DNA from: Macrostomum lignano
Lineage: Eukaryota
DNA: 57,665 bases
Reading direction: 5' to 3'
Assembly (NCBI GenBank): GCA_002269645.1
Contig: NIVC01004153.1
Location: 1-57,665, forward strand
Numbering within the stretch: position 1 is the stretch's first letter; the number at the start of each line of letters is the position of its first letter. The notes beneath the pieces were generated by a model. It ran no database searches and was not told the DNA's origin. It worked only from the letters and a program-made list of their open reading frames with translations. Position numbers and translations under genes: made by a program. This document shows positions 1-57,665 of this stretch, in pieces.

Positions 1-473
1 ATTTTTCATATAATTCAACCGCGGTTGATAATTCATGAATCGTTATCTCTCCGTCATCCAATATTTTTTGCACATATAAATATAACTGATTTTTATATTG
101 TTTTGCAACATCTCTTAAATGATTTATATTTTTCCTTTCTTTTTTTAAGATATAATTTAATTGCTAAAAGTATTGATAAGTTCCTGATCAATTCAAAACC
201 TGATATTGAGCCAATTGAAATACCTAAAAATAATTGAGATAAATTAAGAGTTGGAATAGATTGTAAAATACCTAAAACGATTACACATAACATTGATAAG
301 CTTCCAAATCCAATATTGAAAAAGTCCATATTTCTTATATGGTTTGAAACTCTTCTTACTTTTTTAGCATATAAATCATAATCATAGTTAATACGATCAA
401 CATTACTTAACATCTGACCTTTACGTTGGTTGAACCGGTCGCGTTCCCATTTATCTGCTTCAGATACCGACAT
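1..473 (-). CDS. Polinton membrane protein (GasderminX-like family); one extra base near 118, runs off the window edge
   Basis: ORF 93..473 has two hydrophobic helices then a Lys-rich stretch. Skipping one T near 118 continues as LRDVAKQYKNQLYLYVQKNMDDGEITIHELSTAVELYEK, which resembles the C-terminus of this Polinton family (from memory). Confidence 0.55.
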
Positions 474-479
474 TCTCGT

Positions 480-785
480 CTATTTTAATAGCACCAAAAT
501 GAATTCCCCGCGCTCTTTGGGGATTTGTCCCGAGCTCAATAGGTATTGTATTGGAGTGATTCTTTCTTTTTTCTCCCATTTAAATCCTATTTTCCAAAAC
601 TCTTGAAGTATAATATGATTTTTTAATAACTTAATTAATTCTTGAAGCTTCTTATTATCCTGAACATTTACAGTACTAAATAAAAATTTGGTATGAGATT
701 TGAATGTTTTTATATTTGATTCTTGTTTAGGAATAGGAATAATAACATTATTTTGCCGCATCGATGGAGTTCTACTAAAAGCCAT
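480..785 (-). CDS. Hypothetical viral protein, 101 aa
   Basis: Tightly packed ORF in the viral gene train; no recognisable motif. Confidence 0.5.
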   Translation of the reverse strand: MAFSRTPSMRQNNVIIPIPKQESNIKTFKSHTKFLFSTVNVQDNKKLQELIKLLKNHIILQEFWKIGFKWEKKERITPIQYLLSSGQIPKERGEFILVLLK

Positions 786-803
786 ATTTAATATATAAAT
801 ATT

Positions 804-2832
804 TTATATTTGAGTAGGAGGTTTTTCCAAATAAGCAGTAGAGGGAAAAACATAACCAAACGACGTACTACCACATACAACTGCACCACGAATAAAATGT
901 GCAGCATCCGCTCCACCAGTTCGAGCACCAAAACCCATAAGGGTTCCCTAAAGTTCCCCAAGTTCCACTATCATATGTGAAAACGTTCTGTCCAATGAGG
1001 GTAAAAGAATCACCAGCAACATTGTATGACTGTAATCGGTACCAAACCCTTTGATTTAAAATATTAACTTCAAATAAATGCCAATCGCCGTTATCAATAT
1101 TAGCATAGGCTACAGTTTGATCCGTCATATTAACATCGCGCGCTGATCCGTCTGATTTTTTATTACTCCAAACAACTCCAAACCTATCATGCCACTCACT
1201 TGCAAAACTATCAATCCGGCGTCGGTTGATAATCCAGTTCCAAATTCCGATGTTGGACGTTGGTGACAGTATGCATAAAACCAAACCGCATCTGCACCAT
1301 CTCCTGTAGCATTAGCAACTCGGAAAAAGAAAGACGCAGATATATTTTGAAAATGTGTGAAATTGAATTGTAAAGCCCACTTACACTGCGGTTTCACGAG
1401 TAATTCTAGCTCCATTTTGATAATCGATATAAGAAGCGTCACCAATTAAAGAACCGACTGGATATATATCTCCGGCGGTTGTTGGATTTTGATATCCAGA
1501 CCAATTGCAAATTACTGGTTCGAACAAGGCCGCATCAATAGCAGGTATTCCATCCAATTTATTTTTATCGCTTCCAGACATTCTACCATTTGATGTTGGA
1601 GTAGCTAGCTGATCTACGTACGCTCGCGGAACTGCAGAAAGTATTTGAGTTGGCCAATTAAGATCTTGAATTTCAACACGGTGTTCAAATAATTGTATTT
1701 GACGAACCTCGATAGGTTGTGTACCGGTACCACCAGTTGGGAAGAATACGCTATAATATTTCCAAAAATTAGTCGTTAAATTAGATAGAGCAAATGATGT
1801 TGCTTGAACTGGTGATCCCGACGTAGTTAATGTTGTCCATGAATCGGTAGCAACATTTTTTGCGCGAACCGACCACCCCGAGGGTATCTCAATTGTTTCA
1901 CTGCCTGTAATTCTTAATTCAAATATTCTTCTATTATAACCTAAAAATTCAAATTGAATTTCCATATTGGTTGTGGTTCCGGTATTTGGTGACCATTGTG
2001 TCGCAAGGCTTCCATCTCCAACTCGAAAAGCTGTGTTGCCATTTTCAGATGCTGTAAGAACAACATCAGGATTTGAAGTATTTGATGTAAGCGGCGTGGT
2101 AAAAATATCGGCGTCGGTTGCATTAGCTCGCTCATTTACTTGGCCTAGAGTTATCGAGTCTGCGTTATCTGTTCCAAATAATAAATTTGTTAATTTAAAA
2201 TTATTCATATTAATATTACCACTACGAGTGGCAACTTGATTATCGACATAGTTCTTATCAACCACTGAATCACTAGTTGTAATTGAAACATTTATAATTC
2301 GGTTGTTGCTCATATCTAGGTTTCCGGTTGCGGTGGTTTGAACATAACGTGAATCAGAATCAGTTCGAGAATAAGAATCAGTTACATCTCTTTTTAAATT
2401 TAATCCATTATCAACTTCGGTTTTGGTATAAGAATCGGCTACGTTCCGTTTCAAATTTAATGAATTATCAACTTCGGTTTTGGTATAAGAATCGGCTATG
2501 TTCCGTTTCAAATTTAATGAATTATCAACTTCGGTTTTGGTATAAGAATCGGCTGTATTGCGTTTTAAATTTAATGAATTATCAACTTCGGTTTTGGTAT
2601 AGGAATCGGCTACGTTCCGTTTCAGATTTAGTGAATCATCTATTTGAGTTTTGGTATAGGAATCTGCAACATTTCTTTTTAAATTTAGTTTAGTATCAAC
2701 TTCACTTTTTTTATAACCTTCATCTTCATTAATATATCGATTATCTCCAAATGTAACACTTATTCCACCAGATGTGCCACCACCGCCACTACTTGTTGTT
2801 CCGTTCCATGAGGGTGTTCCAGAAAATAACAT
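804..2832 (-). CDS. Fibre/receptor-binding-like protein (about 675 aa after correcting three 1-bp indels): 19-aa repeats, discoidin-like domain, C-terminal L-type lectin domain
   Basis: ORF 1381..2832 has (DSYTKTEVDNSLNLKRNVA)n, GNLDMSNNRIINV, DGSLATQW and ATPTSNGRMSGSDKNKLDGI. Frames 1125..1445 (GDGADAVWFY), 868..1284 (NIDNGDWHLFEV) and a final frame (YGFGARTGGADAAHFI...PPTQI*, stop 804-806) join into a ConA-like lectin. Confidence 0.7.
2371..2712 (-). repeat. Six 57-bp coding repeats (19 aa) in the fibre gene
   Basis: ATA(A/G)GAATC unit starts at 2371, 2428, 2485, 2542, 2599 and 2656. Confidence 0.9.
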
Positions 2833-2841
2833 TTTTACTGT

Positions 2842-3282
2842 CTATTTTATAGAGTCTAAAATAGTCTTAAATACTTCGGGGTTTACACGAGCTTCATTCG
2901 AAAGTCGATATAAAAAATACAACGCCGCTTGCCCGCAATAACTTTTATCAAAGGTTTGAAATTGTTCGTGATGATCTCCACATAAACGATTTTTAGTATG
3001 ATTAAATTTGTCTTTTATTTCCTGTAACGGAGGAAGCGCGTATGAATCAAAAAAATAAACAAGTTTTGGTTTTGAATAAACTGCTGACCAATGAACACCG
3101 TTTTCTTTTGTTGTTTCAATATTAACAATGAAAGATCCATATTGTGGTAAGTCTTTGATCTCATCTCGCATAACACATCTGAATGGTTTTATTTTTAACT
3201 GCCTCGCCCAATTTGTTAATTCGATATTGCTTGTTGTGTCCGTTCCATATCTTTGTTTAAAATCATCCCACGTCATGGTCAT
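2842..3282 (-). CDS. Adenain-like cysteine maturation protease
   Basis: NGVHWSAV (His), YFFDSY (Asp), Q..DKSYCG (Gln/Cys) in the Polinton/adenovirus order. Confidence 0.9.
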   Translation of the reverse strand: MTMTWDDFKQRYGTDTTSNIELTNWARQLKIKPFRCVMRDEIKDLPQYGSFIVNIETTKENGVHWSAVYSKPKLVYFFDSYALPPLQEIKDKFNHTKNRLCGDHHEQFQTFDKSYCGQAALYFLYRLSNEARVNPEVFKTILDSIK

Positions 3283-3283
3283 T

Positions 3284-3493
3284 TTATGTTCCTGAAAAAC
3301 TCTTGGTTTTAGTTAGTTTCGTAGGTGTGGGTTTTAACAATTCCTTTCTTATTTTATCAGCTTGTAACTGCCTTAATTTTGCTAGTTCTAGTTCGTAATT
3401 ATCTTCAGCTTTTTTAACTTTTTCTGATTGTTTTTTTAGTAAATTATTATTATTATCGTGCTTTGCACGCGAACATGTTGTTCGATTACCCAT
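3284..3493 (-). CDS. Small basic coiled-coil hypothetical viral protein
   Basis: 69-aa ORF with AAAAATG start context, abutting the protease start. Confidence 0.45.
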   Translation of the reverse strand: MGNRTTCSRAKHDNNNNLLKKQSEKVKKAEDNYELELAKLRQLQADKIRKELLKPTPTKLTKTKSFSGT

Positions 3494-3506
3494 TTTTACT
3501 ATACGA

Positions 3507-4292
3507 TTAAACCTGTTTTATACATAAAATTATTGTTATTGACTGCCCACCAAAACTTATTAATCTATCGCTTTCATCTACAATCCTAATATAAATTGAT
3601 TGAACATTATATTGATTTAATGGGTAATATATTGGGGTTTGAGGTGATACAATCATTTTCTCTCCAATTGGAACAGCAAGAAATGGGATTGAATAAATAA
3701 TTCCACGTTGAACCAAAACTCCATTATTATCTGTTATATAACCACCGTTTGAAATGTCGGTTGTTATATTAATTGTATTTACTCCACCCTCTATATTTCC
3801 AACTGTATCACCGGTGCTTGATGTGGTAACTATTCGGGAATTAAATCCAAGTATGGTTCTGAGTGAATTTGCAATTGTGAAATCAACCTGATATCCGGAT
3901 CCTAGTGATAGTGTGAATCTGCCAGACGGTAAATCAACACCTATAACAATTGCTCCTGCTACCCAATCACCATTAGTTGTTAATTCTCCTTCTATATAAG
4001 CATTCAAATCAGTATAGCTATACGCTCCTGGGTTAACGCTAAATGTTGTCCAATTGGCTCCGGAATCTTTAGAATATCTAAATTGATTATTTGTTGCATT
4101 AATTAATTGAGGCATGTTAAAAACCGAAAATAATATCAAACCAATTTGATAACTTAGGCTTTGATCAAGTTGTAATGGATCGCGCAATTGAATCCGTTGC
4201 TCGCTGGTTGTCATTATAAACTGTAATGTTGTACTAAATTTTGAATTAGTTCGATCTACCAATTGTTTTATAGTATCTAAATTTGTAGTCAT
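3507..4292 (-). CDS. Minor capsid protein (penton)
   Basis: PGAYSYTDLN, SLRTILGF, VNTINITTDI and SPQTPIYYPL...IYIRIVDESDRLISFGG are typical of Polinton pentons. Confidence 0.85.
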   Translation of the reverse strand: MTTNLDTIKQLVDRTNSKFSTTLQFIMTTSEQRIQLRDPLQLDQSLSYQIGLILFSVFNMPQLINATNNQFRYSKDSGANWTTFSVNPGAYSYTDLNAYIEGELTTNGDWVAGAIVIGVDLPSGRFTLSLGSGYQVDFTIANSLRTILGFNSRIVTTSSTGDTVGNIEGGVNTINITTDISNGGYITDNNGVLVQRGIIYSIPFLAVPIGEKMIVSPQTPIYYPLNQYNVQSIYIRIVDESDRLISFGGQSITIILCIKQV

Positions 4293-4310
4293 TTTTATAG
4301 TGGGAAATTA

Positions 4311-4373
4311 ATCGGACGAAGTCCGCGTTCCGAAGGAACGATCGTACCGAAGGTACGCGTGCTATGCACGATC
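4311..4373. other. Array of four GC-rich triloop hairpins
   Basis: cggac-gaa-gtccg, cgttcc-gaa-ggaacg, cgtacc-gaa-ggtacg and cgtgc-tat-gcacg back to back. Confidence 0.85.
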
Positions 4374-5162
4374 CTCTTCTTCCTCATTATCTTCTTTTAT
4401 CAAATTTGTTAAAATTCTATGTTTCCTTTCTAACCTCGGATTGATATAAATATGTTTGTATTGGCTATCATCCCAAATTTTTTTACACATACTTTTAAAT
4501 GGTTTTGCATCCAATCCGGGATTAAATCTAGCGTGAATATTTTGTAGATCATAGTTATCTAAATCAAACATTACACAACAGCTAGCATTCTTTTTTATAA
4601 TCGATTCTAATTCTCTAAAGGATTGAGTAAGATAAAAAGCTCCAATTCCATCTCCTCTACCACTAACAAAAATTTCCTTTTGCAATTCTTGATCACCGTC
4701 ATTAATACAATCATCAAAAATAATTAGTGTTTTATCATGTTTTGGAATTTGATCATAGGCTAATCGGGTTGATACTCTAACAGTTGGGGCTCGATCGGAC
4801 GAAGTCCGCGACCCTTCGGGGCGATCGGTGATGTTTTCTGGCTGTTGTGCCATTGTTTTACATAAATCCTCAATGTCTGCTAGATTAAATCGCGGTTCGT
4901 CATCATCCTCATATTGCTCATATGCTCTTAACATTCTAAACAAGACATCTTTTTTTAATTTGTTTTTTAATCCATGTTTAAGAAATTCATAATATTTTAT
5001 TCTAGGTTTATTAGTATAAATTATTAAATTATTATAGTCTAACATTCCATCTGTTGTTAATAAATCGTAAACAAAGTGTGTTTTTCCTTTACCTGATCCT
5101 CCGATTACTAAACAAAGAAAAGGATCATTTGGAAATATTTTATTGTGTTTTGCCTTTACCAT
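4362..5162 (-). CDS. A32/FtsK-like DNA packaging ATPase
   Basis: Walker A GGSGKGKT, Walker B LIIFDD, SGR...GAFYLTQS motif. Confidence 0.95.
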   Translation of the reverse strand: MVKAKHNKIFPNDPFLCLVIGGSGKGKTHFVYDLLTTDGMLDYNNLIIYTNKPRIKYYEFLKHGLKNKLKKDVLFRMLRAYEQYEDDDEPRFNLADIEDLCKTMAQQPENITDRPEGSRTSSDRAPTVRVSTRLAYDQIPKHDKTLIIFDDCINDGDQELQKEIFVSGRGDGIGAFYLTQSFRELESIIKKNASCCVMFDLDNYDLQNIHARFNPGLDAKPFKSMCKKIWDDSQYKHIYINPRLERKHRILTNLIKEDNEEEEDRA

Positions 5163-5192
5163 TTTTAAAGAAATAATTTAAATAGACGCGAC

Positions 5193-5236
5193 GGTCGGAG
5201 ACCTGCACCGCTTACAGCGGGCGACGTGCTTTGCAC
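5193..5236. other. Array of three GC-rich triloop hairpins between MCP and ATPase
   Basis: ggtc-gga-gacc, ccgct-tac-agcgg, gtgc-ttt-gcac. Confidence 0.75.
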
Positions 5237-5243
5237 TGCGACA

Positions 5244-6714
5244 CTAAAGTGGCGCGTCCCGAACAATCGTGCCATCAGCTTTAGCAATTGACATATATTC
5301 CTCTAGAAACAATACGTGGGCGTCAAGTGCCTGATTACCGGTTTTATTAATCTCTAACATATAATTAAGTCCAATATTGGCTACGTTTTCTTTCTGTGCC
5401 GTTAGATCATAAACAACCACTGGATGAATGTTTAGAAACTCTGTGGGTGTGTACTGAGGGACGGCATACGCTTCATTTTTAGCATAATCTTGATAATATT
5501 TTATAAAATCATTAACATTATTATTTGCTATATTTAAATTTAGGGTCTTTAACCGGATAATATTGATCATCAACCTGCAGGCGGATATTCTGAACATTAA
5601 ACTCGTTAATAGCTGCAGCCGCATTGTCTGTTGCGGTGGCTGCTTGTTCTGCTATGGCACCGGATTGAAGCCAATATAAATCCCCATTTGCTCTTTTACT
5701 CCTTCTATTTGTTATCTTAAACCAAACAAAAATATATCTCACCCGACGTTTTGATGTCAGTATTTGCCACTGGAATGAATCCTGGTTATTATTAATGGTT
5801 CGCATAAAATGTCGACGATTCAAATAAAATATTTCCTGATCATGCGTTAACTGATTATCGATGTGTTTTAAAAGTGGGGCTGTTACCTCAATAGTTGGTA
5901 CGACTAATTGAATTGAATCTATACGAACTGCTATATCGGTTGAAATTGAGGTTCCATAAAGTATCCTAGGCTGATATCCACCAGATATTTGCAACTGTAT
6001 CCCAAATTTTAATCCTTTCCATACCCGATTTGGTGAGAAAAACCCAAATAGTGGAAAGATTGAAAAGTCCTGCTCATATGCTGTTGCTGTGGTTAAAACC
6101 GCGACTGGGAATTTATTCTGACGATCTATAAAACCAGTATTAATATCTTTTGTATTAGTCATAGTGGTTACAACTGGAACTATGTTTGTATTAAGGTAAA
6201 CAATTAGCGCTGCAGTATCTGCACCGGCTGCGTTTTGTACATTAGGGAAAACTACTGCTTGCCCGTTACCTTTATCCGGCATCCACCCAACATTATCACC
6301 AACTTGTTTTGATAAATAAGTATAATTTAAATGTTTCAAAACTCCATTAATCTCTGCGGGGTTTGATGATGTCTCAACCTCAGCACCATTAACAGTTAGT
6401 TGAGCTTGGGAAAAACATTTATAAAACCAATCATTTTCTATTATTATTCCAAATCGATCTGCGATATCTCCGGCTGCAAGAGCAGTTCCATCATTTCTAG
6501 TATATAACCATCTAACACGGAAAAATGCATTTTTCATATCCAATATAGTGTTGGTTGCGCCGATGTCAAAAGTTACCGTTCCAGTAGTAAAGTTATTTGA
6601 ATTATCACTTGTTGGTAGGGTATAATTTAAATCTCTTGCTCTGACCTCATTAATATACTGTCGGTGCTTTTTGAAATGAAATTTATCACTCCACATAGTT
6701 TTTGTTTCAGCCAT
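5244..6714 (-). CDS. Double jelly-roll major capsid protein (about 489 aa; one extra A near 5550)
   Basis: VTFDIG..TILDMKNAFFRV and FSQAQLTVNGAEVE motifs. ORF 5521..6714 joins 5244..5624 as YYPVK/TLNLNIANNN if one base is removed. Confidence 0.85.
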
Positions 6715-6748
6715 TTTTTTAAGTTAAAAAAGTTTTTTATGTTAAAAA

Positions 6749-7420
6749 ATGAGTCAATTTATGGACGTTGATGGAGAGTTAGCGATTTATAAAGAGAAGC
6801 AAAGATATTCTGATTTTGTTAGAAATTTACAAAAAAGAAAGTTAGGAATACAATTAGCGGGTGAAAGATTTGCTGCTCCTTTTGTTAATCCTATTACTGG
6901 GAAAATTAGTGAACTAGAAAAAACAGATAAAGATCTTCTGGAAAAAATTGCTAAAAATACGGAGCCAAAAGAGGATGAAATTTTGGATGAGCCGCCTGCT
7001 TATGATGTTGATCAAGCTCAATTGAGAATTGCAGAGATTAGACGTGCAGAGCGGGGCGATCGGGAACAATATCCAAGAGTACCAGCTAGTATTGCTGCGA
7101 CAGATTTAGGTAATAATAATTATCGAATTGGTGGAGTTGATAAAAATCGAAATGAACTATATAGAGAATTGGGTGGAGCATTTAATATTATTACGAACCC
7201 TAGGGTAAAATTTAACCCTGATTTATATACTAGAGATGAATTAGTAAGTGCTAAAATTTTTTACGATGAGTTAGGAGGTGGGGGTGTTAAAAATACCAGC
7301 TTGTATAAAAGGATTGTTAATTCTATAAATAACAAACCGGCTGTTGGAGAAGGATTTAAAACTCCTAGAAAACTTGTTTTAGCTGCCGCGAAAGCTGCTG
7401 GACATACAGGAATTAATTAA
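6749..7420 (+). CDS. Hypothetical Polinton protein, 223 aa
   Basis: Long ORF divergent from MCP with AAAAAATG start; N-terminal coiled coil ending FAAPFVNPIT. Confidence 0.6.
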   Translation: MSQFMDVDGELAIYKEKQRYSDFVRNLQKRKLGIQLAGERFAAPFVNPITGKISELEKTDKDLLEKIAKNTEPKEDEILDEPPAYDVDQAQLRIAEIRRAERGDREQYPRVPASIAATDLGNNNYRIGGVDKNRNELYRELGGAFNIITNPRVKFNPDLYTRDELVSAKIFYDELGGGGVKNTSLYKRIVNSINNKPAVGEGFKTPRKLVLAAAKAAGHTGIN

Positions 7421-7443
7421 TTGTTAAATTTATTTTTTATAAA

Positions 7444-8013
7444 ATGGAAACTAATAAGATTTGTACTAAGTGTAAACAAGAAAAACCGATGACGAAAGAA
7501 TTTTATTTTTGGAGAAATGATTCAAAAAAATTTAGAAATGATTGTCGATCTTGTCATAATACCTCATCTGCTATTTGGATAAAAAACAATAAAGCTAAAT
7601 GGAATGAATATAGAAAAAATAAGTATCACACTGATGATAATTACAAACATATTGTTTTAATTAGAAATAGAATAAATTGGGCGTTGAAAAATTTTAATGA
7701 CAAGGACTATATCTCATATCTTGGTTGCACAAAAGAATTCTTTTTTGATTGGTTAAATTTCACAAGAAATTATTATGTATCAAAAGATTATACTGGAAAG
7801 TTAGATATTGATCATTTCATCCCCGCTTCTTCATTTAGTTACAAAGATGATGATCAGATGATAAGGTCTGAAAATTGGAGAAATAAAAGATACTTAACTA
7901 GCGTAGATAATCGCTATAAAAAAGTTCAACAACCAACCATTGAAGAGTTTGCAAAACAATTGGCGCTATCATGTATTTTTATGGCTATTAAAAATGACCC
8001 AAATAGTATTTGA
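7444..8013 (+). CDS. HNH-type (homing) endonuclease with N-terminal C4 zinc finger
   Basis: CTKC...CRSC; YLGCTKEFF; LDIDHFIPASSF...ENWRNKRYLTSVDNRYK resembles giant-virus/phage HNH nucleases. Confidence 0.75.
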   Translation: METNKICTKCKQEKPMTKEFYFWRNDSKKFRNDCRSCHNTSSAIWIKNNKAKWNEYRKNKYHTDDNYKHIVLIRNRINWALKNFNDKDYISYLGCTKEFFFDWLNFTRNYYVSKDYTGKLDIDHFIPASSFSYKDDDQMIRSENWRNKRYLTSVDNRYKKVQQPTIEEFAKQLALSCIFMAIKNDPNSI

Positions 8014-9570
8014 AGGAGGATTTTTAGACTTACAAAAAGGATTAACAAGCTTACCACCAATCTTTACTACTGGTAAATATACAGGGGAACTACACCTACC
8101 ATCAATGAACTTCACAGGTTAACCCGTGGCCTGAGTGAGGAAGGCAATGTCCTTGCTAGTCACTATTTGTGGCGACATCTCCAAATTGCGTGAAACCCGT
8201 CATACAGCTTCAAGTACCACTTCAATTGAGAAATCTTTTGAAGGAACAGAGGTAACTCCTCTTCCCAAAGGTAACAAGCTTGAAGACACGGTGGCAATGC
8301 GCAGCCAAGCTCCTAAGTATTTTAAATATAAGGAGAAGGTTCAGAGAGCAGACGGAGATGGGCGGTAATTTAACCGCTTAAGGTGTGCTCCAGCCTCTTT
8401 TGAAAGATTGAGGGTAAACTACCCGGCACTCGCTTAGATTTGAGATTAAATCCTGATGACACCCCAAAATCTGATTCAATTCCAATAAATGGGATTGATT
8501 GGTTAGCATACTATCACGACTTAGCATATAGAGATGCTGACAAGAACCCGCCCGAGGAAGCATTAAGATTAAAACATGAAGCCGATCAAAAAATGATTCA
8601 AGGATTAGATAACTTGCAGGGATTATCGGTAGGTCAAAAATTAACTAGGTGGATGGTTAAAAAGATCTTGCAGTCTAAAGTTAAATTTGGTTTAGGAATT
8701 AATTACAACCAACATGGTAATAATTGTGTCGAATGTTTGTTATTAAGTGGTAGTGGGCTAAGTTATGATAAGGCTAAGGTTCTTCATAAAGAATATCGAA
8801 AACCTAAATTTTATAGAAAAATCATGAACTTCAAAAAGAATGAAATTTGGTATGCTGATTTAATGTCTATGCCGATCGATAAAGGATATAAATATATTTT
8901 AACCATATTAGATGGTTTTACTCGATACGCGTGGGCAATTCCTTTAAAATCCAAAAAAGGAGAGGAGGTTGCTGCTGCTTTTAGAAGCCTTGATGAAAAA
9001 AGCAACCGGTTGTGTGTTGATGAAGGAAAAGAATTTTACAATCCTCATATGTATAAATTGTATCATTTTGAAAAAGGAAAAGAAAGGATGAAGGACGCGA
9101 ATGGGGAGTATATTAATAAAATTTATTCTATTTATGGAGAGAGTAAAAACGCATTAATAGAAAGATTTAATCGAACTTTAGGTAAGAAATTGTGGTTTCA
9201 GTTTAGTCTTAATGGTTACCAAAAGTGGGTAAAAATATTACCAGACGTTGTAAAAGATTATAACAATTCATATCATTCGGCCATAAAGATGGCTCCTCAA
9301 CAAGCTTATAACAAACCTGATAATGTTAAGGTTACTTTTGGAGATTTTGAAAAAAAGAAAACTAAAGGTTTTAAGGTTGGTGATTCTGTTTATATCTATA
9401 AATGGAAAGATAAGTTTGAAAAAGGAAGAAAAGGATATTGGAAGATAAGTGAGAAATTTACTATCAGTAAAGTTTTAAATACCAATCCTACAACCTATAT
9501 AATTGCTGATAAGGACGGTGAAGAAATATTGGGTTCTTTTTATGAGAATCAGATATTATCTGCAAACTAA
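7994..9570 (+). CDS. PLA2X-integrase fusion, join(7994..8119,8422..9570), 424 aa, interrupted by a group I intron
   Basis: Exon 1 ends ELHLPSMNFTG; exon 2 starts PGTRLDLRLNPDDTPK...PINGIDWLAYYHDLAY (parvovirus-type PLA2 motif). rve core follows: WYAD, CVDEGKEF, IERFNRT, YNNSYHS, FKVGDSV. Confidence 0.9.
8120..8421 (+). ncRNA. Group I self-splicing intron, subgroup IC1 (P5abc present), terminal nucleotide A
   Basis: P1 caggU8119/G8129ccug; P3 8176-8182/8354-8360 (7 bp perfect); P4 8187-8191/8299-8303; P5abc with A-rich bulge and GAAA loop; P7 8346-8350/8386-8390; P8; P9 with GAAA loop; P9.0; P10. P/Q/R/S-like motifs AAATTGCG, AATGCGCAGC, GTTCAGAGAGCA, AAGGTGTGCTCC. Confidence 0.93.
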
Positions 9571-9580
9571 GTTCGATCAG

Positions 9581-9805
9581 TTACTTAAGACAACATGGTA
9601 GTAAATTTTTTATAACAAACAAAAACAATATTATTACAATAATTGTTACTAATATTATTATTGACATTTGTTCAACAGTGATTAGACTTAAATTTTCATT
9701 AAATTCATTAATTGGAACATTTCCGATATAGGAATAGTTTACCTTCATTTTTTTATATATATTTTTCACAATAAATGTCGTTTCTGTTATAGAATAATAG
9801 TTCAT
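9581..9805 (-). CDS. Small viral membrane protein
   Basis: 74 aa with a C-terminal hydrophobic helix; AAAAAATG start. Confidence 0.45.
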   Translation of the reverse strand: MNYYSITETTFIVKNIYKKMKVNYSYIGNVPINEFNENLSLITVEQMSIIILVTIIVIILFLFVIKNLLPCCLK

Positions 9806-9821
9806 TTTTTAAATATTTTTT

Positions 9822-10136
9822 TCACATAAAAATTTCACTTTCATTCTCTGAATCACTGGTTTCATATGAACTATTTGTTGATTCGGAATCTGTTGATCTA
9901 ACCTCCCAATCATCCGAATTTAAATAATCTCCAAGTTGAAATATTAACTCACCCTCTTGTTCTAAATCATACATCTCATCCAACTCTAATGGATAAAGTT
10001 TTAGGTCATGCTTGTCGTCATACTTTAAATAAACTTCATCAATTATTCCATTCAAAATATGTTGTTTTATTATCTCTGCATTTTTAGCAACAGTCTCAAA
10101 AGTATCACTAACAGAAAAGGTGTAAACTCGGGTCAT
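9822..10136 (-). CDS. Acidic hypothetical viral protein
   Basis: 104 aa with a Ser/Glu-rich tail; AAAAATG start. Confidence 0.5.
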   Translation of the reverse strand: MTRVYTFSVSDTFETVAKNAEIIKQHILNGIIDEVYLKYDDKHDLKLYPLELDEMYDLEQEGELIFQLGDYLNSDDWEVRSTDSESTNSSYETSDSENESEIFM

Positions 10137-10187
10137 TTTTAGTAACAGAAAAAGACCCTTCGCGCCTGCGGCGCGGGCAAGGGGTTA

Positions 10188-10464
10188 TAGAGTAGTAGTA
10201 TAGAAAAAGACGCTTCTAGATCAGACCTTATTTTAATGACCGTTTTTATGGTCTTAAGAGGGGGGACGCGAGGGGAGTGTTGGGGAGTGTTTGGAAGTGT
10301 TGGGAAGTGATTTTTATTGTCAGGGGTGATTATGGGTGATTAGATGTGTTAAGGGTGTTTAGATGTGTTTTTTTATTTACCCCCCGTGTCCCCCCTCTAG
10401 ACCCTTAAAACGGTCATTAAAAAAGTGCTCTGGGTCTAGAAGCGTCTTTTTCTATACTACTCTA
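10188..10464. repeat. Imperfect 277-bp palindrome at the viral terminus
   Basis: tagagtagtagtatagaaaaagacgcttctaga at 10188 versus tctagaagcgtctttttctatactactcta ending 10464; inner arms ttttaatgaccgtttt / aaaacggtcattaaaa. Confidence 0.8.
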
Positions 10465-10696
10465 GAGCAATTTACCTTAAATCATACGTCATAAATACAA
10501 GTGTTTTTTGCATAAAAAGGCCATTAAATATTTACTTCTATAAAACTAATGGCCAAGCAAAGTCATGTTGTTATACTGCACTTAAACTATAAATACTAAA
10601 AATACTAAACTAAATTATTCCCATGGCATATGTAGAAGATAGGGCAGCTATCTGTCATTGTGCCATGTAGATAAGCAAAAAAATATCCCACAGTAC

Positions 10697-10963
10697 CATA
10701 CATGCGCAACTGCTAGCCGACCTGGCCAATTTGGCCACCGTAAATTGTGGTGGACCAGGGGTAAGTCGCAAAAATGCCCACCCCAGATGTAGTACTAATT
10801 AGATGATGAGGCATTAGCCCTTATAAGAGAGTCATAGTTACTCCTGCCGTTTACCCAAAATTGCGTTAATGTTGCTCTAGGATTTCTTTCACAGGTAAGT
10901 CGCATTTTTGGTCAAAAAGTAAGTCGCATGGCCAGTGTAAATCAGGGGGGTTGCGCATGTATG
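10697..10963. mobile_element. MITE-like element with 14-bp TIR CATACATGCGCAAC and internal TAAGTCGCA repeats
   Basis: TIRs at 10697-10710 and 10950-10963; related copy at 13200-13518. Confidence 0.5.
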
Positions 10964-11121
10964 CACAGTACCGTTGGAATAAGACAGAAATTATTCCTAG
11001 GGTACCGTGGGGATAAGCACTGCCTTCCAAAAAAGCATGTTTTTCAAATATATATTCCTGGCAATCTCCTAGTTTACTACATTAAATAATTTGCCCACTT
11101 TCAAAACTTTTCAGCCTACCC

Positions 11122-11372
11122 ACTGACTGCCCATAAGGCTTACAACGGCTTGCAGAATCATGTGGCCATCAATCACTGACTCCACTTTGTGGACCCCCAC
11201 GACCTAATTGTCCATACAAATACCATTGAGGGGTCATAGGCATATGTCAAGGCCAAATTCAGGGCAATGCACAGGACCAGCGTTGCCCTGTTTGAGACCC
11301 ATCTCAATGAGTACTTGTGGTGCCGCCTCTTTCCAAAGAAGGAGTTTAGGAACTTCCTATATTAGATAAGAT
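11122..11372 (+). pseudogene. Merlin (IS1016/ISXO2-like) transposase remnant
   Basis: TDC.KAYNGL...INH*LHFVDP...VHTNTIEGS*AYVK...LNEYLWCR with internal stops. Confidence 0.75.
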
Positions 11373-13199
11373 ATAATAAGTAGTAAATTTGGCTCAGGCA
11401 AGGAGCCTGTTTTCCATAGTCCAGATCATGCTGGGTGCATGCCCAAACAAAAATTGAATAATTACAAAATGCACGCCTATTCTCAAAAATACACCGGTGT
11501 TGCGACAATAAATGACCTTTTTTACATTGTGACAATAAAATACATTTTTTTAAATTGCATAATAGACCCTTAATATTAGATAATTTTGTTGCTTTTAAAG
11601 CTTTTTCAGCAATACTTTTTACAGTGGAAAGTTTATACATGCAAAAATTTGTTTAAATACTTTTTACGAGCTGGAAACAACCAGAAAAATTGGAATTTGT
11701 GCTGAAAAATGAACTTTTTTCATCTTTTTTCTACTTTACAACAACTCTTATGCATGATTCTATAAAGTGCACGCCAGGTGTGCACGCATACTATTTTCTC
11801 AGGAGTAATGCACACCAACTGTGCATGCCTAATTTTGGCGTGCAAGGCCAATGCACGCCCGAATTTTTGGGCATATACTACATGATCCGGAGTGTGGCCT
11901 GTTTTGACAGTATTATACTATGTATTTAGTTTTTGTTCACAAGCTAAAATATTGGACTGCCCTCTAACTACTGTCTGTTGAAATATGTAACTTTTCATTT
12001 TCTACCTGAAATTCTGAAAATAATTTAATGCAGTAAACTAGGAGATTGCCATATTCCCTTTAGCATCAAGAAATTTTATCAGCCAGGATGCATATACCAT
12101 CCCAGACAAATTTCTGATTGAACAGTGCAAGTTTGAAGAAAATCGGTTGAGCTGCAAATCTGCAAATCTAGGAAATTGCCCAATTATCTATTATGGCAAA
12201 GACTAGGCTACTTTCCTGAATCCTGACTATGGTCAGTATGGAAGGGATTAACAATTGAGCTAAGCTTAAATAAGTGAGTTGCTAGTAATACTATATTAAT
12301 AATACTAATGATAAAATTTGTCAATACTAAAAGTTAATTAAAAATAAATTTCATTTCGTTTGAATGAATAAGTTAATATTGTTAAGCATTATTTAGTGCA
12401 TTTGAAATTTAGAAAATAAAATAATTCCAAAATTGTGCTCACGAACTTAAAGCTTACACTCAATTAAAATGTAATTTTGATTCTGATTATCGAATCTGTT
12501 CCAGTTAACAAGAATTTTCTTGTCTGAAATGTACCAAAAACAATTTTACGCATCGTACCGAACGTTGTGTCTAAATGTTTTCTTAGAAAACCCCAGCTTA
12601 AATATAAAACCGTTATTAACAAAACGGCACTAAAAATATAGCACTTGTGAAAAAAAGTTGAAATTAAAAAGTCTCAATAAAGCTTTGTCATTTTATTGGC
12701 GCACAAGATCAGATTTATATTAGATATAGTCGTTGTTTTAAAATTCGACAACTCTGGGGACTGCGACGGCTCTGCTCAGTACAGGACGTCGTGACCTATG
12801 AATTGAGACCTATGCTACAATACTTCTAACTGCAGTTATCAAATAGAGTGTACTACTTCCAACCTCCTAATTACACAAAATAGTAAATTGCAAAGCATAA
12901 GCCAGTCTCAAACAAACTCTTAGTTTAGTCTATTAAGTGAACGTGCTGTATATAGTGTAAAAAATTTCTACCAACTAAATTTATTATTTAATTTGTATTT
13001 TTAATTCTAAATTAAAAGTACACCTCCATCAGGCTACAAGCTAACTTTGTCTTCATATAATATTTCTAAGAATGAAGGGTAAGATGCTTTTTGCTTTGCA
13101 TTGTATTTAATTCCAAAGGTTAAGTTAGGAAGGCCTTGTGCTAGGCCCTAGAGTATTTTTGCAATATTTCTATTTCATATCTTTATTAATAGCCTATAT

Positions 13200-13518
13200 C
13201 ATACATGCCCAATATCCATCTGACCCATCCAAGCTGGATGGGTGAAAAGGCTGCTGGCCAAGGTAAGTCGCAAAATCAAAAATGTGAAAAACAAAAAAAT
13301 GGGCAAAGAAAGAAAGGAGAAGAGAGAGGGACAGAGGAGACTGAGAGAAAAGAGAAAAAGTCAATAAAAGTCATATACAAAGTGAAAATTAAGTTTCAAT
13401 TGGGAGAACTAAGTCGCAATCAAGAGGAACTAAGTCACAATTGGGAGGAACTAAGTTGCAAATCTAGACAAAACTAAGTTGCACTGGACAGGTGAAATTT
13501 TGAGGTTGGGCATGTATG
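13200..13518. mobile_element. Second copy of the CATACATGC MITE family
   Basis: catacatgcccaat ... gttgggcatgtatg with internal taagtcgca repeats. Confidence 0.5.
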
Positions 13519-14199
13519 GCCTATATCATAAAATTTTTGGAGTATGTGCCAAAATTTTGTTAGGGTTAGGCCTATAAAGTAGGTGCACTATACCCTATAG
13601 TCATTTTGTTTATTGCCTTTTTGTCTGCTGGTACTGGCAGGCAAAATGACTTTTTAAAAAGAAAAATATAATTGTAGGGGCCTAAATATAGCTACATGTA
13701 CATGGATTCATGGTAGAGTTTGGCAAGCAGGCCATTTTGCCATATCTTATTATAGGTGTGGCTGAAATCCACCAGGCATAAGATCAATCAGTGTGGTTTC
13801 TTCTTCATCTTCAGCACTCATCTAGTAGTGTGGCAATGCCAAAATGGATGGGGGCCAATGCCCCATGCTCTGGAGAAGTGAGAGAGCCAAGCCTGGCTTG
13901 GCAAGGAGATGCTCCACTTCAGTGCCAACTAGGCATATGCGGTGCATATTCCCCCTCAGGCAGTTGAAGATTGCATGTAGGCTCAAGTCCAATGCCCCGC
14001 AGTCCTGGCAATTTGGGGAATCTATTAGGCCAAATTGGTATCAGATCTTTGTGGCCAGCATTGAGGCACTAGCTTAGAGTTGGCAAGTTGTCATATGTTT
14101 AGCCCAACTCCTGGTGTGGAAAGTTGGCTAGGCTAGAAGCATGACACTATCATCAAGCATATGATAGTCTCAGCAAATAGCAGCCTTAATGGTGCTGAG

Positions 14200-14900
14200 C
14201 TAAATGGCAACCAAGGTTTGTGTCAAGCAGGCTGCAGCATTTATGGCTCTGTCTATAGCTTCATTAGCAGGTATGCCACAATGGGCAGGGACCTAGGCAA
14301 GGTTGATGTTATTGAGGTCGTAGGTGCCCAAGTTGATAAGGAGACTCTAGCAAGAGAGGCTGCTCTCAGTGCGCTGGTCCAAGGAGCTCGCTTGCAGGGC
14401 CATGAGCAATGAGAGCAAGTTGCTACATAGCCAGATGTGGGCTATGCCTAGGGCAATCTTTTCTGTGACAAAAGTGAGGGCATCCTTGATGGTATACATC
14501 TTGGCATCAAAAGAGCTGTAGAACAGCCAACTGGGCTCTTCCAAATGAAGGTAACCAGTTTGGTACCAATAGTAGCAGCGCTGCCTCTTGGCCCTATGCC
14601 ATCTACAACTGAGCTGTCCATCTATGCGCTGATGTCAGCTTCAGGTAGGGCCTCCAGGGTTTCATAGGCAGTTGCACTTTGGTCGGCAGACAGGTCGGAC
14701 TTGCTGCACCTAGAGGCTGCCTCTAGACAGAACCAGACCCTGTCCATATATGCTTCCCAGAAGGCAATGCCGAGGCTGCATAGGTCATCTCTAGTATATA
14801 GGTCAAGCTCGGCGCAGGCTGGCATTTCTAGTGCCACTTGGTGCCAGCAGCTGCAGATTGGTTGTCTAGTGTCTGCATCTCTAGGATCAATGTAGGGCAT
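14200..14900 (-). mobile_element. Decayed non-LTR retrotransposon, RNase H domain
   Basis: ISA*MDSSVVDG (WTDGS), SSFDAKMYTIKDAL, WLCSNLLSLLMAL and A*VPAHCGIPANEAIDRA motifs with stops and a frameshift. Confidence 0.75.
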
Positions 14901-17900
14901 GTCTGTTAGAGCATCAGTTGGCCTCCTCTACTTGGCTTCTTCAGCCTCAGGGTTGCATGCTCCTGGTGGCAGATTTGTAGGCTGGTGCACTTGGCCCCAA
15001 TCTTAGGATCCTTTCTTGGAGATGGGCGGCTCTCTTAGAGGCAACGTGGTTGACCAGTGGGAGCTTAGCAAGGCAGAGGAGGCTTCATATATCCAATGGT
15101 AAGATACAGCCTATGATGATCCTGGCGCAGGCCATCTGCTAATGCTCAATAGAGTGTTGTGTTGAGGGGGCTGTACCACAGAGCCAGGTACCTGCGGCAT
15201 AGTTGGCAACAGCCCTGACAGTGCTAACATAGGCAACTTGCAGCATGTGGTAGTTGGCTTCAGTGCTGCAGTTAGCTAGCGCCACTAGTGGGCAACAACA
15301 AATGCACATATGAGTGCAGAATCAGTGTGGCAGCTGTTGCTTAGTTGATACATATCTTAGAAATTTCCCCAAGACTTGATATCTAAGGAATTCCCTCTTA
15401 AGCCTTGACATCTCAATAATTCCCCTAGTAAGTCTTGACATCTTAGTAATCAGTATGGCTGCTATTGCTGCTGGCACTGTTGCTGCTTTTTTTCTTTCTT
15501 TCTTTTTTGGATCACGGACATTGTAGCTAGACATAGCTAATAGGACCAAGTGCATAGCACCATGCAGCTGGGGCGCTGACTCTGCATGGGCAGGCAGTAG
15601 ACAGCGGAATCCAATTTGCGGCCTGTGGCAGGTGGGCAGAGAGCGTGGGGACCCAAGTCCCGATGCGCAGGGCTCCTCCACAGACCGACTTACACTATAA
15701 AAACCACCATCCACCGCCAACCCAGCAGTGGGGGACAGCTCTCCCAGGCTGCATACCTGGAGGTGAGACCAATTCGTCACCCTGTCGATGGCAGGGATGC
15801 ACGGAGCTCCTGCCACATTGGCGGGATGTGTAGGGGTGCGACATGGACGCTGGTCTCTTGCCACCCACTGTTGCTGCTGCTGCTGTTGCTGCATATATTG
15901 TTTCAGGTCTTCGCACTGGGCCACCTTGTGGTTGGCCCTGCAGAAGTAGCACAATATGGCTATGAAATCAAGTAGGAAAAGTTGCATTGTTAATTTTAAA
16001 ATTCTACAGAAGCATGTTTGATTGGTATATAAGCCCAGAATTAAAATGAGATTTTGGTTCCTAAGAATTATGTATGTACAATTGGTTCATTTGCTTCTGA
16101 TTGTCAATAAGAAGAAAAAACAAATTGTAATGGGTGATAAATAATAAAATTGACATAATAACCAACAATGTATTAAAATGCCCAGAATAAAATTATAAAG
16201 TAACAAGCCCTGAATTAAAATGAGATTTTGGTTCCTAAGAATGATATATATATGATTGGTTTGTAAAGTTGTAACCAACAATGTATACAGTACTTACATT
16301 TCTAGGGATAGTGCCAGCGGTGCTAGTTGCTATTGCCATGGCCATGTTCAACAATTGTGATTTTTATTTGGAGTGTTATCAATCAGATGGTAGTTTAATA
16401 TCTTTATTTGGCCTAGAGTAAGAATCTAGAATATATATAGCAAAACATTGCCTTTGGGTGACAATTTTTCCTGCTATTGCTGCTTTTCTAGCTGTTGCAG
16501 AGTGTACTGCTTGCACCACAACACCTGGAGCCCCCCACTAGAGAAGTAGCATACTATTGCTCTGAAAGAAGGCAAGTATGGTTGAATTCTCAGTTTTAAA
16601 ATTTTGCACAAGCATGTTTCATTAGTACATATGCCCAGAATCACAATGAGAATTTAGTTCCTAGCCTCCCCCCCCTAAAAATTCTTTTCATTTTAAAGGA
16701 TTTGTCCTTTGCTTATTGGCCTCTCCAAAGGGGGGCACTAGATTACTAGTTAAGACCTAAAAAGGCTTTAATAATAGTGGCATATTAAAAAATATTTTGA
16801 ATATTTTTGTCTCTAAAATTAAAATATTTTTATAAATATTTTTTTATATATCAATGTTTTGTAGTAAACTAATTTCTTTGCCATAGAATATAGGTTGTTT
16901 TGGTGATAAGTTGTTTTAGTAATAGACATTTTGGTAACAAAAACGTACTGATAAATTTATTGACAAACAAATTTTACTGGGACAAATGTAGCAAAAAAAT
17001 TGGCATTAATCTAGTCAAAAATAGCAATAATAAAGGATAGGCAATTATGTATAATATTAATAATTCCTTTAATATAATGGTATTGGTCAGTATAAATTAA
17101 TGTTCCCTTTTAATTCAGTTTGTTCTATCTATCATTTACTTTATTCTTTCAAAATATGCTTTCTAAAAACATTTGTTTATTTTTGAAGGTGCACAAATCT
17201 ACAATGTCCAATTTAATTTAAATGCTATATATACTCCTATAGCAAAAAGCAAAAACAAATTATAAAATTTTATAAACTATTCAAAGATCAAAAAGTGACC
17301 TTTAAGTCTAATTTTATTCATTTCATAAGGCAAAGTAGATGAAATTAGGGTTGTGATTAGATCACTTAGTGAAAGGGGTATTTAGCCAACTGTAAGGTCT
17401 CAAGCAAAGCTAGGTCTATTCTTATACTTGCTTTGTATTTGTCCTAGATTTTGTTGTAGATAGTCTTGATAGTGGACAACTGCATACTGCTTGTGCTAAA
17501 AGGCACCATGTGGCAAAAGCCACGTATTAAGAGCCACCAATCTGGTTTCTTTGTGTAAGAGGCATGAGCAAGTAGAATGAAATGTCATTTTGCTAGGCTT
17601 TATGGTTTAGCCTACAGTCTTCTCTCTCTAAATTATTGTTCATTTGTATAGAGTAATGATAATTTAAAAGGTTAGAGGTCTAGATAGAGGATAAGATTTA
17701 TATAGCCTATAGTATAGAGTGCATATTCATTTAATTAGAGATAAACTAATTAGAGATTCTTATTCTGTAACAAATGAGAAATCTAGTCCTAGTGAGACAG
17801 GAGTAAAGTGAAGGAGTACAAAAGCTATATTACATATACCTCAATATATTTAGCTATGTAATGTAAGTATAGCTAAATAAGACTTTTCATGCTAGTTAAT

Positions 17901-18731
17901 ATGTGCTCAAAGCATATAAAAGGCTTGCTCAATAGTGTCAACTGGTAAAGTAGCAAGGCCATTAGCTAGTAACAAAAGTCTTGTACTCTGTCATTATTGA
18001 TATAAACTTGCTAGTTGCTAAATGCCAAGCTGTTAAACATGTAATCACATAGCTTATATAAAAAATATGGTATTCTAGTCTTGCCTTGCATGTAAAATGA
18101 GGTTGCATATTGCTTGAAATAAGTCTATGTAGTCTCTGGCTCTTTTTTATTATCAGTATAAATAGAAGTTGAATTTGTTTCATTGCTTCATTATTACTAC
18201 AAATAAAGGTATAAATGCTAAACATCTGCATGAATGGTTGTTACAGTAAATAAATTTGAAGGTCCCATTGACAAGCAACTTGTCAGACTTGTTAGATAGC
18301 TATGTTTTTATAGCAAAAATGATATGGCTGATTATGGCAACACCCTGATGAACTTAAATTGGCCTGCAAGAATCTATTTAGTAAAGTATTTGACTGCAAT
18401 TCAAAGTTGTGATATTCTGTAGGATGGATTAGTCTTCTGTACTTGTTTGCTCCATAGGCAATTTTTTTCTAGTATGGGTGCCTTGGCTACATTCTAAAAT
18501 TATAATAAATAAATATAGGTATAATTACATATGTATATAATAAACATATGTAAAAATTTATACTTAATTATCCATTTGCCACTCACAGGTGGCAATTCTT
18601 ATCTATAGTCTCAGTGTAGTATATAAATGTTTCTAGCCATTATTTAACAATGCAACATATTATATAAGCACATTAAATAAGCACATTATATAAACTTATT
18701 CCAACTAAATAAAACCATTTTGCTACACCAG

Positions 18732-21700
18732 GTCTCAAAGTTGCCGACATCAACAAGGCCGCAGGGCTTCGCTTGCATCGGCGAGGCGGCGAAGCCCCAG
18801 CGAAAGCCGGTCAACAGCAGCCGGCTGCTCTGTCCAAGCCCGGCGCTGCCGCCGCGGCCTCCAAAAATAAAAACAAAGAGAATGCCGCCTCTGCTAAGCC
18901 AGGCAATAATAGCAAAGCTGTCAGACTGCCGGCTGTCAAGGCTAAGCCTGCTGTTGTTGATGTGCCACCAGCTGCTGCGGCAGTTCCGGCGACTGGCAAT
19001 GCTGCGGACAGGTGCACCGAATCGCTGAAGAAGAAGTACTCTGAGGTTTGTTTGAGGTAGTGTCCGACTCTTGCGTTAGGACTCAGGAGCCGTGGTTCGA
19101 TTCCCTGCGCTGCCACAATCATTTGAGGCTTGTCGTGCATGCTTGGGCGCAACCTTGGGATTCACCCCACCGATTCTATTGACAACACACTATTGGTAGT
19201 CACGTGACTGCTCTCAGCCAATAGCGACTTACATCATCATGTGTGTGTTGCCAATCGAAACGGCCGTGTGAATCCCAAGGTTGCGCATTTTTGTAATGTC
19301 GTGTGATTCAAAACCATGAGGATCAACTCCTAAGGCACAGAAAGTGTACATGCTGCTGTACACCCTGTGAGAGCGTGTGCATGAGTGCGTGCCTGTGTAC
19401 AGCGCTTGCATGTGCTCAGGAGCCAGTGGAATGGGCAGCAGTGCCATCAGCACTGGTTGTGACCTGTCTTATTTATCGGCTAGTTTATTTCAGTTATCTT
19501 ATATCAGCATCGGCAACTGAGGTTTCTCATAAATCTCATACATCTCGTAGGTCGGCGACGTGGACAATGAGTCCGAGGATTGCAGAGACTGCCTGCTGGT
19601 GTCAGCCTATGTCAAGGACATCTTCACCTACCTGCAGCAGCTGGAGATCAGCGCCGCGGCTGTGAGGCCGGATTTCCTTCAGAGCCCAAGCCGGCTGCAG
19701 ATCACGCCTAGGATGCGGACCATCCTGTGCGACTGGCTGGTGCAGGTGCGGCTCTGCTCTGCTGTCATTGTGTGCTCTGCTCTGCTGTCATTGTGTGCTC
19801 TGCTCTGCTGTCCACTCTATTCCACTCTGCTGTCCACCCTATTCCACTCTGCTGTCCACTCTATTCCACTCTGCTGTCCACTCTGCTGTCCACTCTGCTG
19901 TCCACTCTGCTGTCCACCCTATTCCACTCTGCTGTCCACTCTGCTGTCCACCCTATTCCACTCTGCTGTCCACCCTATTCCACTCTGCTGTCCACTCTGC
20001 TGTCCACCCTATTCCACTCTGCTGTCCACTCTGCTGTCCACCCTATTCCACTCTGCTGTCCACCCTATTCCACTCTGCTGTCCACTCTGCTGTCCACCCT
20101 ATTCCACTCTGCTGTCCACCCTATTCCACTCTGCTGTCCACTCTGCTGTCCACCCTATTCCACTCTGCTGTCCACTCTGCTGTCCACCCTATTCCACTCT
20201 GCTGTCCACCCTATTCCACTCTGCTGTCCACTCTGCTGTCCACCCTATTCCACTCTCCTGTCCACTCTGCTGTCCACTGTATTCCACTCTGCTGTCCACT
20301 CTATTCCACTGCTAGTTCTAGCCGGCAATGCCGCTCCGCATTTTCAGGTCCACCAGCGCTTCACCCTGCTGCCGGAGAGCCTGTACCTCACCTATCACAT
20401 CATTGACGCCTTCATGTCCTCGGATGCCGGGGCCAGCGTGAAGAAAAGCGAATTCCAGCTGATCGGCGTGTCTGCCATGCTTCTGGCCAGCAAGTACGAA
20501 GAGATCTACCCGCCTAACGTTGCCGACTTTGTGTACATCACTGATCAGGCTTTCACTGGTAATTGCTTTTTTATTAACTTCCTCAATGACTGGGAAAAAT
20601 CGCGAGAAGATTTAAATAAAAAATAGTATTTTTAGCAGAGCGTGGTTTCGATCCACGGACCTCTGGGTTATGGGCCCAGCACGCTTCCACTGCGCCACTC
20701 TGCTCTGGCATTTCCTAGCCTGAGATCTGAGTATTTGTGCCTGCAGTGTGGACTGTGCTATATATCAATATTTACCGAATCAAAATGATGAAATATTAAC
20801 GGCTGGAAACAGTTGCTCTTGTCAAGCATAGTTCGTCTACTGTGAGTAGACTATATGATATTTTTGCTGACTAATTTTTTCTACGCGGCGAAAAAAGCCT
20901 GCCTTTGTCTCTAAAATCTTTCGGGCCTTTTACCAGAGACCTGCTCTAGAACCCCTGCTTCCTGTACAAGTTGTCATTCTGTGCTGGAACAAGCCCTTCT
21001 TGTACAAGTCATCATTTTGTACTGGAATTCCTGCTTCCTGTACAAGTCATCATTCTGTACTGGGACCCCTGCTTCCTGTACAAGTCATCATTCTGTACTG
21101 GAACCCCTGCTTCCTGTACAAGTCATCATTCTGTACTGGAACCCCTGCTTCCTGTACAAGTCATCATTCTGTACTGGAACCCCTGCTTCCTGTACAAGTC
21201 ATCATTCTGTACTGGAACCCTTGCTTCCTGTACAAGTCATTCTGTACGTGAACAACCCTTGTTTCCTGTAGAAGTCATTCTGTACTGGAACAACCCTTGT
21301 TTCCTGTACAAGTCACCTTCCTGTACTAAAACCACTCTTTTGTACAAGAAATCCAGTATTCTGTAAAAGTACAAGTCAGTTTGTCCTGTACTAGACCCAA
21401 CCCTTTTCTGTACATGTGCAATAGTCTAGTGCTAGTATCCTGTATTAGAAGCACACTCCTTGTACAAGCGTCGCCGTCAGCTCTACAATGCCCCCCTTCT
21501 CACTCTAATCACTCAGCCGCCGAGATCCGGGCCACCGAGCAGCGCCTGCTGAAGCAACTGAACTTCTTCCTGGGCTATCCGCTGCCCATTCACTTCCTGC
21601 GCCGATACAGCAAGGTGGCCGCGGCCACTCCAGCCGTACACGAGGCCGCCAAGTACCTGGCCGAGTTGGCTAGGGCTGACTACTCGGCCGCTCACCTGCC

Positions 21701-22643
21701 ACCTTCCGGATTGGCCGCCGGCGCATTCTGTCTGGCCCGCGAACTGCTGCCTAGCCGGGAGGGCGCCTGCGGCGGCTCCGGCTGGACAGACGCGCTTGAA
21801 GTGTTCTCGGGCTACAGCAGGCAGCAGCTGGAGCCTCTGGTCAGGCAGATTGCTGGCCTGGCTGTGCGGGCCGGGGACAATGCCAAGTGAGCTCTGAGTT
21901 TGGTGCCGCCCTTGTAGTCAGCTGACCCCCTCCCTAACCATTCAGTGTGTGATGGGGGTCAGCTGACCTCTCCCTAGTCATTCTGTGTGCGATGGGGGTC
22001 AGCTGACCTCTCCGTAGTCATTCAGTGTGCGATGGGGGTCAGCTGACCCCTCCCTAATCATTTGTGTGATGGGGGTCAGCTGACTCTCCCTAGTCATTCA
22101 GTGTGCGATGGGGGTCAGCTGACCCCTCCCTAATCATTTTGTGTGCGATGGGGTTCAGCTGACCTCTCCGTTGTCATTCAGTGTGCGATGGGTGTCAGCT
22201 GACCCCTCCCTAATCATTTGTGTAATGGGGGTCAGCTGACTCTCCCTAGTCATTCAGTGTGCGATGGGGGTCAGCTGACCTCCCTAGTCATTCAGTTTGC
22301 GATGGGGGTCAGCTGACCTCCCTAATCATTCAGTGTGCGATGGGGTCAGCTGACTCTCCCTAGTCATTCAGTGTGCGATGGGGGTCAGCTGACCTCTCCC
22401 TAGTCATTCAGTGTGAGATGGGGGTCAGCTGACCCTTTCCCGAATCCTTCAGTGTGCGATGGGGGTCAGCTGACCTCTCCCTAGTCATTCAGTGAAGCCG
22501 TTGTTCTCAATCTCCGCCCCTCCATCCGCAGGTACACCGCCATCCGCAAGAAGTACTCCAGCAGTTCGGGCAGCATGGTGAGCACCTGGCCTGAGCTGGA
22601 CGGTACGGGCGAGGCGCTCCGTTCTGCCGCCGGCCTCAGCTAG
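18732..22643 (+). CDS. CCNB: B-type cyclin, 5'-partial: exons 18732-19045, 19551-19745, 20348-20558, 21517-21886, 22532-22643; start exon not identified
   Basis: YVKDIFTYL, MRTILCDWLVQVHQRF.LLPESLYL, LIGVSAMLLASKYEEIYPP, PLPIHFLRRYSK; GT-AG junctions in consistent phase. Confidence 0.9.
19055..19465 (+). mobile_element. Degenerate tRNA-headed SINE-like sequence in a cyclin B intron
   Basis: B-box GGTTCGATTCC near 19093; 19340-19465 resembles the repeat at 30535-30765 and 33735-34010. Confidence 0.4.
19752..20312. repeat. Intronic minisatellite (CTCTGCTGTCCA and CCCTATTCCA sub-units)
   Basis: Tandem mix of 12- and 22-bp units filling most of a cyclin B intron. Confidence 0.95.
20633..20704 (-). 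tRNA. trnM-i: Initiator tRNA-Met (CAT), antisense in a cyclin B intron
   Basis: AGCAGAGTGGCGCAGTGGAAGCGTGCTGGGCCCATAACCCAGAGGTCCGTGGATCGAAACCACGCTCTGCTA: 72 nt, A1:U72, C33, GATCGAAA T-loop, downstream T run. Confidence 0.97.
20940..21370. repeat. Intronic minisatellite, about 38-bp unit
   Basis: TGTACAAGTC recurs at 21001, 21039, 21077 and onward. Confidence 0.9.
21915..22495. repeat. Intronic minisatellite, about 40-bp unit
   Basis: GATGGGGGTCAGCTGAC recurs at 21951, 21991, 22031 and onward. Confidence 0.9.
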
Positions 22644-23478
22644 GCCTTTGACCTTGTTTGACCCCGGCAGCAGGACTTTCGCAGCTCAGTGTTGCTTTAT
22701 TATCATATACACCTCTTTTTGTATCTCATATAGCACGTTAATATTTAATAATCATATTAGCCATATGAGTTATTAAAATCATATTTTCAATTGCTGCTTC
22801 AATATGCTTTCAACAATCTTTTGCTAAATAATCCTTTTGTTCAACTATTAGCGCATTTTCTATTTTTTAAGACGTAACTTTTTTCCTATTATAATAGTTA
22901 TTAAAATTGGTGCATTTTTGTTTTAATCATTAATTATTTGAAATGAACTCGTCCAGCTTCGCTAGACAATAAAACGTGCTGTTTAAATCTGCATTTTTGT
23001 GCATTTCTACATGACAAGCGGGCTCTGTAATCAATATTTAATACACGGCCTCCTTGTCTGTTATATTATTAATAATCATACTCACTGTGCCACTATTACA
23101 TAGTCATGTAACCGTACTCTTCAAAGCAATTTCCTAACTATTAATTTTTTACCATAATTTTTAAACATCGCCAACCATCCCAACCGCAGCGCGTGTGACC
23201 TCCCAGCTTGCAATCTATTTTATTATTGTATTGTAACATTGAAAAACTGACAAATATAAACCTATTTTACATTATTTATGGCCTATTAAATTGGTCGCTT
23301 ATAAACAATTCCGGCTCGATCGCTGTGAGCTAAAATTATCAAGTTGTTTTCTTAGAAACAGTTTTTTTTTCGCTTTTTGCTTTAAAAATAGGCGGAATAT
23401 CCTACTGCCACTTGCAGTTAAGTAGTGTATTAGCGCATGCTCGATGCTTAAATTGAACAATAAAATTCTCCAGCTGCA

Positions 23479-25657
23479 ATGTCCTCTGCGGAGCCGGGCT
23501 CTGCTAGCGGGCTGCATTTGGCAACTGTGCCGTCTGCCGCCTGGCCGATAGTCTACCGGCCGGAGTACGACATCGACTTTGGCGGCCTGGAGAAGGTGCA
23601 CCCGTTCGATGCCCGCAAGTGGGGCCGCATAGCTCGATTCCTGCTGGACGACGGGCTGCTGGCTGCTGAGGATCTGGTCGAACCGCTGGAGGCTGAGGCT
23701 GCCGACCTGCTGCGGGTGCACACCAGAGAGTACTTGGACTCGCTCAATGTGAGCTGCTGGATTCAGGACCTGCTTGATGAGATTCAGGACCTGCTTGATG
23801 AGATTCAGGACCTGCTTGATGAGATTCAGGACCTGCTTGATGAGATTCAGGACCTGCTTGATGAGATTCAGGACCTGCTTGATGAGATTCAGGACCTGCT
23901 TGATGAGATTCAGGACCTGCTTGATGAGATTCAGGACCAGCTTGATGAGATTCAGGACCAGCTTGATGAGATTCAGGACCTGCTTGATAAGATTCAGGAC
24001 CAGCTTGATGAGATTCAGGACCTGCTTGATGAGATTCAGGACCTGCTTGATGAGATTCAGGACCTGCTTGATGAGATTCAGGACCAGCTTGATGAGATTC
24101 AGGACCTGCTTGATGAGATTCAGGACCAGCTTGATGAGATTCAGGACCTGCTTGATGAGATTCAGGACCAGCTTGATGAGATTCAGGACCTGCTTGATGA
24201 GATTCAGGACCTGCTTGATGAGATTCAGGACCTGCTTGATGAGATTCAGGACCAGCTTGATGAGATTCAGGACCTGCTTGATGAGATTCAGGACTTGCTT
24301 GATGAGATTCAGGACCAGCTATGAGATTTAGGAGTTTGCTTATGTGATTCAGGACCGTCTTGATAAAATTCAGGACCAGCTTGATGAGATTCAGGACCAG
24401 CTTGATGAGATTCAGACATTTAGTTTGAGGGTGCCATGGAAAAGCGAATTCTGGCTTGAAGATGAGATGCAATAATTTTTTATACATGGATAATATTGCT
24501 TAGGAGCATACATTACTAACAGTAGTTAATTTGCATTTATCGGTGCCCAGGACAGCCGCGTGGTGGCGCAGGTAGCCGAGGTGCCTCTAGTGGCCGCTCT
24601 GCCCAACTCGCTGGTACAGGAGAAACTGCTCAAACCGTTTCGCTACCAGACTGGTGGCACCGTACTGGTGAGTCATGCTGGTGCTGGAAAATTTTCACAG
24701 TTAATATCTGATAGTTTAAGCTCTGGGCCAGCAGAAATGAAGATTTATTCAAGTTAGAAAATGCTTAAACTGGTGAATCTTTATTTTTAATAGAGGAGAA
24801 TTGAGCAAAAAAGTATTTAGCAGAGCGTGGTTTCGATCCACGGACCTCTGGGTTATGGGCCCAGCACGCTTCCACTGCGCCACTCTGCTCTGGCATTTCC
24901 GAGCCTGAGATCTGCGCATTTCTGCCTTGTATCCAAGCCAAAATCCTGTCAGTTTGTTTTATATTTGCCCTTTTAACATGATGAAATATCAACATGCCTA
25001 GAAGAATTTTCTTGTCAGGCAGTTTTCGTCTACTGTTAGTAGGTATTGCAAGAATATTGTTGGTAAAATTTGAAAAATCTAGTAGATATTGAAACAAAAA
25101 TAATGACGAAATTTCGAAAGCCAGCAGTCCAGTTGTGCTTCTTTAGAAGTCCTTGCTGACGCAACGATGCCGCCCCGCCCGCAGGCTGCCAAGCTCGCCC
25201 TGGATCGCGGCTGGGCCATCAATCTGGGCGGCGGGTTTCATCACTGCTGCTCGGAGCGCGGCGGCGGCTTCTGCGCCTACGCCGACATCAGCCTGGCCGT
25301 GCGGCTGCTGGACGCCCCTCGACGGGTCATGATTGTCGATCTGGACGCCCATCAAGGCAACGGCTACGCCAGAGATCTGGGTGCCGATTCCAATGTGTAC
25401 ATCCTGGATGTTTACAATGCCGATATTTATCCTGGCGATCAGGAGGCTGCAGGTTGGCTGCTGCTGGGGCTTTGGGAAGTTGAATAGTAGGAGAAGGCTG
25501 GTTGGAGAGAGGGAGATAGGAAAGGCGAGAGAGGGAGATAGGAGAGGCAAGAGAGGCGAGAGAGAGGGAGATAATAAAAGGAGAGAAGGAGATAGGAGAA
25601 AGGAGAGGGAGATAGGAGAAAGGAGAGGGAGATAGGAGAGTCGAGAAAGGGAGATAG

Positions 25658-25721
<64 letters not shown>

Positions 25722-27235
25722 TAGGAGGGGCGAGAGAGAGAGATAGGAGAGGCGAGAGAGAGAGATAGGAGAGGCGAGAGAGGGGGAGGTAGGAGAGGTG
25801 AGAGAGGGGGAGATTGGAGGGGCGAGAGAGGGAGAGGAAAGAGAGGGAGATAACAGAGGCGAGAGAAAAAGTTAGGAGAAAGGAGAGAGGAGAGGAAGGG
25901 GATATTAATCCCAATCTTAACTCCGAGGGTCAGGTGGTAGGCAGCCGACGCCCCCCCCCAACCTCGCCGCCCCCCCCTCCCTGGCAGCGCTGATCTCCCG
26001 CAGACTGGAGCTGGCCTCGGGCATCGAAGACGCGGCCTACCTGGCTGAGGTGACGGCAGCCCTGGCGGCCGCCCTGTCCGACTTCCCATCGCCTGAGCTG
26101 GTGCTGTACAACGCCGGCACGGATGTTATGGACGGTGACCCGCTGGGTCGCATGCGCATCAGTGCGCAGGTGCGAAATACATGCAAATGCATGGGGATAC
26201 TCTTGCACTCATAGGGCTTGTCAGATCTAATCTGGGATTTTGGATGCTAATTCCCAGCCCGATCCTAATCCCAATCCAAATCCAAATCCCAATCCCAAAC
26301 CAAATCCAAATCCCAATCCAAATCCAAATCCAAATTTCCTATCCAAATTCCAAATCCCAATCCAAATCCAAATCCAAATCCCAATCCAAATCCAAATCCC
26401 AATCCAAATCCAAATCCAAATCCAAATCCAAATTCCAAATCCAAATTCCAAATCCAAATCCCAAATCTCAATCCAAATCCCAATACCAATCCAAATCCCA
26501 ATCCAAATCCCAAACCAAATTCCAAATCTAAATTCAAATCCAAACCCAAATCCAAATCCCAATCCAAATCTAAATCGCAATTCCAATCCCAATACAAATC
26601 CAAATTCCAAATCCAAATCCCAATCCCAATCTAAATCTAAATCGCAATTCCAATCCCAATCCAAATCCAAATCCAAATCCCAATCCAAATCTAAATCGCA
26701 TTTCCAATCCCAATCCAAATCCCATTCCCAAATCCCAATCCAAATCCCATTCCCAAATCCCAATCCAAATCCCATTCCCAAATCCCAATCCAAATCCCAT
26801 TCCCAAATCCCAATCCCAAACCAAATCCCAAATCTAAATCCCAAATCCAAATCCAAATCCCAATCCAAATCCCATTCCCAAATCCCAATCCAAATCCCAT
26901 TCCCAAATCCCAATCCCAAACCAAATCCCAAATCTAAATCCCAAATCCAAATCCAAATCCCAATCCAAATCCCATAATCCCAAACCTAATTCCAAATCTA
27001 AATCCCAAATCCCAAACCTAATTCCAAATCTAAATCCCAAATCCAAATTCAAATCCCAATCCAAACGCAGGGCATTGTGCAGCGAGACGAGCTGGTGTTT
27101 CAAGCCTGCCGATCTCGCGGCATCCCTGTCGCCATGGTAACCAGCGGCGGTTACCAGCAGAGCAACGCGCGAGTGATTGCAGACTCCATACTGAACCTGC
27201 GCGCTAAAGGCTTGATTGCAAGGCCTGGGCGATAG
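23479..27235 (+). CDS. HDAC11: Histone deacetylase 11: exons 23479-23748, 24551-24667, 25185-25452, 25988-26169, 27071-27235
   Basis: HPFDARKW, QTGGTVL, INLGGGFHH, IVDLDAHQGNG, YNAGTDVMDGDPLG, VTSGGYQ; in-phase GT-AG junctions. Confidence 0.93.
23757..24415. repeat. 21-bp intronic minisatellite (GAGATTCAGGACCTGCTTGAT)
   Basis: Roughly 30 tandem units in HDAC11 intron 1. Confidence 0.95.
24818..24889 (-). tRNA. trnM-i: Initiator tRNA-Met (CAT), antisense in HDAC11 intron 2
   Basis: Identical to the copy at 20633-20704. Confidence 0.97.
25495..25900. repeat. GA-rich low-complexity tract
   Basis: (GA)n and GGAGA(G/T)AGG units in HDAC11 intron 3. Confidence 0.9.
26250..27065. repeat. (CCAAAT/CCCAAT)n hexamer satellite
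   Basis: Fills HDAC11 intron 4 up to the acceptor. Confidence 0.95.
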
Positions 27236-27714
27236 AATTAAAAAAGTATTGCATCTGTTTGTCAGTTCTATTCCAATGATTATTCCATTCTGTTCTGCTC
27301 CACCTTTAGATTTCTATGCTGAGAAAAGTGATTTACGCTACTAATCGGCCCAGTCTAGATATCTAGATATTCTAGAGAAACAAAGACTCATCTAGTGCCT
27401 TTGATTTGGGAGATTAATTACATGTTTAACTTTTCTCTCTAAAAGCGTTTGTAATAAGCTTAAAAATGAAATCGTTTTTTTAGTGTCATTTTTGCAAAAA
27501 TATTATTAAATCGCTTAAATTGCTACTGCTGTCCAGTCCATGCTTTAATTATTAGTGTGTTGTGTATTTCGCTTTGTGCTTGAAAAGCTAGTTCTGCTAG
27601 CAGTTACAGCTATTTTTTCAGTGTGTCTCATTTGACTTTTTGTGCATGAAAATTTTGGACAGAATTGCCTCAGCGCTGGTTGTTGGACAATGTCACCTAG
27701 GGCGTTGTGCCATT

Positions 27715-27880
27715 GGGGGGTGTAGTCTAGATCGTCGGATTCACGACTGAAAGATCGGGGGTTCGATTCTCGACCCAGTCGCAAAAATCTGTGTCCTTGA
27801 ACAAGACACTTAACTCTGCATTGCTTCAGTTCACCCAGCTTTAAAATGGGTGCCAGCATTAGCTGGGGTAATTGAGGGAG
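27715..27880 (+). mobile_element. tRNA-derived SINE with a CORE/MIR-like central domain
   Basis: B-box GGTTCGATTC, then TGTGTCCTTGAACAAGACACTTAAC...CTTTAAAATGGG; reverse copy at about 35790-35930. Confidence 0.7.
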
Positions 27881-28038
27881 TACGTGTGTACGCGACCCGC
27901 AGCTGTTATCAAATATAATTATTTATTAAATCAAATTTCGAACTTCATTTAAAACTTATGCATCCATATCCATTTCAGCTACTGCCCGCACGATAAATTC
28001 AGTAGCATAATTAGCGCCTTTTGCTATTTTGGCGTGGA

Positions 28039-28407
28039 ATGAGTGGCGAACAGCAGCAGCAGCAGGAGCAGCTGGCCTGCGTCAGCCACTGGTTCAGCCA
28101 GTGGGGACCAGCCGAGAAGGCGGAGTTCCTCACCGACCTGGTGCTGGCCGCGGCGCCGTCAGCTCTGTGCCAGTCAGACGAGGGCCTGTTCCTCGTGTGC
28201 AGCCGCCTGAGCATCGCTGGCCAGCAGCAGCCCAGCCTGTTCCGCTGCCAGCTGCGCCTGTTCCGGGATTGGTTCGCCAACTGGCCAGCGGAGATGAGGA
28301 ACCGGCTGGCTGGCCGGCTGGAGCAGCTGGACCCGGCCTTTGCTGCCGAGTTTTACAGGCGGCTGGCAGCCACTGCGGACCCGGGGGCTCAGGTGCTAAA
28401 ACCCTAG
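28039..28407 (+). CDS. C14orf119-like (DUF4508) protein, single exon
   Basis: CVSHWFSQW...FLTDLV...PSLFRCQLRLFRDWFANW...EFYRRLA matches the C14orf119 pattern (from memory). Confidence 0.8.
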   Translation: MSGEQQQQQEQLACVSHWFSQWGPAEKAEFLTDLVLAAAPSALCQSDEGLFLVCSRLSIAGQQQPSLFRCQLRLFRDWFANWPAEMRNRLAGRLEQLDPAFAAEFYRRLAATADPGAQVLKP

Positions 28408-29056
28408 ATAGTGCACTCGTGCTTAGATATTAATTCTCATTCAAGCTACTCTTTCTTCAGTAGTCTAAAATGAGCATGATGCTGATTTGCATAGAATTCC
28501 CAATAGGATCGGATCCTCCAGTTGACTAAAGGGCCACTTTGGGCCGATATGTATCGCAGCTAACTTTACTCATTGCAAAATTTCTCTTAGACTATGCTAG
28601 CCCATATTTATAGTTATATGTAGCTCGTATATAAAGGAATGGTATTAGCATTGGATGCACATTTGACTGCCAGCATATACAATACAATGCACAAAACTAT
28701 TTTTGTACAGTGTACAGCAGTGTACATGCCTGGCCATTAATTTCTGGCAAGTACCTTGTAAAGCCTTATATTGGAGCTAAGCTTGAATTTTGTTTGATAA
28801 TAATTTCTCTCAGATATTAAAATGATAACTAAAAATACCACTTGCACGTATCTCTCTCTCTTTCTCTGTGACTGTTTGACACTTTGACTGTGTTTCCTAG
28901 TTTTTTCCATGGAAGTTCCATGGCATTTCCATGGAGAAGCAATATATATACGGATCTACATTTACAGTGTGTTTGTAAATAAATTGCCTGAGAAACTAGC
29001 GTTTTATTATAACGCTCGTGCATATTTTATTTTCGAACTGGTTTTTTTTCTGTTAA

Positions 29057-32000
29057 ATGCTATTATTGAACACTCCGTTCATTCTGTACGCAGCTCTGCT
29101 GCTGCTGCTGGGCATCCGGTAAGTCTCTGTTTTGTGCTGCTGTACACAGCTGAACCTTGGAATTTATCAATTAAAAACCTATTTAGATATCAATAGCTTG
29201 TGACAATTATTCAGGTGAATTATTGAAGCAATGCTTTTTGTTTGAGAGACCATAGTCCGTTCTATTGGTCTGAGCTACCCGTAATTGACGGGGGCGGCCT
29301 CGCCCTAGCCAAAAATCGGACGAAACGACCCAGACAACAGCTAAGAATCTGAATATTGACTTAGCTTAGCGTGTAGATGCGGCATATCCGTGTACTGTAG
29401 GCTAAAAATAGACTTTACGTTAACCCCAGAGTTTTCTATAAATAGCTCTCTGTACAATATCTGTACTATACATACTGAACAATGCGGTTAGTTTTCAAAA
29501 GTAAATTCAAAACAGCGTTGTGCAATCAGAAGCGTAAGGTCTACATTGTGGCATAGGCGCCCCTTGGTGCTGGCGCCCCTTGGTGCTGGCGCCCCTTGGT
29601 GCTGGCACCCCTTTGGTGCTGGCGCCCCTTTGATGCTGGCGCCCCTTGGTGCTGGCGCCCCTTGGTGCTGGCGCCCCTTGGTGCTGGCACCCCTTTGGTG
29701 CTGGCGCCCCTTTGATGCTGGCGCCCCTTGGTGCTGGCGCCCCTTGGTGCTGGCACCCCTTTGGTGCTGGCGCCCCTTTGATGCTGGCGCCCCTTGGTGC
29801 TGGCGCCCCTTGGTGCTGGCGCCCCTTTGGTGCTGGCGCCCCTTGATGTTGGCACCCCTTTGGTGCTGGCGCCCCTTGGTGCTGGCGCCCCTTGGTGCTG
29901 GCACCCCTTGGTGCTGGCGCCCCTTGGTGCTGGCACCCCTTGGTGCTGGCGCCCCTTGGTGCTGGCACCCCTTGGTGCTAAAGCCCCTTGGTGCTAAAGC
30001 CTGACACCTGCTGTATTGGCCATATATCTAAACTCGCCCAGCTGCTCGGCGGACAACTTGTACTGCTCAACCATCCAAGTGAAGATTGACTCGGACCAGC
30101 AGCAGCCGCAGCAGAGCAACAACAATTTGTGCACCTACGCCCGGGGCGAGAAACAGCTGGCCGAGACCGTTCGCAACTGCCAGTGGCAGGTTGGCTTCAA
30201 AGCGCTGCGCCAGCCGGCCCACCTGGCTCTGGAGCTGTTCGTCACGGAGATGTGGCGACAGAGGATGAGCACGATGGACCGCAACAGCAGCGCGTTTGTG
30301 CAGATTTTGAACACCACCCAGCACGGTAGGATGACAGGGTTTCGGCTTTCCAAAATTTTCTGGGTTGATTTTTATACGTGAGTTTATCATTTATGTAGGC
30401 CTGTGCACGAGGCATTACCAGTGGGATGAGAGGCTGCACTTCCAACTGTTTCAGCTGCACAATGAGTGAGTACATGCTTGCACTGCCGAGCTGTCTTTTG
30501 AAAATCTGGGAAGAATCTTTGTTAAAGGCAAAGGGGTTGTGTGCACCCTGGCGCACTTCAAGCGACATTGTCGCACAACCGGCGAGAGGCATTGTTGCCC
30601 ATTCCGGCGACTCCCCTGAGCAGTCACACAAGCGCGCGGACACAGGAGTGTACAGCGGCCCTGACTTTATTTATCGTAGGCATGTACACTTCACTGTGCC
30701 TTGGGGGGGTTGGCCCTCAAGCTGGGCATTAATTGGAATCGAGCCTGGGCCACTTGCCCATAATTCGATGTAAGTGCTGAAATGAATTTTCATTCCAATT
30801 TGCATTAAGAAGGTACACATTAGTACAATACAAGCTCATCTACGAGCCGTACATCTACATCTTTTAAGCTGCTATAGTTTTAAGCTAACGTTGGTGGTTC
30901 AACAAAGCGTGATTGAGTATGGTTTAAATGTACTCTACAATGCTTGTATGTACATGGATTACACCGAAAAAGACGGATTTTTGTGCGGTTAGGCAAGGCG
31001 AGATAGCCTTTGATTATCCACGAGGCCTGAGGTAGTTTCTGGATTCGGCCTGCACAGCACTACCGCATCCGATCCTCACCAGCTCCGACTACGTGGACGT
31101 CAGCCTGCAGTTGAACAGCAAAGCCCTCGGCAGCCTGGCCCACCGATTCTTTCTGCGCATCTCGCACGCGAAGGCGGGCTTCTGCAGCCGCGGTCTCGTC
31201 CTGCTGGATGACCGCTGCCTGGCTGTGCGAGTCACCAGTCGCGTCGCTCGAGCCGCGGCTTTTACGCGATGGAGCCAGGCAGAGCAATTCTTGGCCTCAT
31301 GTGAGTGCAGGCTCTGATAAATAGAGTAGGATATGTGATGGCCTTGCTGTGAGATCATGGTGTGAGCTTGCTGTGAGATCATGGTGTGAGCTTGCTGTGA
31401 GATCATGGTGTGAGCTTGCTGTGAGATCATGGCGTGAGCTTGCTGTGAGATCATGGCGTGAGCTTGCTGTGAGATCATGGTGTGAGCTTGCTGTGAGATC
31501 GTGGAGTGAGCTTGCTGTGAGATCATGGTGTGAGCTTGCTGTGAGATCATGGAGTGAGCTTGCTGTGAGATCGTGGAGTGAGCTTGCTGTGAGATCATGG
31601 AGTGAGCTTGCTGTGAGATCATGGAGTGAGCTTGCTGTGAGATCATGGAGTGAGCTTGCTCAGAGATCATGGAGTGAGCTTGCTCAGAGATCATGGAGTG
31701 AGCTTGCTGTGAGATCATGGAGTGAGCTTGCTGTGGGATCATGGAGTGAGCTTGCTGTGAGATCATGGAGTGAGCTTGCTGTGAGATCATGGAGTGAGCT
31801 TGCTGTGAGATCATGGAGTGAGCTTGCTGTGAGATCATGGAGTGAGCTTGCTCAGAGATCATGGAGTGAGCTTGCTGTGAGATCATGGAGTGAGCTTGCT
31901 GTGGGATCATGGAGTGAGCTTGCTCAGAGATCATGGAGTGAGCTTGCTCAGAGATCATGGAGTGAGCTTGCTGTGGGATCATGGAGTGAGCTTGCTCAGA

Positions 32001-33059
32001 GATCATGGAGTGAGCTTGCGAGAAATCATTAGGTGAACTTAAAAATTAACTTTGAGCATGTCAGTCTCATGTAAAATGGCTTCTTGGCTTTCCCCGAGCA
32101 GATTTCGAGCTCAAGCAGTCAGGCGGCCTGGAGCCAGACGAGGCCAGACTGACGGAGGGGCCACTCCGACTCGGCATGGCCCGCTGCGACTGCACCACCG
32201 AGGCGGGCGAGCACCAGCTGGTGTACTGGCGCCGGCTTGCCAACGGCGGCTGCGCATGCGGGGCTGCCACCTTGCCAGCTGACAGGTGTGGGGGCTTTGG
32301 AGCTGGCTGAGTTGTCGCTCGATTAGGGAACCTCTGGGGGAGGGGGCTTGCGGCTGGGGCGTGTGCCCGAGTCAGTACACATCATGGGGTGGTTGGCGCC
32401 GCGGAATTTCCGCTTGTTAGCTGTCACGTGACCTAGCGTATCAAATTAACCTTCGACACGATGGAAATATAGAGATTAGACCCGATGAAAACGTTTTACT
32501 CCATGATGGCCAACCCACCAGGCCCAGAGAGTGTACATGCTGTGAGCGCGTGCCTGCTTACGCATTCTTGTGAGTGCGTGGGCTCAAGAATCAGCGCAAT
32601 GGGCCGTTTCAGGGTCACAATTTTTGACGACTAGGCAACGCACTCTCATCGGTAGAGTTGGAGATTTAAGAATGTCAATGGAACCACCGACTTCCACTGC
32701 CACTGCACAGGCTGATCATCAGCGGTTCCGGCCACTGTCTCGCCATGCAGTCCTTCAACTTGTCCAAGCCGTTGAACACCACCGCCTGTTCTGGAGATGC
32801 TCAACCGACTCTGCTCGGATTCCCTTCTGAGCCCGCCACCGGCAGCCTCGGGATCTGTGCTGACTGCGGCGCCGCGGCCACGGCCAACCAGTGCCAGTTG
32901 GAGCTCCTGGCAAGTCGCTGCTGCGACTGTCTTCGGCGGGGACAGGAACGGCCGGTTGAGCGTCTCACCGCCTTGCAGTTCGCCCCGGTGATCCTGGCGC
33001 TGCTTGCTGTCCCAGTCGTGCTTTGTTTGAAGAAGCATCGCGAACACCAAAGGCTCTGA
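29057..33059 (+). CDS. Single-pass membrane protein A (signal peptide, CUB-like and C-type-lectin-like regions, TM): exons 29057-29118, 30042-30325, 31058-31300, 32102-32285, 32711-33059
   Basis: Signal MLLLNTPFILYAALLLLLG; phases 2,1,1,2 close in frame; NCQW, TSSDYVDV, CSRGLV...C and HCLAM...C; TM FAPVILALLAVPVVLCL then KKHR. Confidence 0.7.
29555..29998. repeat. 16-bp intronic minisatellite (GGTGCTGGCGCCCCTT)
   Basis: Tandem array in gene A intron 1. Confidence 0.95.
30535..30765 (-). mobile_element. SINE-like interspersed repeat, family 2
   Basis: Reverse-complement match to 33735-34010; B-box-like GGCTCGATTCC. Confidence 0.65.
31326..32020. repeat. 21-bp intronic minisatellite (GAGCTTGCTGTGAGATCATGG)
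   Basis: Tandem array in gene A intron 3. Confidence 0.95.
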
Positions 33060-33358
33060 GCTTTTTGCCTAAGCAAAATCTTTTTTACCAGTCAAATGAA
33101 ATGCGCGTAGTTACTAAATTGCAGTCAAGGAATATTGTGTGTGCCTTGCTTGTGACGCCGTTTAATATGGCGCTATTTTTAGCATTCCACACACTGCGCG
33201 TTGTAGTTGCGTTGGTACCAAGTAGGCTATTTTTATTCACGGCTTTCCCCCGGAAACTAACGGCTCGTGTTTATATAAAGCCCCACAAAAACTTGTTAAC
33301 TGCACGCAATGCCTTGGGCTTGCGAAAATTATCGGATAGAAAGCTCTTATATCTCAAA

Positions 33359-35968
33359 ATGCTCAAGCTGAAGCTGCTCCTGTGCTCTGTGCTGCTGGTT
33401 GGCGAGTATAAAAGGTAAATCCATTTGAGTTTACTGCGTCAGTAATCTGTCTCGGATAGGCATTGGCCCAAGAGCCAATTAAGTAAGGGTCACCAATATT
33501 TAATAGGGGATTTTCGCAAGCCTTTTATCAACAAATTAGCTATTTTGCTGCGTGAAAGAGCCATAATTGCTTATTTATTTATTTTCATACGAGTTTTATT
33601 GAATATTTCCAAATCCATGACTGCAACAAATCAAAATTAGCTTCTCTTTTTTCTTTACTAAAATGTGACTTTTGCCTATTTTGCTTGCTTGACTGCTTCT
33701 TGCTCTTTTGTTTGTGTAACGGAAAGGTGGTCTTATGTACCAGCGGCCCAGGCTCGATTCCAAGTGCAGTCACATTGATTTTGGGGCTAAATTGGAATCT
33801 TGGCTTTGGGCCAACCCCCAAGGCACAGTGAAGTGTACATGCCTAACGATAAATAAAGTTAGGGCCGCTGTACACTCCTGTGTGAGTGTGTGCCTGTGCG
33901 TATGACTGCGTACGATCCGCGCGGTTGCTCAGGGGAGTCGGCGGAATGGGCAGCAATGCCTCTCGCCGGTTGTGTGACAATGTCGCTTGAAGTGCGCCAG
34001 GGTGCACACAGCCCGCTGCTTTTACGAGTATGTATGTATTACGAGTATGTCGTATAACTTATCGCAAGGGGGCCTGCAGAAGTTCCCGAATGAATGGGTG
34101 TTCAGTCTTTACACTCAATTCGTCCTTGCATTGGTACTCATTTTTCGATCTTTTATAACTAACAGGAGTGATAAGGAGCTGCGACAATAGGCTCTGTAAA
34201 ATTTACAGCCTTTAAATTATCAGTCGTTTTAAGATGTCGGTCTGTCTGAAGTGTCGGTCTATCTGAAGTGTCGGTCTATCTGAAGTGTCGGTCTATCTGA
34301 AGTGTCGGTCTATCTAAAGTTTCGGTCTCTTTGAAGTATCGATCTTTCTGAAATGTCGGTCTGTCTGATATGTCGATCTCTCTGAAGTGTCGGTCTCTCT
34401 AAAGTGTCGGTCTCTCTGAAGTGTCGGTCTCTCTGAAGTGTCGGTCTCTCTGAAGTGTCGGTCTCTTTGAAGTGTCGGTGTCTCTAAAGTTTCGGTCTCT
34501 TTGAAGTATCGGTCTTTCTGAAATGTCGGTCTGTCTGAAATGTCGGTCTCTCTAAAGTGTCGGTCTCTCTGAAGTGTCGGTCTCTTTGAAGTGTCGGTGT
34601 CTCTAAAGTTTCGGTCTCTCTGAAGTGTCGGTGTCTGAAGTGTCGGTCTAAGTGTCAGTCTATCTGAAGTGTCGGTCTCTCTGAAGTGTCGGTCTCTTTG
34701 AAGTGTCGGTCTATCTAAAGTTTCGGTCTCTTTGAAGTGTCGGTCTCTTTGAAGTGTCGGTCTTTTTAAGTGTCGGTCTCTCTGAAGTGTCGGTCTCTTT
34801 GAAGTGTCGGTTTCTTTGAAGTGTCGGTCTCTCTAAAGTGTCGGTCTCTCTGAAGTGTCGGTCTATCTGAAGTGTCGGTCTGTCGTCTGAAGTATCGGTC
34901 TGTCTGAAGTGTCGGTCTATCTGAAGTGTCGGTCTGTCTGAAGTGTCGGTCTCTCTGAAGTGTCGGTCTATCTGAAGTGTCGGTCTGTCTGAAGTGTCGG
35001 TCTCTCTGAAGTGTCGGTCTATCTGAAGTGTCGGTCTATCTGAAGTGTCGGTCTGTCTGAATTATCGGTCTCCAACTCAGCCCAACCCCCGCCTCCAGCT
35101 CCGCAGCGCAGGTGTCCGTGCATTCCTTGCGCTGCTCGAGCTCTCCTCAGCTAGTCCAGGCCGACCAGTGGATCAACCAACCCGACCCCATACTGCTCCA
35201 TCTGCCTGATGAGGCTCCCGCTCCCAGGAACTGCAGGTGGAAATTTTTAGCCTCGCCGCAGCCCACAAGCATCCTTCTAGAGGCAGTGAGTGCACTGCCC
35301 CAGTCCGCCAGCAAGGTCGGTGTTGATGAGGCTACCAGCGAATTTTCCAAACTGCTCACGGTGAAACTGATAGGTAAATTAAAATTTGTGCTTGTACTGT
35401 CTAGCCTCCTCGGTAAGAAATCTATACTATTTAATCATAAAATAATCTTAATAAAACGTCAGGACCAACCGGAGCCTCGACCATTATCGCGTGGAGCAAT
35501 CGGACGCACTTTCTTGAAGCAACTCTGCGCGACCCGTAAGCGACCCGTTTTAGAAATTGTTAAAGTACGTTTCTTTGAAAGCTGTTATTTTAAAATTGGA
35601 CTGTTTGCGCAACAAAACTGGTATGGTACTAATAGTAACACTACTGACGCACTTAATGATAATAATAACAATAATTGATTACACCCGTCCTGATTGGGCC
35701 AGATGTGCAACCGACAGCTCAGCCGCAGCTATTGCGCGGCGCATCTGAAGGCTGCGTACGGCTGTTCAGTCCAAGGACTGGGGGGTCGCCACACTCACCC
35801 TCAATTATCCCAGCTAATGCTGGCACCCATTTTACAGCTGGGTTGAACTGAAGCAATGCAGAGTTAAGTGTTTCGCTCAAGGACTCAAATTGTTCCGAGT
35901 GGGTCAAGAATCGAACCCCCGACCTTTCTTAGTGCGCGCAGTAGCTGCGGCTGAGCTGTCGGCTGCAC

Positions 35969-36009
<41 letters not shown>

Positions 36010-39000
36010 AGGACTAAGAGTAAAAAGTCACGGATCAACGCTTTTTCGGTATCGCTTTAAACACTAACGGAAGTTACTTTTTTGCAATCGCGCATTTTGC
36101 CCCTCAGTTCTGACCAGCTGATCATCGAGTTTACCGGGTCAGATTGGGTCAAGCTTGACTCTGTGGCCGGCTACCAGCTGCGGGCGATGTTCCACACGTT
36201 GGTACAGTGCGGCCGCGGGCTGGTGCGGTCAGGATCTGGTTGCTATGCTCAGAGACGAACCAGCAGGCTGGGCCAGGCGGCTGCGATATCAAGCCTGGCT
36301 GAAGTTCAGCGTATTTCTGCCGCCTGTGAGTCACTGGATTTGCAACTAGCTGGCTTACTAATCGCTTGAAATGCACTGCTTCACCGAGGGTCTCAGGAGA
36401 GCTGGGGTCTCAGGAGAGCTGGGGTCTCAGGAGAGCTGGGGTCTCAGGAGAGCTGGGGTCTCAGGAGAGCTGGGGTCTCAGGAGAGCTGGGGTCTCAGGA
36501 GAGCTGGGGTCTCAGGAGAGCTGGGGTCTCAGGAGAGCTGGGGTCTCAGGAGAGCTGGGGTCTCAGGAGAGCTGGGGTCTCAGGAGAGCTGGGGTCTCAG
36601 GAGAGCTGGGGTCTCAGGAGAGCTGGGGTCTCAGGAGAGCTGGGGTCTCAGGAGAGCTGGGGTCTCAGGAGAGCTGGGGTCTCAGGAGAGCTGGGGTCTC
36701 AGGAGAGCTGGGGTCTCAGGAGAGCTGGGGTCTCAGGAGAGCTGGGGTCTCAGGAGAGCTGGGGTCTCAGGAGAGCTGGGGTCTCAGGAGAGCTGGGGTC
36801 TCAGGAGAGCTGGGGTCTCAGGAGAGCTGGGGTCTCAGGAGAGCTGGGGTCTCAGGAGAGCTGGGGTCTCAGGAGAGCTGGGGTCTCAGGAGAGCTGGGG
36901 TCTCAGGAGAGCTGGGGTCTCAGGAGAGCTGGGGTCTCAGGAGAGCTGGGGTCTCAGGAGAGCTGGGGTCTCAGGAGAGCTGGGGTCTCAGGAGAGCTGG
37001 GGTCTCAGGAGAGCTGGGGTCTCAGGAGAGCTGGGGTCTCAGGAGAGCTGGGGTCTCAGGAGAGCTGGGGTCTCAGGAGAGCTGGGGTCTCAGGAGAGCT
37101 GGGGTCTCAGGAGAGCTGGGGTCTCAGGAGAGCTGGGGTCTCAGGAGAGCTGGGGTCTCAGGAGAGCTGGGGTCTCAGGAGAGCTGGGGTCTCAGGAGAG
37201 CTGGGGTCTCAGGAGAGCTGGGGTCTCAGGAGAGCTGGGGTCTCAGGAGAGCTGGGGTCTCAGGAGAGCTGGGGTCTCAGTAGAGAATGCTAATGGTCTC
37301 AGTAGAGGATGCTAATAGTCTCAGTAGAGGATGCTAATGGTCTCAGTAGAGGATGCTAATGGTCTCAGTAGAGGGTGCTAATGGTCTCAGGAGAGATGCC
37401 AATGGTCTCAGGAGAGGATGCTAATGGTCTCAGGAAAAGCGCTAAGTGTCACATTAAGAGGCTAGTAGTGACATGATTAGGAGTGCTAGGGGTCTCAATG
37501 AGGGTCACGGATACTATAATTATGACTGTAAGAGTGCAAAAGGGTTGTGTGAGGAGTGCTTAATTTTATCGAGCTACAAACTTTCAGTCGCGGATGCCTT
37601 TTCATCTGGTTCGATCGATCGAGCACTGGATTCGCCTGTACGTCTGGCCATGTCGTATTGTGACACGAGCAGTCAGCTGGTCTACTGGCTGCCGAGTGGG
37701 GACGCCTGCACCTGCGGACGGCTGCCTGTGGATGCGGAGAGGTAAATCTAAATATACTAATCTTCTTCTTCTCTTCTTCTTCTTCTCTATATACTAATTT
37801 TGCGCTGTATTCGTGCGTGCGTGCGTGTAATAGATTTTTTCGAGAATGGCTCAACCGATTCTCTTCAAACTTGCACCATTCGATCAGAAATTTTCCTGGG
37901 ATGTTGAATGCATCTTGGCTAAGAAATTGCTTAATATTAAAGGGATTAAATATTCGAAAAACATGATTTTCTGCGAAGGTCAAGCAGCTCTTTCGACCTG
38001 AAATGCATTGTAACAATGCTAGAGAAAACCTGACTGACTGAATTTCAATTCTGATAAAGATTGCATCACAGCAAGTTGAAAACAGTGCCGAAGAAATGCA
38101 CACAAGACTTGATTTAAATTGCGTAACCATATTTCTAACTTAAATTGAGACTGATACTGGCTGACTGAGAAATTGATTATGTCATAACTTTTTACTCTAA
38201 CCGATTTGCTATAAGAATTGAATTATAAGGGCCACAATTCATGCTCTCCAATCGACAAGAGATAGCCTAGATGCGAACAGACTGGGCTGCTAATTCAGCG
38301 ACCTGGGTTCGAATCTTAGTAGTGCAAAATAATTTTTTTATTAAAACATCTTAAAAACAAAATACTGAACATAAAAGAGGCACAATGTCAAACAAAAGTG
38401 GCACCATTTCAAACATTAAAGGCCACCATGTCAAACATATATGTGACTCCATGTCTAACATTAAAGAGCCACCCTGTCGAACATTAAAGAGCCACCATGT
38501 CGAACATTAAAGAGCCACCATGTCGAACATTAAAGAGCCACCATGTCGAACATTAAAGAGCCACCATGTCGAACATTAAAGAGCCACCATGGTTAACATT
38601 AAAAAGCCATCATTACAGACATTAAGGTGCCACCATGTCGAACATAAAAGAGCCACTATGTCAAACATCAACGAGTCACCATGTCAAGCGTATACATGAC
38701 TTCATTTCAGACATTAAAGTGCCACCATGTCGAACATAAAAGAGCCACCATGTCAAACATTAAAGAGCCACCATGTCGAACATAAAAGAGCCACCATGTC
38801 AAACATTAAAGAGCCACCATGTCGAACATTAAAGAGCCATCATTACAGACATTAAGGTGCCACCAGGTCAAACATTAAAGAGCCACCATGTCAAACACAA
38901 AACAGCTACCATATCAAACATAAATGGGGTGCCTACTATCTTGGAGTGCTTGCTATCTGGAGATGCGTGCTATCTGGGGGTGCTTGCTATCTGGGGGTGC

Positions 39001-40869
39001 TTGCTATCTGGGGGTGCTTGCTATCTGGGGGTGCTTGCTATCTAAGGGTGCTTGCTATTAGGTGGATGCTTGCTATCTTGGGGTGCTTGCTATTAGGTGG
39101 ATGCTTGCTATCTGGGGTGCCTGCTATCTTGGAGTACTTGCTATCTGGAGATGCGTGCTATCTGGTGGTGCTTGCTATCTGGGGGGGGGGATGCTTGCTA
39201 TCTTGGGGGTTCTAGCTATCTGGGGGTGCTTGCTATTAGGTGGATGCTTGCTATCTGGGGTGCCTGCTATCTTGGAGTGCTTGCTATTAGGTGGATGCTT
39301 GATATCTGGGGTGCCTGTTATCTTGGAGTGCTTGCTATTAGGTGGATGCTTGCTATCTGGGGTGCCTGCTATCTGAGGGTGCTTGCTATCTGGGGGTGCT
39401 TGCTATCTGGGGGTGCTTGCTATCTGGGGGGTGCTTGCTATCTAAGGGTGCTTGCTATCTGGGGTGCCTGCTATCTTGGAGTGCTTGCTATTAGGTGGAT
39501 GCTTGCTATCTGGGGTGCCTGCTATCTGAGGGTGCTTGCTATCTGGGTGTGCTTGCTATCTGGGGGTGCTTGCTATCTAAGGGTGCTTGCTAACTGGAGG
39601 TGCTTGCTTTCTAAGGGTGCTTGCTATTAGGTGGATGCTTGCTATCTGGGGTGCCTGCTATCTGGGGGTGCTTGCTATCTGGAGATGCTTGCTATCTGGG
39701 GGTGCTTGCTATCTGGGGATGCTTGCTATCTGTGGGTGCTTGCTTTCTAAGGGTGCTTGCTTTTAGGTGGATGCTTGCTATCTTGGGGTGCTTGCTATCT
39801 GGAGATGCTTGCTATCTGGGGGGTTGCTTGCTGTCCTGGGATGTTTTCTTTTTGCATTGCACTTCATTTGAGCAGTTTTTCTATTGTCTATGTGAAGGCT
39901 TTTTTTGGCCGTCTTTTTGATACTTGTAGAGAGCCAGAGATTCTATCTAGATGCCCCCCATCGGGGGGGGGGGGCGAAGATTGCTAGTTCTCCTCTAATG
40001 CATTCTTAGTCAAGAAAGTAGGTTTTCGTTTGACTTCCTTTAATTGACTTCCTGTCATCCTAGCTCACCCATATAATATTCACTAAGCTGCTCTTAATGT
40101 CTGCCTTTCAAACCCCTCACTCCCTGCCCCTCCAAACCCCTCACTCCCTGCCCCTCCAAACCCCTCACTCCCTGCCCCTCCAAACCCCTCAATCCCTACC
40201 CCTCCAAACCCCTCAATCCCTACCCCTCCAAACCCCTCAATCCCTACCCCTCCAAACCCCTCAATTCCTACCCCTCCAAACCCCTCACTCCCTACCCCTC
40301 CAAACCCCTCACTCCCTACCCCTCCAAACCCCTCACTCCCTGCCCCTCCAAACCCCTCAATCCCTACCCCTCCAAACCCCTCAGTCCCTACCCCTCCAAA
40401 CCCCTCCAAACCCCTTACTCCCTACCCTCCAAACCCTCATAAGGATAGAAAGATGCATTCAACTCAAGGGCGACTTCTGCTTGACTTTTGCTGCTAATAT
40501 TGATGAGTTTCAATCCTAGAAATTTTCTGACACACCTTATTTTTTAGAGTTCAAGCAGGCGTTGGTGACTGCGTGTCTGTCCAGATGAGTCCAAACGTAA
40601 AAACGCCAACGTTCGAGCCTGTCTCCTGCTCGGTTGTCATGGAAACACTGATTAGCGTATCCCAATTGTCGGTGCCGGCCTGTCGCGCTTACAACGCCAG
40701 CTCTCTGATTGGCCAGTGCTGCAACGGTGGCATCAATTCGGCACCAACCGCTTCTGATTGGCTGTCACACCTGTTCGAACTCTTCCCGATGCTTAAGTTT
40801 CTGTTTGGCTATTCGTCGCTTTTTGTTTGCTGTGGCCTGCTTCTGTTTTATATGATCATGCCCTTCTGA
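33359..40869 (+). CDS. Membrane protein B, tandem paralogue of A: exons 33359-33414, 35099-35373, about 36108-36325, 37588-37741, 40548-40869; exon 2/3 phase conflict
   Basis: Signal MLKLKLLLCSVLLVG. Exon-by-exon similarity to A: SSDQ/SSDY, CGRGLV/CSRGLV, PVRLAMSYCD..QLVYW..CTCG / PLRLGMARCD..QLVYW..CACG, GVGDCVSVQ / GSGHCLAMQ. Hydrophobic C-terminus. Confidence 0.6.
33735..34010 (+). mobile_element. SINE-like interspersed repeat, family 2
   Basis: Matches 30535-30765 in the opposite orientation. Confidence 0.65.
34234..35072. repeat. 17-bp intronic minisatellite (CTGAAGTGTCGGTCT(A/C/G)T)
   Basis: Tandem array in gene B intron 1. Confidence 0.95.
35705..35968. mobile_element. CORE-like SINE fragment enclosed by inverted repeats of about 27-34 bp
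   Basis: gtgcaaccgacagctcagccgcagcta (35705-35731) versus tagctgcggctgagctgtcggctgcac (35942-35968). Confidence 0.6.
36386..37280. repeat. Homogeneous 17-bp minisatellite (GGGGTCTCAGGAGAGCT), about 52 copies
   Basis: No variant unit seen by eye; followed by related degenerate 21-bp units to about 37500. Confidence 0.95.
38395..38925. repeat. About 23-bp minisatellite (ACATTAAAGAGCCACCATGTCGA)
   Basis: Tandem array in gene B intron 4. Confidence 0.9.
38926..39835. repeat. 17-bp minisatellite (GCTTGCTATCTGGGGGT)
   Basis: Degenerate tandem array abutting the previous one. Confidence 0.9.
40105..40435. repeat. 24-bp minisatellite (CCTCCAAACCCCTCACTCCCTGCC)
   Basis: Tandem array just upstream of gene B last exon. 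Confidence 0.9.
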
Positions 40870-40967
40870 GCCGCTAAATTTTTATTAGGCTTTAAGTTTT
40901 GTTTGTTTGATGTAAACTTTCTAAATTATGTTTCCAACATTAAAAGCTCAAGCTCTCAATCATTTCA

Positions 40968-41830
40968 TAAGAACACCACCCACCCCATGTACAGCCCAAT
41001 CACCTGATCATGAGAACACCACCCACCCCATGTGCACCCCAATCACCTGATCATGAGAACACCACCCACCCCATGTGCACCCCAATCACCTGATCATGAG
41101 AACACCACCCACCCCATGTGCACCCCAATCACCTGATCATGAGAACACCACCCACCCCATGTGCACCCCAATCACCTGATCATGAGAACACCACCCACCC
41201 CATGTACAGCCCAATCACCTGATCATGAGAACACCACCCACCCCATGTGCACCCCAATCACCTGATCATGAGAACACCACCCACCCCATGTGCACCCCAA
41301 TCACCTGATCATGAGAACACCACCCACCCCATGTGCACCCCAATCACCTGATCATGAGAACACCACCCACCCCATGTGCACCCCAATCACCTGATCATGA
41401 GAACACCACCCACCCCATGTACAGCCCAATCACCTGATCATGAGAACACCACCCACCCCATGTGCACCCCAATCACCTGATCATGAGAACACCACCCACA
41501 CCATGTGCACCCCAATCACCTGATCATGAGAACACCACCCACCCCATGTGCACCCCAATCACCTGATCATGAGAACACCACCCACCCCATGTGCACCCCA
41601 ATCACCTGATCATGAGAACACCACCCACCCCATGTACAGCCCAATCACCTGATCATGAGAACACCACCCACCCCATGTACAGCCCAATCACCTGATCATG
41701 AGAACACCACCCACCCCATGTACAGCCCAATCACCTGATCATGAGAACACCACCCACCCCATGTACAGCCCAATCACCTGATCATGAGAACACCACCCAC
41801 CCCATGTGCACCCTAATCATCCATGAGAAC
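40968..41830. repeat. 43-bp satellite, about 20 copies
   Basis: GAGAACACCACCCACCCCATGTGCACCCCAATCACCTGATCAT at 41012, 41055 and onward; two alternating variants. Confidence 0.95.
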
Positions 41831-43083
41831 AATACGTAAAAAAGGACATTTGAAGACGAAAGCTTGCACTGCACACTCCTTTTATGAGTTGAACTAACTA
41901 CCATCCCATGCAGATAGGGAATCGTTGTTAAAATGCCATGAGCACTACGACACACTTATCCAGCATTTTATTTTTATTATTTCTTTGCATGTTATTAATA
42001 CTATCCTCAGCTTACCATGTAGAAATTTGCAGTGATCCAGAAATTTAGTTTTCTTAGTCTCTTTTATTATAAATAGTCTTTCAATATCCAGCAGGAACCG
42101 TTCTAACAAAAGATAGTGCCAATCTTCTTAACAAAACAATTTGCCAAAATTTATATTTTAATAATCATTATCATCAGATTCCAATGATCAGGTTGAATTT
42201 ATTAATTTTAATAATTGATTTTGTTTATATTTAATTAATATCTTTTAATGAAATTGTAGTCGCTGCACTAGATCTAACTTTAAACACATATACTGCATTC
42301 TTAATTAGTTTATTATTTATGAATCCGTCATTTTTGTTCAGTTTCATTCTTTTTAAATGTCTATGAGTACACAGTTGGTGGACAGCTCATAGCCTGACCC
42401 GGGCTGTGTGGCTGAGTGAAGCCACAGATACCAGAATAACTAGACGGGCCACTCAGCACATTTGCGTGCAAGCTACTTTGAGTTCAGTAGTAAGTTAAAC
42501 TGACGCATTTTAATGTATTTTTAAAGACAAGGCTCATTTATTGGCTCTTACCCCCAAGCTTAAACCCTCAAACTCCACACAGAACCTCTACCCCTGCCCC
42601 GCCACCCAATTTTTTTTACCTTCCTCGGTTGTTCGAGCCTAAATCTGCCTTGTACATTTCTGTGGCTAATGTACATTATGGCTGAACCAATTAGCAAGCT
42701 GTTTACGTCTGCAAGCTTGGGTTTCTGAACTTATCAAAGTCATCTCAGCTGGCTTTATTCTTGTAAAATAGCTTATGTATTCGCCTTTGCTACTGATCTG
42801 AAAGTAGAAAGCTGTTTTACTAAGTATATATATATGCCTGAGTGGCCCCATCTATTCTAGCATCTGTGAGTGAAGCTGAGCACAGAGATGCCATTGTGCG
42901 AAAGAGCACAGGGGGAGAGAAGGCTGAGAGATGAAGAAGCACGCAAGAGGCTTGCAGAATCTGGAAATAACTAGAGAGAGAGAGGGGGGTGAGGCTATAT
43001 AAGAATGTGTGCACAGCGGTGCGCGGCCTGGCGGCAGAGACCGACAGCTCTCAACGTCAGCCCAGGTGGCTTCAAACTTTTCA

Positions 43084-43983
43084 ATGGCCAAACGAAAAGA
43101 GTCCTCAGCGCCCGTAGTTGACGTCGAGGGCGTGCAGATTGCAGAATTCCGCGACGCCTTCGCTCTGTTTGATCAGGACGGCGACGGGTTCATATCGCGG
43201 TCGGAGCTGGGTCACGTGATGAAGACGTTCGGCTACAGGGTCAGCGAACAGCAGCTGGATGTGAGAGCTCTCTTTCTGCGTAGATGCCTAAGCTGATCAT
43301 TGGACATCAGTTTTGGGAAAACAGCTCTATATAGGCCAGGATGCCAGGGGCAGATGGAGGGAGCGAGAAGGCTGGGAGAAAAGGAGAGATTGACGGAGAA
43401 TGACAGGGTCAGAATAAGATTAAATATCATGAGAGGGGGGATAAACTCGTACTGCCGCGCCGGCCTGATATGTACATTGTTTGTTGGGGGGGGGAGAGTA
43501 GGTAGATGTATATAGAGCGAGTGGGGGGAGGAGATAGAGCAGAGAATGGACTGCGACTAAGACGTATAGAAGCATGTAAGCTCGTATACCTCTGTCTGTC
43601 AGGCCATGCTGCAGTTTGTGGACAGCGACGGCGACGGCTTGATCGACTTTCCGGAGTTCATGACGGTGATCTGCCGCAACATGGCCAGCGGCCGCTGCAT
43701 GGACGACCTGCGCCGGGCCTTCGCCATATTCGACCGCGACTCCTCCGGTCGAGTGGGGCCCCAGGAGCTGTCCGAATTCATGTCCTCGTTGGGCTTGACA
43801 GGCGGCTACGGCGAAGCGCAGGGTATTATTCGCGACTGCGACACAGATGGCGACGGTGAGATTGACTTTCAGGAGTTTCTGCGCATCCTGGCCGGAAACT
43901 TTATGCCACCCGAGGTGCTGGCTGCCTCCGTCAGACCAGCGGCTGTGGACGCGAATGCTGACAAGGCGAGCCAAAAGAAATGA
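43084..43983 (+). CDS. Calmodulin-like protein with four EF-hands: exons 43084-43260, 43603-43983 (185 aa)
   Basis: DQDGDGFISRSE, DSDGDGLIDFPE, DRDSSGRVGPQE, DTDGDGEIDFQE. Confidence 0.9.
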
Positions 43984-45091
43984 CTGGAGTAAAAACAACC
44001 AAAAAGTCTGTCTTTTTGAATGAATGCTTTTTTTGAGTGTGCAAATGTAACTCTAATAATGACGTAATAATACGTGTAAACGTAATCAAAATGAAATGAC
44101 GTAATAAAAGAGATTCTTTTGCGCAAAAGCACTCACTATTCGGTTCTTTTGTAGATTGCTCACAGCTGTTCTAGTTCAACTATTAATATCTTTTTTTAAT
44201 TTTTAAACTTTGTCATTAATTTATACATGTTGGAAATGTACTACACATTTATGTATACATACCAGACGCAGCCACAGCTGAAATGCTTAGTAAACAATTA
44301 CTATGAGCATATATATGTGACAATAATTATGGATGAGCATAAACTAAAAATTAAATCATCTTTAAGCATAAGATAATGTCAAATCATAACTTATACATGT
44401 ACATGTATCTGCATAAAAAAATCATAATGAGATTTACATAACACATTAAGCATACAAAATATTGGCCCGATCCTATATAGCAATTATAATGCTTAAATAT
44501 TTATGAATTTTGGGGTTCAGCGATGTACTTCGGGAAAAAGCATTGCGGGCAAGTCTCGGCAGGCAAATCACCCGCGGAAAAATTTTACTGCGGCCAAATC
44601 TCGGCGAGAAAAGCTCGACGGTATGTTTATCTATGTAATTCTTTAGACACTCTATAACATTGACTGTTACAGTTATTGTACAGAGTTACAACAATGTTGT
44701 ACTTTGTTGATGTTATTTGTTGGTACTTTATAGTCAGATTAATAATAGGTTTATCTCTGATTGACAACTACGATTTCGGTCGGTTAAACTTATGGTTTTG
44801 AGGAATGAACAAGTTCTTTGTAGTTCAAATCCGCAGACTTGTTTTATTATCACGGAAAATAGTTTAAACAAAAATAAAATATTAAACCAGTAAAAATAAA
44901 TAAAATATATTTCTAATGTAAAGACACTCAAAAAATTAATCAGTTCTTTTAGAGGCCGTCAATTTCTTAGCATATGATCTTAATGATTCTGTTGTTGATG
45001 CACAATTTAATTACGCGTGGAATGCCACATTTAAATTCTTTCATTGCATTGCAAGAGGATTCTTCTTTCTTGGCTTTGTAGTTTATGTCAA

Positions 45092-45286
45092 CAGGGGCGT
45101 GGCCAAGGATGTTGATGGGGGTCATGACCCCCCCCCCCAAGCCGGCTGGCTGATCCAGGCCAAATTTTCGAAATTCAAAACTTAATTTTTTTGTAATTTT
45201 AAATAACAAACCCCTGGTTGCCGCTGTGAGCCTGTGACTGTGAGTGTGACCCCCCCCCCCAGAAGGAAATCCTGGCTACGCCACTG
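45092..45286. mobile_element. hAT-type MITE
   Basis: TIRs CAGGGGCGTGGCCA / TGGCTACGCCACTG; 8-bp TSD tatgtcaa / catgtcaa (one mismatch). Confidence 0.7.
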
Positions 45287-46575
45287 CATGTCAATAAACT
45301 TTGCTTTTTTGATATCTGTTCAATGCAAAGTAACGAAATTATTTCAATTGATCTGTTGCATAACAATCGAAAAGCAAGAAATTTTGGACAGTGCATTAAC
45401 TGATATTTTAAGTACTTTCGATTGCTTGCAGCATATTATTTTTTATAGCTAACATAGTTTTTGGTAGACATTGCTCATTAATGTTATTATTTAATGTACC
45501 TATACATTGTGTCAAGATTATGAAATAAAAAGATTTCGGTTGGGCTTTGAACAAATTCTATTTATGTAGTTATGTTAAATTATAAGCATGTGGCTTTCAA
45601 CTTTGAAAGCATAGGTTAGACTAACTAAACTAGAATATAAAGCCCTTTTCACATTTTTACCATTGTATTTTACATATTTATATCAAATATAGGTTTAAAT
45701 TATCTATATACTTAACTGTGAAAATGTTGAATTATTTATTCCATTCTTTTTTGCAATTATTATAATTTCTTAAAGGATTTTACTTTAGCTTAAAATAAGG
45801 TAATAAAAGGTTCAATTTTGGTTTCTAACTAGGTCCTAAAACAAAATAAAGCAAGCAAAATATATCTTATAAACTAAACTTAACTTAGACTTAGTATACT
45901 AGATTCAATCTATATCAAAAACTAGAAACCAAGTCTATATTTAGTTTATTTACAGTGGTCTGGGTCTTTTACTCAAGGTATTCTAAGTATAGGCAAAAAC
46001 ATTTGCAACATGCTTGTCTAAATGAACTATCTATAATATACTCTCTTTGGACAATCAGCACTTTGATTTGCCCTTTGGACTATATATTCATAGAAATGTT
46101 TTCTTATATAATCTGATATATGCATGAAAAATATATCTTAGACCCTAAGACCCAGAAGATGGCCCTTGACAAACCAAAATATGAGCTATATTGCTGATGG
46201 ATTTAACTATTAAAGCAAACTTTATTGGTTTTCTTTTTTATACTTTTATGCTTACTTACAAGCTGCTATACCTAAATATCCTACTATATATGGGCTAAAG
46301 GTTGAATAGGATTAAATTTTTAGCAAGATTTGGATTTCAATTTTTGCTCAGATCCTGTCCTTCTTCTAATATAGGCACATCTTTAAAATTCTTGTTTTTA
46401 CTAGAGGATTCTTTGTTTTGTCGAATAGAAACTTATATAAGAAAGCATTGCTAATATAATCTATAAATGGCTAGGTGGATAAAACAATTTAAACCATTGC
46501 TTGTTCATTTTTCCCCTTTTGTTTTCTTTCCAATAGAATTATTGACATTGGCAATCAAAATATGAACTTCTGCAG

Positions 46576-47313
46576 GCGTCCCACATTTTGCCTCGTGTGA
46601 TCCTTCTTGGTGACTCACTGACCCAGTTTGGCTGGTCCAGCACCTCTGGCTGGGTTGCTCGCATAGCTGACTCCCTGGCCCGCCGCTGCGACATCGTCAA
46701 CCGTGGCTTCTCGGGCTACAACAGTCGCTGGTGCAGGCTGATCGCGCCAGATCTGTTCCCAGCCGACAGTCTGAAGACTGCAGTTGCTGCTTTTGTCATC
46801 TTCCTGGGCGCTAACGACTCGAACCGTGCCGGCAGCACCACCCAGCACCTGCCGACCGCCGACTACGAGGCCGAGCTCGTCCGCCTCGCTGACTACCTGA
46901 CTGGGCCAGCCGGGCTCAGCCGCGATGCGTTGATTTTCTGCTCCCCGCCGCCAGTTGACGGCGACGCGTGGGACCGCTGCTGCCAGGAGCGGTTCGGCAC
47001 GCCCGGCACCAAGACGCTGGAAGACGTGCCGCCTTATCGAGACGCTTGCAGGCGGGCAGCCGAGGCTGCTGGCGCCACTTTCTGCAACACCTACGACGGC
47101 TTTCTGGAGCACGGGCCGGACGGCGATTGGCGGGGCCTGTTCTGCGACGGGCTGCACTTTGGCCCGGCCGGGGCTGAGCGAATGTTCGACCTGCTGTGGC
47201 CGGAGATTCACAGGCGGACCGAGCGCCTGCCACAGCTGGCGCCGGAGTGGCGGACGGTCGATCCTGGCGATCTGGATGCGTCTCTTGTCAGCTTGATGAA
47301 CTCTCGGGAATAA
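46576..47313 (+). CDS. IAH1: Isoamyl acetate-hydrolysing esterase 1 (SGNH/GDSL); no genomic ATG found, exon starts after the acceptor at 46575
   Basis: LLGDSLTQ, NRGFSGYNSRW, FLGAND, DGLH blocks I, II, III and V. Confidence 0.9.
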   Translation, partial: ASHILPRVILLGDSLTQFGWSSTSGWVARIADSLARRCDIVNRGFSGYNSRWCRLIAPDLFPADSLKTAVAAFVIFLGANDSNRAGSTTQHLPTADYEAELVRLADYLTGPAGLSRDALIFCSPPPVDGDAWDRCCQERFGTPGTKTLEDVPPYRDACRRAAEAAGATFCNTYDGFLEHGPDGDWRGLFCDGLHFGPAGAERMFDLLWPEIHRRTERLPQLAPEWRTVDPGDLDASLVSLMNSRE

Positions 47314-47882
47314 TTATTGGCTTTAGTGTGGGCGGTGGGAACTTTGGATTACACAGGGATATTCAACACAAAGAAGCCTGTGAGCAGCAGAAATATCGCG
47401 AATGATGCCTTGGGAACTCCTTCAATATGACGCATTGCATTTAAAATTCGAATGGTTGATTATAGTAAGAATATAACCAGTTTTCATGCCTCATGAGGTT
47501 TATAAAATGCTCACGTTTGCCTATAAAGCGTATAATTGAAAAAAATTAAATAAACTGTTGTAATTCTACACATTGTGGACAGTTACGCTCGTGCACAGTT
47601 TTCAAAAGGCAGACTGTATGTACTCTTGTATTGTAGGCATGCCTAATCTAGGCCTTAAAATCAAAATCATTACCGCATCCATCTCCACCTTCAGTTTGCT
47701 TTTAAAAGACGTTTTCAAACAAAGTTAGGAGAACTTAGTTGATTTTACTATGGTGCTTCATGCATATACTTCCACTCCTCCGTTTTAATGAAGATAAATC
47801 GTAGCTTGATTTTCTGCTCTGTTGCTTTTACGCCATATTAAAATATTTCACTATTCTTCCGCTTTCCAGAAAGTAGTCTCTG

Positions 47883-49952
47883 ATGGCCGATGCCGGCGAC
47901 AATGTACGCGTGGTGGTGCGCTGTCGCCCCATCAATCAGAAGGAGAAGGACGCCGGCAACAAGGTGATTGTGAAAGTTGATGAGCTGCGCGGCTCCATCG
48001 AGATCACCAATCCGGCCGGGCCGCCTAGTGAGCCACCGAAAACATTCACTTTTGACATCGTTTTCGGCATGACCTGCAAACAGGTGGACATTTATAACAA
48101 AGTGGCCAGGCCCATTGTTGATTGTGTTATTGAAGGCTACAATGGCACGATATTCGCGTATGGCCAGACCGGAACGGGCAAGACTTTCACGATGGAAGGC
48201 GTCAGGACCGTACCTGAGCTCCGTGGCATCATCCCGAACTCGTTTGCTCACATCTTCGGCGCCATCAGCAAGGCGACAGCCAATGTGACCTTTCTTGTGC
48301 GGGTCTCGTATCTAGAGATCTACAACGAGGAGGTGCGCGACCTGCTGGGCAAGGATCAGACAGCCAGACTAGAAGTGAAAGAGCGGCCCGATGTGGGAGT
48401 GTACGTGAAGGATCTGTGCAGCTTTGTGTGTCACAATCCGGACGAAATGGACAAGCTGATGACCGTCGGAAACAAGAATCGTGTTGTAGGAGCCACGAAC
48501 ATGAACGAGCATAGCTCACGTTCTCATGCAATTTACACTGTGACGGTGGAATGTTCCGAAAAAGCAGTGACTGGTAAAACGATGCTCCGACAAGGCAAGC
48601 TGCATCTTGTAGACTTGGCTGGCAGCGAGCGTCAGGCAAAGACCGGAGCCACTGGTGTGAGGCTGAAGGAAGCCACAAAGATCAACTTGTCGCTGAGTAC
48701 TCTTGGCAACGTGATTTCTGCACTTGTCGATGGAAAGAGTACCCACATTCCATACCGCAACAGCAAGCTCACTCGACTTCTTCAGGACTCACTTGGAGGC
48801 AACAGCAAGACCGTAATGTGCGCCAACTTTGGTCCAGCTGACTACAACTTTGATGAAACAATCAGTACTTTGAGATACGCAAATCGGGCGAAGAACATCA
48901 AGAACAATGCTAAGATCAATGAGGATCCTAAAGATGCAATGCTGAGACAGTTCCAGAAAGAGATTGAGGATCTGAAGAAGCAGTTGGAGGATGGTGGCGG
49001 CATTCCAGAGGGAGACGAAGATGATGAAGATGACGAGGATGATGAGGACGTCGTTGTTGGCGAAGACGGGCAAGAACGTCGAGTTCGCAAGCGGCGCGCC
49101 CTTAAAAGCCTTTCTAAAGACCAGATGCAGGAAATCGAGCAGCGCATTGCCGCAGATCGCCGTCGATTAGAAAAAGATCAAAACATGGCTGAAGAGGAGC
49201 GCGACCGCGTTCGCCAGCAGCTGGAATCGCAGGAGCGCGAGCTCACGCGTCACCGTCAAGAGCAGCGGGCACTTGAACAGAAGCTGTCGGACCTGGAGAA
49301 GCGTCTTATCGTTGGTGGCGAGAACCTGTTGGAGAAGGCGACTGAACAGGAGCGGCTTCTTGAACAGAATGCAAAAGAGTTGGAGGCTAGGCGCCGGGAG
49401 GAAGAGCGACTTCGAACGCAGTTAAAAGAGAAGGAGCAAGCAAAGGTCGAGATTGAAGATCGCTACCGCAGTCTGGACGAAGAAGCCACTGCTAAGACGC
49501 GGAAGCTAAAGCGTCTTTGGCAGGTGTACATGGAAGCAAAGTCTGAGCTAGCCGACGTGCAAGAAGAGCACCAGCGCGAGATGGAAGGCTTGCTAGAAAA
49601 CGTGCGACAACTGAGCAGAGATCTGCGCCTGCAGATGCTCGCTATTGACCAATGCATCCCGCGCGAATATCAGGAACTCATCGAGAGCAACGTTGTATAC
49701 AATGATGCCATCGGCGAGTGGCAACTCAAGGGTGTGGCCTACTCAGGCAATAACATGCGCAAGCGAGCCGCTGAAGCGGAGGAGAAAGAGAAGAAAGAGT
49801 TGGAGGAGAAGTTTGCGGAGCCGCCGCTGGAGACGGTGTACTTGCGCTATAGTGAGCGGCTGGACAGTGCCGTGTTCAAGCCAAGCGCTCGGTCCGCCAA
49901 AGGCAAAAAGTCGGCTAAAAGTGGCGGTAGGAAAAAGAAATCTGCTGCATAA
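47883..49952 (+). CDS. KIF3A: Kinesin-2 motor subunit, KIF3A/KRP85-like, intronless, 689 aa
   Basis: [23 protein letters not shown], acidic hinge, [20 protein letters not shown]. Confidence 0.92.
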
Positions 49953-50965
49953 AATTGTGGCCTTTTCTGCATGTTGAGTAACAGTTAATTTGCTGTTTTG
50001 GACATCAACAAGTCTTTATTTGTCTATCGTTCTATTGACAAGAGTTTCCTAACAATCTCAGTTTCTAATGAAGCAATTGTTTTTTAAAGAAAAAAGTATC
50101 CCAGGTAAATTTATCAGTAATCAATGTTTCTTTAGGTCACTACTTAGTAATCTTGTTACTCTAGTCACTGTTTTACCTGTTTTATTATGTATGCAGTGTC
50201 ATGCCTGTTTCTGACTGCTTTTGTTCTCTAGGCAATTACTTGAGCTCTACTGCCTTTCTCAATGTCGGTTTGCGTCTTTTATGTCACAGATTCGTTCTAT
50301 TTTTTATATTCAACTTAGTATGGTTATACAGACGTGCAATTTTTGGTTTTTCTCACAAATCTTATGATGTTTATAATATTATCTCTAATCATTGCAATAT
50401 TTGACTTTAGTATATTTTCACAGTTACCCTAAATATCTCTTCAGTAGTCTCTGAGAATCTCTGACAACTTTAATTGCCTAGCACCTGTTTTCTTATGTCT
50501 TATTGTTTTTATTTAAATATATATACTGTAGGCTAAAAAATGATCCCTAAAGTCACAACGTCTTTATTTATTTTAAATGTATGTGTACAATACTACTTCG
50601 AACTTTAGCTAATGCTACAGCTTTACTTTAAATTTGTTTAACTTTTTTACTTTCAGTGTTCAAATTGTAATACGCACATATACTTAAGTATGTCACTAGC
50701 TACTACGCACGTATTTTAAGTCATGGGTCAAAAGCTAACAATTTTCTTAACTCTTTGCTTTAGCCTTAGACTGTCTAGAGACGAGTCCAATTGATGCTCC
50801 GTGAAAGTAGTTCTAGAATAGTTGTTCATTAGAAACCCTGAGCTAGGGTTTCCGAGACTTCAGTTTTTCTACGAAACCATAATATTAGCGTTTGGAATAA
50901 GTAGGTTGATCTCGTTAACCTTAATTATTTTTTAAAATTTCCTTTACTTCTGCAAGAAGCTTCCA

Positions 50966-52398
50966 ATGTCGGAAGAAGAAAATAATTTTATTGTGGCGGT
51001 GAGGTGCCGGCCACTCAGTCAAAAAGAGATCACCGAAGGCAACAAGGTGACTGTGAAAATTGACGAGCTCAGAGGAACAGTTGAAATCACGGAGCCAAAT
51101 GTTGTTCGCCAAGAAGGAATGGCCAGTCACGCGGGAGAGCCTAAGACATTTACATTCGATCACGTGTTCGGCATGCAGAGCAAGCAGGTGGACATTTATA
51201 ACAAAGTGGCCAGACGAATTGTCGATTTCGTTTTGGAAGGCTACAATGGCACGATATTCGCGTATGGCCAGACCGGAACGGGCAAGACTTTCACGATGGA
51301 AGGTGTCAGGACCGTACCTGAGCTTCGTGGCATCATCCCGAACTCGTTTGCTCACATCTTCGGCGCCATCAGCAAGGCGACGGCGAATGTGACCTTTCTT
51401 GTGCGAGTCTCGTATCTGGAGATCTACAACGAGGAGGTGCGCGACCTGCTGGGCAAGGATCAGACAGCCAAACTAGAAGTGAAAGAGCGGCCCGATGTGG
51501 GAGTGTACGTGAAGGATCTGTGCAGCTTTGTGTGTCCAGTCCGGACGAAATTAACCAACTTTTAATCGATGGCGCAAGGAATCGAATGTTTCATGCGACA
51601 CGCATGGGCAGGCTAAGCTCTAGATCCAACAGGGTGTTAACAGTAACAATCGAGTGTTTAGAGCAAGGCCAAAATGGTAAAATAGTGGTGCGTCAAGGCA
51701 AACTGCATCTTGTAGTTTTTGCTGGTAGCGAGCGTCAGTCAAACGCTGGAGTCACTGGCGTGCGGCTGAAGGAGGCCTCTAAGATAGGCATGTCTATGAG
51801 TCCTTTTGGCAAAGTGATATCAGCACTCGTTGATGGGAAAAGTGTCCACATCCCTTACCGCGACAGCAAGCTCACTCGTATACTTAAGGATTCACTAGGT
51901 GGTAACAGCAAGACATTAATGTGCGCCAACTTCAGTCCAGCTGACTGTAACTATAAGGAGACTATAAGTACGTTAAGATTGGCCTGTAGAGCAAAGAGAG
52001 TCACTAATAGTGCCAAGATTAACGAGGATCCAAAAGACGCGATGCTGAGGCAGTTCCAAAAGGAGATTGAACAGTTAAAAAGTCAACTGGAGTGTTGCGA
52101 CAGAATTTCAGGCACGAACTGCGATGTTACAGACGCTGCTGCTACGAGTAAAGAAGACAGACACGGGCGTTCTGTTTGTAAGCAGCATGCGTTTAAGAGC
52201 CTCTCTAATGAGCAGATGCTGGAAATTGAGCGTCACTTCGCTGGCCGTCTCCGACCAGAACACGATCCAAACATACCTGAACGGGAGCTTGACCAGTTTC
52301 ACCATCAGTTGGTTTGGAGAAGCTCAGACTGTCTCCATTGGAGATTGTGTGCCATTCCAGCTGCAATCAGCCAGGCAGTGCTGTTTTTAAATCCGTGA
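50966..52398 (+). pseudogene. Chimeric, frameshifted and truncated KIF3A-like copy
   Basis: 5' part nearly identical to the copy at 53299; one A missing near 51537; 3' part divergent with MGRLSSRSN and VFAGSE; stalk and tail absent. Confidence 0.75.
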
Positions 52399-53298
52399 TT
52401 CAGTTGTATTTATCCTGGGTAAAATCGCGGCGGTTTCGATATAGAAATACTGATCAACGCACTAGCGTTTTGTTTTGATAGGTTATTTTCTCTTTATTGT
52501 AGTTCGTTTTGTGTCTGTTTTTTAAAAATTACATCATTGGAAAATTGTTCACTCGATTTGTAAACTAATATACTTTTGAGGAAGCTTCGTATCTCCAACT
52601 CACTCTGGTATTCTCTGTTTTTCTCTGCCACGATACTTTACATGTATAAGTACGATTGTTTACAAATCTTACGCTACTGTGTTCAACTTTGGATTTAAAG
52701 CCAGCAAAATAACCATTTTAATACCTATTTTGCTTTTGAGATTATCGCAATTAAGCGATACATGTAGAATTACTTGGCTATACTTTCTAGCTTTCAGGCA
52801 ATTAAGTACTATGCTATTTGTACTGATTGGCCTTCAGAACATCACAAGGATTTGAAACTGCGCCTTAAGAAGTGCTTGAAAACTTTACTGATTCCGTATT
52901 TGATTGTTCCGAAATGTGCTTTCTGCTTTTTATCCAGCCTATCTAGTGAGGCCTAATCGAACTATCTCATATTTTTAATGCATTTGTGAACTTTGAAGAT
53001 GACAAACTCTTTTACAACAGATACTTTTTAATATTACTAGTATACAATTCATGAGTTTATATTGTAGTAAGAAAATTTACTTGCAAAAAAATTCAAATCA
53101 ATAAGTTAATAATCTTCTCTATGTATAATTTTCGATTTCCGTTTGGCTAAATTTGTAAACAATGTAAAAATAGGTCATTCTGTGTATTAGGCTATTAGCA
53201 TTAGAACTTTCAAACAATTTGCATTTAGAGTTTCTCCTAAACAACTATTAAAGTAGCAGCCATATTTTACTATAAGAACGCCTTTTCTCTTTCATGCA

Positions 53299-55377
53299 AT
53301 GTCGGAAGAAAAGGAAGACAACGTCAAGGTGGTGGTGAGGTGCCGGCCACTCAGTCAAAAAGAGATCACCGAAGGCAACAAGGTGACTGTGAAGATTGAC
53401 GAGCTCAGAGGAACAGTTGAAATCACGGAGCCGAATGTTGTTCGCCAAGAAGGGATGGCCAGTCACGTGGGAGAGCCTAAGACATTTACATTCGATCACG
53501 TGTTCGGCATGCAGAGCAAGCAGGTGGACATTTATAACAAAGTGGCCAGACGAATTGTCGATTTCGTTCTGGAAGGCTACAATGGCACGATATTCGCGTA
53601 TGGCCAGACCGGAACGGGCAAGACTTTCACGATGGAAGGCGTCAGGACCGTTCCTGAGCTTCGTGGCATCATCCCGAACTCGTTTGCTCACATCTTCGGC
53701 GCCATCAGCAAGGCGACAGCCAATGTGACCTTTCTTGTGCGAGTCTCGTATCTGGAGATCTACAACGAGGAGGTGCGCGACCTGCTGGGCAAGGATCAGA
53801 CAGCCAAACTAGATGTGAAAGAGCGGCCCGATGTGGGAGTGTACGTGAAGGATCTGTGCAGCTTTGTGTGTCACAGTCCGGACGAAATGGACAAGCTGAT
53901 GACCGTCGGAAACAAGAACCGTGTTGTAGGAGCCACGAACATGAACGAGCATAGCTCACGTTCTCATGCAATTTACACTGTGACTGTGGAATGTTCCGAA
54001 AAAGCAGTGACTGGTAAAACGATGCTCCGACAAGGCAAGCTGCATCTTGTAGACTTGGCTGGCAGCGAGCGTCAGGCAAAGACCGGAGCCACTGGTGTGA
54101 GACTGAAGGAAGCCACAAAGATCAACTTGTCGCTGAGTACCCTTGGCAACGTGATTTCTGCACTTGTCGATGGAAAGAGTACCCACATTCCATACCGCAA
54201 CAGTAAGCTCACTCGACTTCTTCAGGACTCACTTGGAGGCAACAGCAAGACCGTAATGTGCGCCAACTTTGGTCCAGCTGACTACAATTTTGACGAAACT
54301 ATGAGCACGTTACGATACGCAAATCGGGCAAAGAACATCAAGAACAATGCTAAGATCAATGAGGATCCGAAAGACGCAATGCTGAGACAGTTCCAGAAGG
54401 AGATTGAGGATCTGAAGAAGCAGTTGGAGGATGGTGGTGGCATTCCAGAGGGAGACGAAGATGATGAAGATGACGAGGATGATGAAGACGTTGTCGTTGG
54501 AGAAGGCAAGGAGAGGAAAAAGCGCAATCAATTCCGTGGCTTGTCTGACGAAGAGATAAAAAAAATTGAGATTAATCTTCAGTCTGATTTGAAGAAACTC
54601 GAAAGCGACTCTCGCTTGTCAGAAAAAGAAAAGAATGACGCTCTTAAAAGACTTCAAGCGAAGCAACAGGAGCTGGACGAGCACATGAAGGATCGCCTTG
54701 CACTGCAGCGTAAGATGGAGAACCTCATGGGTCGGCTTATTGTTGGCGGTGAAAACTTGCTGGAGAAATCTGAGGCGCAGGAGAAGCTACTTGAAAAGAC
54801 AAATCTGGAGCTGCAACAGCGCAAGAAGGAAGAGGAGCGACTCCGCGCTCAGCTGAAAGAGAAAGAGCAGGCCAAAGTTGAGATTGAGGATCGCTATCGC
54901 AGTCTTGGCGAAGAGGAAGAAGGAAAGACGCGTAAGCTAAAAAAGGTTTGGGAACTTTACACAAAGACGAAGGATGAGCTTGTAGAAATCAACGAGGTTC
55001 ACCAACGCGAGATGGAAGGCCTGCTGGAAAATGTGCGCCAACTAAGCAAAGATCTGCGCCAGCAGTTGCTGATCATTGACCAATGCATTCCTCGGGAGTA
55101 TCAGGAGCTCATTGAGCGGAACATTATTTGGAACGAATCCACAGGCGAGTGGCAGCTGAAGGGTATAGCCTACTCAGGCAACAACATGCGCAAGCGGGCC
55201 GCCGAAGCCGAGGAGAAAGAGAAGAAGGAGATGGAAGATAAGTTTGCCGAGCTGCCGCTGGAGTCGGTGTACCTGTCATATAGCGAGCAGTTGGATCATC
55301 AGGTGTTCAAGCAGAGTGGCGGAAAATCCAAAAAGTCGAGTAAGCGTAACAAGCGCAGAGCGGCGAACCATGATTAA
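53299..55377 (+). CDS. KIF3A: Kinesin-2 motor subunit, KIF3A/KRP85-like, intronless, 692 aa
   Basis: Same motor motifs as copy 1; divergent N-terminus and stalk. Confidence 0.92.
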
Positions 55378-55689
55378 CTCCGTTAGAGAAAAGATTTTCT
55401 TATTCACTCGAAATTTTCGCTTATCTGTACTTCATAATCATATTGGTTGAAAGTGCTGAGCTTTTTTACTTCAGATATAATTTATAGTTTTACTTGGAAG
55501 TAGATCTCCAAAACTTTTATTTCAATCTGACGCCTGCTTCTCGGGGGTTGCATATATACGTGCTGCCAAGACCGGGAAACTTAAGCGTTTTTGTATATAG
55601 GATGCCAGATGAGACTACTCAATAATAACAGAAATTTTGAATTCCTGGAGTAGAAAGAACGACTCTCTAGTGACTTTTCAGAAATTTAG

Positions 55690-55945
55690 CAGTACTGTAT
55701 AGTCACTTTTTACCACTTTAGTGACCCTGGTAGCTCTGTAGTGACTGCTGTACTGCTGTAGTGACTCTGGTAGCACTGTAGTGACTGCGGTACTGCTGTA
55801 GTGACTCTGGTAGCACTGTAGTGACTGCGGTACTGCTGTAGTGACTCTGGTAGCACTGCAGTGACTGCGTACTGCTGTAGTGACTCTGGTAGCACTGTAA
55901 TGACTGCAGTACTGCTGTAGTGACTCTGGTAGCACTGTAATTACT
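55690..55945. repeat. 40-bp (2 x 20) minisatellite
   Basis: GTGACTCTGG recurs at 55761, 55801 and onward. Confidence 0.85.
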
Positions 55946-56074
55946 CCGGTCCTTTTGTAGTGACCCTTAGAAATCCTGTTCTGTAAGCCAGCTGTAACAA
56001 CCCCTGTAATATTTCCAAGGGGTTTTAAAGTTTGACTTTCTGTCGTATTTCAGCGAAAAAGTAATATCAATTTG

Positions 56075-57537
56075 AACTGTCCTGCTCTGGCTTATCAGGC
56101 CGTGAATTCGGTTCGGAAAGGAAAGAAGGGCTTGTTTTGCTTAGCGATAGCGTACATGAATTAATTAGGTATACTGTTTTGTGTTTCCCCGAATTTTGTG
56201 TTGTTTGTGTCTTCCTATGCTTTTATTGGTTTATAATCGAATATTAAACGATCGGTACGGATGGAAGTGAAGTAATTTTGTAAGCTTTTTATTTCGCTTC
56301 GCATATTCTATTTGAAATTGAGATGCAAGCTACGCAAGTTTTTTATCTAGATCTGTAACAAATAACCATTGTGCATAAGTATTTAATGCATTCCATTTTA
56401 TTGATTATTCAGACATTTTGTAGCGACAGTGTAATTGTCTTAATTTTTTCTTAAGTTCTTCCATTCCGTCCACTGTGTTACCTGTTGTGGTTGGAAGCTT
56501 TTGACTTTAGTGCTTCGTAGTTTTTTAATCCAACAAACAAATATTTTCCTGAACTTATTTTCCATTTATAATGAAACATTTTTTGTTTTTCTACATCGCA
56601 TTCACATAAAGCGAGGGAACTTGTAAAAATTTTGCAAAATTACGGCAGATGTTTTAAAATACAGTTAAATACATGCTTTTCTACTTACGTAAGTAGACAG
56701 TATGGCATATGGAAATTGCCTATAATTATTGAACTTGTGAAATTTTCAAAAATAACTAAAGCCTCGATTTGAATCTAATGCTTTATTCTTATGATTTTTT
56801 TCTCTACCTGTACATAATTAATTGATAAAAATGTCATTAAATGAAGTACTGCAAAATGCTGGCTCCTAGTAATGTATACCATTTAGAAATTTCCCATCAA
56901 AACATTTTCCAATTTAAGCTACTCAGTCGTAGCATATCAGATAGACAATGCACTCTTAACATTTATTGACAGGCAGTCTGCAAATGGCAATACGAATTCC
57001 GGGGGGGGCTTGATTAAGCGCGCGCATTTGAAACTGCTCTACGTGACACAAGCGGGCATTTCAAATGCAGGCGTCTGGAACAAGCGCACATTTTTAACAC
57101 TGATTGACTCTGGTGCAAGAGCGCATTTCAAATGTACCTTTCTGGCACAGGCCCGCATCTGAATGCCACTTGAGCTCGGTTGATTTATGGTGTGGATGTT
57201 TTACACTTTTAAGGTATTTTGATGATTTGGCCCCTCCCCTCAAGTGAGTGCAGCTCAAGCGAAAAGGGGTGGAAAGTGTGAGACAAAGAGGGCGCTAGTC
57301 TGTCAGGTGATGTACATCTTTTGTGGTCCTAAATGTACAATCACAATGGGTCACAGAATTATCTGTGAGGTGACTGCCGTCAAAATTGTCTGCGCGCTTG
57401 TGTCACAGCCGCGTCTGCGCGCTTGTGCGCGCTTATTCAGCCTCCCCTTTGGTCTTTGTTTTTCAAACTGTCCTGCTCTGGCTTATCAGGCCGTGAATTC
57501 GGTTCGGAAAGGAAAGAAGGGCTTGTTTTGCTTAGCG
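56075..57537 (+). repeat. Identical 72-bp direct repeats at 56075-56146 and 57466-57537
   Basis: AACTGTCCTGCTCTGGCTTATCAGG...GTTTTGCTTAGCG present twice. Confidence 0.85.
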
Positions 57538-57665
57538 TACAAACTATAACCCCTGGTCCGTGCCTGGCCTAGTGAGTCACCGAAATCGCTCACTCCCGCC
57601 CGTCTCTCACCCGACCCCAAACTCTCTATTTGCCTGCCCTATCCTGCCTGCCCCCCCCATTCACA

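Follow-up and report, generated by a model that had tools for sequence, protein, structure and literature searches.

The locus described here raises the question of how a group I intron comes to lie in the integrase gene of a Polinton in a bilaterian genome, and why it is kept there at one particular pair of codons. The DNA analyzed (the window, 57,665 nucleotides) is one entire contig of the Macrostomum lignano genome assembly (764 Mb, 5269 contigs).

The interval between the two exons of the integrase gene is confirmed, from its sequence, as a real and complete group I intron of the IC1 type (Table 1). The sequence-only reading of the window, which had proposed this intron, had named a covariance-model search and a search for intron-plus and intron-minus alleles as checks, and the proposal held in both: Rfam model RF00028 matched positions 8110-8412 with 62.7 bits (E 1.8e-15; gathering cut-off 50), and five natural intron-less alleles (L063, L064, L065, L196 and L197) are uninterrupted across the insertion site and read through it with no gap, which fixes the intron boundaries at 8119/8120 and 8421/8422. 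The coordinates and reading frame that had been given are correct, with exon 1 running into a TAA stop at 8120-8122 and exon 2 comprising 8422-9570; removal of the intron yields the predicted PLA2-integrase of 424 amino acids (42 codons plus 382 amino acids). A constant C before the site in the intron-less alleles was considered and discarded, as it holds for three of the five only.

The helices described in that reading were for the most part found to pair as described, i.e. P1 (with U8119.G8129), P2.1, P3 (7/7 bp), P4 and P5; P5a (bulge 8273-8278), P5b, P5c, P6 and P6a; and P7 (bulged A8345, G8346-C8390), P8, P9.0 and P9. The exception is P10, which is weak, with pairing in just four of the first six exon-2 bases by inspection. 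A P2 helix (8134-8141/8150-8157) that had not been described is present in addition, P9.1 and P9.2 are absent, and the intron contains no notable internal ORF. The IC1 subgroup is characterized by P5abc with an A-rich bulge, a GAAA L5b loop, and P2 together with P2.1; all of these occur here, in agreement with the subgroup assigned earlier. The L5b receptor is UAAGG in the window intron and UAUGG in the sibling copies L035, L199 and L203. Free-energy folding of the window intron was not significant (z -1.83), which is expected because the group I core is pseudoknotted. A scan of the whole window at the Rfam gathering threshold recovered two tRNAs only and not the intron; because of this miss, and that of the L071 intron (below) in multi-locus scans, negative Rfam scans carry little weight in this analysis.

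Covariation was evaluated in 26 natural sequences, which are related to each other and represent two Polinton families (family 1, with the window element, and family 2, with an integrase about 57% identical) and one metagenomic contig. Both sides of a pair were changed in 94 of 2288 pair-cells, including three adjacent P7 pairs, compared with 80 one-sided changes, 86 broken pairs (some of those in P8 and P5c are misalignments) and 24 gaps. The both-sided changes were found in P3, P4, P5a, P5b and P7, that is, in the P3-P7 pseudoknot and the P4-P6 core, and three P7 pairs are changed on both sides between the window intron and family 2; 26/26 sequences have the P1 U.G pair at the 5' splice site. 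In the 30 best-scoring genomic copies, P1, P2.1, P4, P6, P7 and P8 are unbroken throughout, and outside P9.0 pairs are broken in three copies at most (most positions, counted singly).

Table 1. Features of the window and their positions, counted from its first nucleotide
Feature	Position	Strand	Basis or remark
Group I intron, IC1-type	8120..8421	+	RF00028 match, helices; boundaries via intron-less alleles
P7 guanosine-binding core	8344..8391	+	8344-8350 with 8386-8391; encloses 3' strand of P3, and P8
P5abc extension, A-rich bulge and GAAA loop	8207..8285	+	helix pairing
Exon 1, PLA2-integrase	7994..8119	+	42 codons, ATG at 7994, ends in Gly codon; 8115-8119 in P1
Exon 2, PLA2-integrase	8422..9570	+	382 aa, starts at Pro codon; rest of PLA2-like domain and retroviral-type integrase core
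HNH/endonuclease VII-type gene, free-standing	7444..8013	+	in a variable nuclease slot; just upstream of integrase start, which it overlaps
Right-hand part of Polinton	1..10463	.	contig start cuts element
A32-like ATPase	4362-5162		Pox_A32 above cut-off
Protease-like ORF	2842-3282		within Polinton part
Probable (putative) capsid ORFs	3507-4292, 5521-6714		within Polinton part
Terminal inverted repeat, 27 bp	10194/10435		single element end; contig begins inside element
Host kinesin KIF3A	47883..49952	+	same contig; used to place host

The conserved calcium loop of the PLA2-like domain is interrupted by the intron at the junction of its Gly and Pro codons. Exon 2 gave two Pfam matches below cut-off, to rve (E 4.6e-7) and to Phospholip_A2_4 (E 0.013), and its homologues carry PF00665 and PF08398. 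Among 25 copies the pN/pS ratio of the exons is 0.09-0.14 (exon 1, 0.10); the exons are under purifying selection, which may predate the arrival of the intron. By its gene content, comprising the integrase, the packaging ATPase and, in a sibling copy (L209), a protein-primed DNA polymerase (DNA_pol_B_2), the window element can be assigned to the Polinton/Maverick (adintovirus-like) class. No Pfam or PHROG match was obtained for the probable capsid and protease-like ORFs; for the capsid there is a weak match to an ORF of L071, and the single-sequence fold prediction reached a pLDDT of 29. A further element ORF (1381-2832; 483 amino acids with about six 18-residue repeats) possibly encodes a fibre protein.

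Exon 2 has 133 family-1 matches in the genome, and for 131 of these a partner exon 1 was identified (fragments were left out of this pairing, as were most family-2 rows); the gap between the exons is absent in three copies, about 303 nucleotides in 76, 324-338 nucleotides in 50 and larger in two, and an intron-sized insert is present in 126 of the 131. About 108 genomic copies carry the 3' end of the window intron. Its last base (8421) is an A instead of the canonical terminal G, a feature absent from the sequence-only reading. According to pattern searches, 84 of 108 copies end in A and 24 in G; the G-ending pattern gave 26 matches, two of which, with mid-pattern differences and outside integrase loci, were dropped, and a reversed control pattern gave five matches. 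All 25 resolved introns of family 2 (28 introns in all) end in G, as does the L071 intron. Two other in-frame G's, at 8406 and 8412, were considered as 3' ends and judged unlikely; both fall within P9.

The terminal A, in 84/108 copies and with the G-binding pair of P7 unaltered, could impair the second splicing step, and makes the splicing of the window intron a genuine question. The A-ending lineage, the window copy included, might on one reading be a splicing-poor or dead intron that spread by homing or with help in trans; the integrase would then derive from the G-ending copies, from an in-frame ATG at 8593, which could yield the integrase core without splicing, or from spliceosomal splicing between GT 8118 and AG 8437, which is in frame and loses part of the calcium loop. 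The terminal A itself, the frame arithmetic and the existence of the 24 G-ending copies would suit this reading. So would two contigs that are unspliced across the 3' junction, both from runs whose RNA status is a guess. They come from a junction look-up in contigs of four runs, three of them taken by guess as RNA and one as DNA, in which the 8119/8422 junction was not seen among 15 of the 70 joints listed. No run recorded as RNA was among those containing the stretch 7444-9570. However, the A-ending copies are the majority, occur in varied exon backgrounds and have kept all helices; the AG at 8437 is missing in some alleles, e.g. L198 and L204; and terminal-A introns can splice, as documented in the accessible part of PMC8146996 for the mitochondrial ND5-717 intron of a sea anemone. 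The hexacoral ND5-717 intron resembles the present one in its terminal A and animal host, but is mitochondrial, obligatory and located in an unrelated gene (PMC8146996, same part). We regard a splicing-poor lineage as unlikely; in our judgement the intron family as a whole very probably splices in vivo, and its A-ending copies probably do so as well.

Family 2 accounts for all of the 28 top-scoring RF00028 matches in the genome (72-91 bits), and its introns interrupt the same codon boundary. These introns are 836-895 nucleotides long and carry an ORF that is inserted at P2.1 and reads on into the core. The ORF matches Pfam RE_Eco47II (PF09553; 30.1 bits, cut-off 25.9), and the structures nearest to its model (pLDDT 92) are EcoO109I (DNA-bound), then Ecl18kI and AvaII; on profile and predicted fold, it is an Eco47II-like PD-(D/E)xK type II restriction nuclease. 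A free-standing Eco47II-like nuclease, 64-66% identical to the family-2 ORF, precedes the integrase gene in 36 of the paired family-1 copies, each with an intron; its association with the intron within family 1 is not significant (0/3 intron-less copies against 36/128 others). In the window copy the intron encloses no nuclease, and the gene upstream of the integrase matched PHROG endonuclease VII (E 2.8e-8) and HNH (E 2.6e-5), with HNH as the Atlas lead (0.89); the same slot is occupied by an Eco47II-like gene in L059 and by a GIY-YIG gene in L071. No methyltransferase was detected among the element ORFs scanned. In the accessible text of the respective sources, EcoO109I recognizes RGGNCCY (PMC3299994), and an Eco47II homologue is tied to GGNCC 'without certainty' (PMC10305163). 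Judged by nuclease family and genome composition, the Eco47II-like nuclease likely cuts GGNCC. Distant relatives of the nuclease (29-38%) were also found on the IMG/VR contigs L181-L190, four of which are labelled GVMAG; GGNCC is low in several of them (8 vs 23.9 in L181-L189; 16 vs 53.6 in L190).

A second, different group I core occupies the insertion site in 24 genomic copies (including L059-L062; RF00028 41.6-42.9 bits). The 5' site and P5abc are those of the window intron, the guide sequence of the core covaries with the exon, and its J6/7 is GCA, by which we take it to be IE-like; both in-frame candidates for its 3' site alter the Gly-Pro-Gly motif. Weaker copies of this core (L191-L193) gave no Rfam match, and L191 looks decayed. 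Mosaic intron copies with exchangeable peripheral hairpins point to recombination between intron families. Outside the genome, the IMG/VR contig L071 (adintovirus-like, 36% integrase identity) carries a group I intron at the same site (2700-3000; 52 bits), with the GIY-YIG gene free-standing just upstream; this is the intron that was missed in a multi-locus Rfam scan and found when the contig was scanned alone. Integrase scans of IMG/VR (30 loci) and of JGI metagenomes (best 80 of 393) returned distant relatives, with an intron only in L071; a joint Rfam scan of 10 such metagenomic loci gave no match at E 0.05, and five IMG/VR loci with the 17-base P5a motif, likewise without an Rfam match, were taken as chance. 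When inspected by eye, 7/120 homologous integrases from outside the genome start exactly at the motif Pro, 11/17 outside nuclease homologues end in intron-core read-through, and in the cluster member P0130 an intron core is read in frame upstream of the integrase. Polintons as distant as 57%, 46% and 36% in integrase identity have an intron at the site, with at least two core types among them; together with the ties to nucleases and GGNCC avoidance, this makes the single acquisition from a protist that had been envisaged too simple a picture. Individual copies vary in their periphery: a 30-nucleotide insert in P5abc was seen in L194, L195, L204 and L035, an insert in P5 in L203, and a P2 in common with the second core in L201 and L203.

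Gly-Pro codons (GGN CCN) always contain GGNCC, and the intron splits those of the calcium loop, hence a GGNCC. All five intron-less alleles carry GGNCC exactly at the insertion site. The remainder of the element (1-10463) contains none against 10.5 expected, the lowest count of 256 spaced words, compared with 124 against 139 expected in the host flank, and a non-overlapping 6.6 kb of another copy (L209) contains none against 6.2 expected; a third-order null lowers these expectations to 5.9 and 5.0, respectively. For 13,050 ORF bases, the count is 0, whereas codon shuffling (1000 runs) gave 14.1 on average and never fewer than 3. GGNCC is absent from 30 family-1 loci and reduced in 28 family-2 loci (14 vs 130; loci not independent) and in L071 (0 vs 3.0 expected in 7 kb), whereas it is retained in 120 external loci of distant integrase and nuclease relatives (433 vs 609). 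Gly-Pro is absent from the element proteins (0 vs 5.5 expected in 2720 amino acids), and occurs 32 times against 83 expected across 120 homologous integrases, for a minority of which the nuclease content is known. CCNGG is also under-represented (4 vs 15.7 in 1-10463; 2 vs 7.2 in L209), with one of the four sites of the window element at 8423, just past the intron; this shortage may mark a second nuclease. The compositional case for a putative nuclease-and-shield system is strong. In seven of the 120 homologous integrases (P0012, P0016, P0023, P0025, P0066, P0081 and P0113) the calcium-loop Pro is replaced (GAQ, GAN, GVG, GKN), possibly as a second way to lose GGNCC.

Our preferred reading, to which we give a probability of roughly 0.6, is that of a mobile group I intron native to an animal Polinton clade, spread by nuclease-driven homing and shielding a GGNCC site that cannot be recoded. 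The Eco47II-like nuclease would cut GGNCC, as its restriction-enzyme relatives do, and selection would have purged GGNCC from the remainder of the element and so made the element immune. Because Gly-Pro can be coded by GGN CCN only, the intron would be a way to keep the motif yet lose the DNA site. Intron-less rivals would be cut at this site and then repaired from an intron-plus copy (homing) or outcompeted; the RNA would fold into the IC1 core and remove itself from the host-made transcript, giving the full PLA2-integrase, and the window lineage would splice with its terminal A, possibly aided by host proteins. Counting against the shield is the CCNGG shortage, which an Eco47II-like nuclease does not explain. 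More tentative, at slightly below even odds, is the wider proposal that animal Polintons operate a methylase-free restriction system, in which the GGNCC nuclease would attack rivals or host DNA, the site-less element would be immune, and the self-splicing intron would hide the one forced Gly-Pro site.

With regard to homing, 25 A-ending copies diverge by 0.008 in the intron and by 0.11-0.17 at synonymous sites of the exons, and unpaired intron positions are polymorphic in 5/121 cases against 70/371; the low divergence fits a recent spread, and could also result from RNA constraint or from the choice of loci, since the 30 loci compared are best BLAST matches, which favours similarity. An apparent co-conversion tract in the flanking exon did not survive the statistical test (1/20 vs 70/371; p 0.14, not significant).

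An ordinary selfish homing intron would equally spread in this manner: the Eco47II-like nuclease would be a long-site homing enzyme, or the HNH nuclease would do the homing, GGNCC would have been lost to some other pressure, such as an enzyme of the host or of a helper virus, and the intron would protect nothing. The three nuclease types in the upstream slot, the additional depletion of CCNGG, and the shortage of Gly-Pro over the 120 homologous integrases (nuclease content known for a minority) are all in line with such an intron; it is nevertheless rated as distinctly unlikely, as the sole fully absent word matches the recorded specificity of the nearest relatives of the nuclease and coincides with the insertion site, and as the external loci retain GGNCC.

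The sequence-only reading had placed the Polinton in a bilaterian nuclear genome, and KIF3A on the same contig bears this out: its best named matches are in molluscs, nemerteans and annelids (lophotrochozoan; 51-58%), and all named matches among the 120 listed are bilaterian. Another reading is that a misassembly placed elements of a protist, symbiont or food alga among the contigs of the animal. It might be said for it that the PLV group I introns published in the accessible text of PMC12220804 are all from protists; this reading is very improbable, given more than 130 Polinton loci in the genome, some on contigs of 0.7-1.2 Mb, the bilaterian genes on the same contig, the presence of the stretch 7444-9570 in 20 of 24 runs listed (8 studies, all labelled with one organism), and contigs that pass the element end at 10461 into differing flanks.

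The intron shares with nuclear IC1 introns (Tetrahymena LSU type, RF00028) the P1-P9 core, P2/P2.1, P5abc with its A-rich bulge and GAAA loop, the U.G splice site and the G-binding pair in P7. Closest in setting are the introns of protist PLVs, which are RF00028 introns of about 300-380 nucleotides in integrated Polinton-class elements; in the accessible text of PMC12220804 they are 'restricted' to few protist groups and recorded only in Rhodomonas (in a short gene preceding that of the capsid), Paulinella and Desmodesmus. The present introns differ from these, for which that text reports no nuclease link, in their animal host, in the PLA2-integrase gene, and in having nuclease-bearing variants. 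Homing-endonuclease introns, such as those of collaborative homing and phage phiPA3, are similar in their insertion at a conserved coding motif, in a nuclease that is intronic or free-standing, and in a possible use against rivals; the phiPA3 intron nuclease serves phage competition, according to the accessible part of 10.1101/2023.09.30.560319. In contrast to those systems, the nuclease here belongs to a short-site restriction family (Eco47II/EcoO109I-like) and not to the LAGLIDADG, GIY-YIG, HNH or His-Cys families, and the whole element avoids the site. A PD-(D/E)xK homing enzyme with a long recognition site is known in I-Ssp6803I. Chloroviruses likewise combine, in a eukaryotic DNA virus, restriction-type nucleases with self-splicing (group IB) introns in protein genes, but protect themselves by an adjacent methyltransferase (PMC7019647, accessible part), whereas protection here would apparently be by site avoidance and the intron.

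By sequence, a group I intron family is present in the Polintons of a bilaterian genome. The sequence-only reading knew of no such report, and for animal Polintons this claim stands: group I introns in animal Polintons or in animal nuclear protein genes were not found in the literature covered, outside which most subscription papers lie. It does not extend to Polinton-class introns, known from the protist PLVs (PMC12220804, accessible text), or to group I introns in animals, given putative ones in shark rDNA spacers (accessible parts of PMC8393795, PMC10964413 and PMC11782384, the last also with a beetle rDNA record). The adintovirus PLA2X gene is described, with group I introns unmentioned, in the accessible text of PMC8502044, and the name fits loosely, as the domain here is fused to the integrase; such introns are mentioned in passing only in the accessible parts of PMC11296320 and 10.1101/2023.08.22.554363. 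New here would be the same-site intron with an Eco47II-like nuclease in the sister family, the free-standing nuclease in the 36 family-1 copies, and the loss of GGNCC.

According to the accessible text of a review (PMC10964413), metazoan group I introns are absent except in non-bilaterians and five sharks, and nuclear ones occur in rRNA genes only; more than 100 well-kept copies in a protein gene of a bilaterian genome break both statements. If the preferred reading is true, a protein-coding transcript would undergo natural group I splicing in the nucleus of a bilaterian, in this case with a terminal A; naturally occurring G-ending and A-ending variants are available for comparison. The nuclease, intronic in one family and free-standing in the other, would offer a snapshot of the formation of a mobile intron. 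In the GGNCC pattern there is a concrete and testable reason for keeping an intron at a single codon pair, and the pattern points to warfare among animal Polintons.

The window contains, at 47883-55377, a tandem array of three KIF3A-like kinesin copies that lack introns; the middle copy (50936-52398) is frameshifted. Two identical tRNA genes with a CAT anticodon (20633-20704 and 24818-24889), presumably initiator-like, were also predicted, the first beside a cyclin-like exon. Between 19500 and 44000, the host genes (cyclin B-like, histone deacetylase and others) are broken up by many long tandem-repeat arrays.
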